Positions 1-64,000 of a DNA stretch of 64,000 nt are shown piece by piece (the first letter of the stretch is position 1; each line of letters begins with the position of its first letter). The notes beneath the pieces were generated by a model that made no database searches, had not been told where the DNA came from, and worked only from the letters and a program-made list of their open reading frames with translations. The stretch comes from a virus: the IMG/VR virus record IMGVR_UViG_3300044695_008209, positions 118,778 through 182,777 of that record; one strand, 5' to 3'. The position numbers were made by a program, and so were the translations under genes.

Positions 1-2
1 CC

Positions 3-251
3 GGCGGGAAGTGGGTCGGGCACCAGGTCGGGCGCGTGGGTGGCGCGATGCAGCGGACAGCCTTCCAGGCGTCGAAGGGCGTCCCCACGCAGGGGCAGGC
101 CATGCTCCACGCCGCCGGACAGGGCGTGCGCAACCTGGGCAAGGGGATCGCGGCGAACCCGGGCACCGCAGCCGGCGTCGCCGGCGTTGGCCTCGCCGGT
201 ATGGGGGCCGCGGGAGTGGCCGGTCGGATGTCCGCCCCTCGCCAGCAGTAG
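3..251 (+). CDS. Partial (5'-truncated) protein ending in a Gly-rich hydrophobic helix; probable virion cargo-type protein
   Basis: Frame is open from the window edge; ends NPGTAAGVAGVGLAGMGAAGVAGRMSAPRQQ*, the same helix style as other cargo-type ORFs. Confidence 0.5.
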   Translation, partial: GGKWVGHQVGRVGGAMQRTAFQASKGVPTQGQAMLHAAGQGVRNLGKGIAANPGTAAGVAGVGLAGMGAAGVAGRMSAPRQQ

Positions 252-272
252 GTTCCGCCCACGAGGAAGATC

Positions 273-1445
273 ATGACGACCAAGAAGCAGGGGACGCATG
301 ACCTCCCGAACAAGGGCAAGTCCACGGGCGGGGGCGCGGGGACGCCTGCGCTCATCCAGGCGGGGCGGATCCTCGACGTCGACCCACTGAGGTGGACGTG
401 CGTCATCAAGACCGACGGCGGAGGCGACGTCTCGAGGACTTTCCGCGACGTTCCACTCGGCGGCATGTACCTGCACCCCCTCGGAGATGGCATCTTCGTG
501 ATGCCCGAGCCTGGTGCGCTGGTGTGGGTCTGCAAGCCGAGCGAGGGGGACGCGTCCGCGTTCATCGTCGCCTACCGGCCCTACCCGCGCAGGGACAACG
601 TCACCTCGACCGAGGCCAACAAGCCGACGACCACCAGCAATCGTCCGCGCCTCAGTCCCGGCGACTTGGCGTTTCTCGGACGAGACCAGAACGGGCTCTT
701 CGTGCGTCGAGGGCAGCTGACGGAGATCTTCGGAGGCCCGCTCGCACGGACGCTCTACCAGGGACGCACCGGCACGATCCACTCCTTCGCCCAGACGGTG
801 AAGCTCGACGTGTTCGGCGGCTCAGTCCGCTGGGACGTGGACCGCCCCGAGCTCGACCCGGACGGCCACCAGGGAACGCGCGTGGACCTGAAGGCGAAGG
901 AGTACGCGGACGACCGCGCCTACGTCTCCAGGATCCAGATCGGCAAGTTCGACGCCAACACCACCATCTCGGAGCCCGTCCTCCGCGTGCAGGTCTTCTC
1001 GAGTGGAGATGCGGAAGAGGCGTCGCTCGTCCAAGCAGCATCCCTCGCGGCGAACAAGGACGGCGAGGTCGAGCTCTCTACGACTGGGAACGTGACGGTC
1101 GACGTGGTGGTGGGCGGCGCGCCGGTCGCGTCCGTGCACGTCTCGAAGGACGGCACGATCGCGATCACGGGGACCGCGGCCGTCGCGGTTCAGGGGACTT
1201 CGGTGACCCTCATCGCAGGTAGCATGCAGATGGCTGTGGCCGGTGCCGGTGCCTCCGTCGGTGCCGAGGCCGGGGTCAAGACCAAGGTGTTGAAGGACCT
1301 GGCCTTCAGCACTGACGCCGCGGCTGCCTGGACCGAGGTCATGGCACTCTGTACCGCACTCGGACTGCCGAGCACGAACATCGCGAAGCATCTCGCCTCC
1401 CTGAGCGCAGCGGCCTACACCTCGACGGCGCTGGAGACTGAGTAG
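273..1445 (+). CDS. Baseplate central spike / gp5-GpV-like protein
   Basis: N-terminal OB-fold-like pattern (RILDVDPLRWTCVIK...DVPLGG...VMPEPGALVWV) followed by beta-helix-like repeats; lies upstream of tail-fibre genes. Confidence 0.65.
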   Translation: MTTKKQGTHDLPNKGKSTGGGAGTPALIQAGRILDVDPLRWTCVIKTDGGGDVSRTFRDVPLGGMYLHPLGDGIFVMPEPGALVWVCKPSEGDASAFIVAYRPYPRRDNVTSTEANKPTTTSNRPRLSPGDLAFLGRDQNGLFVRRGQLTEIFGGPLARTLYQGRTGTIHSFAQTVKLDVFGGSVRWDVDRPELDPDGHQGTRVDLKAKEYADDRAYVSRIQIGKFDANTTISEPVLRVQVFSSGDAEEASLVQAASLAANKDGEVELSTTGNVTVDVVVGGAPVASVHVSKDGTIAITGTAAVAVQGTSVTLIAGSMQMAVAGAGASVGAEAGVKTKVLKDLAFSTDAAAAWTEVMALCTALGLPSTNIAKHLASLSAAAYTSTALETE

Positions 1446-1973
1446 ATGCCCGGGCCGCACCTTCCATCCATCCGGCAGCGCGTACATCGACGCCTCAACC
1501 CGGGTCGACTGGCGCAGGACGGCTTGCCGGAACTCCTCGCTCAGGTGCTCTACGACGAGCTCCTCGAAAACCCGGGACCGCAGGGCGCCCCAGGTACCCC
1601 CGGTGCTCCAGGAGTAGCCGGTGACCCTGGACCACAGGGGGATCCTGGGCCTCAAGGGGACCCCGGGCCGCAAGGAGATCCTGGTACCCCCGGAGGGACT
1701 GACCCCGCGCTCGAGATGGAGCTGGCCTTCAAGGTGGCCAACGCGAGCAACTTCAAGAAGCCGACCTACAACCTTCAGGGGCAGCTGACGGTGGTGGACA
1801 TCTGGGAGACTCCGGCGATGCTGGTGAAGCTGTTCAGCAAGGCGCTGGCGTACACGGACGGGAAGCTGACCACGTCGACGCTGACACGCATCTCGGACGG
1901 CGCTACGCTTGTCCGGACGCTCACGTACGCTGCTGAGAAGTGGGACGGTACGACCTCGGTATACACCCCATGA
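1446..1973 (+). CDS. Collagen-repeat virion protein
   Basis: Contains 13 consecutive Gly-X-Y triplets. Confidence 0.7.
1575..1691 (+). repeat. Collagen-like (Gly-X-Y)13 coding repeat
   Basis: [39 protein letters not shown]. Confidence 0.9.
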
Positions 1974-1996
1974 CCTCGACGGGCTAAGGAGGGTCC

Positions 1997-4900
1997 GTGG
2001 CAACCTTCAACCTCGCCTCGGGCGGCACCACCTACTGGCACGACACGGCGTACACCACCCGCGCCGGCGGGGACACGTACAACCTGTCGCTGGGCTCGAT
2101 CCTCATCGTGGACGGGGACTGCCGCTTCGGACCGAACACCACGACGGCGACCGGCCCCCCAGGCGTCATCGACATCGCGGCGAACACGGGCGGCGAGTTC
2201 CGCATCGACGGAAGCGGCGTCCGCCTGATCCCGTACAAGACCGGCTCGGGCAACGTCCCGGCGCTGGACACGGCCATCACCATCGGCGGGGTGAGCGGGA
2301 AGCTGCTGGGGGTCTGGGCGACCATCGACGTGGCCCCGACGGCGGTTGGCGCGGGGATGCCCCCAACCGGCTTCATCAAGGTGCGCCAGGTCACCGGAGG
2401 CACCTACAAGGGCGGCACGCTGGGCGGCATCGGGGCCGTCGCGCTGGGCGACACGGGCGCGGCCCTGACGATCACCGTGGCGGCCGGCGCCAAGACCTTC
2501 ACGCGCGGCGCGGGCGACTTCATCGCGGACGGCATCAAGCTCGGCGACACGGTGGTCACCAGCGGCTTCACGAACGGGGGCAACAACGGCACCTTCGTCG
2601 TGACGACGATCACGACCACGGTGCTGACCTTCTCGGCGGCGACCGGGCTCGTGGACGAGACGGGCAACGGCAACGAACAGGTCATCTCCCAGACCGTGGA
2701 CATCGTTGGCTGGATCGACTTCTCGGCGGACGACAACGGGACGATCACGGTTCGCCGCCTCGGCACGTTCAAGACGCGCGGGGCCTGGTTCGAGCTGGGG
2801 AAGACCAGCGGGAACCGCAACCAGACGATGGCGCTGCCCTGCTCCGGGCAGACCGCGTTCTGGATCAGCGGGGTGTGGATCGAAACGGCGGTCGCAAGCG
2901 GGCTGTTCGAGTATTGGCCATGCCTGACGACGAACGCGAACGGCGGCTGGACTACCGCGAACCAGGGCACGGACGGACGCTCACGAGCGGTCATGTGCGA
3001 CGCGGCGAACAAGGTGATCCGCATCGGCGCCGACGCAGCGGCGACGAGCATCGGAGAGCTGCCGGGAGCGGGCCGACGGGTGGTGGTCCCCAACGTGTTC
3101 CTGATGACGAACACGACGGCGGCCCGCACCGTGGCGGTCATCCCCAACGCGACCCCGGCCACCCGCTTCGAGTTCTTCACGTCCGGCGGCGCCGTGATCG
3201 ACATGGAGTACACCGAGTGCAACTGGTGCGCGAACACGGCCGCCACCAGCTTGAACCAATGCTACTCGATCACGATGACGAACGTGACGTGGGGGGACGT
3301 GCTGTTCCTCGGCGAGTGCGCCACGCCGATCATCTGGAACAGCGGAGGCGTCAGCCCGATCAACCCGCAAGAGACGGCGGCGTTGATCGTCTCGTCGCAG
3401 TTCAACGGTGGCACGTTCACGGACTGCAAGTTCTGGCGTGGCGGCGCCATCGGAGCTGGCGAGTACAGCGTTTCGCTTGTCACCTGCACCGACCTGAACT
3501 TCGTGCGCTGCCGCTTTGGCCAGGCGACGCTGAACACGAACGCGACCGGCTACTCGCTGAACGTGAACTCCTGCGTGCGGACGACGTTCACGACGTGCTG
3601 GATCACGGGCGGCGCCCTGATCACGACCTGCTCGTTCACGACGTTCACGACCACGACGTACATCCAGCGGCACTCCGGCACGTCTGGGGCGACCCCGACG
3701 ATGCACGTCTGGACGGTCGCGGGGCGCTCCAGCGACACCTTCCTTGACGGCCTGGACTGGGGCGGGTTCACGAACGTCCACGCCTACGGCGGCCTCCTGT
3801 CCGTAGCGGCGAGCGACCGCACCGAGCTGCGAAACGTGGGGACGGCCGCCGCCCCGCTGACCCTGGGCTCGGCGAACCAGACTCGGTTCCTGCTCACCAC
3901 CGGCAGCGGCTGCGACGGCGTGACCCTCAAGCGGGTCTACACGGACAACGCCAACGGGCTCTACTCCACGACGAACGGCGACAAGAACATCCTCCTCCAG
4001 AACGTGTGGGCGGACGCCGCGGACAACTTCGGAGCCCAATGGTTGAGCTGCATCCAGAAGGGGTGCCGCGGCTTCGGCACAGTCGTCACGTCGTTCACGG
4101 CGTCCTACGACAACATCTTCTGGGACACGTTCAACGCGACCACGACAGGCAAGATCGGCATCCACTTCAACGAGGCGGTCGGTCCTGACGCCCCCTACGT
4201 CGCGCTCACGGGCACGGCGAAGTTCACGGCATCGGGCTTGATCTACATGCCGAACTCGGGCGACACGGCCACGTTCACGTTCCCCTACTACGTCATCGGG
4301 TACAACGGCTTCACCATCCTCGAGGAGACGCTGGCGAGCGCGAGCGGCACCATCAAGGACCGGATGCGCGTCCAGTACCAGATCGACAAGAACGACGGGG
4401 CCGGCTTCGGGAGCTACCACAACCTGCACTACAACCGGACGGGTGGCGGCGGGACCGTCGGCCAGTTCACGATCACGATGACGAACACCGTGGGCGTCGA
4501 GGTCGGGGACTACGTGTTCGGGACGAACGTGGGTGCGTCGGCCCGCGTGACCAGCGTGGACAACGGGACGACGGTGACGGTCAACGTCGCGAACGGCGGG
4601 GCAGTCTCGGGCACCCTGCGCTTCAACCAGCTCCCCTTCGAGGCGAGCGTCAGCCAGGCCAACGGGTTCAAGCTGAATCTCAAGATCACCTGCGAGACGA
4701 CGGACACCACGAACAACACGATCCACACGCTCCACGTCCAGGGCATCACGACGAACGACGCGAACGGCATCCAGCGTCAGTACCCGCTGGACGTGGTGAC
4801 GGTCACGCTGTCGAACCTCGTGGTTGGGAGCCGGTACAGCATCCTCCGGGCCGACGGCGTGACGCTGCTGGCGACGGGTACGGCCGCGAGCTCGACGGAG

Positions 4901-5062
4901 AAGCCGACGGTGACCTACCCAGGCGCCCCGGAGAACATCATCATCCGCGTCCGCAAGGGGTCGGCGGCGACCAAGTACTTCCCGTTCGAGACGCAGGCGC
5001 CCATCACCCGCTCCGGGGCCTCGGCGTTCATCTCCCAGACCCCCGACACCCTCGCAGCGTAG
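1997..5062 (+). CDS. Large tail fibre / receptor-binding-like protein
   Basis: 1021 aa, Thr/Gly/Asn-rich and beta-rich; RBS aggagg upstream of GTG; tail context. Confidence 0.6.
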   Translation: MATFNLASGGTTYWHDTAYTTRAGGDTYNLSLGSILIVDGDCRFGPNTTTATGPPGVIDIAANTGGEFRIDGSGVRLIPYKTGSGNVPALDTAITIGGVSGKLLGVWATIDVAPTAVGAGMPPTGFIKVRQVTGGTYKGGTLGGIGAVALGDTGAALTITVAAGAKTFTRGAGDFIADGIKLGDTVVTSGFTNGGNNGTFVVTTITTTVLTFSAATGLVDETGNGNEQVISQTVDIVGWIDFSADDNGTITVRRLGTFKTRGAWFELGKTSGNRNQTMALPCSGQTAFWISGVWIETAVASGLFEYWPCLTTNANGGWTTANQGTDGRSRAVMCDAANKVIRIGADAAATSIGELPGAGRRVVVPNVFLMTNTTAARTVAVIPNATPATRFEFFTSGGAVIDMEYTECNWCANTAATSLNQCYSITMTNVTWGDVLFLGECATPIIWNSGGVSPINPQETAALIVSSQFNGGTFTDCKFWRGGAIGAGEYSVSLVTCTDLNFVRCRFGQATLNTNATGYSLNVNSCVRTTFTTCWITGGALITTCSFTTFTTTTYIQRHSGTSGATPTMHVWTVAGRSSDTFLDGLDWGGFTNVHAYGGLLSVAASDRTELRNVGTAAAPLTLGSANQTRFLLTTGSGCDGVTLKRVYTDNANGLYSTTNGDKNILLQNVWADAADNFGAQWLSCIQKGCRGFGTVVTSFTASYDNIFWDTFNATTTGKIGIHFNEAVGPDAPYVALTGTAKFTASGLIYMPNSGDTATFTFPYYVIGYNGFTILEETLASASGTIKDRMRVQYQIDKNDGAGFGSYHNLHYNRTGGGGTVGQFTITMTNTVGVEVGDYVFGTNVGASARVTSVDNGTTVTVNVANGGAVSGTLRFNQLPFEASVSQANGFKLNLKITCETTDTTNNTIHTLHVQGITTNDANGIQRQYPLDVVTVTLSNLVVGSRYSILRADGVTLLATGTAASSTEKPTVTYPGAPENIIIRVRKGSAATKYFPFETQAPITRSGASAFISQTPDTLAA

Positions 5063-5070
5063 GAGCACCG

Positions 5071-5265
5071 ATGGACAAGCTCGCGATCCCCTTCGTCATC
5101 GTCTCCACCCCAGACGATGCGAACGAGCCCAACGTCGGAAGCGCGACATGCGGCTGCTGCGGCTGCGTGTTCCGCTACGACCTCGCGGCGCGCATCGGCG
5201 TCGAGCTCGTGGTCAACACCGAGAACCTCTACGCGCTCGCCTGCCCTGATGACTGCGCGGTATAG
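5071..5265 (+). CDS. Small Cys-rich hypothetical protein
   Basis: RBS aggag; 64 aa with CGCCGC and CPDDC; fills the gap between fibre genes. Confidence 0.5.
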   Translation: MDKLAIPFVIVSTPDDANEPNVGSATCGCCGCVFRYDLAARIGVELVVNTENLYALACPDDCAV

Positions 5266-5290
5266 TCCCACATCCTGACCGGAGCCTCCC

Positions 5291-7852
5291 ATGGGCATCG
5301 AAACCGACTTCCTCATCGACTACACGAACAAGCGCGTCTACCACAACGCGGGCTCGACGGTCTACACCGTGAACGCCCTGTACACGCTGCTCATGGACAC
5401 CTTCGATGAGATCGTCCAGATGGACGACACCGTGCCGATGTCGGCCCAGACGCCTACCGAGTACACGATGATCAACGGCTGGTTCATCGACGACGTGTCG
5501 GTGCAGTACCTGTCCGGTGGTGCCATCAAGACCTCCGGCTACCTCAACGCCATCCAGGTCGTGACGCTGGTGGCCGGCGGCTACGTCGGCGCCATCGGCT
5601 CGGACATCGGGAAGCTCGTCACCGACGACGGCGGGAACACCGGCAACCTCATCGCCTACGACAACGTCCTTCGGAAGTGGTGGATTCGCTGGGGCACGAC
5701 CGTGGCCGCGAGCAGCACCATGGCGATCACGGGCGGCACCGGCGCAGGCGTCACCATCGCCTCGGGATCGACCACCGGCGAGGACCTGTACGCGAACGCC
5801 TACACCCTTGGCACCATCGAGAGCTCCCCGGCGCCCCAGGTCTACGTCTACCAGAACAAGATTCGCGTCGCGGAGTGGTCCGCGCTCTCGAACTGGGACC
5901 CCGGCCAGATCGACGTGCTCCTCAAGGTGAAGGAGGCCGGCACCCTCATCGACGGCGGCCTGGCCACCGTGCTGGCCCGGCAGTCGGGCGACCTGTTCTC
6001 GCACTTCTCCATCGACCTCTCGGCCGGCGGTCGAAACGCCATCCCGCTGGGCACCTCGGACGACCTCAACGAGGACACCGGGGAGCACTACCTGCTCTAC
6101 GACGGGCAGACCTCGGCGTTCGTCAACGGCGAGCGCCTCAACGGGCAGACCTCGGGCGCCACCGCGGAGCTCGTGCTCGACACCGACAACGGCACCACGG
6201 GCATCCTCAAGCTGCGGAACGTGCGCGGAGTGTTCGCGAACGACGAGAACATCCGCTCTGGGGTGACCGTGCGTGCGGTGGCCAACGGGGTCGTCGGCGA
6301 CACGCTACTCACCTACGACGCCCAGAGCGCCAACTTCTCGTCCATGGCCCAGGTCCTCACCGGCTCCCTCTCGGGGGCGAAGCGCCTCCTTCGCGGGCAG
6401 CAGGACAACGGCGCAGCCGGCATCCTCGTCTGCTCCGTGAACGGCGCCGTGTTCGGCGTGAACCGGACCCCCTACTACAAGGCGTTCGTGGACAACGACG
6501 TGGTGAGCGGCGCCTCCGAAGGCTCCTGCACGCTCGACGCCGCGAGCACCACGCTCGTCGCCGGCTGGGACGACATCACGGTGGCCTTCGTCAACGGCAC
6601 CGTCACCCACGGCGGCACCACAGGAACCTTCGCCTCTGGCGAGCGGGTGACCTGGAGCGCGGGCGCACAGAGCGGCATCGTCCTCAAGGACGCGAGCGGC
6701 ACCCTCACCCTCGGGAACTGCACGAACACCGCGCTCAACGGCGTCACGGTCACCGGCGACAAGAGCGGGGCCACCTGCTCCCCCAACCAGAACCTCCAGT
6801 CCGCCCACACCATGACCAAGGCGTTCGAGCAGCAGAGCGCGAACCCCTACGACGTCATCGTGGAGTGCGGCGCGCTCTACAACGCCGGCCGCACGCTCGC
6901 CCAGGTCTACGAGTACCTCAAGTACCTGACCCACGACGGCCAGCTCTGGGACTTCTACACGGTCGTCGCTGGCGTCATCACCAAGGTCAAGGGCGAGAAC
7001 TACATCCAGGCGTACACGGGCTACTCGCCGGTCGTCACCGCTCCGTTCGGCACCTTCGCGGGCGGCAAGCTGTTCGGCGCCCAAGGCGTCTGGGTCGAGG
7101 GCATGGCGCTCTCGCAGAGCTACCAGGTCATCGACTCCAACGGCGTCGGGCAGGCCCCCTACGCGAGCGTCAACATCGTGGTCAGCTCGGTCGTCTCGGG
7201 TGACCGCGTGTCGGTGTTCCGCGCCAACGCCGGCGTCGTGGACGAGGCTGTGTTCACGAGCCACGCAGCCGACAACGACATCGGGGACGCGGACTTCATC
7301 ATCAACGCGGCCATCCCCATCGACACGCCGCCCGCCGGCGCCCTCCGGGTGGTCCACGGGACGACGAAGCAGCGGTATCGCTACTCGAGCTGGGCGACCT
7401 CGACCTTCACCCTGACCGCGGTGCCTGGCGGGACGGCGGACGCGGGCTCGACCGGGGCGACGTTGGAGGACGCGGCCAGCGACTTCGTGACCAACGTGCA
7501 GGTCGGCGACATGATCACGAACACCCAGACGGGCGAGTCTGGGATCGTCACCGCCATCGCCGATGCCACCCACCTGACCGCCGCTCTCCCCAGCAACTGG
7601 ACTGTCGGGGACACCTTCGTCATCAACAAGCTGACGGCGAACTACGACGGCACGACCAAGGCATACGCCCCGTTCGTCGATGAGCAGGCCGCTGGCACCT
7701 CGGTGTCCAAGACCGTGCTCTACGCCTCCAACCGGGATGTGCTGGTGCGCGTCCGCAAGAAGGGCATCCTCCCCTTCGAGAGCCCCGGCACCGTCACCTC
7801 CACCGGCCTGTCGGTGGCGGCCAACCGCACCACCGACGGCATCGTCACGTAG
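5291..7852 (+). CDS. Tail fibre / baseplate-associated structural protein
   Basis: 853 aa, beta-rich, with repeated F-x-x-GE-x-l-x-g modules; RBS ggag. Confidence 0.6.
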   Translation: MGIETDFLIDYTNKRVYHNAGSTVYTVNALYTLLMDTFDEIVQMDDTVPMSAQTPTEYTMINGWFIDDVSVQYLSGGAIKTSGYLNAIQVVTLVAGGYVGAIGSDIGKLVTDDGGNTGNLIAYDNVLRKWWIRWGTTVAASSTMAITGGTGAGVTIASGSTTGEDLYANAYTLGTIESSPAPQVYVYQNKIRVAEWSALSNWDPGQIDVLLKVKEAGTLIDGGLATVLARQSGDLFSHFSIDLSAGGRNAIPLGTSDDLNEDTGEHYLLYDGQTSAFVNGERLNGQTSGATAELVLDTDNGTTGILKLRNVRGVFANDENIRSGVTVRAVANGVVGDTLLTYDAQSANFSSMAQVLTGSLSGAKRLLRGQQDNGAAGILVCSVNGAVFGVNRTPYYKAFVDNDVVSGASEGSCTLDAASTTLVAGWDDITVAFVNGTVTHGGTTGTFASGERVTWSAGAQSGIVLKDASGTLTLGNCTNTALNGVTVTGDKSGATCSPNQNLQSAHTMTKAFEQQSANPYDVIVECGALYNAGRTLAQVYEYLKYLTHDGQLWDFYTVVAGVITKVKGENYIQAYTGYSPVVTAPFGTFAGGKLFGAQGVWVEGMALSQSYQVIDSNGVGQAPYASVNIVVSSVVSGDRVSVFRANAGVVDEAVFTSHAADNDIGDADFIINAAIPIDTPPAGALRVVHGTTKQRYRYSSWATSTFTLTAVPGGTADAGSTGATLEDAASDFVTNVQVGDMITNTQTGESGIVTAIADATHLTAALPSNWTVGDTFVINKLTANYDGTTKAYAPFVDEQAAGTSVSKTVLYASNRDVLVRVRKKGILPFESPGTVTSTGLSVAANRTTDGIVT

Positions 7853-7861
7853 GATCGGTGC

Positions 7862-8386
7862 ATGTCTGCGATCATCACCTTCGACAAGGCGAATCGGATC
7901 ATCGAGGTGGACACCGCTGTCCACCCGATTGTCTGCACCGTGCAGGAGCTGATCAACGCGATCCGCGACTACGAGGACGAGATCGTCAACATGGAGATCC
8001 CCAAGATCGCGAACGCGACGGGGAAGGACAACCTCGGCGGCGGGACCTACACCGGCATCACCCTGACCCTGCTGAACTGGACGATCAAGTTCGCGGACCA
8101 CCCGGGGCCCGACTACGTCCTGTCCAAGGTCTCAGACGGGAACCTACTGGCAGTCGACGGGAATGGGGACTCGATGCTCCCGTTCACCCCGTCGACCTTC
8201 ACGTCGATCCTGTACTCGACCGCCGTGTCCGTCGCCCTCTACGACGCCGGCGCATCCTCGAACCCGTGGTCGCTGCCCAAGGTCGACAACCAGGTTCCGG
8301 GGACGATGGGCGGCCGCGTGAAGGACCTCGAGGACGAGCTCGCCAAGGTCAAGTCCGACACAGCCCTGGTTCCTGCCCTCATCTGA
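7862..8386 (+). CDS. Hypothetical structural protein
   Basis: Same strand and tightly spaced; N-terminus (ITFDKANRIIEV) resembles that of ORF 5291 (FLIDYTNKRVY). Confidence 0.5.
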   Translation: MSAIITFDKANRIIEVDTAVHPIVCTVQELINAIRDYEDEIVNMEIPKIANATGKDNLGGGTYTGITLTLLNWTIKFADHPGPDYVLSKVSDGNLLAVDGNGDSMLPFTPSTFTSILYSTAVSVALYDAGASSNPWSLPKVDNQVPGTMGGRVKDLEDELAKVKSDTALVPALI

Positions 8387-8468
8387 CCTGCGGGAGGCGG
8401 CGGGCTTTCCGCCCTCATCGACGACAGCTTACCGTAGACCCCCCGCAGGAGTTATCCTTGCGCCTGGA

Positions 8469-10202
8469 GTGTTCTCCATGACCAGCTACCACGCTACCCA
8501 CGAGCCGCTCTTCCTGCGGGAGCGTGTCCCCTCGGACCTCTTCACCGAGAAGGTCGCCGCTGCGCTTTCTCGCGTGCCGGATGACGAGAAGAAGTGGCCG
8601 GCGCACGTGTTCTCGGAGCTCTGCAAGGAGTTCCCGTACATGACGCAGTACGACATCGAGATCGTCATCGACCGGATGGACCCCGAGGCCGGAGCCGCGC
8701 TCGGCTACGCGCAGGTCCAGAACAAGACGCAGAGCCGCCCCCAGGAAGCGGCCATGGCCGCCGGAAACGTGATCCGCGTCCCCATCATCATCAAGGACCG
8801 CCGCCTCCAGAAGTTCTACATCTTCGAGGCTGGTGGCCAGACCTATCCCATGGGCGAGAGCCGCATCCAGCAGGCGATGCTGAACCCTCTCGTCTTCGAC
8901 ACGGACGCCGCCCGCGTCCCGCAGTCGCCCGGACTCCTCGACCAGATCTACCCACCCGGGCAGCAGCGGACGGGTTTCGGCCGCGTGAGCGACCCGGTGT
9001 CGATGGGCCTCACGAAGCTCAACTCGGTCGGTCTCCGCGGGTTCCTCAAGCTGGCGCGGACCCCCGAGCTGGCGGACGCGTACGCGGGTCACTGGCAGGA
9101 GAGCGCGGTCTCCCGCCCGGGCATCAAGATGCCTCCCGCCCCGATGGCCCATGACACGCACGTTCCGACCCAGGCCAGCTCGTCCGTGGCTGGGCCTCGC
9201 GCAGCGCAGGTGCAGGCGGCCCCTCCGACTCGGGGCCCCGCAGTGCGGACCAACACACCGCCCGCCCCTTCCCCCGTCCCCGTGCACAAAGCGGCCCCTC
9301 CAGCCGCGAGTACGGCACCCACCGCGGTGCTGCAGAAGGCGCACGTGGCTCCCCGCGCAGAAACGACGGTGACCACCGCCGAGCGGGCAGCGACCGCGGC
9401 CACGCGCGCTGTCCCTGCCGCAGAGCAGGCAGCCGCGAAGACGACGGGCGGGCTCGCACGTCACCTCACGGGCCGCAATGCCCTGCTCGCCACGGGAGCC
9501 GTTGGGGCCGTGGCCGGCGGAGGGCTGCTCGCGCGCCACCTCCTGAAGGGGCGCAGCGCAGAGAAGGCGGCGGAGCACACGCCTGTCCCCGACCCCGGCG
9601 TCGTGGCGGCGTCTCTCCAACCGGTCCTGTCTGCACTGCTCGCGCTCCACCAGCTCTACTACTTCGCGCACTGGACCAGCCAGGGAGAGGCCGCGTACAG
9701 CGCGCACCAGCTGTTCACCCGGCTCTACGAAGGCGTGCAGGAGGACTTCGACAGCGTCGCCGAGCGCATCGTGGGCCACGGCGGGAACCAAGCGATGGAC
9801 CCCGCAGCTGTCTTCGCCGAGGCGTCCGCCCAGAGCGCACAGTGGATCGGGGAGGGGTCGAGCATCTTCGCGGCCGCCCTCGCTGCTGAGCAGGCCGTGC
9901 AGGAAGTGCTGATGAACGCGTACGGCACGATGGACCAGAGCGGCGGCCTCTCTCTCGGCATCGACGACATGCTCATGGCCATCGCCAGCAAGCACGAGAC
10001 CAACCAGTACCTGCTCAAGCAGCACGATCCGGGCGCCGCCCCGCAGGCCCAGCTGCAAGAGGCTGAGGTCGCGCCACAGCAGGTTGCGGCGCCCGCGGTA
10101 GAGCCCGCCGCGCCCCCTCCCGTGGCAGCTCCGGAGCCGACTCCCTCCCTGCCCCCCAAGACCGCCAGCCTCCGGGCCTTCCTCTCGAGGACTTCCACAT
10201 GA
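8469..10202 (+). CDS. K-x-A-delimited head polyprotein with a Gly-rich hydrophobic helix and a Dps/ferritin-like domain
   Basis: EKVAA, KLART, EKAAE and KTASL sites; Dps-like HW..G....H.LF..LY...QEDFDSVAER at about 9650-9780. Confidence 0.65.
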   Translation: MFSMTSYHATHEPLFLRERVPSDLFTEKVAAALSRVPDDEKKWPAHVFSELCKEFPYMTQYDIEIVIDRMDPEAGAALGYAQVQNKTQSRPQEAAMAAGNVIRVPIIIKDRRLQKFYIFEAGGQTYPMGESRIQQAMLNPLVFDTDAARVPQSPGLLDQIYPPGQQRTGFGRVSDPVSMGLTKLNSVGLRGFLKLARTPELADAYAGHWQESAVSRPGIKMPPAPMAHDTHVPTQASSSVAGPRAAQVQAAPPTRGPAVRTNTPPAPSPVPVHKAAPPAASTAPTAVLQKAHVAPRAETTVTTAERAATAATRAVPAAEQAAAKTTGGLARHLTGRNALLATGAVGAVAGGGLLARHLLKGRSAEKAAEHTPVPDPGVVAASLQPVLSALLALHQLYYFAHWTSQGEAAYSAHQLFTRLYEGVQEDFDSVAERIVGHGGNQAMDPAAVFAEASAQSAQWIGEGSSIFAAALAAEQAVQEVLMNAYGTMDQSGGLSLGIDDMLMAIASKHETNQYLLKQHDPGAAPQAQLQEAEVAPQQVAAPAVEPAAPPPVAAPEPTPSLPPKTASLRAFLSRTST

Positions 10203-11719
10203 GCCTCTCTGCCAAGCTCGCCGGCTCCATTCGCCAGCGGGACTTCGACGTCTTCGAGGGCATCTTCAAGGAGGCTTCGGTCGCCGAGATGCTGCCCCGA
10301 TGCCCGACGGTCCTCGCGGCGCTCTCCAAGATCGCGTCGAAGGGCGCGGGCTCCAAGATCACGGTCGCCGGCGCCACGAAGCTCGCAGACCGCGGACGCT
10401 TCGACGTGGTGCAGGTGCGTCCCATCGAGTTCGGCTACCTCGTGAAGTGGGCGGCTGCCCCGGACGGTGTGCAGCCCCAGCAGCAGGAGATGTCGGTCCC
10501 GCAGGCCCAGCAGGCGCTGCCTCCCGAGGCCCTCCAGGCTGCGGACCAGCAGGGCGTGGCCACGATGACCGGGGTCGAGGCCGAGCCCGACCCGCTCGAG
10601 GAGGTGCCGGCACCCATCGAGGGCTTCGGGATGTACAAGGTGACCGACACCGCGGGCAACCAGGCGGTCGGCTACGTGATCCCCTCCCTCTTCGACCCGC
10701 GCACCGGGCAGCCCACGCCCATGAAGCTGTTCGTGAACGGCAGCGCGTTCGCCCTGCAGCCCGACATGGCCGGCGTGCTCGTCGGCGTCAGCTACAGCCT
10801 GCCCGAGGGTCCGTCCGAGCCCCGCGGCATGGGTGTCTTCTACAAGACCGACGGCAGGGGCATCATCGCCACCATCCCGTTCAACGTGGCGAACTCTGTC
10901 AGCGTCGAGGGTGTCCGGTACTACTCCGCGACGACGATGGAGGGGCAGCCCGTTCAGATCACCCCGAGCGAGGGCCTCGTCCGTCCTGTCGCCGCGAACC
11001 CCTCCGAGATCGCGATGCCGCCGGACTACACCTGGCTCCCGCTGAACGGCCAGATCCAGCTCATGGGCGCCAACACCGGCGCGGACCCGATGCAGCAGGC
11101 CAAGACGGCGTCCTTCTCGAGCTCGGTCACGGTGCGCGCGTGGACGGACGGGTACGGTGGTCTCCAGGGTGCGAAGCTCTCCGGACCCGTGTTCGAGAAG
11201 GTCGGCTCCGGCGACCACGACATCCCCGACGCCCTGTTCTACCTCGCGGCCGCGGGCATGCCCCAGAACCTGGCACTCGCCGTCATGGAGAAGGCGGCCT
11301 CGACGGGGGAGCCCATCCGCATGTACGGCCTCCGCACCCTGTCGAGGGACTCGACCGTCGTGAAGGAGGCCTTCGCCGACGCGCTCGCGGACCTCGGCAC
11401 CCGCGGCTACATGATCCCGAAGGCCCCCTGCCTGCTCAAGGAGGCCATGGCCATCGAGATGCACAAGGAGGCGCGCACGCTGGTCGGCGTGGACTCCCTC
11501 GACACCCTGCTCTCCATCGGCTTCATCAACCCGGAGAACATCCAGGACTTCGTCGACAGCATCCCCGATCTCGAGGAGACCTCGAGCAAGCTCGCGGGCC
11601 TTGTCTTCGCCACGCAGCTCGGCCTGCAGTCGGTGCCCGAGTCGGCCGTGGTCCGCGCCATGACCGCGCTCGAGGACGTGATCGCGGGACTCAAGGGCCT
11701 CAAGACCTACAAGCTCTGA
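10199..11719 (+). CDS. K-x-A-rich putative head/core protein of unknown function
   Basis: ATGA overlap with the upstream ORF; KLAG, KEAS, KIAS, KLAD, KTAS, KAAS, KEAF, KEAM and KEAR sites. Confidence 0.65.
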   Translation: MSLSAKLAGSIRQRDFDVFEGIFKEASVAEMLPRCPTVLAALSKIASKGAGSKITVAGATKLADRGRFDVVQVRPIEFGYLVKWAAAPDGVQPQQQEMSVPQAQQALPPEALQAADQQGVATMTGVEAEPDPLEEVPAPIEGFGMYKVTDTAGNQAVGYVIPSLFDPRTGQPTPMKLFVNGSAFALQPDMAGVLVGVSYSLPEGPSEPRGMGVFYKTDGRGIIATIPFNVANSVSVEGVRYYSATTMEGQPVQITPSEGLVRPVAANPSEIAMPPDYTWLPLNGQIQLMGANTGADPMQQAKTASFSSSVTVRAWTDGYGGLQGAKLSGPVFEKVGSGDHDIPDALFYLAAAGMPQNLALAVMEKAASTGEPIRMYGLRTLSRDSTVVKEAFADALADLGTRGYMIPKAPCLLKEAMAIEMHKEARTLVGVDSLDTLLSIGFINPENIQDFVDSIPDLEETSSKLAGLVFATQLGLQSVPESAVVRAMTALEDVIAGLKGLKTYKL

Positions 11720-11726
11720 GGGACTG

Positions 11727-12602
11727 GTGGCAGGCAACGTCTTCGCACACCCCGCGCATTACTACGCCAGGTACCTGGTGTTGCTGCTCGACGACCCGCG
11801 CAAGGAACTGACTCCTGCGCTGGAGGTCTGCGGGCTCGCGGGGATGGACAAGGCGCAGGTCGACCGTGCCATCTCGGACATGCAGGGCCAGCCCGTAGAC
11901 TTCCGGCCGTGGGACCCTCACCACGCCCCCTCCGTGCGCTGGCTCCGCCAGAAGAAAGTGCACTCGCTGATGCACCAGGATGCCGCGGTGGAGGGCATGT
12001 CCGGCATCGTCGCGCATCGACGCATGAGGGAGACCGTCGAGCGCATGCTCATCGGCAACGTGGGTCACGCCGAGATCGCCTTCCGCCTTCGGGACCTCGG
12101 GTACGCCGTTGGGGAGTCTGCGGTCGCGGACTTCCGCCACTTCTTCTGGAACACGGAGATCATGGGGGCGGCCGACTGGGCGAACTACTTCCGCGAGGAT
12201 GACCGCGGCCGTACGCGCGACCTGCAAGGCCAGTACGCCGCCGCGCGCATCTCGGGACCCCAGTTCGCCCTCTACAGGTCCGGCATCAAGGTCGAGGTCG
12301 ACCGCCGCAAGGTCCTCGAGGAGGTCCACGACGAGCTCTACTTCACCTTCCAGGAGGTGCGCGCGCTGCCCACGTCTGAGAAGAAGGTGGAGATGCTGTC
12401 CACCATCTCGCGCAGCCTGGTGCGCATCGACGAGCGCATCGAGGCCGGCGACAGCGCCCTCGCCGACGTGCTCCGGAAGTTCGAGAAGTTCCGCGTCGTG
12501 CCGAACGCCGAGACGGTGCCTTCCATGAAGGAGCTTGCTCCGACTGGGACCATGAGTGATAGGGGGAGGCGTATGATCGCCACTTCCAAGGAGACCGCAT
12601 GA
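11727..12602 (+). CDS. Hypothetical helical protein, possibly DNA-binding (candidate small terminase)
   Basis: HTH-like segment AEIAFRLRDLGYAVGESAVADFR; function is a guess. Confidence 0.45.
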   Translation: MAGNVFAHPAHYYARYLVLLLDDPRKELTPALEVCGLAGMDKAQVDRAISDMQGQPVDFRPWDPHHAPSVRWLRQKKVHSLMHQDAAVEGMSGIVAHRRMRETVERMLIGNVGHAEIAFRLRDLGYAVGESAVADFRHFFWNTEIMGAADWANYFREDDRGRTRDLQGQYAAARISGPQFALYRSGIKVEVDRRKVLEEVHDELYFTFQEVRALPTSEKKVEMLSTISRSLVRIDERIEAGDSALADVLRKFEKFRVVPNAETVPSMKELAPTGTMSDRGRRMIATSKETA

Positions 12603-13006
12603 CCGGAACTGACCAGCCGCCCCTCAACAAGAAGGCCATGCTCACCGCGTTCAGCGAAGGCGTCGACCTCTTCAAGCGTGCCGAGTTCTCCCTCGACGCC
12701 CGCGAGGAGTTGAAGGGTCAGTTCTGCGACGTCACCGTGGTGTTCAAGCCGCAGGGCGACGTGATCTTCCAGCTCTTCCCGAAGAAGCGGAAGTTGCTGC
12801 GCGGCGATCAGGACGGCCGAGTGCTGCTCAGCGAACTCGTCGAGGTCTACTTCTCCGACACCGGGCGCTTCTCCGCCTCCTGGGTCCCGGAGCTTGAGAG
12901 CTGGGCGCTCAAGGCCGCGCGCCTTGCGGACACGCTGAGCTACGACAAGGACCACCACGTCTACGGCTTCGCCACGTACATCAACCAGGCGCTCGCCGAC
13001 CTGTAG
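12599..13006 (+). CDS. Hypothetical protein
   Basis: ATGA overlap and RBS aaggag; coding-like codon use. Confidence 0.55.
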   Translation: MTGTDQPPLNKKAMLTAFSEGVDLFKRAEFSLDAREELKGQFCDVTVVFKPQGDVIFQLFPKKRKLLRGDQDGRVLLSELVEVYFSDTGRFSASWVPELESWALKAARLADTLSYDKDHHVYGFATYINQALADL

Positions 13007-13014
13007 GAGTCCAC

Positions 13015-13665
13015 ATGGCCCTCCGCTCGAACACCTTCGCATCCGCGCACGCTCTGGCTACCTGGATGACCGCCAACGGCTACGGGCCGGAGGACGTGCA
13101 CTTCATGTACCTGAACAGCTCGGGCCACTTCGACGTCCTCTACGACGACGCGGACCCGACTGGGATGATCGTGGGCGAGGTGGCGGGCACCACGGGGGCG
13201 CAGACCATCGCGGTGAGTTCGGTGACCAAGCGCTTCACGCGCTCCGCCGGCAGCTACATCACGGACGGCTTCAAGGTCGGAGACCACGTCACCTTCGCGG
13301 GCTGCACCAACGGGGCGAACAACAGCACGTTCATCGTGACCGCGGTGTCCGCCCTGTACCTGGAGTGCTCCGGGGCCGTGGGCTTGGTGACAGAGGCCGG
13401 CACCGGTGACGAGACAGCCACGGCGGTGGGATGGAGCCTCGACATAGGGGACGGGCACCGCCTGGGCCTCATCCGGGTCATCGCCAGCGGCGGCGACACC
13501 ACGGTGAACATCCTCAACCAGGGCGCTATCCCGATCCTCAGCGGGGACACCTTCGAGTTCGAGTACGGCGGGCGGTACCAGGGTGATGGGACTGCAGTGG
13601 ACGCGAACCGCGTGACGGTCGGCGACAACGCCAAGTACACCGTCACCTGGCTGGATCGGAGCTAA
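13015..13665 (+). CDS. Virion structural protein with a beta-sandwich module shared with the fibre at 1997
   Basis: RBS aggag; FTRSAGSYITDGFKVGD...GANNSTFIVTAV. Confidence 0.6.
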   Translation: MALRSNTFASAHALATWMTANGYGPEDVHFMYLNSSGHFDVLYDDADPTGMIVGEVAGTTGAQTIAVSSVTKRFTRSAGSYITDGFKVGDHVTFAGCTNGANNSTFIVTAVSALYLECSGAVGLVTEAGTGDETATAVGWSLDIGDGHRLGLIRVIASGGDTTVNILNQGAIPILSGDTFEFEYGGRYQGDGTAVDANRVTVGDNAKYTVTWLDRS

Positions 13666-13667
13666 AG

Positions 13668-13695
13668 GGACGGCCCTCTCAAGAGAGGGCCGTCC
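13668..13695. terminator. Hairpin at a convergent gene junction (likely bidirectional terminator)
   Basis: Perfect 13-bp stem ggacggccctctc-aa-gagagggccgtcc. Confidence 0.75.
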
Positions 13696-14299
13696 TGCAC
13701 GCCTTCTTCCGGTGGTGGACCGTCAGGCCGTACTTCCGCAGCGCAGCGATGTGCTCGCTGGTCTGCTTGCCTCCGCCGGCGTAGCCCATGTTGGAGTCGA
13801 ACCGGTAGAGCGGGAACTCTCGGTGCAACTCCAACATGATGGCGTCGCGGTAGGTCTTCGCGATGATGCTGGCCGCTGCCACGATCCAGAAGGAGGAGTC
13901 CGCCTGCGGGATGACGCGCTGGTCGATCCCGTGCAGCCCCTCGAGCATGATGTTGCCGTCCACCACGAGCAGGTCCACCGGGGCCTCCTCGTTGAGCACC
14001 TTCAGCGCGTCGAGCTTCGACCACAACAGTGCCTTGCTGTAGCCGTGCTTGTCGATGTCCGCTGGAGAGATCTCTCCGATGCCCACGGCCGCGCGGCGCT
14101 CCAGGAGGTAGGGCATCAGACGCGACATGATCTCCACGCGCTGCGCCGGCGTGGTCTTCTTCGAGTCCCGGACCCCCGGCACCGGCCACCACTCTTGGAA
14201 GTTGCCGAAGGGCACGTTCACGTCGACCGCGACGGCGACGGAGACCAACGGCCCGGCCAACGCCCCGTACCCGACCTCGTCCACACCTGCGTACCTCAC
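13679..14299 (-). CDS. rnhB: Ribonuclease HII
   Basis: AGVDEVGYGALAGP, RDSK, VDG, AAASIIAK..RD and GY motifs; GTG start overlaps the upstream stop. Confidence 0.9.
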   Translation of the reverse strand: MRYAGVDEVGYGALAGPLVSVAVAVDVNVPFGNFQEWWPVPGVRDSKKTTPAQRVEIMSRLMPYLLERRAAVGIGEISPADIDKHGYSKALLWSKLDALKVLNEEAPVDLLVVDGNIMLEGLHGIDQRVIPQADSSFWIVAAASIIAKTYRDAIMLELHREFPLYRFDSNMGYAGGGKQTSEHIAALRKYGLTVHHRKKACRTALS

Positions 14300-14481
14300 A
14301 GGACCCTCAGCAGGCCCTGCCGGATCACCTCGATGTCCTGCTCGGGAACATCGAGAAGCAGGGACCAGAGGAGGCCGTGCCACCGACTTAGGTCTGCGCG
14401 GACAGCCTCGCGTTGGTTCGGGGTGAGACCCGAGACCTGCGCACGTAGGATGGCGTCAACCTCCTCCTGCGCTGTCTTCAT
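14296..14481 (-). CDS. Small hypothetical protein (MKTAQEEVDAIL...)
   Basis: Start and stop overlap both neighbours (ATGA/GTGA). Confidence 0.5.
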   Translation of the reverse strand: MKTAQEEVDAILRAQVSGLTPNQREAVRADLSRWHGLLWSLLLDVPEQDIEVIRQGLLRVL

Positions 14482-15146
14482 CCTGGCTCCACGAAGGCGG
14501 CGCACTTGCACCCGCCGAAGATGCAGGTGCCTGCCGGCTTCATGCACCAGCCGGAGTCGTCCTCCTTCGGCATCCCCTTCAGCGGGGCCTCCCCGAGGTG
14601 GCTGTTGCGCTTGTGCCCGCACGTCCCGCAGAGGTTCTCGGGAGTCCCGTACTTGTCCGTCCAGTATGGCTCGGGGTCAGGCGGGCAGATGCAGTTCGAC
14701 TCGAGATCGACGATCTGCTCCGAGAGGCGCATCTCCATGCAGTCGGGGCAGGGGTCGGGGGCGCGGATCTGTGAGCGCTTCCTGTCCTTCTCCACGCTCC
14801 ACTCCCCGGGCAGCAGCGGAGTGCGCCGCTGGATCTCGCTGACCCGGATGAAGCACTGGTACGCGAGCTTCACAGAGATCGGGTCGGGGTTGGCGAGGTA
14901 GGTGAGTCCCTGGGTGTAGTAGGACCGGACCTCCTCCGTGTACTTGCTGATCTGCGTCTCCGGGACGTCGGGGACAAGGCCGCCACCTCCGTCAGGGGTG
15001 ACGACGAAGCGCAGGGGGTAGGTCACGTTGCGCACCTCGTGCTCGCGCCATTTCATCGCCTGAAGCCAGACCTGCCTGGCGTGCGCCATCTCAGCGGCGA
15101 ACCTTGGGTCGGAGATGGAGTCTACGTCTCGCGTTCCGAGCGACAT
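14478..15146 (-). CDS. Hypothetical protein with Cys/His metal-binding motifs
   Basis: RBS aggagg; CPDC, CIC and C-terminal CGTCGH...H...C...CKC. Confidence 0.6.
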   Translation of the reverse strand: MSLGTRDVDSISDPRFAAEMAHARQVWLQAMKWREHEVRNVTYPLRFVVTPDGGGGLVPDVPETQISKYTEEVRSYYTQGLTYLANPDPISVKLAYQCFIRVSEIQRRTPLLPGEWSVEKDRKRSQIRAPDPCPDCMEMRLSEQIVDLESNCICPPDPEPYWTDKYGTPENLCGTCGHKRNSHLGEAPLKGMPKEDDSGWCMKPAGTCIFGGCKCAAFVEPG

Positions 15147-15468
15147 CGCTGTCCTCCTCGTAGGGGTTGACCTTCATCTCGGGCCCGAGACCGCGGATGA
15201 GGATGAGTGCCGTCCACCGAGTGCGGGGGTTCCCGATCCCGGAGGAGTCGAGCTCGGCGTTGTTGACGAAGCACCAGCTCTCGAGGAGCTGGCGCATGAA
15301 GGTGGACGTCGTCGCGGTCCACGTGGTGGAGGCGGTAAGGAACAGGACCCACTGGAGTGGGTCTGTCCGTTGAACGATCTGCGCGTCAAGCAGATCGCCG
15401 TCCAGGGCCCTGTTCGCCGAGGCGGCGAACAGGGGTACCCAGGCGAGCGAGGGTACGAGACCGGTCAC
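15091..15468 (-). CDS. Hypothetical protein
   Basis: GTGA overlap with the upstream stop; overlaps the next gene by 56 nt. Confidence 0.4.
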   Translation of the reverse strand: MTGLVPSLAWVPLFAASANRALDGDLLDAQIVQRTDPLQWVLFLTASTTWTATTSTFMRQLLESWCFVNNAELDSSGIGNPRTRWTALILIRGLGPEMKVNPYEEDSDVARNARRRLHLRPKVRR

Positions 15469-16256
15469 GCTTCGGCCATCTCCTGCCCGTCGCGCACCGC
15501 CGAGAGGATGTCCGGATCCACTGCGCTCAATCCCGCCTCCTTGAACGCGGCACCCATGGTCGTATCCGCGTGCACCTCCAGCAGCGAGTAGTGCGGGGTG
15601 GGCTCGGCGAGGATCTCCAGCGTCACACGGGACCCGATCCCAGCGCGGCTCCGGAGCTGGGCGTGGAGTTTCGGGACGATCTCACTGAGGGGAGCGTCTC
15701 CCTTCTCGAGGACGGACTTCGGGTCCCCCGGAGTCATCCAGCGCACTGGCACCACCACCGCGGTCTTCCTCCCGTCGTCGTGCTCTTCCACCACCGTCGC
15801 CGCCAGGTACGGCACCAGGTGGAGCATGCGGGTGCGGACGTCCCACTCGAGGCCGATACCGCCGCCCATGACCTGGCCGTCCACGATGACAGGCACGTTC
15901 GGCCCCGCCCAGAACACGTCCTTCGGGGGGACCCAGAGGTGGTACTGCTTCAGCGGAGAGCTGTCGTTGATCGCGGCGCTGAAGACCCGGCCGTCACGAA
16001 CACGCAGGGAGCCCCCGTCGATCGGGAAGTGCCGGAGGGTGTTGTTGAGGGCCGCGCGCGCGGATTCCATGCTGCTGTCGCGCCCGACGATCCCAGGCAT
16101 GGTGGACCACATCCGAGGCACGCCACGGCTGTCGACCCCGCCGAACACCGCGATGGTGGTCCAGTGCGGCGGGATGGAGATGGTTTCGCCATCCTGAGCG
16201 TGGCTGGAGGCGGGAAGAAGGCGGCATTCGAGGCCGAGCGTGAAGACGTGGTTCAT
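15465..16256 (-). CDS. Hypothetical protein
   Basis: RBS aagga; CATAAG motif about 40 nt upstream. Confidence 0.6.
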   Translation of the reverse strand: MNHVFTLGLECRLLPASSHAQDGETISIPPHWTTIAVFGGVDSRGVPRMWSTMPGIVGRDSSMESARAALNNTLRHFPIDGGSLRVRDGRVFSAAINDSSPLKQYHLWVPPKDVFWAGPNVPVIVDGQVMGGGIGLEWDVRTRMLHLVPYLAATVVEEHDDGRKTAVVVPVRWMTPGDPKSVLEKGDAPLSEIVPKLHAQLRSRAGIGSRVTLEILAEPTPHYSLLEVHADTTMGAAFKEAGLSAVDPDILSAVRDGQEMAEA

Positions 16257-18105
16257 GGATGATCCTTGTTGTAGCTGGCGGGAGTTGCCAGTACAGGCTT
16301 ATGGCAAGATCATGAAGCCTTTAGGGTCTGCAGATCCCCTGGACGTCTTCCGCCTGATCAGGCAGGAGTCCTCCGACGGCGTCCTCGAGGACTACCCGAA
16401 CGAGTGGGACTACGAGCCCCCCGTGCCGGACGTCTCCCCGTGGGAGTACACGGACGCGATGAGGGGGGCGAACGACCTCCTCGAGGTGTCCCCCTCCCAG
16501 TTCGTCGAGACCTCGATCCTGATGCCGGACGCGGAGACGAAGACGCTCGTCCCGTTCGACTTCACGCACCGCCCGTACCTGCGCCGCATCTACGACACCC
16601 CGAGCAAGCGCGTCCTCTTGATGTGCGCGCGGCAGGTCGAGAAGTCGACCACCCTCGGGAACCGCATCCTCGCGGTCAGCTGCCTCATCCCGCACTTCCG
16701 CACGCTCTACGTCTCGCCCTCCGCGCAGCAGACGCAGGAGTTCAGCAAGACCCGCATCCGCGAACTCCTCGAGACGTCTCCCGACCTGCGGCGCTGGTTC
16801 CCCGCGCACCTCACGGACAACGTCTTCGAGAAGCGCGCGATCAACCGCAGCACGGTGACCCTGCGGTACGCGTTCTTGAACGCGGACCGGTGCCGTGGTC
16901 TTCGCGCCGACTTGGTGGCGCTGGACGAGATCCAACACATCCACCTCGAGAACATCCCCGTCATCGAGGAGGCGGCGTCCCACTCCCCCTACCGGAACTT
17001 CATCTACTCGGGCACCCCGCTCACGCTCGACAACCCGATGGAGCACTACTGGTCGAACTTCTCCACCCAGAACGAGTGGGCCGTCCCCTGCGAGCGCCAC
17101 GGTGTGCCGAAGGACCCCGGGTCCTGGCACTGGAACATCCTCGGCGAGGACAACATCGGGAAGCTGGGGCTCATCTGCGACAAGTGCGGAGGGCGCATCA
17201 ACGCGGCGCACCCGCAGGCGCAGTGGGTCCGCACCGGCTCTCCCGACCCCACGCTGAGCGTCTTCGAGGGGTTCCGGATCCCGCAGCTCATGGTGCCGTG
17301 GATCGACTGGAAGGATCTGTACACCAAGTACCAGGACTACCCGCGGGCCATGTTCTTCAACGAGTGCCTCGGGCTCTCGTTCGACAGCGGGCAGCGGCCC
17401 CTCTCGGCGGCCGACATCCAGCTGAACTGCGACGACGAGCAGCGGCTCAGCCCGGAGAACGTGAAGCTGTGGAAGGAGAAGCTCGCCGGCGTGCCCCTCT
17501 ACGGCGGCATCGACTGGGGACAGGACAGCTCGAAGTCGTACACGGTGATGAAGGTCGGAGGGTACTACCGCGGGAAGTTCCGCGTCATCTTCGCGCACCG
17601 CTTCGTGGGGGCGGAGTCCGACATCCGCGCGCAGATGGACAAGATCTGCCGCATCATCGACACCTTCCAGCTCGCCAGGGTCGGCGTTGACTACGGCGGC
17701 GGTCTTCACCCCAACGACGAGCTCCTGCGGAAGTACGGATCCCAGCGCATCGTGCGTTTCCAGTACTCGACCCCCAGCGTCTACATGAAGTGGGACGCCC
17801 AGCTGGGCCGTTACATCATCCACCGCTCGGAGGTGATGTCGGCGCTCTTCAACGCCATCAAGCGCGGGAACGTCTACCGCTTCCCCGCGTGGAAGGACTT
17901 CTCGCAGCCGTTCGCCGCCGACATGCTCTCGATCTTCTCCGAGTACAATGAGTTCATGCACATGACCCAGTACAAGAAGTCGCCGAACAACACCGACGAC
18001 TCCTTCCACGCGCTGCTGTTCATGACGTGCGCATCCATGCTGGACACCCCCCGCCCCGACATCTTCGTCCCCAACGCCGCGATCGACCGTCGCCTTGCGG
18101 ACTAA
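16240..18105 (+). CDS. terL: Terminase large subunit, lambda GpA-like (real start probably 16312)
   Basis: CARQVEKST (Walker A), RGLRADLVALDEIQ (Walker B), YSGTP, Zn finger CERH...CDKC, nuclease GGIDWG. Confidence 0.9.
   Translation: MKTWFMDDPCCSWRELPVQAYGKIMKPLGSADPLDVFRLIRQESSDGVLEDYPNEWDYEPPVPDVSPWEYTDAMRGANDLLEVSPSQFVETSILMPDAETKTLVPFDFTHRPYLRRIYDTPSKRVLLMCARQVEKSTTLGNRILAVSCLIPHFRTLYVSPSAQQTQEFSKTRIRELLETSPDLRRWFPAHLTDNVFEKRAINRSTVTLRYAFLNADRCRGLRADLVALDEIQHIHLENIPVIEEAASHSPYRNFIYSGTPLTLDNPMEHYWSNFSTQNEWAVPCERHGVPKDPGSWHWNILGEDNIGKLGLICDKCGGRINAAHPQAQWVRTGSPDPTLSVFEGFRIPQLMVPWIDWKDLYTKYQDYPRAMFFNECLGLSFDSGQRPLSAADIQLNCDDEQRLSPENVKLWKEKLAGVPLYGGIDWGQDSSKSYTVMKVGGYYRGKFRVIFAHRFVGAESDIRAQMDKICRIIDTFQLARVGVDYGGGLHPNDELLRKYGSQRIVRFQYSTPSVYMKWDAQLGRYIIHRSEVMSALFNAIKRGNVYRFPAWKDFSQPFAADMLSIFSEYNEFMHMTQYKKSPNNTDDSFHALLFMTCASMLDTPRPDIFVPNAAIDRRLAD
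16298..16324 (-). promoter_or_regulatory. Putative phage promoter CTAAAG-N15-CATAAG
   Basis: One copy of a motif recurring upstream of - strand genes. Confidence 0.5.
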
Positions 18106-18114
18106 GAAGACGCA

Positions 18115-18143
18115 CGGGAGGAGGGCTTGTGGCCCCCCTCCCG
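18115..18143. terminator. Hairpin at a convergent junction
   Basis: cgggagg-a-gggc / gccc-c-cctcccg stem, between terL and a - strand gene. Confidence 0.6.
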
Positions 18144-18165
18144 ATTGTCACCTGACCTCTCCCGC

Positions 18166-18630
18166 TCAGCTCGCCGCGGCCTTCTTGCCCGCCGGCTTCT
18201 TCTCGGCCGCGGGCTCCTCCTCTTCCGAGTCCGCCGTCTTGACCGGCTTGGCGGCCGCGTCAACGAGAGACTGTCCGAAGGCCTTCTGCTCCTCGTCGGT
18301 CTTGCCGGACATGGCCATGTAGGCCTTCCGGACGTTCTCGTCCTCGACCATGCTCTTGCCGAGCTTGCCCAGCTGGCGGGCGTTCTCTGCCGCGTGCACC
18401 TCGACGTCGCGGCCCAGGAACCAGAACCCGGCCTCGGTCACCACGACCACGGCGACCGTCGCCCCGATGATGACCTTCATCGAGAGGACCACGGGGGCTC
18501 CGCGGAAGTACTGGGTGGCGGCGGGCACCGCCCAGCCGAGGATGGTGACGGTGGCTGCTGCGGTGGCGACCGGGGCGCTGTACCCGAACAGGCGGCGGCG
18601 GAGAACTTCGAGCTTGCTGATGGCGTTCAT
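18166..18630 (-). CDS. Membrane protein with two predicted TM segments
   Basis: Two hydrophobic stretches and a charged C-terminus; RBS gagg. Confidence 0.6.
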   Translation of the reverse strand: MNAISKLEVLRRRLFGYSAPVATAAATVTILGWAVPAATQYFRGAPVVLSMKVIIGATVAVVVVTEAGFWFLGRDVEVHAAENARQLGKLGKSMVEDENVRKAYMAMSGKTDEEQKAFGQSLVDAAAKPVKTADSEEEEPAAEKKPAGKKAAAS

Positions 18631-18689
18631 GTTGACCTCTGTGAGATGAGATGGACGGGGGAAGGCAGCCGGTGATTGCTGTCACCTAC

Positions 18690-18718
18690 CTTATGCCAGG
18701 TTCTTGGTGTCTTTTTAG
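18690..18718 (-). promoter_or_regulatory. Putative phage promoter AAAAAG-N15-CATAAG
   Basis: Intergenic; 60 nt upstream of the start at 18630. Confidence 0.55.
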
Positions 18719-18731
18719 CGAGTAGCGGTCA

Positions 18732-19190
18732 CTACCCCAGGTTCAGCCGCGGATGGCCCACCTTCTGCCGGGAGGGACGCACGTCGCTCTGCTGCTGGGC
18801 GCGCACCAGCGCGGACAGCTCGCGCACCTGCTGGTGCAGGTCCGTGACCTGCGCGGTGAGCACCGCGATGTGCTCGTCCGGGGTCACATCCGGTACCACA
18901 GCCGCGCGCTCCTCCAGGGCGCGCACGCGGCCCTCCAGCTCGGCCCACTGGTCCACCGTCGCCTGGGACTGCGTACCGAACTTGCTCTGCAGGTCCTTGA
19001 GGGCACCGGCGATGGCGTCGAGCTCTGTCCGGAGATCGGGCCCCGTGCTCGCTGGGGGAGGCGCCGGCGTACTGGCAGTCTCGCGGGCTTCGGGCTTCCG
19101 GGACCGCGGTGCCCGGGCGGGGCGAGCAGGTTCTCCCCCGCGTGCCACGCGATCGACTTCATCCGCCGCTGCGGTTCGTGCATCCTTCAT
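18732..19190 (-). CDS. Coiled-coil hypothetical protein
   Basis: RBS aggag before ATG 19190; heptad-rich C-terminal half. Confidence 0.55.
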   Translation of the reverse strand: MKDARTAAADEVDRVARGGEPARPARAPRSRKPEARETASTPAPPPASTGPDLRTELDAIAGALKDLQSKFGTQSQATVDQWAELEGRVRALEERAAVVPDVTPDEHIAVLTAQVTDLHQQVRELSALVRAQQQSDVRPSRQKVGHPRLNLG

Positions 19191-19224
19191 GAGAACTCCT
19201 GGAGTGATGTTGACTTCCAGGATT

Positions 19225-19252
19225 CTTATGCCGACTTTTCGCGCCCCTTCTG
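19225..19252 (-). promoter_or_regulatory. Putative phage promoter CAGAAG-N16-CATAAG
   Basis: 35 nt upstream of 19190; overlaps the stop codon of the HTH gene. Confidence 0.45.
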
Positions 19253-19960
19253 CCGTGCGCGAGAGAGCAGGGACTCGCGGATGGACGCGGGAGAGTCGAG
19301 CAACGCTGCGCGACGCAGTTCCCGATCCGGGTCCGTGTTGTACAGGTCGTCGTAGCAGAGCGCGGTCACGCGGAGGCGCCGGCGTCCTTCCGTGAGGCGG
19401 CGGTGCATCATCTGCAGGTCCACGTCGGTCTTGTACGAGGGGTGCTCGTACGTGTGGACGATGAGGGTGATGCAAAGGCGCAAGAACGTGCTCCAGGGCC
19501 GCGGTTCTGCCACCGCAGCGGCGACGATGGCGAGGTCCTCCTCGTTGAGCTGGATGAAGATCTCCGCCCACTGCGAGAGGTTGTCGATGGACCAGCCTGT
19601 CTTGTGCAGGTCGGCGACGGCAGCCTCGTAGATGGCGCGCGCGGTCGGAGCGTCGAGGCGCAGCGGTGTCTCGTGCATGTCCAAGACCCGGAGGATCACG
19701 TCCATCTCGGAGCGGAGTCGTCGAAGCGCTGCGCGCATCTCCAGGATCTCGCCCTGCCGCGCAGCGGGGGTTCTCACCGTCGAGTGGATCTTGTCCTTGC
19801 GGAGTTCCTCGACCTCGAGGGGAGCGAGCCACTTGCGGCGGCTCCCCGAGGTCGTGGTAGTCGACAACAGCCCTTGGGCGATGTACTTTCGGACGGACCG
19901 CTGCGTGACACCGAGGTGCCGAGCAGCTTCTTCGATCGACATCGCCTCCTCTGCCATCAC
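19226..19960 (-). CDS. MerR/excisionase-like HTH DNA-binding protein
   Basis: MSIEEAARHLGVTQRSVRKYIAQGLL, then a coiled coil; RBS gggag. Confidence 0.75.
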   Translation of the reverse strand: MMAEEAMSIEEAARHLGVTQRSVRKYIAQGLLSTTTTSGSRRKWLAPLEVEELRKDKIHSTVRTPAARQGEILEMRAALRRLRSEMDVILRVLDMHETPLRLDAPTARAIYEAAVADLHKTGWSIDNLSQWAEIFIQLNEEDLAIVAAAVAEPRPWSTFLRLCITLIVHTYEHPSYKTDVDLQMMHRRLTEGRRRLRVTALCYDDLYNTDPDRELRRAALLDSPASIRESLLSRARQKGREKSA

Positions 19961-20024
19961 GAACTCCCGTGCGCGTGTCCGAGAAAGGGTATATTCGGAC
20001 GTACAGGTGACAAGGTAACCCGAG

Positions 20025-20939
20025 ATGACCCACTTCATCGAAGTGACCGAGCACTCCCTGCGGGACTTGTCCCGGCGGGCGACCACGCTCTATCTCAGCC
20101 CGGGCTCTGCTACGCCTTGCTCTCCGACGGAGGCCGTCATCAAGGTCGCGTCCGCCTTCACGGATGCGCCTCTCACGAGCGAGCACGTTCGCCGCATCTG
20201 CGAGATGACCTACCACGACATCTTCGAGCAGTCCTTCCGTGGGAGCGCCGGGCCCGACCGCATGGTCTCGTTCGATCCCCCCGATGCAGAGAAGGTCGCG
20301 TCCGCTATCCGGGCGCGGCGCCTCGACTCGTTCAGCGCGAAGGTGGCGAGTGCCCCCCGCGCAGGAGGCACCACGATGGACAAGAACGCTGATGCTCTGG
20401 CCGGACGCGCGCCGCCGGTACAGAACGCGTTCAGCGCGGCCATGCGTGCTGTCGCCCCCGACCGCTCTGGGATGAAGAAGGAGGCCCGCGCCTCGCTTCA
20501 TCACACGCGTGTCCAGTTGAAGGAGGCGGAGACCGCCCTTCGTGTCGACCTGGCAACCGCTGTCGGCTCGGAGAAGGTGGCCTTCCTGGACCTCCTCAAC
20601 GGCGCAGTACACGCCGTCCACCAGGGCGTGCCGGCGATGGCAGTGGTCACCGCGTGCCTCGAGTTCGCCAAGTCTGCAGGAGCTGAGGACGACCTCGTGC
20701 TCGAGGGTCTCGCCACGGACCTGCTGCGCGGGTTCGCCCGACGCGGCGTCGCCCTCAGCGGTGAGAAGGTCGCGAGCCTGAACGGGCTGTTCGTCAACGA
20801 GCGGCACCCCCTTCGCTCTCAGGTGATCAAGGTGGCGGAGCTTCGCGGCTACCGGATCCACGGAGAGATCGCGCTGCAGGACGTGCGCACCCAGATGCAA
20901 CGTGTCGAGCGGGAGCTGCAGGATGTCCTCTACCAGTAG
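20025..20939 (+). CDS. K-x-A-saturated head protein (core/scaffold-like)
   Basis: 10 of 11 Lys are in K-x-A; first gene of the head operon. Confidence 0.65.
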   Translation: MTHFIEVTEHSLRDLSRRATTLYLSPGSATPCSPTEAVIKVASAFTDAPLTSEHVRRICEMTYHDIFEQSFRGSAGPDRMVSFDPPDAEKVASAIRARRLDSFSAKVASAPRAGGTTMDKNADALAGRAPPVQNAFSAAMRAVAPDRSGMKKEARASLHHTRVQLKEAETALRVDLATAVGSEKVAFLDLLNGAVHAVHQGVPAMAVVTACLEFAKSAGAEDDLVLEGLATDLLRGFARRGVALSGEKVASLNGLFVNERHPLRSQVIKVAELRGYRIHGEIALQDVRTQMQRVERELQDVLYQ

Positions 20940-21207
20940 AGCGCCGTCGGGTCCGCTCACCGAGTGGGCCAAGTCCGCAGGCCTCATCTCCTCGGGGGTG
21001 TCGCTGGCTGGGCGTGGTCTGGCCGCGACGGGCAAGGGTGTCTGGAACGCTGCCGGGCACCTTGCCCCGAACCCGCTGATGCGGGCGGGGCTCATCGGGG
21101 CGAGCACGGTCGCTGTAGGATCCCAGGTCCCGCAGCTTGCCGGGCGGATGTCCCAGGACTACCACTACGCCAACGGCACCGCCCCTACCACCAACCGAGG
21201 ATTCTGA
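20923..21207 (+). CDS. Small cargo-type protein with Gly-rich hydrophobic helices
   Basis: EWAKSAG, then NPLMRAGLIGASTVAVG. Confidence 0.5.
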   Translation: MSSTSRAPSGPLTEWAKSAGLISSGVSLAGRGLAATGKGVWNAAGHLAPNPLMRAGLIGASTVAVGSQVPQLAGRMSQDYHYANGTAPTTNRGF

Positions 21208-22230
21208 ATGGACACCACACTCGTCGAGATCCTGGCTGCGCACGGGTCGGGCCGTATCAGCGCCGAGGGCGCCGCCCGGAGCGTGAAGCTGGCCAGCATG
21301 CTCGGGATGAAGAAGGAGGCCCTGAATCTCCCGCCGTCGGTGATGGCGGCCCTCGGCAAGCTCAACCCCAGCCAGTCGACGCGCGACGCCATGGTCCACG
21401 GGCTCGCGGCCAGCGGTGCGATCGGTGCTGCTGGGATGGGAGTGCACGCGCTCTCTTCCGGTGCTCGCGCGCTGACCGAGAGGTACTCCAAGAAGAAGGA
21501 CCTCGAGAAGATCCTCCAGACCTTCCCGCGTCTGCGGGAGTACCCGCAGGCCGAGATCGACCTCGCGTACAACTCCATCCGGCACATGAACCCTCACATC
21601 GCGAGCGACCCGCTCGCGGGCGGTTCCCTTCTCGGCCAGGTGCTGCGGCAGCGGGACTCGCTGGACCCCAAGACGCTGCGCATGGAGGTCGACCTCGCCG
21701 GGAACCTGCTGCGTCTCCGTCCGGAAGAGCAGCACATCGGCGAGGAGATCATGCGCGACGCCACGAGCGCCGGCATGGCGATGGGCTTCCAGGAGGCTGC
21801 CAAGGCGCGCGACCGCGCGCAGGCGGAGGCCTTCCAGTTCGGAGAGAACCAGAAGAACCGCGACGCCCAGAGTGCGCTGCAGACCCAGCAGCTGCGTGCT
21901 CAGGGCGGCATCGCCCAGGCCAACCTGAACCTCAAGAAAAAGGAGATGGCCAACCGCGTGAAGGAGATGGCCGCTGCGCGCGCCGCCTCTGAACGGGACT
22001 CGAAGACCGAGCACGGCCGTCGAATCTCCCTCGCCGAGCGGATGCAGACCTTCCAGCGGGAGGAGAACGAGAAGGGCCACAACCGGCAGGACGAGCGCCT
22101 CTTCCCGCAGGCAATCCTGCGCGGCGCCGTACTCAACGAGTACATGGACCCGCTGACAGGCCAGTCGATCCCGCCCTCCATCGGGGACGTTCAGCATCTC
22201 TACCCCAGCCTGCGCCGCTTCATGCCCTGA
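21208..22230 (+). CDS. Head-associated protein with K-x-A sites, a hydrophobic helix and a coiled coil
   Basis: VKLAS, KKEAL; GLAASGAIGAAGMGVHAL. Confidence 0.6.
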   Translation: MDTTLVEILAAHGSGRISAEGAARSVKLASMLGMKKEALNLPPSVMAALGKLNPSQSTRDAMVHGLAASGAIGAAGMGVHALSSGARALTERYSKKKDLEKILQTFPRLREYPQAEIDLAYNSIRHMNPHIASDPLAGGSLLGQVLRQRDSLDPKTLRMEVDLAGNLLRLRPEEQHIGEEIMRDATSAGMAMGFQEAAKARDRAQAEAFQFGENQKNRDAQSALQTQQLRAQGGIAQANLNLKKKEMANRVKEMAAARAASERDSKTEHGRRISLAERMQTFQREENEKGHNRQDERLFPQAILRGAVLNEYMDPLTGQSIPPSIGDVQHLYPSLRRFMP

Positions 22231-24143
22231 TGGAGAAGTACTTCCAACTCCACGGGAAGACGGCCGAGGGCCGTCCTCTGATCCACCTGGTCGAGCCGGG
22301 CACCCGGTACGGCCTGGGTGCGTCTGCGGGGTTAGAGAAGGTCGCGGGCGGAGAGCACCTGCCGGAAGTGCTGGAGCTCATCGAGTCTATCCAGCCGCAG
22401 TCCGACCGGCTCTACCTCGTGAACAGCGCGCTGGGTGCGGGGGAGTACGTCGGGTTCAACCTCCGGGGCGACTGGTTCGGCGAGCGCGGCCTCCTCCACA
22501 CGCCACCCGGCTGGGACCGGATCCCTGTGTGGGACGTGGACGCGCGGCGGCGCGCGGCGAGTTCGACCGAGCGCGCTGGCGACTGGGGGATGCTCGCGTG
22601 GGGCTACCCCACGTTCATGAACGCCCACCGGTTCCGCCACCACGTGAACAAGGACCCCGAGAAGGCGTACGGCTACGTCCTCGGTGCGTTCTGGGACGCA
22701 CGCATGCACCGCGTGGTCCTTGTGTCGGAGCTGGTGCGTGAGATGTGCGCGCGCCTGGGGGCCGTCGACCTCTACGACCGGATCGCCGGCGGGGAGTTCC
22801 CGGACACCTCGATGGGCGCGAAGGTCCCGTACGATCGGTGCTCGATCTGCAACCACTACGCGCGCTCACCGGCCGACTATTGCCTGCACGTGCGCCAAGG
22901 CGCATCCCCTCCCTACGGGATGCGGGCGATCCTCGGCGACGGACGCATGTGCGGGGTCTACAACGACTACCCCCGCTTCTTCGACGACTCGTACGTCTTC
23001 ATCGGCGCGGAGCGATCCGCCAAGGTGATGGCCAACATCACCTCGCAGCTGAAGGGCACCCGCGCGTACACGAACCAGCTGTTCCAGCCGGGGGCGAGTC
23101 TCTCGACTCGTGAGGTGACCGCAGACGCTCCTGCCAGTCCGCTCGAGGAACGGAACGAGCGGCTCGGACTGGCCGTGGCAGGAGTCCTCAACTCCCGCGT
23201 TCGCGGTCCGAACGAGAGCCGTGTCAGCGAGGCCATCTCACAAGCGCTGTCGGCGGTGCCCGTCTCGAAGAATGACGCCGAGGCGAAGGCGATGCAGCAC
23301 GCCGAGGAGCTGCTGCGCCGGCGCGCCGCGGTCTCCGACCACACAGTTTCGGAGGACGAGCTCCGCTTCTGGGAGGGCAAGGCGTCGAGAGACCTGAGCG
23401 ATCGCCACAGCGTCACCACGGCCCAGCGGGACCGTGCAGTCGCCATCCTGCGCTCGCGCATGGACCAGATGGGCTCGACGGAGAAGCTCGGAACGCTCGC
23501 GAAGTGGGCCACCATGACGAAGCGGCTACCGGCACCGGACAGCACGCAGTACGCCCTGCTCCGCGACCACGTCGGACGCCTGACACCGGTTCTTCCGCAG
23601 CGCGTGTACGACGAGTGCAGTTCTTCGGTACCGGGCATGTGGCGAGGGCTGTCCGGACTGTCGGCCCTCGGGATCGTCCTTCGCCCCGAAGAGTTCCAGC
23701 AGTGCGCGCTGCGTGGCATGGGGGAGGACGCCCTGTCCGACCACTGCACGTTGGAGGGACTCCGGTTCCAGCCCACCCCGCGCGACCCGTACCATGAGCC
23801 CCGGTGGATTCCACACATCCCCGCCACCGGTGATCTACAGCGACTCGTACAGCTGCTCGGCTCCGTCCTGCAGGGACGCTCGTTTGCTCCGAGTGCGGTG
23901 CACGTACGGATCCTGACACCACCACCGCTCGTGGGTCCTCGATCCGAGCGCGTTGTGGATGAACCGGTCTTGAATCAGGTATCTCAGATGTACAACGACT
24001 ACCGGATGGGGTTGTTGGCGCGAGATGCCGACTGGAGCTATGTGCCTTTGGGTGCTCGTTCCGGTGCCTTCTCTCTCGACAGTAAGACCGCCGCCGCTGC
24101 CGATGCCGTCTCCGCACTTCTTCTTCATCTTGCACACTGGTAG
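22230..24143 (+). CDS. Prohead (maturation) protease, assemblin/HK97-like fold with Zn-finger insertion and long C-terminal extension
   Basis: N..GDWF, HRFRHHVNKDP (His), DTSMGAKV (Ser), CSIC..YCLH, PRFFDDSYV; upstream of the scaffold and capsid genes. Confidence 0.75.
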   Translation: MEKYFQLHGKTAEGRPLIHLVEPGTRYGLGASAGLEKVAGGEHLPEVLELIESIQPQSDRLYLVNSALGAGEYVGFNLRGDWFGERGLLHTPPGWDRIPVWDVDARRRAASSTERAGDWGMLAWGYPTFMNAHRFRHHVNKDPEKAYGYVLGAFWDARMHRVVLVSELVREMCARLGAVDLYDRIAGGEFPDTSMGAKVPYDRCSICNHYARSPADYCLHVRQGASPPYGMRAILGDGRMCGVYNDYPRFFDDSYVFIGAERSAKVMANITSQLKGTRAYTNQLFQPGASLSTREVTADAPASPLEERNERLGLAVAGVLNSRVRGPNESRVSEAISQALSAVPVSKNDAEAKAMQHAEELLRRRAAVSDHTVSEDELRFWEGKASRDLSDRHSVTTAQRDRAVAILRSRMDQMGSTEKLGTLAKWATMTKRLPAPDSTQYALLRDHVGRLTPVLPQRVYDECSSSVPGMWRGLSGLSALGIVLRPEEFQQCALRGMGEDALSDHCTLEGLRFQPTPRDPYHEPRWIPHIPATGDLQRLVQLLGSVLQGRSFAPSAVHVRILTPPPLVGPRSERVVDEPVLNQVSQMYNDYRMGLLARDADWSYVPLGARSGAFSLDSKTAAAADAVSALLLHLAHW

Positions 24144-24222
24144 TCCGCCATCATAGGATAGAGACCTTGGCGGCGACCGGCGAAAAGCCATCCCACCGAA
24201 ACCCTCCTGGAGCTCGAACCGA

Positions 24223-25371
24223 ATGACCACCCTCGCCGACACCCTGGCCCAGCACAACATCAGCGCCGATGACCTGGAGAAGGCCGCGAGCGTGCGCATC
24301 TTCCAGAAGGTCGCGAGCGCCGAGAACATCGACCTCTCGCAGCTCGCGCCGGAGCAGCTCGAGGAGCTCTACGAGCACTTCGAGGCGAACGTCCTCCCGG
24401 CGATCGTCGGTGGTGGCGAGCCCACCACCGAGGCCAAGATCGCCTCGCTGAGCGAGGACGACCTCATCACCCTCTTCGACAAGCAGGCCAGCGCCGAGGG
24501 CCTCGACCTCTCCGGTGCGACCGAGGAGCAGCTCTCCGACGCGTTCGGCTTCTTCCTCGAGAACATCCTCCCGGTCATGGCCGAGAACGGCTTCGAGCCC
24601 GTCACCGCGGAGAAGAGCGCGGAGGTCGAGGAGGCCCAGGCCAAGCTCGCCGAGGCCGACATCCTCGGCCGTCAGATGGCGCGCGGCTACGCCGACGAGC
24701 TGGCCAAGATCGCCGCGACGGACGACCAGGGCAACTACTTCACGCAGGCGGCGAAGTCCAAGATCGTCGACGACGCGGGCAACGCAACGCACACTGGCCG
24801 CATGGGCAAGGTCAAGGACCTCGGGCTCTCGGCGCTGGGCAAGATGCGGCGCAACCCCAAGACCACCGCTGCTCTCGGAGTGGGAGCGCTCGCGGTAGGC
24901 GGAGGGGCGCTCGCACTCCGGAAGCACATGAAGGCCGAAAAAGAGACCACGGCCGGTGTGCAGCTCAGCGTCGAAGACGTGGAGATCCTCAGCCAGCTCG
25001 CCGACATCGGAGACGTGGCCGGGCTACAGAAGGCCGCGAGCCTCATCAAGAACGCGGCCGCGGGTGGCGAGATGGTGCACGTCCCGGGCAAGGGGTCAGC
25101 CCACACCATCAGCAACAAGCTCCGGCAGGGCGGAGAGGTCGCCCGCAAGGCGGTCACCGGCGGCTACGGACGCGGCGTGCAGGCAGCCACGATCGGCGGC
25201 GGCGCCGCTCTCGCCGCGGGCGGCGTTGGAGCCGCTCTCGCGCACCACATGAAGTCGAAGGCCTCCGAGGGGAAGGAGGCCACGGCCGACGCCGTCATCG
25301 ACGTTCTCGTCGAAGAACGGGCCACCGACCTCGCGGCTGAGTGGCTCGTGGCGAACGGCTACGGATCGTAG
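24223..25371 (+). CDS. Scaffold/cargo polyprotein with an internal repeat, K-x-A sites and two hydrophobic helices
   Basis: EKAAS, QKVAS, AKIAS, DKQAS, YADELAKIAA, QKAAS; duplicated ...K.ASAE..DLS....EQL unit. Confidence 0.65.
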   Translation: MTTLADTLAQHNISADDLEKAASVRIFQKVASAENIDLSQLAPEQLEELYEHFEANVLPAIVGGGEPTTEAKIASLSEDDLITLFDKQASAEGLDLSGATEEQLSDAFGFFLENILPVMAENGFEPVTAEKSAEVEEAQAKLAEADILGRQMARGYADELAKIAATDDQGNYFTQAAKSKIVDDAGNATHTGRMGKVKDLGLSALGKMRRNPKTTAALGVGALAVGGGALALRKHMKAEKETTAGVQLSVEDVEILSQLADIGDVAGLQKAASLIKNAAAGGEMVHVPGKGSAHTISNKLRQGGEVARKAVTGGYGRGVQAATIGGGAALAAGGVGAALAHHMKSKASEGKEATADAVIDVLVEERATDLAAEWLVANGYGS

Positions 25372-25376
25372 TGGTG

Positions 25377-25574
25377 ATGTCGCTGCCCCAACTGACGGCA
25401 TTCGTGGACGAGGTCAGCAAGCTCGCTGGCCTCGCATCCCACCCTGCCATCGCGGGGGGCGCGACGAAGAAGCTGCTCAGCGCCACCACTGCTCCGGCGG
25501 TGTCGGGGCTCAAGCAGATCTCCAAGGCCACTTCTCCGGCGGCCCTCACCCCTCCCCCCAACATCTTCGCCTGA
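25377..25574 (+). CDS. Small protein with an F-x-D-E-x-x-K-x-A leader
   Basis: LTAFVDEVSKLAG. Confidence 0.5.
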   Translation: MSLPQLTAFVDEVSKLAGLASHPAIAGGATKKLLSATTAPAVSGLKQISKATSPAALTPPPNIFA

Positions 25575-25581
25575 GGCATCC

Positions 25582-26925
25582 ATGTCGGTCCAATCCATCA
25601 TCGAAGCGGCTCTGAAGAAGGCCCGCACCACGGCCGGGGGATCCGACAAAACGGCCTCGGCCGGCAGCCCGGACCTGATCAAGCTGGCGCACCAGCTGGC
25701 AGACGCCAACGAGTTCATCGCGCTGAGCGCCGCCGACGACGGCACTCCCGAGGGGCAGGTCCGGCGCAGCGTCGTCGAGAACTTCTTCAAGGGCGCCGGC
25801 GGCGAGAAGGTGCCGGGTCCCGCGCAGAGCGAGTCCCCCACGGGCACGCAGGCCGTGCCCCCGCAGTCCGGCGCCAAGAAGATCCTGCCGCTCGGCAAGG
25901 CCAGCGGCAACTCCCCCGCGGAGTCCGGAGCACCCACGGGCACGCAGGCCACCCTGGACCAGACCGGCACCAAGGCGGCGGGCATGACCCTCCTCGACAT
26001 GCTCACCAAGAACGCGGACACGGCGTCCATTCCTGGGCCCAAGCAGAGCGTCGCCGGCGAGAACGCCGCGGCTCCGCCCGCGAAGAACGAGAACTCCAAC
26101 ATCGAGGCCCTCCGCTCGGCCGCCGGCATGGTCGCTCTGACCAAGCGCGAGGCCAAGCTCCCGACCCGCGAGCGTCTGAAGAAGCTCTTCGCGCACGCCG
26201 GTGACACGGGCCCCTCCAGCGCCGCAGCCCAGGCTGCGTTCCCCAACGCCTACGCCAAAGGCGGGATGAAGGTGGCGGCGATCGCCTTCACGGACGCCGG
26301 TCACGAGTACGAGCGCGCAACGGCGCGCGCGGAGTCCAATGCCCGCAGCCGCGCGATCAACGCGGACCGGGAATACTCCCGCGAGCAGCCCCTTCTCGGG
26401 CACCTCCAGGGCGTAGGGATGAGCGAGATCGGCCACCGTCTCGCGGCACGGCATGCCGAATACCGGGAGCGCAAGCACGGCGACAAGCGCCAGTCGTTGA
26501 ACCCGTTCGGCGGCTTCCTCACCAAGACCAAGGCCGAACAAGCCGAGAAGAAGGAGGCGTCCATCGCCTTCACGGACGCCGGGCACAGGCGCAACGCCGA
26601 GTACGGACGTGCCATCGAGGAGGCGCACACGGGTCACCGGCACGCGGCTGACACCTACGACAAGGAAATGCCGATTCTCGCCGGCGGTACGGGAACGATC
26701 CATCGCCTCATCGCACGTCACGGCGCGTACCAGGCACGGAAGCACGACGACAAGCGTCAGGCCCTCAACCCGTTCGGCGGCTTCCTCACCAAGACCAAGG
26801 CCGAGGAGGACGAGAAGAAGGCGTCCCTCTACGACTACGCCGAGCTCGCCGAGATCGCCGAGGCCGGTGAGCTCGGTGACGAGGCCCGTGCCATCATCCT
26901 CTTCGCCGAGAGCCTCTCAGTCTGA
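25582..26925 (+). CDS. K-x-A-rich head protein with a tandemly duplicated module
   Basis: DKTAS, IKLAH, MKVAA, KKEAS, EKKAS; two repeats of about 90 aa. Confidence 0.65.
   Translation: MSVQSIIEAALKKARTTAGGSDKTASAGSPDLIKLAHQLADANEFIALSAADDGTPEGQVRRSVVENFFKGAGGEKVPGPAQSESPTGTQAVPPQSGAKKILPLGKASGNSPAESGAPTGTQATLDQTGTKAAGMTLLDMLTKNADTASIPGPKQSVAGENAAAPPAKNENSNIEALRSAAGMVALTKREAKLPTRERLKKLFAHAGDTGPSSAAAQAAFPNAYAKGGMKVAAIAFTDAGHEYERATARAESNARSRAINADREYSREQPLLGHLQGVGMSEIGHRLAARHAEYRERKHGDKRQSLNPFGGFLTKTKAEQAEKKEASIAFTDAGHRRNAEYGRAIEEAHTGHRHAADTYDKEMPILAGGTGTIHRLIARHGAYQARKHDDKRQALNPFGGFLTKTKAEEDEKKASLYDYAELAEIAEAGELGDEARAIILFAESLSV
26272..26826 (+). repeat. Tandem duplicated coding module (about 94 and 90 codons)
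   Basis: Identical atcgccttcacggacgccgg at 26281 and 26563; identical 38-mer at 26500 and 26767. Confidence 0.85.
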
Positions 26926-27158
26926 TGCGCCAGATCCTCGCCAACATCGAGAAGTGTGCGGGTGCGGACGACCCTCGGGCCGCCGCGTTCCGTACACTCT
27001 CTGTGCTCCCCAAGACGGCATCGATCGATGACCGCTCTTCGGAGACGGAAGAGGAAGCCCGAGCACGTCGCGTAGGCGAGTTCCTTCGCCGACGGGCCCC
27101 GAGCGGGCTACTGAACGGTTCAGCATCTCCCACCCCTCCGAAGGACACGACGCCATGA
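26925..27158 (+). CDS. Small hypothetical K-x-A protein
   Basis: Overlaps both neighbours' start/stop codons; EKCAG, PKTAS. Confidence 0.4.
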   Translation: MRQILANIEKCAGADDPRAAAFRTLSVLPKTASIDDRSSETEEEARARRVGEFLRRRAPSGLLNGSASPTPPKDTTP

Positions 27159-27541
27159 GCTCCCACGATATCGACGGTGTTGCTGCCGTTGCGGTCCAGT
27201 CCGCCCGCGCCCTCCGTGAGTTGGCGACCAAGTGCGCCTCTCTGGAGACCGAGAACGTCTCCCTCCGCGAGAAGGTGGCCGGCTACGAGCGCGGGGAGCA
27301 GGTGCGCGTGCTCGCGAAAGAGATGGAGGACCGGGGGCTCTCTCCCGAGCTCAGCATGGACGAGAAGATCGCGTCCATCGCGAAGTACCCGGACCTCGGC
27401 CTGGTGCGCGAATCCATCAAGCTCGCCGGCGGCGGGCGTCTGGACATGGCCCGCGTGGCCGACGAGTCCACGAGCTCCTCGCGGGATGCGGCCTCGGATT
27501 CCTTCACCCAGTTCTGCCTCACCGGGCAGCCTTCTTCCTGA
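27155..27541 (+). CDS. Scaffold-like coiled-coil head protein
   Basis: Coiled coil; 4 of 6 Lys are in K-x-A; directly upstream of the capsid genes. Confidence 0.6.
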   Translation: MSSHDIDGVAAVAVQSARALRELATKCASLETENVSLREKVAGYERGEQVRVLAKEMEDRGLSPELSMDEKIASIAKYPDLGLVRESIKLAGGGRLDMARVADESTSSSRDAASDSFTQFCLTGQPSS

Positions 27542-27559
27542 CCCCTCCACCGCAATCCC

Positions 27560-27588
27560 TTGACCCTGCGTTACAGTAGGGGCAGAAT
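27560..27588 (+). promoter_or_regulatory. Sigma70-like promoter candidate TTGACC-N17-CAGAAT
   Basis: Intergenic, just upstream of the capsid gene pair. Confidence 0.4.
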
Positions 27589-27603
27589 CTCCCCACCGAG
27601 GAA

Positions 27604-28146
27604 ATGAACATGGCCGGCAAGTACGTCACCATCCTGAACCCTGGCTACTCGCAGCTCATCACGAAGGACCTGCCGTACCTGGCCGGCTCGGGGGAGAGCT
27701 CGTCCATCAATCCCTTCAACCCCTCGGACGACCGTCCGCTGGTGGAGGGTGAGTTCCTCGAGCTGGTCGCGTCCGGCACGGCGAACCGCTACACCCGCGG
27801 CGGGAACAACGTGGTCACCACGCCCGACACGCTGGACGGTGAGGGCACGGTTCCCTCGTTCCTGTACTTCCTCGAGGAAGGCCGGTACGACGCGCAGGTC
27901 GCCCAGATGTGCCACGTGATCCGCGGCCCCCTCGGCTTCGAGTTCCGCACCAAGCTGTGCCGGTCGTCCGGCCTCTCGGTCAACTCCAAGGTCTCGGTGT
28001 GGGACTGGGATGGTGGCGGCGCGAGCCCCGGCGCCTACGGCGTCGTCCGCCGCGTGCTCGGTCTCTTCTCCGCCGGCTGGTGCGTGGGCCGCGTCTCGCG
28101 GATCTACGGCACCGACGACATCTCCGTCATCTACGGGCTGCAGTAG
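27604..28146 (+). CDS. Putative capsid cement/decoration protein
   Basis: 180-aa beta-rich ORF immediately before the major capsid gene. Confidence 0.55.
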   Translation: MNMAGKYVTILNPGYSQLITKDLPYLAGSGESSSINPFNPSDDRPLVEGEFLELVASGTANRYTRGGNNVVTTPDTLDGEGTVPSFLYFLEEGRYDAQVAQMCHVIRGPLGFEFRTKLCRSSGLSVNSKVSVWDWDGGGASPGAYGVVRRVLGLFSAGWCVGRVSRIYGTDDISVIYGLQ

Positions 28147-28222
28147 TCTCCTCAGCTACGCGCTGAGGGGCATGCCTCCTACTCCACCCCCCACCAGACC
28201 ACTACTTCTTCTGAGGATCGCC

Positions 28223-29389
28223 ATGAACAGCAGCATCGACGGCACCAGCGCCCGCGACATGAACGCCGGGTTCGTCGAGCGGCTCGACACCGACGGCACC
28301 ACCAAGACCGCGGCCGAGTCGCTCAACTTCATCCGGGACCGCATCCGCGAGGGCAGCTTCACGGACATGATCGTGGCCAACGAGCGCGTCGTGCGTGGCG
28401 ATCTGCAGCGGTCCACCGAGCACGACACCCTCGTGAAGATCGTGGACATCGAGCCCGGTTCGCGGGCGATGGCGTTCACCTTCCGCGGCCAGCCCGACGC
28501 CCAGTACGTCACCGGCAAGCGCTTCGCGATCGGCTTCTTCACCGTCTCGAGCCTCAAGTTCGAGATCGTGGAGCAGGAGCTGATGGCCTACGAGATGCCG
28601 GTCACGCGCATCATCGAGGAGAACTCCCTCAAGGACATGGTCGAGGTCAAGGACCGCACGTTCCTCGTGCACACCGAGACCGCGGTCGAGGCCATGCAGG
28701 AGGAGGCGAACGGTTCCGTGGTCGGCTTCAACACCACCAACGTGAACTCGGGCGCCTGTCTCGAGGTCTCGAAGGTCAAGGGCAGCCTCGCGCTGCAGCA
28801 GGCCTCGGACACCTTCGTGGTCAAGGCGATCCAGCGCCCCGACATCGTCAAGATCAAGCGCCTCCTCAAGCGCGTGATCACCGACGGTTCCGGGAACGTG
28901 GTCCGCCAGGGCCGCCTGCGCCCCGAGGTCATGCTCGCCTGCGAGTCGGACATCGACGAGTTCGACAGCTGGACGCACGAGGACCTGGGCTCCAAGCTCC
29001 AGTCCGAGACCGCGGTCGACGGCTGGGCCTACAACAAGGCCGTCGGCCTTCGCATCGTGAAGACGATCAAGAACGACATCCTCCGCGAGGGGAACATCTA
29101 CGTCTTCACCAGCGCCCAGTACTTCGGGCGGAACTACACGCTGAACGACGTGAAGTTCTACATCGACAAGATCGCCAACCGGATCTTCTGGCAGGCGTGG
29201 ATGGACATCGGCATGGGCATCGCGAACATCGCCTCGGTGGTGAAGCTCGAGCTCTACTCCGGGTCCGTCACCAGCGGTGACACCGACAGCGGCTACGCCG
29301 CGGGCATCCCGGTCGAGATCGAGGACATGGGCGCGGTGAACAACAAGGTCGCCGAGGGCCTCACCTTCCCGCACATCAACCTCTACTGA
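28223..29389 (+). CDS. Major capsid protein (HK97-fold), with KTAA at residues 28-31
   Basis: Size 388 aa, position, E-loop-like LVKIVDIEPGSRAMAFTFRGQP followed by a long spine helix; strong downstream hairpin. Confidence 0.8.
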   Translation: MNSSIDGTSARDMNAGFVERLDTDGTTKTAAESLNFIRDRIREGSFTDMIVANERVVRGDLQRSTEHDTLVKIVDIEPGSRAMAFTFRGQPDAQYVTGKRFAIGFFTVSSLKFEIVEQELMAYEMPVTRIIEENSLKDMVEVKDRTFLVHTETAVEAMQEEANGSVVGFNTTNVNSGACLEVSKVKGSLALQQASDTFVVKAIQRPDIVKIKRLLKRVITDGSGNVVRQGRLRPEVMLACESDIDEFDSWTHEDLGSKLQSETAVDGWAYNKAVGLRIVKTIKNDILREGNIYVFTSAQYFGRNYTLNDVKFYIDKIANRIFWQAWMDIGMGIANIASVVKLELYSGSVTSGDTDSGYAAGIPVEIEDMGAVNNKVAEGLTFPHINLY

Positions 29390-29427
29390 GCCGCCAGGGC
29401 CGACAGGTCCCGGGGCTCTCCCCCTCC

Positions 29428-29459
29428 GTCGGCCCCGATCCTACCCGGTCGGGGCCGAC
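29428..29459 (+). terminator. Hairpin after the major capsid gene
   Basis: gtcggccccgat-N8-gtcggggccgac followed by tcgtttct. Confidence 0.7.
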
Positions 29460-29477
29460 TCGTTTCTGGAGCTGAGC

Positions 29478-30299
29478 ATGCGCCTTCTCGTCATCAATGC
29501 GGTCGGAGACCCCTCCACAGAGCGCACCCGTCGGCGCTTCCCGGGAAAGGTCTTCCAACGCCCCGTGATCGGCACCCTGCCCTTGGCGCCGGCGGGCCGC
29601 CGCGTGCTGCCGGTGGAGATGCTCAAGCCGGACCTCATCGACCAACTCGAGTACCTGGTGTCCATCGGGAACATCAAGGTGCTCGAGCTGGGCGCACGCT
29701 CTGCCGTCGACTTCGACGAGCTCCGCCGGCGCATGGGGTACCTCACCCGGACGGTGACCGAACCCCCGACTCCCGAGGCATCCGGTCCCTCAGTTCCGCT
29801 GGAGATCCCCGCGGAGTCGGGGGTTCCTTCCGTCGAGGTCTGCAGCTTCTGCGGTGGGTCCTTCCCGGCGCCCGTCGGGCTGCACCACACGGAGGCGGAG
29901 TGCGTGCAGGCGCAGCTGCCGCCCGCGACGACCCCAGGTGAAGTGCCGGACCCGCCCCAGGCACCGACCGAGACCCTCGACCAGGCGCTGACGCGGATCG
30001 ATGATGTGCGGACTGCCGACATCGAGGAGATGCTCGCCGGCATCGAGGACGCACCGCCCGCACCTTCCCCGGAGCCCGCGCCGGGTCCTGGCGAGACCTT
30101 CACGCTCCCGGGCGACATCGACGACCTCATCCGCAGCGCCAAGAACAAGAAGCTCGTGGCGGTCCTCGCCATCTTCGAGAAGTCGGGCGTGGGCAAGAAC
30201 AAGCTCGTCCTCGTGAGCGAGGTTTCTGCCGTGCTCAGCGGGGACCCCGACCCCGTTCTCGCGAACCGTGCCATCGCGCTGCTGCGCCAGGAGGACTGA
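29478..30299 (+). CDS. Hypothetical protein (Pro-rich linker, CxxC motif)
   Basis: RBS ggag; CSFC...H..EC. Confidence 0.55.
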   Translation: MRLLVINAVGDPSTERTRRRFPGKVFQRPVIGTLPLAPAGRRVLPVEMLKPDLIDQLEYLVSIGNIKVLELGARSAVDFDELRRRMGYLTRTVTEPPTPEASGPSVPLEIPAESGVPSVEVCSFCGGSFPAPVGLHHTEAECVQAQLPPATTPGEVPDPPQAPTETLDQALTRIDDVRTADIEEMLAGIEDAPPAPSPEPAPGPGETFTLPGDIDDLIRSAKNKKLVAVLAIFEKSGVGKNKLVLVSEVSAVLSGDPDPVLANRAIALLRQED

Positions 30300-30302
30300 C
30301 CC

Positions 30303-30791
30303 ATGGCCCAGATCACGATCCACAACATCAGCGACCGCCCCAACACCCCCGGGGCACCGGTCTCCGTCATCCTCGGCGGCAGGAAGCTGCGCCCCGGGCA
30401 GAGCGTGTCGGTCGACGACTCCGTGTTGAACACGAAGCACCGCGCGATGCAGGGCACGCGCCTGTGGTTCGGAGAGCTCCCGAGCCGCTTCGTCCGCACG
30501 AGCCGGGCCGCGCTGAAGCTGCTCGAGGCGGCCACCGCTGCCGGGCCCACCGCCGCCCTCACCCTCGCCGAAGCGCGGGAGTACCTCTCGGAGTTCACGG
30601 TGGAGGACATGCTCGCGATGGCGCAGGCGTGCTCTCCCCCGATCGACCTCCGCCCGGGCGCGTCGAAGGAGGCCATTCTCTCTCGCCTGAGCCGTGCACT
30701 CTTCCAGGAAGGGCGTGAGCTCGACCCGGAGACGTTCTTCTGGCTCGGACGCTGGACCGGTTCGCGCGGCGGGTTCACCCCCCTGGAGTAG
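30303..30791 (+). CDS. Hypothetical protein
   Basis: RBS gagga; in the late operon. Confidence 0.55.
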   Translation: MAQITIHNISDRPNTPGAPVSVILGGRKLRPGQSVSVDDSVLNTKHRAMQGTRLWFGELPSRFVRTSRAALKLLEAATAAGPTAALTLAEAREYLSEFTVEDMLAMAQACSPPIDLRPGASKEAILSRLSRALFQEGRELDPETFFWLGRWTGSRGGFTPLE

Positions 30792-30797
30792 CCGACC

Positions 30798-31289
30798 ATG
30801 ACTACGGCTCTTCCCAACGACACCGCGCGCATGAACGAGATGGTCGCCTATGTGCGGCTGTACATGCGCGACTTCCCAGAGCTGAACCGGCTCACGCAGG
30901 GCTACGAGAACTCCCCGCGCATGGTCGCGTGGGCGATCGTGGATGCGCTCGACGACTGGAACACGACGCCGCCCTTCTTGGGTGCGACCTCCATCGCGAA
31001 CTTCCCCTCCAAGAGCCTGCTCTGTCGCGGCGCGGTCATCGCGCTGCTCGAGAGCGTGGGGCTGCTGCAGATGCGGAACCAGCTCTCGTTCAGCGACGGC
31101 GGGATCTCGGTGTCGGTGAACGACAAGGCCCCGATGATCATGCAGTGGCTCTCGATGATGAAGGCCTCCTACGAGGACAAGAAGGTCCGCATGAAGTCCT
31201 CCATGAACGTCGAGATGGCGATGAGCGGCAGCGGACATCACTCCGAGTACTCCGCCATCAACGGCACCTACTTGCCCGGAGTGATCTGA
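30798..31289 (+). CDS. Putative head-tail adaptor (neck) protein
   Basis: Helical 163-aa ORF (VAYVRLYMRD...AIVDALDDWN) after the capsid gene. Confidence 0.55.
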   Translation: MTTALPNDTARMNEMVAYVRLYMRDFPELNRLTQGYENSPRMVAWAIVDALDDWNTTPPFLGATSIANFPSKSLLCRGAVIALLESVGLLQMRNQLSFSDGGISVSVNDKAPMIMQWLSMMKASYEDKKVRMKSSMNVEMAMSGSGHHSEYSAINGTYLPGVI

Positions 31290-32128
31290 TGGAGTCGCAC
31301 TGGGCCCCTCGTTCTCCCCTTGCGCGCCACGCCGCGGCCGCAGACCTGTGGATGGAGCTCACGGGCCGCAAGAGCGCCGCCGTGCTCGAAGTCGCCAAGG
31401 AGTCGATGTCGAAGCACGCCAACGGGGACGCGGTCGCGAACCAGCCGCAGCCTGCTCCCGCCACACGTGCTCCCCTTGTCGGGGCCGTGGCCGGGGGGCT
31501 GACGGGTGCGGGCCTCATGGGCGCCGCGGCACACCACGCGAACAAGAGCCTCGCGACGGGCGCGGCACGCATCCCGCGGCACCTGGCCGCGCTCGGTGGC
31601 GGGACCGTCGGGGCCGGCGTCGGCGCGACCCTCGGGGCCGGGTACGCCATCCGCAAGATGATGAAGCAGCCGGACGAGGCCCCTGCGAAGACCGGGGCTG
31701 CGGGTCCGCTTCTTCATTTGCATGCGCACGGTGCCGGGCCTCGCGACGTGGCCGGCAAGATGATCGAGTACCTGCGCACCCATCCGCGAGCTGCCGCAGC
31801 CGCCGGCGCTGCCCTCCTCGCAGCGCCGGCGGCGGGCGCGGGCTACCTCCACGAGAAGGCCCGCCACACCGCAGGTGGTGGCGGGAAGAGCGAGTACGAA
31901 ATCGACAACGACCTGGCCCTGGCTGGGCACCAGGCGCGCGTTGAGCACAAGGGGAAGCCGCCGAGCGGCGTCGACCGTCTCGTGGAGAAGTACCTGTTGC
32001 TGAAGGCGCAGGCAGGGAAGGAAGGACGAGAGAACCCCGGGCGGGCCGCGGCCTACGGGGCGATCCCGTACGGGGCGCTCGCCGGCGTGACTGGTGCCGC
32101 GGTCGTACCTCGGCTGCTGCGGTGGTGA
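31289..32128 (+). CDS. Cargo-type protein with four Gly-rich hydrophobic helices
   Basis: SKHAN site; GAVAGGLTGAGLMGAAA, ALGGGTVGAGVGATLGAG, AAAAAGAALLAAPAAGAG, GAIPYGALAGVTGAAVV. Confidence 0.55.
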   Translation: MESHWAPRSPLARHAAAADLWMELTGRKSAAVLEVAKESMSKHANGDAVANQPQPAPATRAPLVGAVAGGLTGAGLMGAAAHHANKSLATGAARIPRHLAALGGGTVGAGVGATLGAGYAIRKMMKQPDEAPAKTGAAGPLLHLHAHGAGPRDVAGKMIEYLRTHPRAAAAAGAALLAAPAAGAGYLHEKARHTAGGGGKSEYEIDNDLALAGHQARVEHKGKPPSGVDRLVEKYLLLKAQAGKEGRENPGRAAAYGAIPYGALAGVTGAAVVPRLLRW

Positions 32129-33012
32129 AGTTCACCCGCCTGCAGGTGACCGGCTTCAGTCGCCGGTACTTCGACGTGGACTGGGAGATCGCTCCTACCC
32201 ACGACGACATGCAGGAGTGGGAGTTCTTCGTCGAGCGGTCGGAGTCCGAGGCGGGTCCCTGGATCGTCGTCGCCGGGCCCATCGTCGACCGCTACTACCT
32301 GCGGGACAACACGACCCCGCAGATCTCCCTCAACCGCTCGCTCTTCTACAGGGTGCGGGCGGTGAACCCGTCTCGAGGACTCGACGTCGTCTCGATGCAC
32401 GCGGATCGAGAAGGTGAGCCGGACCTCATCGCCACTGAGATCGCGAGCCTGGAGCACCTGCTCTTCACGGAGTTCACGGGCACCCGCTCCTGGCTCTTCA
32501 CCCGACGCACGTTCGGACAGCGGTGCCCGCAGTGCTGGGACGACGTCCTCTCGAAGATCATTGACGACTCCTGCCCGACGTGCTTTCGGACTGGCTTCTC
32601 CGGCGGGTACCACTACCCGATCGAGTTCTTCGCCCAGTTCGACAAGAGCCCTCAGTCGGAGAACGCGTCGACGTACGACCACCACCAGCTGAACCCGCAG
32701 ACGTTTCGCTGCACGGCGTCTCCGAAGATCACGCCGATGTCTCTGGTCATCGACCACAAGAACCAGCGGTTCCGGGTCCTCACCGTCTCCCACACATCGC
32801 GGCTCGGGGTCGGAGTGCACCAGGAGGTGCAAGCGATCCAGCTCCAGCCGGGGTCCATCGAGGACGCCATCGAGCTGAAGGTCGAGCACCGGACGCTGAG
32901 TCTGGCTGCTTCTCGCAACTACACCAACCCGCAGAACCTCGAAGCTGCGGGTGGGGCTGACCTGCCCGAACTGGATGGGCTACTGGGGCGATATGGATAC
33001 CGAGATGCGTGA
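32122..33012 (+). CDS. Putative head-closure/neck protein with a Zn finger
   Basis: GQRCPQCWD...SCPTCFRTGFSGGY; neck position. Confidence 0.6.
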   Translation: MVKFTRLQVTGFSRRYFDVDWEIAPTHDDMQEWEFFVERSESEAGPWIVVAGPIVDRYYLRDNTTPQISLNRSLFYRVRAVNPSRGLDVVSMHADREGEPDLIATEIASLEHLLFTEFTGTRSWLFTRRTFGQRCPQCWDDVLSKIIDDSCPTCFRTGFSGGYHYPIEFFAQFDKSPQSENASTYDHHQLNPQTFRCTASPKITPMSLVIDHKNQRFRVLTVSHTSRLGVGVHQEVQAIQLQPGSIEDAIELKVEHRTLSLAASRNYTNPQNLEAAGGADLPELDGLLGRYGYRDA

Positions 33013-33427
33013 CCCGCTCCAGCACATTCGGGACCAGCCCGGGTACCGGGAGTACCAGGACACGGCCGCGCAGGCGCCGCCGTCGAGGTACCCGTGGGGC
33101 ACCCTCCTCGCCAACGTGGGCGGCATCGCGGCCGCGCACACGGCCGGGTACATCAGCGCCGGCACCCTCGCGAACATGCTCGCATCGTCCAGGGTCGGCG
33201 AGCGGTTCTCCCGGCTCAGCCCGACGGCGCAGCGCAACGCTGTAGGGCAGGCCGTATCCATCGCTGGGTCCGTGGGGGTGGTTGCGACTGGGCTCGCCCA
33301 CATCGCAGGGCAGATGCGCATCGCGGAGGAGGTCTCTCGACTGGAGAGGGAGCGCACCGCGGCGCCGAACGAGAAGGTCGCGTCGGTCTACCTCACGTAC
33401 GAGCGTGCCTTCCGGGATCTCCTGTGA
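32993..33427 (+). CDS. Small membrane-like protein with an EKVAS site
   Basis: Two hydrophobic Gly/Ala-rich helices; NEKVASV. Confidence 0.55.
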   Translation: MDTEMRDPLQHIRDQPGYREYQDTAAQAPPSRYPWGTLLANVGGIAAAHTAGYISAGTLANMLASSRVGERFSRLSPTAQRNAVGQAVSIAGSVGVVATGLAHIAGQMRIAEEVSRLERERTAAPNEKVASVYLTYERAFRDLL

Positions 33428-34227
33428 GCACGGTCGCGACCAGATCCAAGCGGGTCTCCCTGGAACGGGGGACGAACCCGCTGGTCTACGCGCAGCGGCT
33501 GTACGTGCAGTTCCTTCAGGGCCTGTTCAACTTCAACGCCGTGGAGTGCCTGCACTGGGAGCCGGACGAGGAGATCACGGAGATCGTGATCCGCGCCGAG
33601 GCGCCCCTCAACATGAAGAGCGTCGGGAAGCGCCCCGTGATCACCGTGGTCATGGGGCCGACGCAGTTCCAGGGACTCGGCATCGACCAGATGCAGTCGA
33701 TGGACCTGGCCGGAGAGAGGCGCGTGCACACGGACCTCATCTCCGGGCACCTCGTGGTCTACTGCCTCGCAGAGACCGACGTGGTGGCGCAGTGGATCGC
33801 GCACATGGTCGTGCACGGGACGTTGGTGAACCGGCGGCTCCTCGAGTCCTCCGGGGGGTTCCACCAGATCGCGCGCCCTGCCCCGTCGATGAACGCGCCG
33901 AGTCCTCCCGGAGCTCTCATCGGAGGGGATCCTGCCGGACTCGTCATGGTCCAGGTCAACCTGCCCTTCGCCTTCCAGTGGATGTGGTCTGCGGAACCTA
34001 CTGCTCCCAGCCAAGCTCGATCGCTGGACATGGTTACGAGCAAGAAGAGGGCCAGCGACTACCCGTACACTTCCCCCTCTCGACTGGAGAAGGTAGAGTT
34101 GGCGATGTCGGCCGTCCCCGTCACCGTTCGCCGGCTCTCCGGCGCCACGATCACTACCGAGACCATCCTCAACGGCATAGACGACCTGCAGGTTGTCCTT
34201 GCTTCTACCAGTTCCGACGAGGCCTGA
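33424..34227 (+). CDS. Putative tail terminator/completion protein
   Basis: GTGA-coupled; immediately precedes the sheath gene. Confidence 0.5.
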   Translation: MSTVATRSKRVSLERGTNPLVYAQRLYVQFLQGLFNFNAVECLHWEPDEEITEIVIRAEAPLNMKSVGKRPVITVVMGPTQFQGLGIDQMQSMDLAGERRVHTDLISGHLVVYCLAETDVVAQWIAHMVVHGTLVNRRLLESSGGFHQIARPAPSMNAPSPPGALIGGDPAGLVMVQVNLPFAFQWMWSAEPTAPSQARSLDMVTSKKRASDYPYTSPSRLEKVELAMSAVPVTVRRLSGATITTETILNGIDDLQVVLASTSSDEA

Positions 34228-34231
34228 TCAC

Positions 34232-37200
34232 ATGGCATCCGAAAATCGTGTTGGTGTCGAAGTCGAGCAGGTTCTCTCCGAGAGCGCTGCCACCCCCGTC
34301 TCGCCCGCGTTGATCCCCGCGGTGGTAGGCGTCTGCCGGCAGATCGTCGAGGCGCTCGACAGCGACGGCGCACTGGACGCCGATGCGAAGTACGCCGACG
34401 CCCGGTACAACCAGGCGTCGATGTTCATCCCGCAGGCCGACTTCCCGGACCCCCGCGACAACATCGACGAGCTCAACGTGGACGAGGGGACCGTCGGGGC
34501 GGCGCTCTACTTCGGCGGGACGCTGCGCGATCTCGACCGCGGGAGCAACGACAGCTACGGGTCCGCCTTCCTCAAGCTGATGAACAAGTGCCGCGCGGCG
34601 GCGTTCCGCACGTCCGTGGGCACCTCGTTCACCTTTGACCCCACGGTCGGCAACCCCCTCACGCTCGCCTTCGACGTGGTGAACCCCGAGAACGTGTCCT
34701 CGGACATCACGATCACCTTCGTCGGTACGCTGACGGTGGCCGAGGTGGTCGAGCAGGTCAACGAAGCTGTCGGTGCCGAGGTGGCCACGGTCTCCGGCAT
34801 CGTGATGCAGATCACCTCGCCCACCTTCGGGGCGACCTCCAGCATCACCGTGCGTGCGGGCTCCTCCGCCCTCCCGATCCTCTTCGGCGCCTCCTTCAGC
34901 GACGAGCTCGAGCACCGCGTAGTCGGGGCCGGCTTCCACGGACAGGACGACGAGGACGGCGACCTGGTCACCCCCTGGATCGAGTTCTCGCAGGGCGGGT
35001 ACTACACGACCGACGACGCCGGTGTCGTCACCACGGTCTCCTCCTTCCCCGTGTCCCCGACGGCCAACGCGATGTGGGTCGGCCAGGTCGACCTCGACGG
35101 GACCTTCAACACCGCGAAGGCGGCCGCGGTCACCTACACGGGCACCTCCGCCACCGTCCCGCTGATCGCCGCGACGTCCTCGGTGCCCGGCGACCAGATG
35201 TGGGCCGGAGGCGCGCAGGTCGGCAGCGGCGAGGTCATCAAGGTCGAGGCGTCGCGCATCAAGATCGGCAAGCTGAACAACTCGCTCTCCACCTTCGACG
35301 ACGACGGCGAGCCCACGAACCGCGTCTACGACACGGTCGAGGTGAACACCGAGAACCACGGCACGCCGTTCGCCCCCAAGTACGTGTACTTCAAGGCGTT
35401 CGGGCTCACCTACGGAGAGATCCTGCCCGAGGGCGAGGCCGCGACCCTTACGGGCTCCCTCCAGGGGCTCGTCGAGCGTTCCGCCTACGTCCAGAGCTCG
35501 ACGGACATCACCTTCCCGCTGAGCCCGGCCAGCCTCACGCTCATCTTCCAGGTGACCGAGGACGGGATCGACGGCGACGAGGTCACCTACACGTTCGCCG
35601 GCGGCCCCTACGCCAACATCGGAGCGCTCGTCTCCCTGCTCTCCGCGGCCGATGAGTTCAGCCAGCTCACCGTCAGCAACAACGGCGACCAGCTCGTCCT
35701 CCAGACGACCAAGACCGGCGCGGACCAGAGCATCACGGTCAAGTCGACGGGCACGGCGAACACCGCGCTCAAGTTCTCCGCCTCGGTGGCGACCACCGAC
35801 ACCGGCAAGGACGTGGAGTTCGCCACGCAGGCGACGCTCACCGGCGAGGTCATCGCCCTGCCGATGGCGGCGGAGACCAACCTCGTGTTCGGCCTCACGA
35901 TCGAGGACTCGAAGGGCACCCACACGGTGACCTCGACCGCCGTGACGCTCGCGACCGTGACCAACTTCACCACGCTCATCGACCGGATCTGCGAGGCCTT
36001 CGGCTCCGCCAACGGCACCACCGACCCGACCATCTACGACGGCGGCATCGCCATCGCGACCCTGTCCTCCTCCGGAGGGTCCGACACCACCGGCACGCTC
36101 ACGATCACCACGATCGAGGGCGGGGCCGCTGTCACCCTGGAGCTCACCGCGGTCGACGAGACCGACGGGTGGCGCTTCCTCGGGTTCCACGACGACACCG
36201 GTGGTACCTCGGCGCAGCTCGACTCCGCCGGCGGGATCAGCGACTTCGTCGACCTCGCGGGCTCCTGGGTGGTCGGTGCGGGTCCGGACGGGTTCCGCCT
36301 GACCATCGTCGGCGGCGCCAACGCGCTCGTCGCGACCGACATCACCATCCCGGCCGCGACCTACGACGCGGACGCGCTCGCGGCTGCGATCCAGGCTGCG
36401 GTCAACACCGCCATCGGCGCGGGCACCACCACCTGCGCCTGGAACGACGCGGGCTACTTCGTACTCACGGTGCCGGGGGGTACGACCATCACCATGGCCG
36501 CCCGCGGAGCGGGCGTTGACATCGCCGCTACGATCTGGGGCACCCTCGGTGCCCAAGTGGCCGCCGCGTACACCGGCACCGCGCCGACCCAGCCGCGTCT
36601 CACGATCACGCTGACCAGTACCTACAACGGGTCGCCCGAGGTCATCACCGGCCTCGCGACCTACGCGATGGCCGCCGCCGCCAGCGCAGAGGTACTGGCG
36701 GAGCTGCTCAACGCGTCCACGGACTTCTCCGGTCACACCGTCGCCGGGGAGCGCCTCGTCGAGTGGGTCGTCGCCAGCGGCACCGTCATCACCGTCCGCT
36801 CCATCAAGGGCGGCACCCTCGCGTCGCTGTCCTACGGCGCCGCGCAGCCCGGGCTCGTGGCCATGGGCTTCTCCGGTGCCGGCGCCACCGACTCCGGGGC
36901 GGCCCTGGGCGGCAACGCGGATGGTGTCGGCGCGGACGACCTCAAGTCGACCACGCTGCTCTTCAGCCTCGACGACAACCCGTACGAGTACAGCATCACC
37001 TTCGACACCAACTCGCTTGCGGACGCCATCGTCCTCATCAACGAGGCGGTCGACGGCTCCGACGACGTGGCTTCCGAGGACACCCGCAAGCTCGTCCTGA
37101 CCAGCCTGCTCGCCGGCGCAGCGTCGAAGGTCTCCATCAACTCCACGGACGGGGATGCGGACGAGGTCTTCGGCATCACCGGGACCGACGAAGGGGCCGG

Positions 37201-38719
37201 TCGGCCGAACCCCGACTTCTACCTGGACGGCGATGGTGCAGTGCACATCGGGCCCAACATCCTGCGGAACAAGAGCTCCGGCATCCCGTTCTCGCTCGAG
37301 TCGGCCCTCGCAGACGTGTACCTGCCGTACATCGCGCTCCGGAAGGACGTGACCTCTTCGGCCTCGTCGGCCTCCCTGCTCGCGTTCGACGACACCACCA
37401 CGATGGAGGCCAGCATCGGCCCCATCAGCATCAAGAACCCGCTCGCGCTGGGCGTCTTCCTCGCGATGGCCAACTGCCAGACCTACCAGGTCAGCGCCCT
37501 GGGCATCGACGAGGACAGCGCGGCCGCTCCCTACGGCACGCTGGACGGGTGGAGCCGCGCGATCGAGTTCCTCGAGAGCAAGGAGATCTACGCGCTCGCC
37601 CCGCTCACCGACGACGAGTACGTGCAGGGACTCCTGGCCACGCACGTCGTCGCGATGAGCGCCCCGACGGAGCGCGGAGAGCGCATCCTCTTCATCTGGC
37701 AGCCCATCCCCACCCGTGCGGCCACCGTCACGGTGTCCAGCGGAGAGGACGGCGAGACGAACGGGACGGACAACTCCTTCACGCTCGACTCGAACCCGAA
37801 CGCCGACCTCATCGCCAACGACATCGACCCGTCCGACACCATCGAGGTGGACGCGAACCTCTACCTCGAGGTGGTGGTCACCAACGCGGGGGCCTCGGAA
37901 CTCCGGCGCTACTCGGTGGAGGAGGTCAACGGCGTGGTCCTCACGCTGCGCACGACCTTCGCCGCCGACGAGAACACGGATGGCTTCTTCACCACGGAGA
38001 CGCTCGACGAGGAGTTCTCGGGGGCGGACTACTCCCTGAAGATCCGCGGCGCCGAGCTGCTGATCACCGGGACGGCCATCCCCGACCTGGCGTCCCGCGC
38101 GACGGCGGCGGCGGCCGAGGCGACCCCCTACGCGCATCGCCGCATCTACATGCTGGCGTGCAGCTCGGTGGACACCAGCATCAACGGCGTGACCCAGAAC
38201 GTGGAGGGCTTCTACGCCGCGGCGGCCATCGCGGGCATGGTCGCGCAGCAGGCTCCCGCGCAGCCCTTCACCCACTTCCCGATCGCCGGGCTGGGTGCGG
38301 TGTACGGGACGGACGACACGTACAGCGAGAAGCACCTCGACACCGTCGCAGACGGCGGCCGGTACGTGCTGGTCAACATGGGCGGCGCGGTCGTCTCGCG
38401 CAAGCAGCTCTCCACCTCGACCACCAGCATCCAGAGCAAGGAGCTGTCGATCACGAAGGCGGTCGACTACCTGGCCAAGGGCCTGCGGGCGACGAACCGG
38501 GCGTTCATCGGACGCTCGAACATCACCTCCGGGTTCCTCGACCAGCTCACGCTCGCCAACGAGGGCTACCTCGACTACGTCGAGAACCTCGGGGTGGTGA
38601 AGAAGGCAGAGCTCAAGAGCCTCCTCCAGGACACCGACCAGCCCGACACCGTGATGGTCGAGGTGGAGGTCGAGGTCCTCACGCCCTGCAACAAGATCAA
38701 GATCACCATCGTCTCCTGA
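34232..38719 (+). CDS. Tail sheath protein (unusually large, about 1495 aa)
   Basis: Sheath-type C-terminus AAAIAGM...ELSITKAVDYLAKGLR...FIGRSN...VEVEVLTPCNKIKITI. Confidence 0.85.
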   Translation: MASENRVGVEVEQVLSESAATPVSPALIPAVVGVCRQIVEALDSDGALDADAKYADARYNQASMFIPQADFPDPRDNIDELNVDEGTVGAALYFGGTLRDLDRGSNDSYGSAFLKLMNKCRAAAFRTSVGTSFTFDPTVGNPLTLAFDVVNPENVSSDITITFVGTLTVAEVVEQVNEAVGAEVATVSGIVMQITSPTFGATSSITVRAGSSALPILFGASFSDELEHRVVGAGFHGQDDEDGDLVTPWIEFSQGGYYTTDDAGVVTTVSSFPVSPTANAMWVGQVDLDGTFNTAKAAAVTYTGTSATVPLIAATSSVPGDQMWAGGAQVGSGEVIKVEASRIKIGKLNNSLSTFDDDGEPTNRVYDTVEVNTENHGTPFAPKYVYFKAFGLTYGEILPEGEAATLTGSLQGLVERSAYVQSSTDITFPLSPASLTLIFQVTEDGIDGDEVTYTFAGGPYANIGALVSLLSAADEFSQLTVSNNGDQLVLQTTKTGADQSITVKSTGTANTALKFSASVATTDTGKDVEFATQATLTGEVIALPMAAETNLVFGLTIEDSKGTHTVTSTAVTLATVTNFTTLIDRICEAFGSANGTTDPTIYDGGIAIATLSSSGGSDTTGTLTITTIEGGAAVTLELTAVDETDGWRFLGFHDDTGGTSAQLDSAGGISDFVDLAGSWVVGAGPDGFRLTIVGGANALVATDITIPAATYDADALAAAIQAAVNTAIGAGTTTCAWNDAGYFVLTVPGGTTITMAARGAGVDIAATIWGTLGAQVAAAYTGTAPTQPRLTITLTSTYNGSPEVITGLATYAMAAAASAEVLAELLNASTDFSGHTVAGERLVEWVVASGTVITVRSIKGGTLASLSYGAAQPGLVAMGFSGAGATDSGAALGGNADGVGADDLKSTTLLFSLDDNPYEYSITFDTNSLADAIVLINEAVDGSDDVASEDTRKLVLTSLLAGAASKVSINSTDGDADEVFGITGTDEGAGRPNPDFYLDGDGAVHIGPNILRNKSSGIPFSLESALADVYLPYIALRKDVTSSASSASLLAFDDTTTMEASIGPISIKNPLALGVFLAMANCQTYQVSALGIDEDSAAAPYGTLDGWSRAIEFLESKEIYALAPLTDDEYVQGLLATHVVAMSAPTERGERILFIWQPIPTRAATVTVSSGEDGETNGTDNSFTLDSNPNADLIANDIDPSDTIEVDANLYLEVVVTNAGASELRRYSVEEVNGVVLTLRTTFAADENTDGFFTTETLDEEFSGADYSLKIRGAELLITGTAIPDLASRATAAAAEATPYAHRRIYMLACSSVDTSINGVTQNVEGFYAAAAIAGMVAQQAPAQPFTHFPIAGLGAVYGTDDTYSEKHLDTVADGGRYVLVNMGGAVVSRKQLSTSTTSIQSKELSITKAVDYLAKGLRATNRAFIGRSNITSGFLDQLTLANEGYLDYVENLGVVKKAELKSLLQDTDQPDTVMVEVEVEVLTPCNKIKITIVS

Positions 38720-38758
38720 TACACTTCCCCCACCTGCCGCCAGATTCTCGGAGTCCAC

Positions 38759-40162
38759 ATGTCCGCCACTGCCAAGGCCCTCAGCAACGTCGCTTCCTAC
38801 ACCCGTCGGTTCGCGGAGTCCTTCGCCACGCGGAAGCACCGTGTGCTCGATGACCGCGATCAGTCGCTGGCGGACGCGCTGCACGTCCTCGAGGAGAGGT
38901 CCGACAGCTACTACCCGATGATCACCGACCTCGACGCGACCATCGTCCTGCTCGACTCGGCTTCCCCTCTCACCGGCCTGGTGATCACCGGCGCGAACTT
39001 CGTCGGCGATGCGGTCCGGGCGTCGGGCATCAGCGACGAGGACGACACCGTCACCACCAAGGAGCTGACCTGGACCCGCGTGGTCCCGGGCGACGAGGAC
39101 ATCACCGTCACCATCGTCTCCTCGGGCGTCGCCAACAACGCCGTGACCTGCGCGTGGAACCCCACCACCCTGGCCCTCACGGTTACCCGCGGCACCACGG
39201 CCACCGCCAACGACGTGTTCACCGCGGTCAACACCGACGCGGTGGGCAAGTACATCGTCGACGTGACGAAGACCGGCCTCTCGGCCACTGGTGTCCCCAC
39301 CGCGGGCTCCATCACCCTCACCGGTGGCGTGGGCGACCTGCTCACCCTCACCATCGGCAGCACGGCGGTCGATGGCGTGCTCACCGACTGCGGCATCACC
39401 GCGGTCACCGACGCCGCCATCACCTTCGACTTCGACGCCTCGAACGAGACGACGGAGACCATGGTTCTCCTGCAGCTCCGCTGCGACGGCGTCCTGGTCA
39501 CCCCGATCCCGCTCATCGTGGACTTCCCGACCGTCACGGTGGCGGACCTCGCCGTCACGAGCGCCAAGCTCGCGGTCGGCGCCCTCTCCGCCGACGCCAC
39601 GGGCCGCGCGGTCATGGCGACCGACTACTTCAACGCCGCCACGATCCTGCTCAAGATCGCCGACGGTGCCTTCGCCGCCGACGCCGCCACTCGTCTGCTC
39701 TTCGGCGACGGCATCTGGACCTCGGCGAAGCTGGACGCGAACCTGATCCAGTACGCCGAGGTGACCGTCTCGACCGCCGAGCTCAAGGCGCTGCGGGCGA
39801 CCCCCAAGACCCTCGTGGCGGGTCAGGCCGGGAAGGTCATCCAGTACGTGGGGGCGGTCTACTTCTACGACTACCTCACCAACGCGTACGTCATCGCCGC
39901 CCCCGGCGATGACCTCCAGGTCAAGTACACCAACGGTGCCGGCGCCGCCGTCGCGGCTGTCGTGCCCTCCACCGGGTTCATCGACCAGGCGAGCGACCAG
40001 GTCTACGTCGGGCCCGCCCCGACCGCACAGGTGCTCGCCAAGGCCGCCATCGAGGGGCAGGCCCTCGTGCTGCACAACGAGGGTGGCGGGGAGTACACGT
40101 CGGCCACTGGTGGCGTTCTCCGCGTCCAGATCGCCTACCGCGTCCACACCACCGGCTTCTGA
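38759..40162 (+). CDS. Virion structural protein (tail-associated)
   Basis: Thr/Ala/Asp-rich; between sheath and tube genes. Confidence 0.55.
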   Translation: MSATAKALSNVASYTRRFAESFATRKHRVLDDRDQSLADALHVLEERSDSYYPMITDLDATIVLLDSASPLTGLVITGANFVGDAVRASGISDEDDTVTTKELTWTRVVPGDEDITVTIVSSGVANNAVTCAWNPTTLALTVTRGTTATANDVFTAVNTDAVGKYIVDVTKTGLSATGVPTAGSITLTGGVGDLLTLTIGSTAVDGVLTDCGITAVTDAAITFDFDASNETTETMVLLQLRCDGVLVTPIPLIVDFPTVTVADLAVTSAKLAVGALSADATGRAVMATDYFNAATILLKIADGAFAADAATRLLFGDGIWTSAKLDANLIQYAEVTVSTAELKALRATPKTLVAGQAGKVIQYVGAVYFYDYLTNAYVIAAPGDDLQVKYTNGAGAAVAAVVPSTGFIDQASDQVYVGPAPTAQVLAKAAIEGQALVLHNEGGGEYTSATGGVLRVQIAYRVHTTGF

Positions 40163-40168
40163 GATGTA

Positions 40169-40194
40169 GGAGGGGGCGGGCAGCCGCCCCCTCC
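40169..40194 (+). terminator. GC-rich hairpin (terminator or processing site)
   Basis: ggagggggcgg-gcag-ccgccccctcc. Confidence 0.55.
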
Positions 40195-40237
40195 GCCTCT
40201 CTCGACCACCTTCCCACTCTTCGACAAGGCAGAACCC

Positions 40238-40939
40238 ATGGCGACACTTTCGGAATGGAGCCCGTACGATCAGTACGTGCAGGGAGGAATGGTCGACGGC
40301 CGCTACATGAACGCGGCCTACACGCTCATCGCAGCCGGCCCTCCCCGACTGGCGAACGTAGGCGGACCCGCCTTCCTCGCGGCGGCGTTCGCGGCTGGCA
40401 GCTCGGCAGGTGATCAGATCGCCTACCCGGTCGGCGTGGTGCAGAGCTTCAGCCTCGGCCACTCGATGCAGCTCAACCGCTTCTTCGAGATCGGGTCCGA
40501 GCGCAGCTACTTCGTGCCCGGGCGCGTGATGGGGCAGCTCTCGCTGTCCCGCATCATGTACCACGGTCCGTCGCTGCTACGCGTGCTCTACGCCTACTAC
40601 CAGGACCTCGTCCCGAAGACGGTCGTTCCGGCCCTCTTCCCGAACGTCGGTGCCGCCACCGTGGCCAACCCCCACGACGTCGTCATCCCGCCCGGGTACG
40701 AGAACATCTACCTCAACCTGGCCTCGGACCTCTTCAAGCAGCCCATCGGACTGCTCACGATGTTCAAGGACAGCAACGAGGACACGATGGCCTCTTACTA
40801 CTTCGAGTCCTGCTACGTCCCGCAGCACAGCCTCTCCACCGACGCGATGGGCACGGTCATGCAGGAGCAGGTCGGCATCCAGTTCGAGCGGATGATCCCC
40901 ATCGCCACCACGGTCGTCGGCCTGATCAGCGGCCTGTAG
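40238..40939 (+). CDS. Tail tube protein
   Basis: YPVGVVQSFS...NRFFEIGSERSYFVPGR...LSLSRIMYHGPSLL; follows the sheath. Confidence 0.75.
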   Translation: MATLSEWSPYDQYVQGGMVDGRYMNAAYTLIAAGPPRLANVGGPAFLAAAFAAGSSAGDQIAYPVGVVQSFSLGHSMQLNRFFEIGSERSYFVPGRVMGQLSLSRIMYHGPSLLRVLYAYYQDLVPKTVVPALFPNVGAATVANPHDVVIPPGYENIYLNLASDLFKQPIGLLTMFKDSNEDTMASYYFESCYVPQHSLSTDAMGTVMQEQVGIQFERMIPIATTVVGLISGL

Positions 40940-40948
40940 GAGCCGCTC

Positions 40949-43423
40949 ATGCCGTTCGCCAGTGAGGCCCAGCGCCGCCTGCTCTGGGCCAAACACCCGG
41001 ATATCGCCAGGCGCTGGGCCCACGAGCCCGGCGCGAAGAACCGCGACCTCCCTCCGCACGTCAAGGAGGGCGCACGGCTCTTCTCCGAGCTCGGGCTGAA
41101 GCTCGCGGACATGATGCCAGCACCCCCGCAGTCCTCGCTGCGGCCAGGGGTGGAGTTCCGCCCTCACCAGGAGGACGCCATCCAGAAGGCGATGCGGCAG
41201 AACGGCAACCTGCTGCTCAGCCACCCTGTCGGCTCCGGCAAGACCGTGACGGCCATCGGTGCGTTCGACCGCCTGCGCCAGGCCGGGAAGGCCAACCGCG
41301 CGCTCATCGTCACCCCCGCGTCCCTGCGCAAGAACTTCACCGACGAGGGCGTCCACAAGTTCACCCACGACCACTGCACGGTGTTCGGAAACACACAGGA
41401 AGTGGCCGACGGGCAGGGCGTGAGCATCGACCAGCCGGACCCGAAGTCGCGCTACCACGTGGTCAGCTACGACCTCTTCCGAGAGCGCCCGGAGGCCTAC
41501 ATCCGGGCTGCTGGCGCCGACACCGTCATCTACGACGAGCTCCACAAGATCAAGAACATCGGCATCACGGGCAAGGCGCTGAAGGACGCCCGGAAGTTCC
41601 ACCGCAACTTCATCGGGCTCACTGGCTCCATCGTCAGCAACACCCCCGCAGACCTGGTGCCGCTCATCGACGCCATGACGGACGGGAAGCACCACCTCGG
41701 CACGAAGGAGAACTTCGAGCGCCGGTTCATGACGGACGACGGGAAGCTGCAGAACACGCCCATCGTGCGCATGCTGCTGAACCCCTACATCCACCACGTC
41801 GACGCCGCGACGAGCGCCGGCAACATGCCCGTGAAGGAGATGGAGACCGTCAAGGTCGACATGTCTCCCGAGCAGCAGGAGCTCTACCAGTACGTCGTGG
41901 GCAAGATGGACCCCATCACCGCCCTGAAGTTCCGGTTCGGCACGTCGAAGCTCAAGACCAACGACGTCAACAACATCTTCAGCAAGATGACCCAGGCGCG
42001 TCAGGTCTCGAACGCCATCCACACGGTCAACAAGTCCGTGACGCTCTCGGAGTCCGCCGAGCGTTCGCCTAAGATCAGGCGGATCCTGGATGACGTCGAG
42101 GACCACCTCAAGACCACGCCTGACGGGCAGGTCATCATCTACTCGAACATGATCCAGGGCGGCCTCGACGTCATCGGACAGGGCCTTCGGGACCGCGGCA
42201 TCGACCACGGCATCTTCATGGGCAAGGGTCAGCCCGGCTCCACAGAGAAGAGCCGCACCCAGGCCGTCTCGGACTACCAGGCAGGGCGGAAGAAGGTCAT
42301 CCTCCTCTCCTCCGCAGGCGGCGAGGGGCTGAACCTCGGCAACACCACCTTCGTGGCCAACGTGGACGGGCACTTCAACCCGGAGAAGATCCACCAGGCT
42401 GAGGCCCGCGGTGTTCGTGCAGGTGGCCAGGCGCACCGCCCCGAGGCCGAACGAAAGGTCATCGTCCGGAGGTACGTCACGAGGGTCCCGCTCTCGAAGA
42501 CGCAGGTCCTCAAGGACACGATGAACCTCATCTCCCCCAACCACATGATCAACCGCGTCATGGAGGGGCAGCCTGTCCTCTACAACCCCCTTCGACGCGA
42601 GCGCTCGCCGGATGAGTGGGCGTACGAGGTGGCCGGGCTGAAGGACGAGCGGAACAAGGCACTCCGCGGCAACCTCGACAAGAGCGGGGAGGCCCCGCTG
42701 CCCGACAACATCGAGGACATGCTGGACCTCCTCGAGGAGGGTGTCGTCGACCGCGCTGAGGATCCGGCACTCCCGCTGGTGAAGGAGGCCGCAGCGAAGA
42801 AGGACGTGAAGCAGGCGCGCCTCGCCGCGGCTCGCATCCCGATGCAGCCCCACCGCCTCGTCAAGTCCGACCGCATCGTGATGAACGCGTACATGAAAGA
42901 GTTCGCCCCCTACCTCGAGGAGGCCGTAGACCCGACGCAGGTCGATCTGCCGGCCGACAAGCAGCTCCGCGAGCAGGAGTACATCGACGCGCTTCGGGCC
43001 TACTACAGGGAGGCCGCCAAGAACACCGGCGGGTCCAGCTCGAAGGCGCTGACGGACGCGGAGCGGAAGAAGGAGGTCTGGAAGGACACGGCGCTCGTCG
43101 GCACGGTCGGCGGGATCTACGGGGGACTGCACGGCACGGTCCAGGCAGCAGCAGGTGGGATCCCCCTCAAGCACGTGCCCCTGTTAGGACTGGGCGGTGC
43201 GCTGTTCGTGGGTGGAACCCTGGCTGGCACCACCCTCTGGGACGGCATGCGCAACCCCGCGTTCAACACCCCCGCCGCACGTGCGCGGAAGACCAACAAG
43301 CTGACGGACGCCCAGATGGTCCAGCTCCTCCGCGGCCTCGAGGTGCAGCAGAAGGAGGAGAAGACCCACCGCTTCGCCGTCGGCGCCGCCCCTCGCGCAA
43401 CCACCGCCTCGATCCCCTCGTGA
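40949..43423 (+). CDS. SNF2-family helicase with a cleavable-looking leader and C-terminal hydrophobic helices
   Basis: HPVGSGKT, IYDELH, LTGS, LLSSAGGEGLNL, QAEARGVR; leader ends FSELGLKLA. Confidence 0.85.
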   Translation: MPFASEAQRRLLWAKHPDIARRWAHEPGAKNRDLPPHVKEGARLFSELGLKLADMMPAPPQSSLRPGVEFRPHQEDAIQKAMRQNGNLLLSHPVGSGKTVTAIGAFDRLRQAGKANRALIVTPASLRKNFTDEGVHKFTHDHCTVFGNTQEVADGQGVSIDQPDPKSRYHVVSYDLFRERPEAYIRAAGADTVIYDELHKIKNIGITGKALKDARKFHRNFIGLTGSIVSNTPADLVPLIDAMTDGKHHLGTKENFERRFMTDDGKLQNTPIVRMLLNPYIHHVDAATSAGNMPVKEMETVKVDMSPEQQELYQYVVGKMDPITALKFRFGTSKLKTNDVNNIFSKMTQARQVSNAIHTVNKSVTLSESAERSPKIRRILDDVEDHLKTTPDGQVIIYSNMIQGGLDVIGQGLRDRGIDHGIFMGKGQPGSTEKSRTQAVSDYQAGRKKVILLSSAGGEGLNLGNTTFVANVDGHFNPEKIHQAEARGVRAGGQAHRPEAERKVIVRRYVTRVPLSKTQVLKDTMNLISPNHMINRVMEGQPVLYNPLRRERSPDEWAYEVAGLKDERNKALRGNLDKSGEAPLPDNIEDMLDLLEEGVVDRAEDPALPLVKEAAAKKDVKQARLAAARIPMQPHRLVKSDRIVMNAYMKEFAPYLEEAVDPTQVDLPADKQLREQEYIDALRAYYREAAKNTGGSSSKALTDAERKKEVWKDTALVGTVGGIYGGLHGTVQAAAGGIPLKHVPLLGLGGALFVGGTLAGTTLWDGMRNPAFNTPAARARKTNKLTDAQMVQLLRGLEVQQKEEKTHRFAVGAAPRATTASIPS

Positions 43424-43429
43424 GCTCCG

Positions 43430-44536
43430 ATGATCCAGCAACAGTGGGCCTCCTTTAGCGACGAGATCCTGAAGACCGCGGCGACGCGCCAGGTGAAGGA
43501 GATGCGGAAGCTCTACGAGGGGACCAAGTCCTCCGACCCGCGTGTAGCGGCCGCAAGCGAGGCGAAGTTGAAGGGGCTCGCGCAGCGGCTCTACGGCGCC
43601 GGCGTGCAGAAGGACAGTCCTGGTGGGATCCAGGCCGACCGCAAGTTGCAGATGCTGGGCCGGGGGAACGAGGGCGTGGCGGTGCCGGTGCTCGGACCGC
43701 ACGGGGTGGAGGTACGCAAGCAGTACGACCCCAAGTCCCAGCTCTGGAGTCCGTCGATGCAGAAGGACAAGGCGGAGCTCCTTCGGAACTCGAACCCCAA
43801 GCACGTCGCGCAGCTTTACGGCCACCACTCCTCTCCGGACTTCGACATCCACCGCATGGAGCTCGTGAAGGGGAAGGACCTCAAGCAGGCGATCAAGGAG
43901 CTGCCCGACGGAGGGCGTTTCCCTTCTGCGGAGGGAAATCGGCTCGGGGAGCAGGTGCGCGGTGTCGTACCGCACCTCGACGCTGCGGCACACAAGGCGG
44001 GCCTGTCCGGACACCGCGACGCTGCCTGGCACGAGGGAGGGCAGTTCAAGTACAACCCCGGCAACATCAAGATCCAGCCGGACGGGACGGCGAAGGTCAT
44101 CGACGTGCTGCCCACGCGCCAAGTCCCTGCGAACTACCACACTGCTCCCGGACGCCTGGAGCCGATGGACGCGCACAAGGCGCACTTCCCTGGTGGGATT
44201 CCGGCCCAACACGGGGAGACCCCGCTCCTCGACCTGACCAAGAAGCTGGGTCCCGGCTCCAGGCAGGCACCCAAAGGCATCCCGATGAGTGCGTCTAAGC
44301 TGCCGCCCGGAACGCCCCTCCCGGCGACGGGAGTGCCCATCCGCGGTCCCGCTCCTCCGCGCCCGGGCACCCCGCAGATCAAGTCGTTCATGGGTCGCTG
44401 GGGCCCGGGGCTAAGAAAGGCAGCCCCGTGGGCTGCCGGGGCTGCTGGTGTCGCGGGAGCAGGGCTACTCGCGCATCACTTCCTGAAGCGGAACGTCCCG
44501 GAGGAGCGTGGAGCCGGCGGCCCAGCGCCGGTGTAG
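43430..44536 (+). CDS. Protein kinase-like (Hanks/atypical) protein with an FSDEILKTA leader and a C-terminal hydrophobic helix
   Basis: LGRGNEGVA, VRK, MELVKG, HRD...NPGNIKI, AKVID. Confidence 0.75.
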   Translation: MIQQQWASFSDEILKTAATRQVKEMRKLYEGTKSSDPRVAAASEAKLKGLAQRLYGAGVQKDSPGGIQADRKLQMLGRGNEGVAVPVLGPHGVEVRKQYDPKSQLWSPSMQKDKAELLRNSNPKHVAQLYGHHSSPDFDIHRMELVKGKDLKQAIKELPDGGRFPSAEGNRLGEQVRGVVPHLDAAAHKAGLSGHRDAAWHEGGQFKYNPGNIKIQPDGTAKVIDVLPTRQVPANYHTAPGRLEPMDAHKAHFPGGIPAQHGETPLLDLTKKLGPGSRQAPKGIPMSASKLPPGTPLPATGVPIRGPAPPRPGTPQIKSFMGRWGPGLRKAAPWAAGAAGVAGAGLLAHHFLKRNVPEERGAGGPAPV

Positions 44537-44668
44537 CTCTCGGATGAGGTCCTCCCAGGACATCCGGGTGAACTTCGGGTTCGTGAGCAGGAACTCGACG
44601 ACGGCGTCGGGCACCTGCTCCATGTCCTCCTTCGTGGGATACTGGCCGAGCGGAACGGGTTCCATGAT
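44465..44668 (-). CDS. Small antisense hypothetical protein with its own CATAAG motif
   Basis: RBS ggagg; CATAAG at 44685-44690; overlaps the kinase 3' end by 72 nt. Confidence 0.55.
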   Translation of the reverse strand: MMEPVPLGQYPTKEDMEQVPDAVVEFLLTNPKFTRMSWEDLIRELHRRWAAGSTLLRDVPLQEVMRE

Positions 44669-44684
44669 GAATCACCTCCAGTAC

Positions 44685-44690
44685 CTTATG
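44685..44690 (-). promoter_or_regulatory. CATAAG promoter element (upstream A-box not conserved)
   Basis: Exact copy of the recurring motif in an intergenic position. Confidence 0.4.
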
Positions 44691-44727
44691 ACCAGGAACC
44701 GAGGTAAGTACCTCCCCAGGAGCGCGC

Positions 44728-47001
44728 ATGGATGACCTCGCAGACCTCGTCAGCAAGACCGTGCACTGGTCTGCGTTCGGTGACGAGATCCGGAAGCACG
44801 CCGGCACCGTCGAGGTCGCCCACAACTTCCACCCCGTCACAGTGCAGCCCCCGCAGGCGAAGCGCGCGAAGTTCCCGTTCACCGGCTTCATCGACTTCCA
44901 GGGCCTGAAGATCGACGTCGAGAACAAGAAGGGCGAATACCGTCGCGGCAAGGACAGGGACGGCCACGAGTGGAAGTGCCTCATGCACGCCCACTACGGC
45001 GAGATCCGGAACACCGAGGGCACCGACGGGGACAAGCTCGACGTCTACGTCGGCCCGAACCACGACTCCAGCCTCGTGGTGGTCGTACGGCAGCACAAGC
45101 CGGATACCGGCGCCTTCGACGAGGACAAGGTGATGGTCGGCTTCGACTCTGTGGAGGAGGCCGTCGGCGCCTACAAGAAGCAGTACGACAAACCCGGGTT
45201 CTACAAGGACGGAGACTACAAAGCCCTGCCCATCGGAGAGTTCTGGCGCTGGGTCCACGATCGCGACAACCACGGGAAGAAGGTGGCCGGAGTCCTGGAC
45301 GGACTCACGGTGAAGACGGCCGCGGATCTCCCTGACATCGTTCGCCCGGCGATCCGCCCGGAGATCCGGGAGTTCGCCCTGCACCCGCACCTCCAGAAGG
45401 GCCTCGCGGGAGCTGCCGCACTCGGAGGGCTGGCCGCAGGGTACCGTGCCCACCGGAACGCGCGGGCGAAGGAGCTGGAGACGGGGGAGCCCAGCACGGG
45501 CAAGCACGTGCTGGAGGGCGGAGCCGCCGGCGTCCTCGGAGGAGCAGGACTCGGAGCAGCGGCAGCGGTCGGCTCCAAGGACGCGCTCGAGAACGTCAAG
45601 CGGCAGGCCGCGCCCAGCGCCAAGTACGTGGCGCAGATGGCGCAGAAGCTCCGCGCTGACGGCAAGTCGATGCCGGAGATCAAGGCGATCCTCAGGGGAC
45701 GCGGGTTCGCCCAGCACTTCCAGAACGCCCACATCGGCTACCAGGCACACGTCCTCCAGGGGAAGATCCACACCGGAAAGGCCGCACTGGTGGGCGCTGC
45801 CGGTCTCGGCCTGCTGGGCGCAGGGGCCGCCGGCCTCAACGCTCACTTCAACAAGGACGAGAACCGCTCTGACCTCCGGGCCACGCAGCGCCGTCTCCAG
45901 GTTGGGCGCTACGCTCCACCCAAGGAGGCGTCTGCCGGCGCCGGCGCGAACGTGCTCGCGGATCTCGGGGACGCCGCGCGAACCGGCGCGAAGGATCTCA
46001 CCATCGCGGCTCGGAACAAGATGCAGAAGACGTCGCCGCCCCACTACGCGCCCCCGCGTCCGCACGTGCAGGTGGCGCCCTCTCCCTGGTCGAAGGGTGC
46101 CGGGGTGCTGGCCAAGCTCGCTGGCTCCAAGCTCCGCATGGCCACGCAGATCGCGGAGGAGGCACCTGGTCGATGGGCCATGTCCCTGGGGGGCCGCGTC
46201 ATCGGACGCATGTCGACATCAGGGAACCAGATCCGGGGAGTGCGCATCCTCGACCCCAAGCTGCAGGGGTTGGGACTGGGCCGGAAGTTCTACGGAGAAG
46301 TGGCGCGTCGTATGCCCGGACAGACGCTGCACAGTGACATGCAGGTTTCGGACAAGGCGACCCGCCTCTGGGACTCGTTACGCGCCGAGCACGGCTGGAA
46401 GCCGACAATACATCCGTGGACGCACCGCGAAGCGGAAGGAGGGGTGGTCTCAACTCTCACAAAGCAGCCTTGGCACGAGGGACATACTCCGGAGATCGAC
46501 GCTCTCCGTGCTGGCTCCGGATTCGCCCGCCCGCCTGCGTACTCGGCATCGCTACCTGCCGCAAGCAAGGTCGCCTGCGCCTTCTCGCAGGAAAAGCGGG
46601 CCACCGAGCTGCCGGGCGTCGGTGATGAGGGAGAGCGCCCGCACGTGCCTGGGCTGAAGACGCCACGCCTGGCCACGCCGCGCCTGAACCCCGACCAGGG
46701 GAAGCACATCCCGGTCAACCCGTTCCGCGGCAACTGGCGGAAGCTGGGCGGAGCCGAAACTGTCGCTCACGAGGCCGGAGAGGCCGCTCGCAACCTGGTG
46801 GCGGCCATTCCAGAGGACGTGAAGCACGGCCTCCTTGGGGCAGCCCTCGTGGGCGCCGGCGCTCTGGGGCTAAAGGCGACCGCCTCCCAGGCGATCAACC
46901 CCCGCCCTGAAGGTGTCGGCTTAGGCGCTGGAGCGCGAGCCGGCCAGAAGGTTCTGACGCTCGGACTCTCTCGGGCTGGTTCGGGGCCCGTGCAGTATTA
47001 G
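44728..47001 (+). CDS. Polyvalent-type polyprotein: inorganic-pyrophosphatase-like (InPase) domain, hydrophobic helices and a GNAT domain
   Basis: GLKIDVENKKG...YGEIRNTEGTDGDKLDVYVG...FDEDKVMVGF; LQGLGLGRKFY; modules separated by KHA, KTA, KEA, KLA, KVA and KRA. Confidence 0.8.
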   Translation: MDDLADLVSKTVHWSAFGDEIRKHAGTVEVAHNFHPVTVQPPQAKRAKFPFTGFIDFQGLKIDVENKKGEYRRGKDRDGHEWKCLMHAHYGEIRNTEGTDGDKLDVYVGPNHDSSLVVVVRQHKPDTGAFDEDKVMVGFDSVEEAVGAYKKQYDKPGFYKDGDYKALPIGEFWRWVHDRDNHGKKVAGVLDGLTVKTAADLPDIVRPAIRPEIREFALHPHLQKGLAGAAALGGLAAGYRAHRNARAKELETGEPSTGKHVLEGGAAGVLGGAGLGAAAAVGSKDALENVKRQAAPSAKYVAQMAQKLRADGKSMPEIKAILRGRGFAQHFQNAHIGYQAHVLQGKIHTGKAALVGAAGLGLLGAGAAGLNAHFNKDENRSDLRATQRRLQVGRYAPPKEASAGAGANVLADLGDAARTGAKDLTIAARNKMQKTSPPHYAPPRPHVQVAPSPWSKGAGVLAKLAGSKLRMATQIAEEAPGRWAMSLGGRVIGRMSTSGNQIRGVRILDPKLQGLGLGRKFYGEVARRMPGQTLHSDMQVSDKATRLWDSLRAEHGWKPTIHPWTHREAEGGVVSTLTKQPWHEGHTPEIDALRAGSGFARPPAYSASLPAASKVACAFSQEKRATELPGVGDEGERPHVPGLKTPRLATPRLNPDQGKHIPVNPFRGNWRKLGGAETVAHEAGEAARNLVAAIPEDVKHGLLGAALVGAGALGLKATASQAINPRPEGVGLGAGARAGQKVLTLGLSRAGSGPVQY

Positions 47002-47158
47002 ACAGGACGACCCCGGTCTCCGGGTCGTAGACACCCTCGTCTGCGATCGCCAGCTCCACCAGGAGCTCGAGCACCTCCTCCGGTCGCACGCGACGGCCCG
47101 CGTCCCTCGAGAGGGCACGGGCCGTACGTTCCAAGAAACGGCCGTGGTGTGGCTTCAC
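46895..47158 (-). CDS. Small hypothetical protein (possible ribbon-helix-helix)
   Basis: GTGA-coupled to the macrodomain gene; 3' end overlaps the convergent ORF. Confidence 0.35.
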   Translation of the reverse strand: MKPHHGRFLERTARALSRDAGRRVRPEEVLELLVELAIADEGVYDPETGVVLSNTARAPNQPERVRASEPSGRLALQRLSRHLQGGG

Positions 47159-47628
47159 CGACGCCCCGGCGTGAAGTCGTAGACGAAGATCGGCAGGTCC
47201 CCGAACACGCTGTCGAGGATGGCCTCTACGACATGCCAGTCTCCACCAGCGAGCCCGCACCCGATGCGCGGCATCCCGACCTTCGGCCAGACCCGTCTGG
47301 CCGCGAGCAGCCAGCTGCAGAAGCTCGTCATGCCGCGCTCGATCGCAAGGTAGTCCGCGTACACCGCGCCCGGTCCACCACCTCCGCAGTCGTACTGGCT
47401 GTAGAGGTTGACGATCCACAGTCGGCCCCCGACGACAGGCACCGGCTGCATCGTTCCGAGCTTCTGCACGTCTCCGCGCCGGGTGTAGCAGTCAGCCTCG
47501 TACACCGAGGGAAACTGCTGCTTGATCTGTAGCGCGATGCCAGCGCCGAAGGTGCAGAAGCAGTTGCAGCCGTGCACCAGGACCTTGCAATCGGATGCGA
47601 GGAGATCCCCCTTGACGTACGTGATCAT
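47155..47628 (-). CDS. Macrodomain ADP-ribosylhydrolase (T4 Tk.4/DarG-like)
   Basis: GDLL...VHGCNCFCTFGAGIA...MPRIGCGLAGGDW. Confidence 0.9.
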   Translation of the reverse strand: MITYVKGDLLASDCKVLVHGCNCFCTFGAGIALQIKQQFPSVYEADCYTRRGDVQKLGTMQPVPVVGGRLWIVNLYSQYDCGGGGPGAVYADYLAIERGMTSFCSWLLAARRVWPKVGMPRIGCGLAGGDWHVVEAILDSVFGDLPIFVYDFTPGRR

Positions 47629-47637
47629 GCCACTCTC

Positions 47638-48120
47638 CTACTTCTTCTCTGCCGGCGGTGCCTTGCGCTTGTGGTTCCTCGGGGTCAGCGTCAGCGCACC
47701 GACGATGACGCTGAAGCGCCGCTTCCCGGACTCGAGCAGGGTCTGGGTAGGCGCCGTGTCCGCGTCGTAGATCTTCTCCTCCGGCACCATCCCGGGCGCC
47801 AACGGCACCGTGCTGATGGTGGTGCCGTTGGGGAAGGTCTTCCGCTTGATGCTGTGCTTCGGGAAGAACCGGTACTTCAGGCGGCGTGGGGTCGCGCGCA
47901 GCCACGCGTACACCGACCACGCCAGGGCCTGGAAGCGCGTCGCTCGGAAGACTGTCTCCTGCATTCGCTGGAGGTCCTTGACCGCGTGGTTCTTGTCGTC
48001 CTGCGCGTACTCCAGCGCCGACCAGGCCCACGCCTTCGCGCCCTCCAGCCCGAAGTTCGGGTCCGCGACCATCTCGTCGAAGGTCTCGTGGAACTCCTTC
48101 TCGTCTACGTCCCAGCTCAT
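47638..48120 (-). CDS. Hypothetical protein
   Basis: RBS ggag; coupled to the upstream gene. Confidence 0.6.
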   Translation of the reverse strand: MSWDVDEKEFHETFDEMVADPNFGLEGAKAWAWSALEYAQDDKNHAVKDLQRMQETVFRATRFQALAWSVYAWLRATPRRLKYRFFPKHSIKRKTFPNGTTISTVPLAPGMVPEEKIYDADTAPTQTLLESGKRRFSVIVGALTLTPRNHKRKAPPAEKK

Positions 48121-49016
48121 GACTCACGCTCCTCGAACCGTGTGCACTCGCATTCAGTGTGGTGGCCGCGGCAGGGGCCGAGGCGCTTGTCGGGGTCGTT
48201 CTTGCGGTAGTGGAAGTCGATGGCGTGCCCGCAGGTGGCGCAGTGGGGCGTGCCCTGCACTTCCTGCTGGTACTCCGCGCCGAAGGCGCCCATCACACTC
48301 CCGCAGCGCAGCGCCATCCCGCTGGAGGAGAAGTTGGTCGGCCCCTCCAGGAACTCCTTTGGGACGCCCAGGAGACCGAGCAGTTCCCGCTTCCTTGCCT
48401 CCGGCCAGAACACCTGCAGGTCGTCCTCTCCCTGCCCGATGTCTTGAGCGGTTCCTCCACCAGGCAGAGTGAACTCGGTGGTGATCTTGATGTCCGTACC
48501 CCTCATGTCGATACTGTGCGCGACAGCGACGTTCCTCGTGAAGGCGGTGTCGTCGATCTCACGCAGCCCAGCAAGACTTTCGCCGGACCACTCCTGTGCC
48601 TCCTCGTAGGCGGTGTTCACGGGGTCGACACCGCCCCCTCCGCTCCACGGCGTCTCCCTGAAGATCCTGTCGGCCTCCACGACCACGGCGACCGGCCGGG
48701 GTGGGAACTGCCCGTAACGATGCACCTCCCGCTCCGGCATCGAATCCATCTCGAAGATCCTGAAGCGGGGCTCCCGCATGGGCGCTGGAGTCACCGACTC
48801 GATGATGAAGGGTGCCTCGGTCGCGCGCTCGACCTTCAGGCCCGGGAACATCTCCGTCGCCGACCGGAGGCTCTCCGGACGCGGCACCGGCGGAGTCGGT
48901 GCCTTCCCGCACGACGGGCAGGTCGACCTCGACCCGTACACGCCCTCTGGTCCAGAGAGCCGGTGCAGGAACTCCGTGCCGCAGAACTCGCACGGGCGCC
49001 GCGTGACGACGCTCAC
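48117..49016 (-). CDS. Chimeric Zn-finger protein with a portal-like segment
   Basis: CEFC/CPSC at the N-terminus; TLPGG...EDDLQVF...LGVPKEFL; C-terminal CATCGH...H...C...CEC. Confidence 0.55.
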   Translation of the reverse strand: MSVVTRRPCEFCGTEFLHRLSGPEGVYGSRSTCPSCGKAPTPPVPRPESLRSATEMFPGLKVERATEAPFIIESVTPAPMREPRFRIFEMDSMPEREVHRYGQFPPRPVAVVVEADRIFRETPWSGGGGVDPVNTAYEEAQEWSGESLAGLREIDDTAFTRNVAVAHSIDMRGTDIKITTEFTLPGGGTAQDIGQGEDDLQVFWPEARKRELLGLLGVPKEFLEGPTNFSSSGMALRCGSVMGAFGAEYQQEVQGTPHCATCGHAIDFHYRKNDPDKRLGPCRGHHTECECTRFEERES

Positions 49017-49363
49017 AGGAGTGCCAGCAGCACGTGGTGCATGTTCTCACGAGGCTCACCGGCCTCCAGGCGCCGGCGGACGAGCGAGATCAGTTCCTCC
49101 AGCCCGTCGATAATCTTCCAGCTCAGCCAGTGTCCCCTGGCCTCGTACTCACCGAGCTCCGGCCCGCGCCAGTTCCCCTTCTCGTCCTTCCAGACGAAGA
49201 CGTACTGGTCTCCTGCGACGATCCACTGCTCGCGACGGACCACCGCCGGGTCGCCGACCTGCACGTCGTCCGGAGCTTCCTCGCAGGTGTCGGCGCCGTC
49301 GGACTTGACGAAGAGCACGGCCTTCCAGCCGTCGATGTTGAGTTGATCCATGAAGTCGGTCAT
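49013..49363 (-). CDS. Hypothetical protein
   Basis: GTGA overlap with the next gene. Confidence 0.55.
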   Translation of the reverse strand: MTDFMDQLNIDGWKAVLFVKSDGADTCEEAPDDVQVGDPAVVRREQWIVAGDQYVFVWKDEKGNWRGPELGEYEARGHWLSWKIIDGLEELISLVRRRLEAGEPRENMHHVLLALL

Positions 49364-49388
49364 GTAGCCCCTAAAGGAACAAGCGGGA

Positions 49389-49414
49389 GGCCCCCTCTCT
49401 CACGAGAGGGGGCC
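49389..49414 (-). terminator. Hairpin downstream of the 49424 gene
   Basis: ggccccctctc-tcac-gagagggggcc. Confidence 0.65.
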
Positions 49415-49423
49415 CGGTTGATC

Positions 49424-49843
49424 TCAGCCCAGAGACTCGCGGCGCTTCTTCAGCTCCTCGAGCGGCAGCTCCTTCTCCTCGCGGCCCTGGATGAGGGCGT
49501 CGAGGCGGTCGCGCTCCGACTTCGCGGCCGCGGCCACGGTCCTGGCCTTGTTCTCCTCCTGGCGGATCCTCGCGACCTCACGCAGGATGCTGACCTGCAG
49601 GGTCACCTGCACCAACTCCGCCGAGGGCGCGGTCGCGTCGGAGAGGATGCTCTCCCCGCGCAACTTGGTGAGGTCGTTCTGCCGGGCCAGCAGCGGTGCC
49701 CCGATGTTCTCGAGGGAGGGCTTCTTGGGGCTCTCCGCCGTCAGCGGGAGATCCCACAGGTCCTCGATGGTGAGCTGCCCGACGACGCTCGGGAAGCGCA
49801 GCCGCGCGCGGCTGGCCTGCAGGAAGATGTTGTTGATGTCCAT
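49424..49843 (-). CDS. Conserved phage protein (F..ASR..LRF...G.LT.EDLWDLPL type)
   Basis: RBS aggag; motif LTIEDLWDLPL followed by a coiled coil. Confidence 0.7.
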   Translation of the reverse strand: MDINNIFLQASRARLRFPSVVGQLTIEDLWDLPLTAESPKKPSLENIGAPLLARQNDLTKLRGESILSDATAPSAELVQVTLQVSILREVARIRQEENKARTVAAAAKSERDRLDALIQGREEKELPLEELKKRRESLG

Positions 49844-49857
49844 GGTGATCTCGCTCC

Positions 49858-51852
49858 TCAGAACTGTACGTTGTAGGTACGGGTGGTGCCGTCCTTCTGG
49901 ACGGCGAAGGTGGCGCGTTCGCGCCGGGTGGAAGAGAACCCGATCCCGGAGAGCTGATCGGGCGACGACTCGATCTGGAGCTTGCCGGCGAGGACCTCGA
50001 AGACCTTGCGGTGCTCGTTGAGGTCCGCGCGCAGGTACTCGTTGAAGAAGCCGCGAACCTGGCCCGGGTTGACGCAGCCCCGAAGCACGAAGATGTGGTG
50101 GCGGTTGCCCCGCCGCCTCTCCTCCGGGCCCCAGTGGTTGGGGGACAGCATGACGGTGTCGACCGGCACCATCTGCCCCGCGGCCACGCCCCACTTCTCC
50201 GTGGAGCTCCCCCCTCCGACCATGTGCTTGGCGAACGTGAGGTCGGAGATCTCTCCGCGACGCATCTCGAAGGTGCAGATCTCCACGTTCTCGCTGTGCC
50301 GGAGGGCCTTGGGGTAGGAGAGGTGGCGCACGTCGAGGCCAGAGGCGTACTCGACCTCGAACCCCACGTTCGTGCTCTCCCGCAGGTTGAACTGGTGGAC
50401 CCAGACCCGGTACTTGCCGTCGCGCGGGGTCCTCCAGGACAGGTTCTCCACGGGGGTCCGCGTCGTCCCGCTACCCGCGTTCATGTCGACGTCGAGGATG
50501 CCCATCTTGTTGCCGTAGTAGACGTGCCCGTCGGGGCACTCGCAGTGGATGTCCAGGTCGTCGAAGTTGGACCAGGACAGGGACATGCGGAGCTTGGCGT
50601 CGACGTTTCCGCCGGCGGCCTTGACCCGCTCCCGGATGGAGTCGGTGACGTTGCCGTCGTAGACCCACGCGAAGTCGTTGTCCCACTGGAAGAGCCGGCC
50701 GGTGCTCTCACTCTTGGGCGCCGTGAGGGACACGAAGTTCCCCAGGTGCTCCCGCTCGACGCGGACGCTCACCGTGCCGGCCCCGGGCAGGACCTCCTCG
50801 AAGAACTGCGCCGCGGTGATGTCGACCACCCCCTTGTCGGAGGGCGCACGGCTCCCCCTGACCTCCGACTGCAGCAGGTCAGCCAACCCGTTCTTCATCA
50901 GCGGCCGCACGCCGCGATCGACGAAGAGGACGTCGCTCGGGCTGACGTCGCTGATGACCGCGAACCGGCGGTGCACGGCATCCTCGAGACCGAGTTCCTT
51001 CAGGGTGTCCACCGCCTTGGACACCATCCCCGTCGTGATGGGTGCGGAGCTACGCCGGTAGTTGTGAGGCGCCACCTTCGACTCGAAGCGACCCACCGCC
51101 TGTCCGATCTCCATCCCCTCCGACAGGTCCTGCACCAGGGTACCCACCACGGTGTTCCGGAAGCGAGCGCCGCGCGCGTGGAGGTTGCTCCACACGAAGT
51201 TCGCCCGCGCGGTTGCCGGGAGCGCGTCGTAGCGGCGCTTGAGGTCCGCGAAGTCCCGGACGGCCGGCAGGTGCTCCTCTCCCCGATAGAGGGAGTTGCC
51301 CACGATGAGGTCCTCGACCGTCTCGAGGGCGCGGGGAGTCAGCTCCTCCAGGCCACGCCCCAGGACCTGCCTGATGGCGGCGAACTTCCCCTGCTCCTCA
51401 CCCACGTCCTGCACCACCAGGCGAGAGGGCACCTGCCCGTGGAGGTGGTGCCAGGTGATCGCGGGACCGCCCTCGACCTTCTCCTCGTTCGAGCGGACGC
51501 CGTAGGAGGTCTCCCGGGCACGGTAGACGCGGTCGATGGAACCGCAGCGCACGAACTCGGCCATCCGGTCTGCGACGACTCCGTAGGTGCCCGAGACCTC
51601 GATGTCCCAGACCGTCTGGTAGTTGTTCCCGTTGAGCACAACGACGCCGCCGAGCCCCTTGATGAACTGCCGGCACGCCGCGCAGTCGTGCTCCGTCCGC
51701 TGACGGAAGATGGGGTTGGTCCCTTCCGGGAAGGACGCGAGGTAGGTGGCCCACAGGTCGTCGCGCGTGGCGTCGACGTGGAACACTTCACCGCTCTGGG
51801 TGATCTGATGGAACCGGGCATGTACCAGCCCAGCGAACGTGCGGAAATCCAT
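49858..51852 (-). CDS. Conserved large phage protein with a HDC..CRQF Zn motif and a C-terminal DLD.H...LDVD (YfaP/DUF2135-like) domain
   Basis: EHDCAACRQFIK; WSNFDDLDIHC...LDVDMNAG...PVEN. Confidence 0.7.
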   Translation of the reverse strand: MDFRTFAGLVHARFHQITQSGEVFHVDATRDDLWATYLASFPEGTNPIFRQRTEHDCAACRQFIKGLGGVVVLNGNNYQTVWDIEVSGTYGVVADRMAEFVRCGSIDRVYRARETSYGVRSNEEKVEGGPAITWHHLHGQVPSRLVVQDVGEEQGKFAAIRQVLGRGLEELTPRALETVEDLIVGNSLYRGEEHLPAVRDFADLKRRYDALPATARANFVWSNLHARGARFRNTVVGTLVQDLSEGMEIGQAVGRFESKVAPHNYRRSSAPITTGMVSKAVDTLKELGLEDAVHRRFAVISDVSPSDVLFVDRGVRPLMKNGLADLLQSEVRGSRAPSDKGVVDITAAQFFEEVLPGAGTVSVRVEREHLGNFVSLTAPKSESTGRLFQWDNDFAWVYDGNVTDSIRERVKAAGGNVDAKLRMSLSWSNFDDLDIHCECPDGHVYYGNKMGILDVDMNAGSGTTRTPVENLSWRTPRDGKYRVWVHQFNLRESTNVGFEVEYASGLDVRHLSYPKALRHSENVEICTFEMRRGEISDLTFAKHMVGGGSSTEKWGVAAGQMVPVDTVMLSPNHWGPEERRRGNRHHIFVLRGCVNPGQVRGFFNEYLRADLNEHRKVFEVLAGKLQIESSPDQLSGIGFSSTRRERATFAVQKDGTTRTYNVQF

Positions 51853-51898
51853 GTTGACCTCGATGACGAGAGTGATGCTGCCTGTTGACAGCACCACT

Positions 51899-51925
51899 CT
51901 TATGCGAGGAAAGACGCCTGTTTTC
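51899..51925 (-). promoter_or_regulatory. Putative phage promoter GAAAAC-N15-CATAAG
   Basis: Intergenic; 47 nt upstream of 51852. Confidence 0.55.
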
Positions 51926-52605
51926 TACGACGCTCCGGTACCGTCCATGTAGCGCGCTTCGAGCGCGATCAGGAAGTAGGGGAGGGAGGGGGTCATCTCC
52001 TCTGGCGTGAGCTGCTGGAGCTCGGTGAGGAGCTGCCACCTGTGGCCTCGGTGGGATCGAGGGTCTACCCGGAGCGCCCCCGAGGCCATCACCTCGTAGA
52101 GGGAGACGACGAACCGCCGTCCGTGGGGGTTCGTGAGGACGGGTGTCCGCGTGAGGAGGTTCCCCACGACCGCCTCAACGCCCAGCTCCTCGCGGAGCTC
52201 GCGACGCAGGGCTTCCTCGTGCGTCTGATCCTCCTCGACCTTCCCGCCCGGCATCTCCCACAGCCCGTCGTAGTCCCCGACGCGCTGCGCGGTGAAGAAC
52301 GCCCCTGCAGCGTTCCGCAGGCACCCCGCCACCACCTCGATGACGGGAAGCCGGCTCAGCGCCTGGCGGAGCTCGCTCGCGTGGTGTGCCTCGAGTTCTG
52401 GCAAGAACTTCGCCCAGCACTCGTCGCAGGCGAAGCTCTCTACCACCGACATTTTCACCTGCGTCCCAGGCAGGCTGTAGAGCTTCGTCGGCTCATAGAG
52501 CCGGCTTTTCGCTGGCCGCTTGCAACTGTACGGCGTGCCCAGGCGAGGGCGATGACAGGGATGCTCACCCTGTCCGTCCCACCCACATCGACAAGTTGGG
52601 TTCAT
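51925..52605 (-). CDS. Nudix (MutT-like) hydrolase with an N-terminal Cys/His domain
   Basis: Nudix box PGGKVEEDQTHEEALRRELREELG; ATGA-coupled to thyX. Confidence 0.85.
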   Translation of the reverse strand: MNPTCRCGWDGQGEHPCHRPRLGTPYSCKRPAKSRLYEPTKLYSLPGTQVKMSVVESFACDECWAKFLPELEAHHASELRQALSRLPVIEVVAGCLRNAAGAFFTAQRVGDYDGLWEMPGGKVEEDQTHEEALRRELREELGVEAVVGNLLTRTPVLTNPHGRRFVVSLYEVMASGALRVDPRSHRGHRWQLLTELQQLTPEEMTPSLPYFLIALEARYMDGTGAS

Positions 52606-53510
52606 GCGAGCCTCAGCTTCTTGAGGAAGGCATGGCGGTCGCGGCCGCTGCCCACGCCGTGGCGGTCCAGCATCTCCTCCAGGATGCCCTTCAGGTGCGC
52701 GTCCGGGTCCCGGTTGTCGCTGGCGGACAGGTCGTCCTGGAAGGACTTCCAGTCCTGGACGATGTCGAGGAGCATCGCCATGTCCTGCTTGCTGAAGGTC
52801 ACCGCCTCCAGCTGGAAGTCGGTGAACGCCTCGGCCGTGAGCGGGCACCAGTCCTGCACGATCTTCCAGATCGCCTCTGCGTACTGCCGGACCTCCCACT
52901 GCGCGTGCGGGTCGAGGCGCAACTTGAGCATGTGCAGGAGGTTGTGCAGATCCCACGTGGTCACCCAGTGGGTGTAGGTCGAGACCGGCAGCCCCATGCG
53001 CGCCGTCTCCAGTGCCATCCCCGCCTCGACGAACTGGTGGTAGGTGGCGAAGGCGTCGTCCGCCTCGTCGACCATCTGGTTGCGGAGCTGCACCGCTTCC
53101 TCGAGCGGGAACGGACCCGCACGGCCCTGCTTGTTGTCGGTGGCCTGGTAGCAGATCTGGGACACCGGGGGCGTGTAGTACTCCTCCGGGAGCACCGAGT
53201 ACCGACCCGACACCTCGTTCAGGGACTGCGTCCGGTGGCGCACGAGCTGGCGCGCCACGAAGATGGGCAGCTTGATGTCGAGGGTGATGACCGCCTGCTC
53301 GAAGGGGCTGGTGTGACGGTGTCGCATCAGGTAGCGGAGCAACCCGCGGGTGTCGGACCTCTTCCGTCCGCCCTCGTACGAGAGGCGGGCCACCTGCTCG
53401 ATGCGCTCGTCGCTGCCCATGCAGTCGACGAAGAAGACATGCCCGATCCCGTCGAGCAGCTTCATCTTGTAATCCTGGCCGTACACGTTCCTCAGTCCTT
53501 CGGCGTTCAC
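52602..53510 (-). CDS. thyX: Flavin-dependent thymidylate synthase
   Basis: HTSPFEQ, RQLVRHRTQSLNEVSGRYS, ARMGLP, R...HAQWEVR. Confidence 0.93.
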   Translation of the reverse strand: MNAEGLRNVYGQDYKMKLLDGIGHVFFVDCMGSDERIEQVARLSYEGGRKRSDTRGLLRYLMRHRHTSPFEQAVITLDIKLPIFVARQLVRHRTQSLNEVSGRYSVLPEEYYTPPVSQICYQATDNKQGRAGPFPLEEAVQLRNQMVDEADDAFATYHQFVEAGMALETARMGLPVSTYTHWVTTWDLHNLLHMLKLRLDPHAQWEVRQYAEAIWKIVQDWCPLTAEAFTDFQLEAVTFSKQDMAMLLDIVQDWKSFQDDLSASDNRDPDAHLKGILEEMLDRHGVGSGRDRHAFLKKLRLA

Positions 53511-53815
53511 GGGATCTCCTTGGCCACACAGAGGCGGCGCGGTTCGTTGGGACCCTCGACCACCATGAGGCGGTAGCCGGGGCAGTAGTACATGAAGAGG
53601 TCGTTCAGGATGCCGAAGGCCGAGACCTCGAGCATCCCCTCCTCGCCGCTTCGACACACGACCTTGGCGCCACCGTTCCGCGCGCTCTCCATCTCATCCC
53701 GGAACGTGAGGGCAAGCCCTTCAGCCGCTCCAGCCCCGTCCCGTACCCGATCACGTGTACGGAAGAGGCTCTCGTCCACCTCGTCGGGGATGCTGTCGAG
53801 TTTCTCGAGTTTCAT
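53507..53815 (-). CDS. Hypothetical protein
   Basis: Coupled on both sides. Confidence 0.55.
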   Translation of the reverse strand: MKLEKLDSIPDEVDESLFRTRDRVRDGAGAAEGLALTFRDEMESARNGGAKVVCRSGEEGMLEVSAFGILNDLFMYYCPGYRLMVVEGPNEPRRLCVAKEIP

Positions 53816-54000
53816 CGCTTCTTCCTCTGCGCCCTACGGCGCTGTTCTCTGTTCAACGGGGGCGCCGGCACGAGGTCGGCAGGGATTCTCTGCTCCCACG
53901 GGAAGGGAGTCGCGTCGGTGTTGCTGATCGACAGGACGTAGGGCCCGGTCGTGGCGTTGGTGTACGGGAAAGCCGGCTTGTCGCTCACGGTCTCTTCCAT
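53812..54000 (-). CDS. Small hypothetical protein (ends LNREQRRRAQRKKR)
   Basis: RBS gagg; ATGA-coupled. Confidence 0.5.
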   Translation of the reverse strand: MEETVSDKPAFPYTNATTGPYVLSISNTDATPFPWEQRIPADLVPAPPLNREQRRRAQRKKR

Positions 54001-54099
54001 GCGGCCTCCGCGCGTCGCTTCTTGTTGTCCAGGTACCGAAAAAGGACCTGCACGGGGATGGAGACCACCCCGCGCAGGACCCAGATCAGACAGCCGGGG

Positions 54100-54465
54100 C
54101 TACCCCTCGGCCTTGGCACCACTGCCCCCGCGGAGGAACGCTGCCTGCTGCTGTTGCAGCTCGAAGGCACCAGCCTTCACGGACTCAGTCACGGCACCCA
54201 CCGCCTGGTGGAGCGTAAGCCCGGTGTACCGCATGAGCAGCTGGATGAGCGCCCGCTGCGTGTTGTCGACGAAGACGGCGGCCATCCGGTGCTCCGGGAT
54301 CCCCTTCTCGGGGTTCCCCGTCACGTTGGCGATGATGGGGAGGTCGGAGACGTCGCCGGTGGGGTCGTTGGTGACTGTCCCGAAGAAGAACGTGTCGACC
54401 CCGTGCTTCTCGAAGAGCGCGAGGAGTTCGGTCTGGAACGCGGGGAACTTCTTGGTGGAGATCAT
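54100..54465 (-). CDS. Hypothetical protein
   Basis: ATGA-coupled to the VWA gene. Confidence 0.55.
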   Translation of the reverse strand: MISTKKFPAFQTELLALFEKHGVDTFFFGTVTNDPTGDVSDLPIIANVTGNPEKGIPEHRMAAVFVDNTQRALIQLLMRYTGLTLHQAVGAVTESVKAGAFELQQQQAAFLRGGSGAKAEG

Positions 54466-56390
54466 GTGCGTGCGAGTCCTTTCTGGATGTGAGCGGCAGC
54501 GAGGATGCGGATGGCCTTGGGCAGCTCGACGGCGACCTCGTCGAACGAGCTGACCATGCCGTACCCACCCACGCCGAACGCGGTGTTGTACTGGATGGTG
54601 GCCTGCTCCACCGTGGTGCTGGTGTGGCGGATGGCCAGGGTGGAGAGGGGGATCTTGTCTGCCCGCATCTCAGAGAGGACTGCGTGCAGGTCCGTGAGGG
54701 GGTTTCCGGTGCTGTTGCGTGCGCGGACGCTGGTCGGCCAGCCGTCCGTCACGAGCATCACCGCGCGCTTCGTGGGTGCCTTCGCGCCCCACTTGTGCGC
54801 GACGTCGAGCGCCTGCACCGTGCAGGTCGACCCGTACCGGATGCCGGACGTCGTGGGCCCGCCGACCTTGTCGAAGATGTAGAGGGCGTCGGAGAACCCC
54901 CACATGAATGCCTTCGACCGGATGGCCTGCACCGCGAAGATGGAGTCCGCCAGCGCCCGCTCGGTCAACGGGAGGGCCTGCCCCATCGTCATCGAGCCGC
55001 TGACGTCGAAGAGGAACAGCAGCTCGAACTTCGCCACCCGCACCGTCTTGTCGTAGAAGGGGCGGTCCAGCTCGCCGGCACCCAGGGCGCCCAGGAACCG
55101 ATCGCTGTTGAAGTCGCCCTCGAAGTCGCGCTTCCGGCGCTTCTGCATGCGCAGTTGCTCGAGGATCCTCCGGTTCTCGTACCCGACCTGGGTGGGACCC
55201 GGGAGCTCGCGCGTGGGGGTCACGTGCCGGATGGGGATTCCGACCTCCTGGGACCACCCCAGGTGCGTCACGGCGTTCGACTCGTCCGGCGTGTCCTGCC
55301 GGCGCATCATCGCCCTCCTGGCCTCCTCCAGGCGGTCCTGGAGGTCGTCCGCGCCCTGGGCCATGATGAGGCCGAAGGGCGTGGTGCCCGACTCGTCCGT
55401 CTCCTTGTCGTCAGCGCTCAGGAGCTTGTCGATGGCGATCATCTGGCGGTGCTGCTTCCGCTCCGCCTTCTCACCCTGGCTGCCCGGCTTCGGGCGCGGC
55501 ACGTTGCCGCCGATCTCGCCCTTGGACTCTCCGTCCGAGGGCGCGTGCGGTCCCGTCCGCGGAACCATGGAGAGGAGGAGCTTGAGCAGGTGCAGCGCCT
55601 GCTGCTTCCGCTCTTCCCGTTGCTGCGCGGGCCCGCTACCACCTCCCTGCGGAGGCGGCGGGTTGTTCGCCACGAGCGCGTCGGAGATCTCTTCGACGAG
55701 CCGGGAGACGATGGCCAGGCACGCGACGCCGTCTACCCCCTCCACCAGGTTCAGCGCGCGCCGCATGGGGCGCCGACAGTCCTGGAAGTTCTGGGGCGCC
55801 TCCGGCGTCTCCACACCGGCGGCGTAGGCCCCGAGGAACGCGAGGAGGTTGACCTTCTTGGTCTCCAGCGACATGTCGTGCTCGCTGATGTCGTGCCACC
55901 GCTGCTGCAGCAGGGCACCGCCACCGCGGTAGATCTGGCTCCACGCCCAACAGCACCGCCAGTCCTCGACGATGTTCCACAGGTGGTGGATTACCTTGAA
56001 GAGGTGCTTCTCGTACGGCAGCGCCTCGTTGGTGCCCAGAGCCGCGCCGGCGGCATTCAGGAGCTTGCTCGCGAGCTTCTCCACGAACTTCTGAGCCATG
56101 ACGACGTCGGTCTCGAACAACCAGTGCGAGAGCTCGTGCTCTGTGACCAGGTACCCCTCGGGGTCCTGGAGCGGCGCCCAGATCGTGCTCGAGCAGTCCG
56201 TCTTCCCTCCCTCCGGGAAGCTGTCGACGAGCTTGATCTCCTTCACGTCGAGGAGGCCCGCGTAGGCGCGGATCAGGTTCTCTGCCCTCTGGCGGATGTA
56301 CTCGGCATCCCCGGTCATGGGACCGAGGTCGAGTTCCGGCCGCTTGCGCGCCGGTGGGGGAGTGGCCCCGAGGCCCTGCGTGGTCATCAT
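54462..56390 (-). CDS. VWA (CobT-like) protein with an N-terminal HExxH metallopeptidase-like domain
   Basis: EHELSHWLF, WNIVEDWRC; MIDAS FDVSGSM, T, VTDG; RBS aggag. Confidence 0.85.
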   Translation of the reverse strand: MMTTQGLGATPPPARKRPELDLGPMTGDAEYIRQRAENLIRAYAGLLDVKEIKLVDSFPEGGKTDCSSTIWAPLQDPEGYLVTEHELSHWLFETDVVMAQKFVEKLASKLLNAAGAALGTNEALPYEKHLFKVIHHLWNIVEDWRCCWAWSQIYRGGGALLQQRWHDISEHDMSLETKKVNLLAFLGAYAAGVETPEAPQNFQDCRRPMRRALNLVEGVDGVACLAIVSRLVEEISDALVANNPPPPQGGGSGPAQQREERKQQALHLLKLLLSMVPRTGPHAPSDGESKGEIGGNVPRPKPGSQGEKAERKQHRQMIAIDKLLSADDKETDESGTTPFGLIMAQGADDLQDRLEEARRAMMRRQDTPDESNAVTHLGWSQEVGIPIRHVTPTRELPGPTQVGYENRRILEQLRMQKRRKRDFEGDFNSDRFLGALGAGELDRPFYDKTVRVAKFELLFLFDVSGSMTMGQALPLTERALADSIFAVQAIRSKAFMWGFSDALYIFDKVGGPTTSGIRYGSTCTVQALDVAHKWGAKAPTKRAVMLVTDGWPTSVRARNSTGNPLTDLHAVLSEMRADKIPLSTLAIRHTSTTVEQATIQYNTAFGVGGYGMVSSFDEVAVELPKAIRILAAAHIQKGLART

Positions 56391-56581
56391 GCCGACTCCT
56401 GGAGCTCGTTGAAGAGGGTGAAGAAGCGCTCGCGCGCTTCCAGTGGGGAGAGGGGCACGATGGTGTACTCGAGCGCCGGCGGCAGGCTCGCCCACGCGCG
56501 GACGCGCTTCCCCTCCCACGAGGTGTGCGGCATCAGGTCTCGCTTCTCGGTGGCCAGTACCTCATTGTCCGCGAGGTGCAT
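56387..56581 (-). CDS. Small hypothetical protein
   Basis: RBS ggag; coupled to the VWA gene. Confidence 0.5.
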   Translation of the reverse strand: MHLADNEVLATEKRDLMPHTSWEGKRVRAWASLPPALEYTIVPLSPLEARERFFTLFNELQESA

Positions 56582-56782
56582 CTACTCCTCCTTCTTGGGC
56601 TTGGCTGCGCGGATCGTGCCGGGCTTCCGGATCATCTTCACGCCCACCTGCCCGATGAACCCGCAGGAGCAGATGTAGAACGCCGGTAGGCCGGTCGGGC
56701 CCTCAGAGTGCGAGAGCAGGGTGACCGGCTTCTCGCAGCCAGGGCAGAACGAGCTCTCTTGGACCCGTGCGGTGTACGGCAT
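56582..56782 (-). CDS. Small Zn-ribbon protein
   Basis: CPGC...CSC. Confidence 0.55.
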   Translation of the reverse strand: MPYTARVQESSFCPGCEKPVTLLSHSEGPTGLPAFYICSCGFIGQVGVKMIRKPGTIRAAKPKKEE

Positions 56783-56805
56783 CTACGCCCCCTCTCCGTG
56801 GATGA

Positions 56806-57846
56806 TCATCCCCACAGGTTCACCACGGTGATGTCGACGTTGAAGACGCTCTTCACGCGGCCGCGCAGGTCGCTCGTGTACTGGGCGTCGAACTTGCCCT
56901 CGAGCATCTTGAGCGCCATGGGGACCGACGCGAAGGAGAGGTAGTCCTCGACCACCTGCTCGAGGTCGCGGGTCGACAGGCCGTACCCGTACTTCCCGCC
57001 GCGGGTCTCCTTCGCCAGGGACTGGAGGCTCCCGATGAACTTCACCTCCTCGGCGGAGGGCTTGCTCGGGAACTTCGAGTAGAGGATGGCCTGCTCGGTC
57101 TTGTCCTCCATGAAGGGCACCTCGATGAACTTGAAGCGGGACCGGAAGTCCTCGTTCAGGTCGTAGGTGCCGCCGTACCCAGGGTTCATCGTGCCGACGA
57201 TCCAGAGTGTCGGCCGTGCGACGAGAACCTGCCCGGCCTTCACCTCGTCGCCCTCCTTCACCTGCACGAGGCTCTTCGCGACCTTCCAGTCGTGGGCCTC
57301 GCCGAGAGCGTCGACGACCAGGGTGGTCTGGTGCTCGTCGATCCCGTACATCTCGATGACCCTGCCGTCCCCGGGTGCCACCACGGCCTCCGCCAGGCGG
57401 TACACGGCGCCGACGTGCGGCAGGTCGACTTCGCGCCGGTAGTCGGCGATGGAGTTGACGGCCTTCTGGGCCTCCTCGTTCAGCGCGTTGATCTCCTCGA
57501 GCACCAGCACGCACCTGCCCGTCTGGTTGGCCACGTCGATGGCGGTCGCGAGGACGCCCAGAGTGAAGTAGCTCTCGTCGAAGCTCTTGAGGGTGAACGC
57601 GCCGAGCAGGTGGCGGTCCCCGGTGTCGGCGGTGCAGCTCTTGCGCAGGAAGGGCACCTTGCGCTCGAAGGCCCACTGCTCGATGTTCAGCGTCTTGCCC
57701 GCGCCCTTGGGGCCCTTCAGGATGAGGGGAGCCTTCCACGCGAGCTTGTCGAGGACGGCGAGGATGCCCGTCTTCTGGAAGCCGGGGAACGCCCGGGCGA
57801 CGAGCTGGTCGGTGGAGATGCGGCGGATGTCGGTGTTCTCGTACAT
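56806..57846 (-). CDS. MoxR/CobS-like AAA+ ATPase with an inserted barrel-sandwich-hybrid-like domain
   Basis: GPKGAGKT, LVLEEIN, VGTMNPGYGG, FRSRF, LSTR. Confidence 0.88.
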   Translation of the reverse strand: MYENTDIRRISTDQLVARAFPGFQKTGILAVLDKLAWKAPLILKGPKGAGKTLNIEQWAFERKVPFLRKSCTADTGDRHLLGAFTLKSFDESYFTLGVLATAIDVANQTGRCVLVLEEINALNEEAQKAVNSIADYRREVDLPHVGAVYRLAEAVVAPGDGRVIEMYGIDEHQTTLVVDALGEAHDWKVAKSLVQVKEGDEVKAGQVLVARPTLWIVGTMNPGYGGTYDLNEDFRSRFKFIEVPFMEDKTEQAILYSKFPSKPSAEEVKFIGSLQSLAKETRGGKYGYGLSTRDLEQVVEDYLSFASVPMALKMLEGKFDAQYTSDLRGRVKSVFNVDITVVNLWG

Positions 57847-57884
57847 GACGTAGGTAGATTCCGGGTAAATGGTTGGGGGTACAA

Positions 57885-57918
57885 CAGAAACGGCCCAGGG
57901 GGTACCTGGGCCGTTCTG
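57885..57918 (-). terminator. Hairpin downstream of the parB-like unit
   Basis: cagaaacggcccagg-gggta-cctgggccgttctg. Confidence 0.65.
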
Positions 57919-57939
57919 CCTACATGGGGGAGTGGACCG

Positions 57940-58095
57940 CTACGCGTCGGCAGGCCGAGCAAAGACGGGGAGGGTTCGGGCCACGGGGGTGTACCGGGGC
58001 CTGCCCTTGAAGTCGAAGGTCACGAGGAACAGGACGATGGCGCCCGTCAGCTCGCCGACTCCGAACACGATGTTGCTGTCTGCCCACGTGATCAT
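57940..58095 (-). CDS. Small single-pass membrane protein (51 aa; not in the ORF track)
   Basis: MITWADSNIVFGVGELTGAIVLFLVTFDFKGRPR...; starts 3 nt after the parB stop. Confidence 0.45.
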   Translation of the reverse strand: MITWADSNIVFGVGELTGAIVLFLVTFDFKGRPRYTPVARTLPVFARPADA

Positions 58096-58097
58096 GC

Positions 58098-58994
58098 CTA
58101 CTCCTCGTCGGGGTCTTCCGCTTCCGCCTGCTCGACACCGGGCGAGGACTGTACCTCACCTTCCTCCGGCTCGTACTGGATGGCCGTCTTGGCTTCGTCC
58201 TCCGAGCAGAGCCCGAGGATGTAGCGGATGCCCATCGCGACCCCGTGCGCATTGCGCTTCTTGGGGTTCGTGCTGGCCTTCTCGGCGTCCGCCAGCATGT
58301 TCATCAGGCGCTTCTTGCTCGGCTTCGAGACCTTGTCGGGGTTCCCCTCGACCTTGGCGTCCTCGAGCTTGATGAGCTTCTCCGCGCCGGCGCGGGCCTG
58401 CTTGACCCGCTTGTCCTGGTCCTCCTTGGACAGGTTCTTGGCCAGCTCGTAGGCCGCGCTGATGGAGATGAGCTTCTCGCGAAGCGCCTTCTTCAGCTCG
58501 TCGCTGCCCTTGCGGTGGATGGTCAGGCGGAGCGAGATCCACTGGCCGCTCCGGTGCATCTTCTTGGCGAGGAACTCCTGCGAGTGGCCCTCTTCCTCCA
58601 CCATCCGGAAGATCCACTCGCACTCGTCGACCGGGTCCACGTCGGCCCGCTCGATGTTCTCCACGCCGTTGAGGATCTTGGCGTCCTCCAGCGTGCCGCC
58701 GTACTGGGTGCAGCGCACCTCACCGTCGCCCCAGTCCGGGTCCAGGTTCGCGCGGATCCACTGGATGGCACGGAGGCGGCGGGACCCGCACACGAGCTCG
58801 ATGATGTCCGCCCCGTCCTCGGGGTCGGTCACCGACATGACGACGAGGGGGTTGAGCAGCCCGTCCGCGTAGATGCCCTCCGCGAACTCCTTGAGCGACT
58901 CCTCGTCGTACTGCGTGCGGATGTTCTTGACGTTGCGGCCGACCTTGATCTGCTCGATCGGCAGGTTGATCGTCTGATGCTCGATCTGGTACAT
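58098..58994 (-). CDS. parB: ParB/Spo0J-like DNA-binding protein
   Basis: NIRTQYDEESLKEFAEGI...GLLNPLVV...VCGSRRLRA; HTH SQEFLAKKMHRSGQWIS. Confidence 0.85.
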   Translation of the reverse strand: MYQIEHQTINLPIEQIKVGRNVKNIRTQYDEESLKEFAEGIYADGLLNPLVVMSVTDPEDGADIIELVCGSRRLRAIQWIRANLDPDWGDGEVRCTQYGGTLEDAKILNGVENIERADVDPVDECEWIFRMVEEEGHSQEFLAKKMHRSGQWISLRLTIHRKGSDELKKALREKLISISAAYELAKNLSKEDQDKRVKQARAGAEKLIKLEDAKVEGNPDKVSKPSKKRLMNMLADAEKASTNPKKRNAHGVAMGIRYILGLCSEDEAKTAIQYEPEEGEVQSSPGVEQAEAEDPDEE

Positions 58995-59035
58995 GAAGTT
59001 CCTGGGAGTTGAAGGTACGTTGGCGGGGACTAATC

Positions 59036-59063
59036 CCTATGCCACCGGCGGCGCCGACTTTTC
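59036..59063 (-). promoter_or_regulatory. Putative promoter variant GAAAAG-N16-CATAGG
   Basis: 42 nt upstream of the parB start. Confidence 0.4.
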
Positions 59064-59402
59064 GCGCATGATCCACTTCTCGTGGATCGTGAAGCTGTAG
59101 GTGAACACGCTGTCGCCGTCCGCGGCGTCGAAGACGACCAGCCACCCGGCGCTGCCCACCTGCACCACCACGTCTTCGCCGACGTGGTGGACGCTCCGGC
59201 GCAGGGCTGCTGCGAGCTCCCCCACCACGTCGGCAGGTGGACCATCGCGGAAGTCCTTCACGGGCCGGATGCTCGTGCACGACCTGCAGATACCAGAGCA
59301 CAGGTCTCGGAGGTGCCGCAGGTTCGGAGAGAAGGAGGGGAACTTCACGGGCGTACCTGCCCGGCCAGCAAAGGCCTCCCGCGCGTCGATGACTCCGCTC
59401 AT
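59037..59402 (-). CDS. Hypothetical protein (CSGICRSC motif)
   Basis: RBS ggag; ATGA-coupled. Confidence 0.5.
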   Translation of the reverse strand: MSGVIDAREAFAGRAGTPVKFPSFSPNLRHLRDLCSGICRSCTSIRPVKDFRDGPPADVVGELAAALRRSVHHVGEDVVVQVGSAGWLVVFDAADGDSVFTYSFTIHEKWIMREKSAPPVA

Positions 59403-59659
59403 GCTCTCTCCTTCCGGCGCTTCTGCCGGAGCTCCAGGTAGGTGAGGATCTCATCCTCGGTCCACGCGTCCAGGAGGGCGGTGGCCATGTCGTCGTCCGA
59501 CACCTGGTCCAGGATGACCGGATCCAGCGTCGTGACCTCCCGCACACCACGTGCAAGCAGGACGAAGGCGCCAGACCGCTGCAGGCTCAGCTGGGCGAGC
59601 TCACCGAGCTTCATCTTGAACTCGGCGGGGGAGTCGTGGCTGAAGTCGAGGTCGGGCAT
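59399..59659 (-). CDS. Hypothetical protein
   Basis: RBS aggag. Confidence 0.55.
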   Translation of the reverse strand: MPDLDFSHDSPAEFKMKLGELAQLSLQRSGAFVLLARGVREVTTLDPVILDQVSDDDMATALLDAWTEDEILTYLELRQKRRKERA

Positions 59660-59677
59660 TGCTGACTCCTACACCGC

Positions 59678-59710
59678 GTGTACTCACACCGTCAAGGAGT
59701 GTGAGTACAC
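59678..59710. promoter_or_regulatory. Perfect 12-bp inverted repeat (operator or terminator)
   Basis: gtgtactcacac-cgtcaagga-gtgtgagtacac. Confidence 0.6.
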
Positions 59711-59711
59711 T

Positions 59712-59993
59712 TTAGGACTTCGTCCGCCCCTTCAGGATGTGGATGTCCGGGTTCCAGGCACGTTCTGCGTCGTGCTTGTGGAGCTCTTGCAGGATCAGGG
59801 TGACGATGCCCGTGGCCAGCACCTGCAGGAGATCGGGGCGCGTGGTGCCGATGCTCACGAGGACGACGTTCTCGTTCGCCGAGGAGAACCCGACGGACAC
59901 GAACGAGACCCACGGCATCTCAAGAAGATCGGTTTCGATGGCCTCGCGGAGGCTTCGCAGAGACGAGGAGAGGACGGGGTGTTCGGTCGACAT
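59712..59993 (-). CDS. Hypothetical protein
   Basis: Coding-like ORF; start uncertain. Confidence 0.45.
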   Translation of the reverse strand: MSTEHPVLSSSLRSLREAIETDLLEMPWVSFVSVGFSSANENVVLVSIGTTRPDLLQVLATGIVTLILQELHKHDAERAWNPDIHILKGRTKS

Positions 59994-60333
59994 CGGCGGT
60001 CGGAGCCTCAACGGGTTCTTGAAGGAGTTCGGTCTTGTAGCTCTCCACGGACTGCCCGGGGCGCCAGCCCACCAGGCAGTCGCTCGTGAAGGTCCCCTGT
60101 TCGCGCACGATGTCGACGGTGCCGTCCGACCACTCCCCGATGACGATGTAGGTCGCGTCGTCTCCGGGGACGGATATCTTCTGGGCGAGCACCACGTCGC
60201 CCTGCACCATCTCCGCCTCGATCACCCCGAGCTCGTGCTCGATCGCGTCCAGGGCTGACTCCACGCGCATCTGCGCCAGCCGAGAGAGCCGCCGGTCTAC
60301 CGCCATCGAACGTAGGCGCGTGCGGAGAAGCAT
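59920..60333 (-). CDS. Hypothetical protein
   Basis: Coding-like ORF; start may be 60306. Confidence 0.45.
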   Translation of the reverse strand: MLLRTRLRSMAVDRRLSRLAQMRVESALDAIEHELGVIEAEMVQGDVVLAQKISVPGDDATYIVIGEWSDGTVDIVREQGTFTSDCLVGWRPGQSVESYKTELLQEPVEAPTADVDRTPRPLLVSAKPPRGHRNRSS

Positions 60334-60373
60334 TCTTGCTGTGTGCTAACACCTGCGCGAGATGTGCGCCGCA

Positions 60374-61870
60374 CTACCCGAGTTCGACTTCGAGGAAGTC
60401 CATCTGGACCTTGTTGTCCACGTGCTGGTTCGTCCACTGCGCGGTGACGCGGACCACCGCGGTCTGCGTGGTGTTGACGTTCGGGGAGGCGTCCTGCTTG
60501 GCGGTCAGGTTGAGGGAGCCCTGCCCAGCGCCCGTCTTCCAGAGCTGCCGGAAGACGCGGGTGGTGTCGACGCTGACGGAGAGCACGTGCCCGTCATAGT
60601 CCAGGACCCAGTTGTCCCCGTCGGCGACCGTGAGCGCCAGCGTCACAAGCGTGACCGGAGTGGCTGCGTTGAGGAAGAGCTGCAGGCGGATGGACAGGGG
60701 CTGACCGCCGGCGTTGGTGTCCACGACCGTACCGCCCGCGCGCACCCGCAGCCTCCGCCCAGGGAGGAAGGTGTTCGACGGCAGCACTCCGCTCGCCTTG
60801 TTGAACGCAGTCTCCGCAGAGGTGTTCTGCACCAGAGCCGAGACATCGTCGTTGACGTAGAGGGTGCCGCCCACCTTCACGCCCAGACCGGCCGTCACGC
60901 CCATCTTCGTGATGATGCTGCCGTCGACGTCGAGGTCCTTCAGCACCGCCACCTTGCCGACGCCGAGCGTGATGATCTCGGCGCCGTTCGTGGTGTTGAC
61001 GTCGATGTAGATGTTGCCGGCCTCCTTCACCTGCCAGGCACCCGCGGTGTTGTCCGCGACCGCGAAGGACGCAGTCAGGGCCGTGACTGCGTAGACACTC
61101 CCGACGACGTTGTAGGTGAAGCCGCCCGCGGTCTGCGTGTAGCCGCCGTTGGCGGTGATGAGCCCGGTGACCGTGAGGGCGCCACCAAGGGCCATCAGGC
61201 CGGTCCCGAGGAAGGTGTGCTTCGGGTTCGTGGTCGCGTTGCCGTACTTGACCTCCTCCGACGCGTTGGTGGTGATGATCTCGTAGTACTTGTTCGCCCC
61301 CTCCTGAATCGTGTAGGGGGTCGCGACGTTGTCCTTGATCGCGTAGCTGTACGAGGCCCCGACGTAGACGTGAGTCGCGTTCACCGACCCGTAGGTCAGC
61401 GTGCGCGTCCCGAGGGTGCCGTAGCTCATCGGCTGGTTGACGGCGTCGTTGCCGATGTTGATGGGCCCCGCGCTGGAGTTGATCTCGAGCGCGGCCGCGC
61501 TGTCGAGGGTCATCCCGCCAGTGCTGGTCGCCGACCACCCGCCGAGACCCGCGCGCATGGTGAGCTTCGCGGTCGTGACCGTCGAGGGGTCCGCCCCGAC
61601 GATAACCTCTTCAGCACCGTCCGTGGTCTTGAAGACCATGTACCGGTCGGTGCCCTGGATGACCGCCCACGCCTCCGCCGTGTTGTCGATGAGCGCCTTG
61701 TTGGCCTCGGGCACCGTCGTGAGCATGAAGGCCCGCTCGACGCCAGCGGAGTCCCGGGTGTAGGGATATCCGTCGTTCTTCCAGTACACCCGGTCGACGC
61801 TGGCGGCGGGGTTGGTAGGCGCAGCGCCGCGGCGGAAGTCGATGTGGTCGGTGGTGATCAGGCCGGACAT
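60374..61870 (-). CDS. Virion fibre/appendage-like protein
   Basis: Thr/Gly/Asn-rich beta repeats (e.g. WAVIQGTDRYMVFKTTDGAE, YTIQEGANKYYEIITTNASE, WQVKEAGNIYIDVNTTNGAE). Confidence 0.6.
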   Translation of the reverse strand: MSGLITTDHIDFRRGAAPTNPAASVDRVYWKNDGYPYTRDSAGVERAFMLTTVPEANKALIDNTAEAWAVIQGTDRYMVFKTTDGAEEVIVGADPSTVTTAKLTMRAGLGGWSATSTGGMTLDSAAALEINSSAGPINIGNDAVNQPMSYGTLGTRTLTYGSVNATHVYVGASYSYAIKDNVATPYTIQEGANKYYEIITTNASEEVKYGNATTNPKHTFLGTGLMALGGALTVTGLITANGGYTQTAGGFTYNVVGSVYAVTALTASFAVADNTAGAWQVKEAGNIYIDVNTTNGAEIITLGVGKVAVLKDLDVDGSIITKMGVTAGLGVKVGGTLYVNDDVSALVQNTSAETAFNKASGVLPSNTFLPGRRLRVRAGGTVVDTNAGGQPLSIRLQLFLNAATPVTLVTLALTVADGDNWVLDYDGHVLSVSVDTTRVFRQLWKTGAGQGSLNLTAKQDASPNVNTTQTAVVRVTAQWTNQHVDNKVQMDFLEVELG

Positions 61871-61912
61871 GGGACTCTCCGAGAAGTTGGCTGCGCGATG
61901 GTATCGCGCCGG

Positions 61913-62464
61913 TCAGGGGATGAGGTACAGGTCGCCCTGGACGTCGATGTGGCCGTCGACGGTGAAGGAGCGGAAGACGATGTGCTGCGTGCCGGAGGCG
62001 ATGACGTCGTCGACCTCGGCGGGGACGGTGTTCGGCCACCCGTAGACGGGGCCCGGAACGCGCCCGGACTGGATGATCAGGTCTCCCTGCACGTCGAGGG
62101 TTCCCTGCACGTCGAGGTCGCTGATGATGAGCTCGGTCTCGTCGGCGATCACGACGTCGTCGCCGACCTCGATCACCTGCTCCTGCGACCAGCGCAGTCG
62201 GTACAGGTCGGAGGGTGCGCCACCGGCTCCGTACCCGTGCCGGATCCACCGACCCGGACCTCCCGTCGGGATCACGATGTCGGGGAGGCTCTCGGCGAGC
62301 ACCGAGGTGTAGTCGTAGAAGTAGAGGCTGTTCTCGTCCTCGACGTAGATGCCCTGCTTGTCGTCGACGTCTGCGGTCGGAGCCAGACGGAGCTCGGCGA
62401 TGTCCTGTACCGGCTGCGCCAGCGTCTCGTTCGGGCCACGGTGGGTGATGATGCGCTGTCCCAT
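61913..62464 (-). CDS. Structural-like protein with a duplicated DVQGDL unit
   Basis: ATG overlaps the upstream TGA; acidic and beta-rich. Confidence 0.55.
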   Translation of the reverse strand: MGQRIITHRGPNETLAQPVQDIAELRLAPTADVDDKQGIYVEDENSLYFYDYTSVLAESLPDIVIPTGGPGRWIRHGYGAGGAPSDLYRLRWSQEQVIEVGDDVVIADETELIISDLDVQGTLDVQGDLIIQSGRVPGPVYGWPNTVPAEVDDVIASGTQHIVFRSFTVDGHIDVQGDLYLIP

Positions 62465-62835
62465 CAGACGGGCCGGGCCAGCGCGAGCCACGCGTCGAGG
62501 GTGGGCGACGTGCCACTGGGGGTGCCTTCCACAGCGAGGGCCACACGATCGGCGCCCTGGGCTTCGACGAGCACGCAGTCGGACCCGCTCACGACGATCT
62601 GGTTCCCCTTGTGCCACTTCCCGGACACCTCGAAGTACCAGTAGAGGCGGACCCGGAAGACCGGGGAGGTGCCGCCGGTGGAGAAGAGCACGTGGACGTA
62701 CTCGTTCTGCTGGAGGATGTGCCCGTGGCTGGAAGACGTCGGCACCGTCGTGGCGGCCGACACCCCAGCCAGGACACGACGCGCATCTGCCGTGTTCCCG
62801 GCCTGTGCGGTTGTGGTCTTGACTCGACGGGCCAT
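62464..62835 (-). CDS. Small beta-sandwich structural-like protein
   Basis: RBS aggag. Confidence 0.55.
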   Translation of the reverse strand: MARRVKTTTAQAGNTADARRVLAGVSAATTVPTSSSHGHILQQNEYVHVLFSTGGTSPVFRVRLYWYFEVSGKWHKGNQIVVSGSDCVLVEAQGADRVALAVEGTPSGTSPTLDAWLALARPV

Positions 62836-63165
62836 GGTGCTCCTACACGAGCGAGGGTGGTCGGGTCCATACTACCTCGCCTCGACCTCGGATGCCCGTG
62901 GTTCGGGGCTAACGGAACTCCTCCGCTCGGCAGGGGGGTGCGGAGGCGCCAATGCCCCCCTCGAGAACAGAGTTCTCGTGTCTGGAAGTTCCATGAAAAG
63001 GGGTGTTCAACATGAAGGCCCTTCCTTCATAGTCCAAACTCAAGAAGGGGGCTCTGCGGGTTCATTTAGGGCTAAGAGCCAGCCAGCACTTGAGCGAGAA
63101 TCTCGCCGTGAGATTCCTCGGATTTCCCCCGTCGTGGTAGGCTCTTGTGCTCAGGAGGTCCCCCC

Positions 63166-63408
63166 ATGAAGACCGAACACGTCAAGATCGGCCGGCTCGA
63201 CATCGGCATCCCCGTCTTTCAGCTTCTGGCCGCGATTCCTGGCGGTGTACGTGCCGCAGTCGCGTCCGGCGCTGACAACCACGACCCCGACAGCCCGGGC
63301 GGTGAGAAGGTCACGGCCGGTGAGGTTGCCGAGGATGTTGCTGCCTTCTTCAAGGCGTGGGGCGACGCCGCCCTGCCCGCCATCCTCAAGGCGAACAAGC
63401 TCGGGTAG
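63166..63408 (+). CDS. Small hypothetical protein (DPDSPGGEKVT..E motif)
   Basis: RBS caggagg. Confidence 0.55.
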   Translation: MKTEHVKIGRLDIGIPVFQLLAAIPGGVRAAVASGADNHDPDSPGGEKVTAGEVAEDVAAFFKAWGDAALPAILKANKLG

Positions 63409-63446
63409 CCTTGCGCTCGGCTCTCGACGCGAGATAGGACACGGGC

Positions 63447-63644
63447 ATGACCACCAAGAACATCCTCGCCATCCTCGGTGCCCTCATCGCCGGAGCCGCA
63501 GCCGCGGCCGGAGCCCTGCAGGCATCGGCGCCTGACCCCGTCGTCTGCCCTGTCTGCCCCGTCTACGTGGAAGCGCCCCCGGCGGTCATCGCGCCGACGC
63601 CCGAGATCGTCCCGGCCGATCCGGCGATCAGCGCTCCGATCTAA
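63447..63644 (+). CDS. Small secreted/membrane protein, Pro-rich
   Basis: Signal-peptide-like N-terminus MTTKNILAILGALIAGAAAAAG. Confidence 0.5.
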   Translation: MTTKNILAILGALIAGAAAAAGALQASAPDPVVCPVCPVYVEAPPAVIAPTPEIVPADPAISAPI

Positions 63645-63676
63645 GGGACGAGGCCGCGCACCTGCGCGGCCTCTCC

Positions 63677-64000
63677 TCAGTTGAACCAGGTGTTCGCCTC
63701 GACGATGGCACGGGCCACGTCGGGGCAAACGCTGTTTCCGATGCGCTCGATCTGGTCGGTCTTGGTCCCGAGCAGGATGTAGTCGTCGTAGAAGCCCTGG
63801 GCCCGCGCCAGCTCCCGCGGCTGCAGCATGCGCATCCCGATGTCGACCACGGCGTACTCCTCGTCGCCGAGCATCACGGTGACCAGCCCGAACCGGGCCT
63901 TGCTCACGATCGTGGCCATCGGCTCGTCCAGGCCCTGCCACTGCCCGCCGTTCGAGTAGTACTTCATGAGGAAGGCGGCCACCAAGCCGATGTGCCCGCC
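63677..64000 (-). CDS. DNA (cytosine-5) methyltransferase, C-terminal part (truncated by the window)
   Basis: Motifs IX/X: RMLQPRELARAQGF, QIERIGNSV. Confidence 0.85.
   Translation of the reverse strand, partial: GGHIGLVAAFLMKYYSNGGQWQGLDEPMATIVSKARFGLVTVMLGDEEYAVVDIGMRMLQPRELARAQGFYDDYILLGTKTDQIERIGNSVCPDVARAIVEANTWFN

Follow-up and report, generated by a model that had tools for sequence, protein, structure and literature searches.

A phage protein kinase without a C-lobe, encoded beside structural genes: a candidate virion-delivered and membrane-tethered effector

The locus raises the question of what a kinase-like protein, encoded just after the tail sheath and tube genes of a phage, is made for, and where and when it would act. 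The gene (43430..44536, plus strand; 368 aa) lies in the window, the whole 64,000-nucleotide stretch analysed here, which belongs to the 182.8-kb genome of an uncultured phage. ORF 43430-44536 is a real gene with a GC3 of 0.83, a coding-type composition, and an orthologue of 80% identity is found in the syntenic metagenome contig L002. Its product displays a modular build consisting of a leader, two helices, the kinase core, a GPGSRQ motif, a Pro-rich linker and a Gly/Ala-rich hydrophobic tail. Thirty-five relatives were recovered among 1.8 billion representatives; alignment A1 holds 35 sequences, and the family counts and the family profile given below refer to 33 relatives, the canonical kinases having been taken out. 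Comparison with 50,697 phage records gave no match either for the protein (tblastn) or for 10 kb of sequence (megablast), and no related loci were returned when a 7-sequence family alignment was scanned against viral contigs and genome contigs.

The protein-kinase-like fold proposed in an earlier, sequence-only reading is borne out by profile, fold and family analysis. The motifs named in that reading are all correctly placed: LGRGNEGVA at residues 76-84 (nt 43655-43681), VRK at 95-97, MELVKG at 143-148, HRD at 195-197 (nt 44012-44020), AAWHEGGQFKY at 198-208, NPGN at 209-212, AKVID at 221-225 and, in the tail, AAGAAGVAGAGLLAHHFLKR at 335-354. Searched against the PDB, the family profile retrieved PknA (E 1.1e-10) and StkP (E 3e-9); an initial profile search was discounted as biased because two canonical kinases were included in the profile, and was rerun without them. 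The AlphaFold model is confident (pLDDT > 90) over residues 20-270, and its comparison with known structures recovered the protein kinase fold, with at least 500 Foldseek matches in the PDB at E about 1e-7, all of them protein kinases among the matches listed. VIA-align gave Z 12.2 against ULK4 and Z 11.6 against PknE, with matches falling inside model residues 61-260. The single kinase sequence matched no Pfam family up to E 1, PF00069 (Pkinase) included; among PHROGs it matched a single entry, phrog_2361 'serine-threonine kinase' (E 0.003).

Five residues, namely E81, K97, D197, N212 and D225, are invariant in the 33 family members. The Gly loop G77-x-G79-x-E81-G82 and the β3 Lys K97 (43655..43720, plus strand) are invariant or nearly so. 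Helix C, modelled as a helix at residues 108-119 (43751..43786, plus strand), carries K114 at the position where canonical kinases have Glu; in a HMMER alignment whose profile included two canonical kinases, this family Lys stands opposite the helix-C Glu of PknA. K114 is kept in at least 90% of members. It is flanked here by D113 and E116, neither of which is conserved family-wide, and the canonical helix-C Glu is not conserved. The catalytic loop extends from H195-R-D197 to N212 (44012..44065, plus strand) and contains an 11-residue insert at 198-208, with D197 and N212 invariant. The Asp-to-Asn distance is 15, against 5 in canonical kinases, so that the expanded catalytic loop noted from the sequence holds at 10 additional residues. 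Across the family this distance is 5 in 12 relatives, 7 in nine and 13-28 in the rest, and the canonically spaced relatives read D-[LV]-R-P-x-N, near the D-L-K-P-x-N of Ser/Thr kinases; judged from these sequences, the 10-residue expansion is clade-specific. The DFG-equivalent A-K-V-I-D225 (44090..44104, plus strand; D225 invariant) follows at an Asn-to-Asp spacing of 13, the same as in canonical kinases.

Beyond D225 only a short subdomain (residues 226-272) precedes an L-G-P-G-S-R-Q motif at 273-279 (together 44105..44266, plus strand). Its 45 residues 226-270 are ordered, with pLDDT above 94, and disorder sets in at about residue 272. Fold matches stop near residue 250-260, and the aligned ranges of the target kinases end soon after their DFG motif. 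Since the fold ends some 45 residues past the DFG-equivalent Asp, helices F to I are absent, and with them the activation segment and the APE motif, so a complete C-lobe is missing. The C-lobe had been described as truncated and replaced by a Pro-rich linker; the truncation stands, but the direct replacement does not, as the ordered residues 226-270 and LGPGSRQ come before the linker. The G-P-G-S-R-Q motif is conserved in 16 of the 33 relatives, and a similar motif is also present in a non-kinase protein of 742 aa encoded by L002.

C-lobe-less kinases with an extra Glu were predicted in phage polyvalent proteins by Iyer et al. in 2017 (PMC5512222), so the finding is less new than the sequence-only reading implied. 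Kinase-PolyVal (PF18762) and the present kinase both lack the whole C-terminal subdomain and retain an intact active site, and both possess, at the ATP site, an extra Glu ahead of strand 2 (here the invariant E81); an insert in the catalytic region may be a further common trait (PMC5512222). The Kinase-PolyVal insert was described between the catalytic His and Asp (PMC5512222), a wording that could refer to either Asp; the insert at 198-208 comes after the HRD Asp, lying between H195 and the DFG Asp and not between H195 and D197. The likeness extends to fusions with effector domains, to InPase and SNF2 modules alongside and to predicted virion delivery. Among the relatives, P0030 (1682 aa) comprises, in order, LigD_N (LigD phosphoesterase), a ligase OB domain, SNF2, the kinase and a Gly/Ala-rich hydrophobic tail, and P0004 (756 aa) bears additional C-terminal domains. 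In contrast, the PF18762 HMM found no match on the protein (E up to 1) or on the whole 182.8-kb genome (E up to 10), and PF18762 is absent among the families matched at E 0.01 by the 35 sequences of A1. The Gln of the last N-lobe strand of Kinase-PolyVal is missing, the strand reading D-I-H-R-M-E-L here and H-x-x-E-Y-V in the family consensus. Unlike Kinase-PolyVal, the kinase is a stand-alone gene, and its leader with two helices, its GPGSRQ motif and its hydrophobic C-tail go unmentioned in PMC5512222, where 'transmembrane' occurs 0 times. The host lineage here is high-GC, whereas the examples in PMC5512222 come from Verrucomicrobia and Bacteroidetes.

In sequence, the core stands nearest to the bacterial Hanks-type Ser/Thr kinases PknA, PknB and StkP (profile E 1e-10). 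It has in common with them the G-x-G-x-x-G loop, the β3 Lys, a catalytic loop of D...N type, the DFG Asp and the Asn-to-Asp spacing of 13; it departs from them in the Lys at the helix-C Glu position, the 10 extra residues of the catalytic loop and the loss of the activation segment, APE and helices F to I. The type III effectors OspG and NleH, injected by that secretion system, are similarly minimal kinases of about 160-170 residues, and VIA-align gave Z 10.0 for both NleH1 (135 of 160 residues) and OspG (146 of 169). The nearest named Atlas clusters include the OspG cluster. OspG and NleH differ, however, in showing no detectable sequence-family match, in using another delivery machine and in having neither leader nor hydrophobic tail. 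T7 gp0.7 is likewise a phage kinase whose presumed targets are host proteins as infection begins; it is an early gene product and is not known to be a virion component.

Support for the N-terminal leader claimed from the sequence comes from the profile, the fold and the family comparison. It spans residues 1-17 (43430..43480, plus strand), reads W6-x-x-F9-x-D-E-I-x-K15-x-A17 and is modelled at pLDDT 62-65, against 96 afterwards. Two conserved helices (20-32 and 37-56, pLDDT about 96) occupy residues 18-56 (43481..43597, plus strand), with the core A-T-R-Q-V-K-E-M-R-K-L; within the close clade R20, Q21, V22, E24 and R26 do not vary, and K15 is nearly invariant across the kinase family. The leader motif is common to the kinase, the next gene (residues 14-25 of 44728-47001) and two head-module sites, one in a small ORF (25392) and one internal (24688), which are the next-best matches of the leader HMM. 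It was observed 3 times, against 0.2 in shuffles. In L002 the downstream gene retains the leader and carries a different payload. The K-x-A element recurs elsewhere: it accounts for 10 of the 11 Lys in ORF 20025-20939 (p 5e-8), is enriched in four further plus-strand ORFs, three of them within the head module of the window, and occurs as K-T-A-A at residues 28-31 of the likely capsid protein, a tetrapeptide identical to that of the kinase. The kinase as a whole has 3 K-x-A sites and is not enriched. A protease-like gene is located at 22230-24143. The arrangement resembles the capsid-targeting sequence of T4, a short N-terminal tag on unrelated putative cargo that ends in a candidate head-protease motif; T4 cuts after L/I-x-E, and here the candidate cut would fall after the K-x-A of W-x-x-F-x-D-E-I-x-K-x-A, in agreement with the proteome-wide K-x-A code.

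At the opposite end, a disordered Pro-rich linker (residues 280-330; 44267..44419, plus strand; pLDDT 36-56) leads to a Gly/Ala-rich hydrophobic tail at residues 331-348, an 18-residue uncharged stretch followed by H-H-F-L-K-R (together 44420..44491, plus strand). The membrane-like tail of the earlier reading is confirmed as hydrophobic, but weakly so, its Kyte-Doolittle values of 1.16 (best 19-residue window) and 1.33 (18-residue stretch) lying under the usual transmembrane threshold of that scale. About 13 of the 33 relatives possess the module, with values of 1.3-1.8. It is also found in seven other proteins of the phage, including the ferritin/Dps-like protein 8469-10202 and, twice, the scaffold-like head protein 24223-25371; by eye it is present in the SNF2 protein as well, which the screen missed.

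The kinase gene comes after the tail sheath and tube genes and stands between two other enzyme genes, adjacent and separate. The preceding SNF2 helicase gene (40949..43423, plus strand; SNF2-rel_dom 5e-17, Helicase_C 2e-11 in Pfam) has a leader-like N-terminus, and its C-terminal segments are Gly-rich and hydrophobic. The following gene (44728..47001, plus strand) encodes a putative cargo protein with an InPase domain (PF18823, 3e-39), the shared leader and four Gly/Ala-rich segments, and its PHROG matches are minor head, virion structural and DarB-like proteins. Both neighbours match the DarB-like antirestriction PHROG 10089. A possible parallel is offered by the Dar system of phage P1, in which helicase-containing cargo is packaged in the heads. 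The kinase had been assigned to a late operon, and a structural transcription class is supported by its strand, by the 7-10 nt that separate it from the adjacent structural-strand genes and by the distribution of the minus-strand promoter box GNCATAAG, of which the minus strand carries 32 copies and the plus strand none. The sheath protein, compared with phage records, gave weak matches only, to Salmonella phage Arash and three Vibrio phages.

The reading favoured here, to which a probability of about 0.5 is given, is that the product is a C-lobe-less protein kinase with all ATP-binding and phosphotransfer residues present, predicted to be catalytically competent, and that it is a cargo effector of the polyvalent-protein type, standing alone in a dismembered SNF2, kinase and InPase set, that would be packaged and injected. 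The kinase would be made together with the structural proteins, the 17-residue leader would send it into the prohead, and the prohead protease would cut after K15-T-A17. Ejected with the DNA, it may phosphorylate host proteins, such as factors of defence, transcription or translation, ahead of any phage gene expression. Meanwhile the hydrophobic C-tail, linked through the flexible Pro-rich tether, would keep it on the cytoplasmic membrane close to where the DNA enters. Virion delivery is plausible, with indirect support from the head-type K-x-A leader, the tail module of the scaffold-like protein and the polyvalent-protein relatives; loading into the virion and injection are probable because leader and tail are common to head proteins. 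Tethering of the kinase to the membrane by the tail is plausible, and the kinase may act at the moment of injection.

The tail module can be read differently. Its two copies in the scaffold-like protein, its occurrence in the ferritin/Dps-like protein, its marginal hydrophobicity and the position of the gene shortly after the tube gene fit a segment that retains cargo inside the capsid or the lumen of the tail, perhaps through glycine-zipper self-association with scaffold-like proteins, which would account for packaging but not for membrane tethering. In the relatives, however, the segment reaches a higher hydrophobicity (up to 1.77), and aromatic/His and basic residues invariably come after it, an order also seen in tail anchors; known ejection proteins of other phages bear membrane-active segments; such an assembly role is held as a minority possibility, somewhat unlikely on present evidence. 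A late-made kinase that is never packaged is unlikely. It would be tail-anchored in the membrane of the producing cell and work there, for example on host or phage proteins in assembly, lysis timing or superinfection exclusion; its N-terminal motif would in that case belong to the fold. Both the K-x-A-A junction and the following helix are conserved family-wide and confidently modelled, so K15-x-A17-A18 may be structural and not a cut site; P0004 lies in a non-structural neighbourhood of thymidylate synthase, dNMP kinase and SSB genes; and bacterial C-tail-anchored proteins end in a hydrophobic and then basic C-terminus, to which that of the kinase is similar. Against these stand the same leader on non-homologous proteins and its survival of the payload swap in L002, the low pLDDT of residues 1-19, unlike that of the core, and the tail module, which recurs in a head protein of scaffold-like type. 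That the enzyme instead phosphorylates small molecules or lipids, or serves as an ATPase switch of Rio type, at the membrane is quite improbable. In favour of such a role, the substrate-binding C-lobe is absent, Rio1 and Rio2 score Z 9.9-10.5 in VIA-align, APH, ABC1 and RIO families are among the nearest named Atlas clusters and 2 of the 35 A1 sequences weakly match APH, Kdo and RIO models. Against it, Hanks-type Ser/Thr kinases give the best matches in sequence, the ancestral loop D-[LV]-R-P-x-N is similar to the Ser/Thr type, and the C-lobe-poor OspG and NleH are able to phosphorylate proteins.

The 3' end of the kinase gene is overlapped over 72 nt, its last 24 codons, by a convergent gene of 66 aa (44465..44665, minus strand; GC3 0.88) that is 80% identical to its L002 counterpart. 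A G-T-C-A-T-A-A-G box (44692-44685) and a ribosome-binding site are positioned ahead of its ATG, and a terminator-like hairpin with TTAGC (44445-44420) lies within the tail codons of the kinase. This early-promoter gene, which overlaps the kinase tail, might act as a post-entry switch. A complex prediction for kinase core 18-285 with the 66-aa product scored 0.08 (mark 0.32), the partner being poorly folded, an outcome that speaks neither for nor against a complex. A conserved partner gene is not claimed, since no homology is detectable between the small minus-strand genes that follow the kinase here and those in L006 (BLASTP E 1.4).

The preferred reading, that of an injected cargo kinase, may be extended, tentatively and with some doubt, to a general cassette in which leader, swappable enzyme, GPGS[RK]Q, Pro-rich tether and Gly/Ala-rich anchor would serve head loading and planting in the host membrane at injection, with kinase, SNF2 helicase, InPase and ferritin/Dps-like protein as payloads. 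A literature search found no experimental demonstration of a tailed phage packaging and injecting a kinase. The locus offers a compact test case, with its separable leader and candidate cleavage site, minimal core and detachable tail in 368 aa, and it shows that a polyvalent architecture is divisible into separately tagged genes whose payloads are exchanged between close relatives. If true, it would represent a mode by which phages supply host-modifying enzymes before their own gene expression, and the leader would provide a portable packaging tag to load proteins into phage heads. As to the neighbourhood, the three genes after the tube gene were also considered as tape-measure or chaperone genes and rejected; a protein of 1100 aa with a Gly/Ala-rich segment, encoded some 61-64 kb ahead of the point where the window begins, is the better tape-measure candidate.

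The window constitutes the final 64 kb of a 182,777-bp IMG/VR record (completeness 99%) and has a GC content of ~67%. Its plus strand carries the genes of a large terminase (16240–18105; PHROG 675, 1e-52), a protease-like protein (22230–24143; PHROG 18299, 4e-5), scaffold-like and repeat proteins, a 1508-residue tail sheath candidate read from its C-terminal sequence and a 233-residue tube candidate (40238–40939) proposed on its position. The sheath candidate matches no family and shows only weak similarity to a Salmonella phage Arash protein named 'structural protein'. Three enzyme genes follow the tube candidate on the same strand, encoding an SNF2 helicase (40949–43423), the kinase (43430–44536) and an InPase-domain protein (44728–47001). 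The 368-residue kinase ORF is a real gene: its codon composition is of the coding type (GC3 0.83), an orthologue 80% identical lies in the same gene order on the metagenome contig L002, from a closely related phage, and a search of 1.8 billion cluster representatives recovered 35 relatives.

With the single kinase sequence, Pfam returns no family and PHROGs a weak match (phrog_2361, E 0.003). The decisive argument for kinase identity is the family alignment, in which E81, K97, D197, N212 and D225 are invariant across 33 relatives while G77, G79, G82, K114 and E144 are nearly so. A first PDB profile that included two canonical kinases was discounted, and the search repeated without both matched PknA (1.1e-10) and StkP (3e-9). 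The AlphaFold model has a pLDDT above 90 for residues 20–270, and the PDB and BFVD matches listed by Foldseek are protein kinases. An independent VIA-align search gave Z-scores of 12.2 for ULK4, 11.6 for PknE, 10.5 for Rio2 and 10.0 for both NleH1 (135/160 residues covered) and OspG (146/169). The sequence-only reading had called a protein kinase from a set of motifs, all of which are found where it placed them, and its observation on this ORF is confirmed.

The fold matches cover model residues 61 to about 250–260 and end, in the targets, right past the DFG motif; the protein thus lacks an activation segment and helices F to I. The proposed truncation of the C-lobe therefore holds, but its direct replacement by a Pro-rich linker does not, since 45 ordered residues following D225 and a conserved L-G-P-G-S-R-Q motif (residues 273–279; 44246–44266) precede the disordered linker. 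The protein terminates in an 18-residue uncharged Gly/Ala-rich stretch followed by H-H-F-L-K-R. In the catalytic loop the Asp-to-Asn spacing is 15 residues; 12 relatives have 5, 9 have 7 and the others 13–28, while the following Asn-to-Asp spacing is constant at the canonical 13 across the family. By this comparison the expanded loop, also noted previously, is real, yet clade-specific. Relatives with canonical spacing display D-[LV]-R-P-x-N, near the Ser/Thr signature D-L-K-P-x-N. The helix-C Glu is not conserved in the family, the conserved K114 aligning at or beside its position, and the Gly loop holds the invariant E81. L-G-P-G-S-[RK]-Q follows the kinase core in 16/33 relatives, with instances on contigs L001, L005 and L006, and a similar motif near L002 11882 follows the unrelated enzyme body of a 742-residue protein. 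The motif may serve for recognition or as a joint, or may be autophosphorylated.

In the polyvalent proteins of phages and plasmids, Iyer et al. 2017 (PMC5512222) recognised a monophyletic kinase group that has lost its entire C-terminal subdomain and kept the active site. Its members have a Glu ahead of strand 2 and extra residues inserted in the catalytic region, and were predicted to modify host proteins. The kinase agrees with this description in most respects, although the Gln described for the group is absent. PF18762 (Kinase-PolyVal) matches neither the kinase, its family sequences nor the whole genome, and the Atlas clusters closest to the kinase are viral ones without a name. Two relatives fused to further domains tie the family directly to polyvalent proteins. 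The metagenomic P0030 (1682 residues; L008:631–5679) combines a LigD 3'-phosphoesterase, a ligase OB domain, an SNF2 helicase, the kinase and a C-terminal Gly/Ala-rich tail, with SNF2 preceding the kinase as in the window; P0004 carries added C-terminal domains and, as a caveat to the delivery reading, has genes for thymidylate synthase, dNMP kinase and SSB as its neighbours rather than structural genes. The SNF2 and InPase neighbours also match PHROGs named DarB-like antirestriction, minor head protein and virion structural protein. Given these fusions and names, the three enzyme genes look like one polyvalent protein divided into separately tagged pieces. The kinase is an uncatalogued variant among known polyvalent-type truncated phage kinases. 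Immediately upstream of P0004, in the same nucleotide-metabolism surroundings, a 666-residue protein (L003:8004–10004) combines a zincin-like motif, H-E-A-G-H, with several hydrophobic segments rich in Gly and Ala.

Uncharged segments rich in Gly and Ala, in most cases with a His or aromatic residue next and basic residues after it, are present once in the kinase, four times in the InPase protein and twice in the scaffold-like protein (24223–25371), as well as in the ferritin/Dps-like protein (8469–10202), ORF 21208–22230 and two proteins further upstream; similar segments are visible by eye in the SNF2 protein and were missed by the screen. Approximately 13 of 33 family members, plus P0030, carry such a terminal tail. 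A C-terminal membrane anchor is a reasonable reading of the kinase tail, whose hydrophobicity is marginal (1.16–1.33) and reaches 1.77 in relatives; a capsid-internal assembly module is equally live.

The kinase leader (residues 1–17) has low model confidence through residue 19, in contrast to the core, and W-A-S-F-S-D-E-I-L-K-T-A is near-identical to W-S-A-F-G-D-E-I-R-K-H-A of the InPase protein. Searched with a strict pattern, the proteome yields 3 occurrences, against 0.2 in shuffles. An HMM built from the kinase family and the leaders of the InPase protein and the L002 downstream gene found its next-best six-frame matches in the head module adjoining the protease, one at the N-terminal end of a small ORF (25392) and the other at an internal site (24688). 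The gene after the L002 kinase (L002:11297–13522) shares with 44728–47001 the leader and two linker motifs, at 27% overall identity, the kinase and SNF2 proteins being 80% and 82% identical, and contains a different enzyme body without the InPase domain. This looks like a payload swap inside a constant delivery frame, and the leader is thus a payload-independent module.

K-x-A, which ends the leader, accounts for 10/11 lysines in 20025–20939 (p 5e-8), 12/22 in 10199–11719, 10/24 in 24223–25371, 4/6 in 27155–27541 and 9/14 in an ORF 11,858–10,668 nt before the window start, with S, G or A mostly following; genome-wide its fraction (0.12) equals the alanine frequency. It is a candidate cleavage code of the prohead protease (22230–24143). 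The likely capsid protein (28010–29389) has K-T-A-A at residues 28–31 from its probable start, identical to K15-T-A-A18 of the kinase, and possibly carries a removable N-terminal segment. Its listed start seems too far upstream: the first ~71 residues are low-complexity, and an internal Met precedes K-T-A-A by ~27 residues. The shared leader, its payload independence, the K-x-A enrichment and the capsid K-T-A-A fit a capsid-targeting propeptide, which we infer to be taken off by the prohead protease. The K-x-A-A junction, kept throughout the kinase family, could instead be structural rather than a cut site. The sequence-only reading of a virion-delivered, membrane-tethered kinase is supported in part: kinase fold, truncated C-lobe, leader and tail are present, and delivery is a hypothesis that the clear-cut leader and tail make directly testable. 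The 577-residue protein at 8469–10202, with a C-terminal ferritin/Dps-like domain (PF00210, 1e-8; PHROG 3636 'DNA binding protein'), also has K-x-A sites and a hydrophobic segment rich in Gly and Ala with R-H-L-L-K after it; this protein may be DNA-binding cargo carried inside the head.

The genome contains 32 copies of the box GNCATAAG, every one of them on the minus strand, where ~10 would be expected counting both strands; they usually lie 17–60 nt upstream of a minus-strand start codon with a G-A-G-G-T-G-A RBS; window positions are 16305, 18697, 19232 and 44692. The box probably serves as a promoter element for a single temporal class of genes, and the plus strand, structural genes included, has none. 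A 6-nt gap separates the kinase from the SNF2 gene and the kinase lacks a Shine-Dalgarno sequence, which suggests translational coupling. The assignment to a late operon is thus supported as membership of the structural class, timing itself being proven by neither box nor spacing. A convergent 66-residue minus-strand gene (44465–44665; GC3 0.88) is real: it is 80% identical in L002 and has its own G-T-C-A-T-A-A-G box (44692–44685) and RBS. Its product has no Pfam match. The gene overlaps the last 24 kinase codons (72 nt), and its terminator-like hairpin and TTAGC (44445–44420) lie inside the codons of the Gly/Ala tail. The distant relative on L006 is likewise followed immediately by a small minus-strand gene, whose product has no detectable homology to that of the window.
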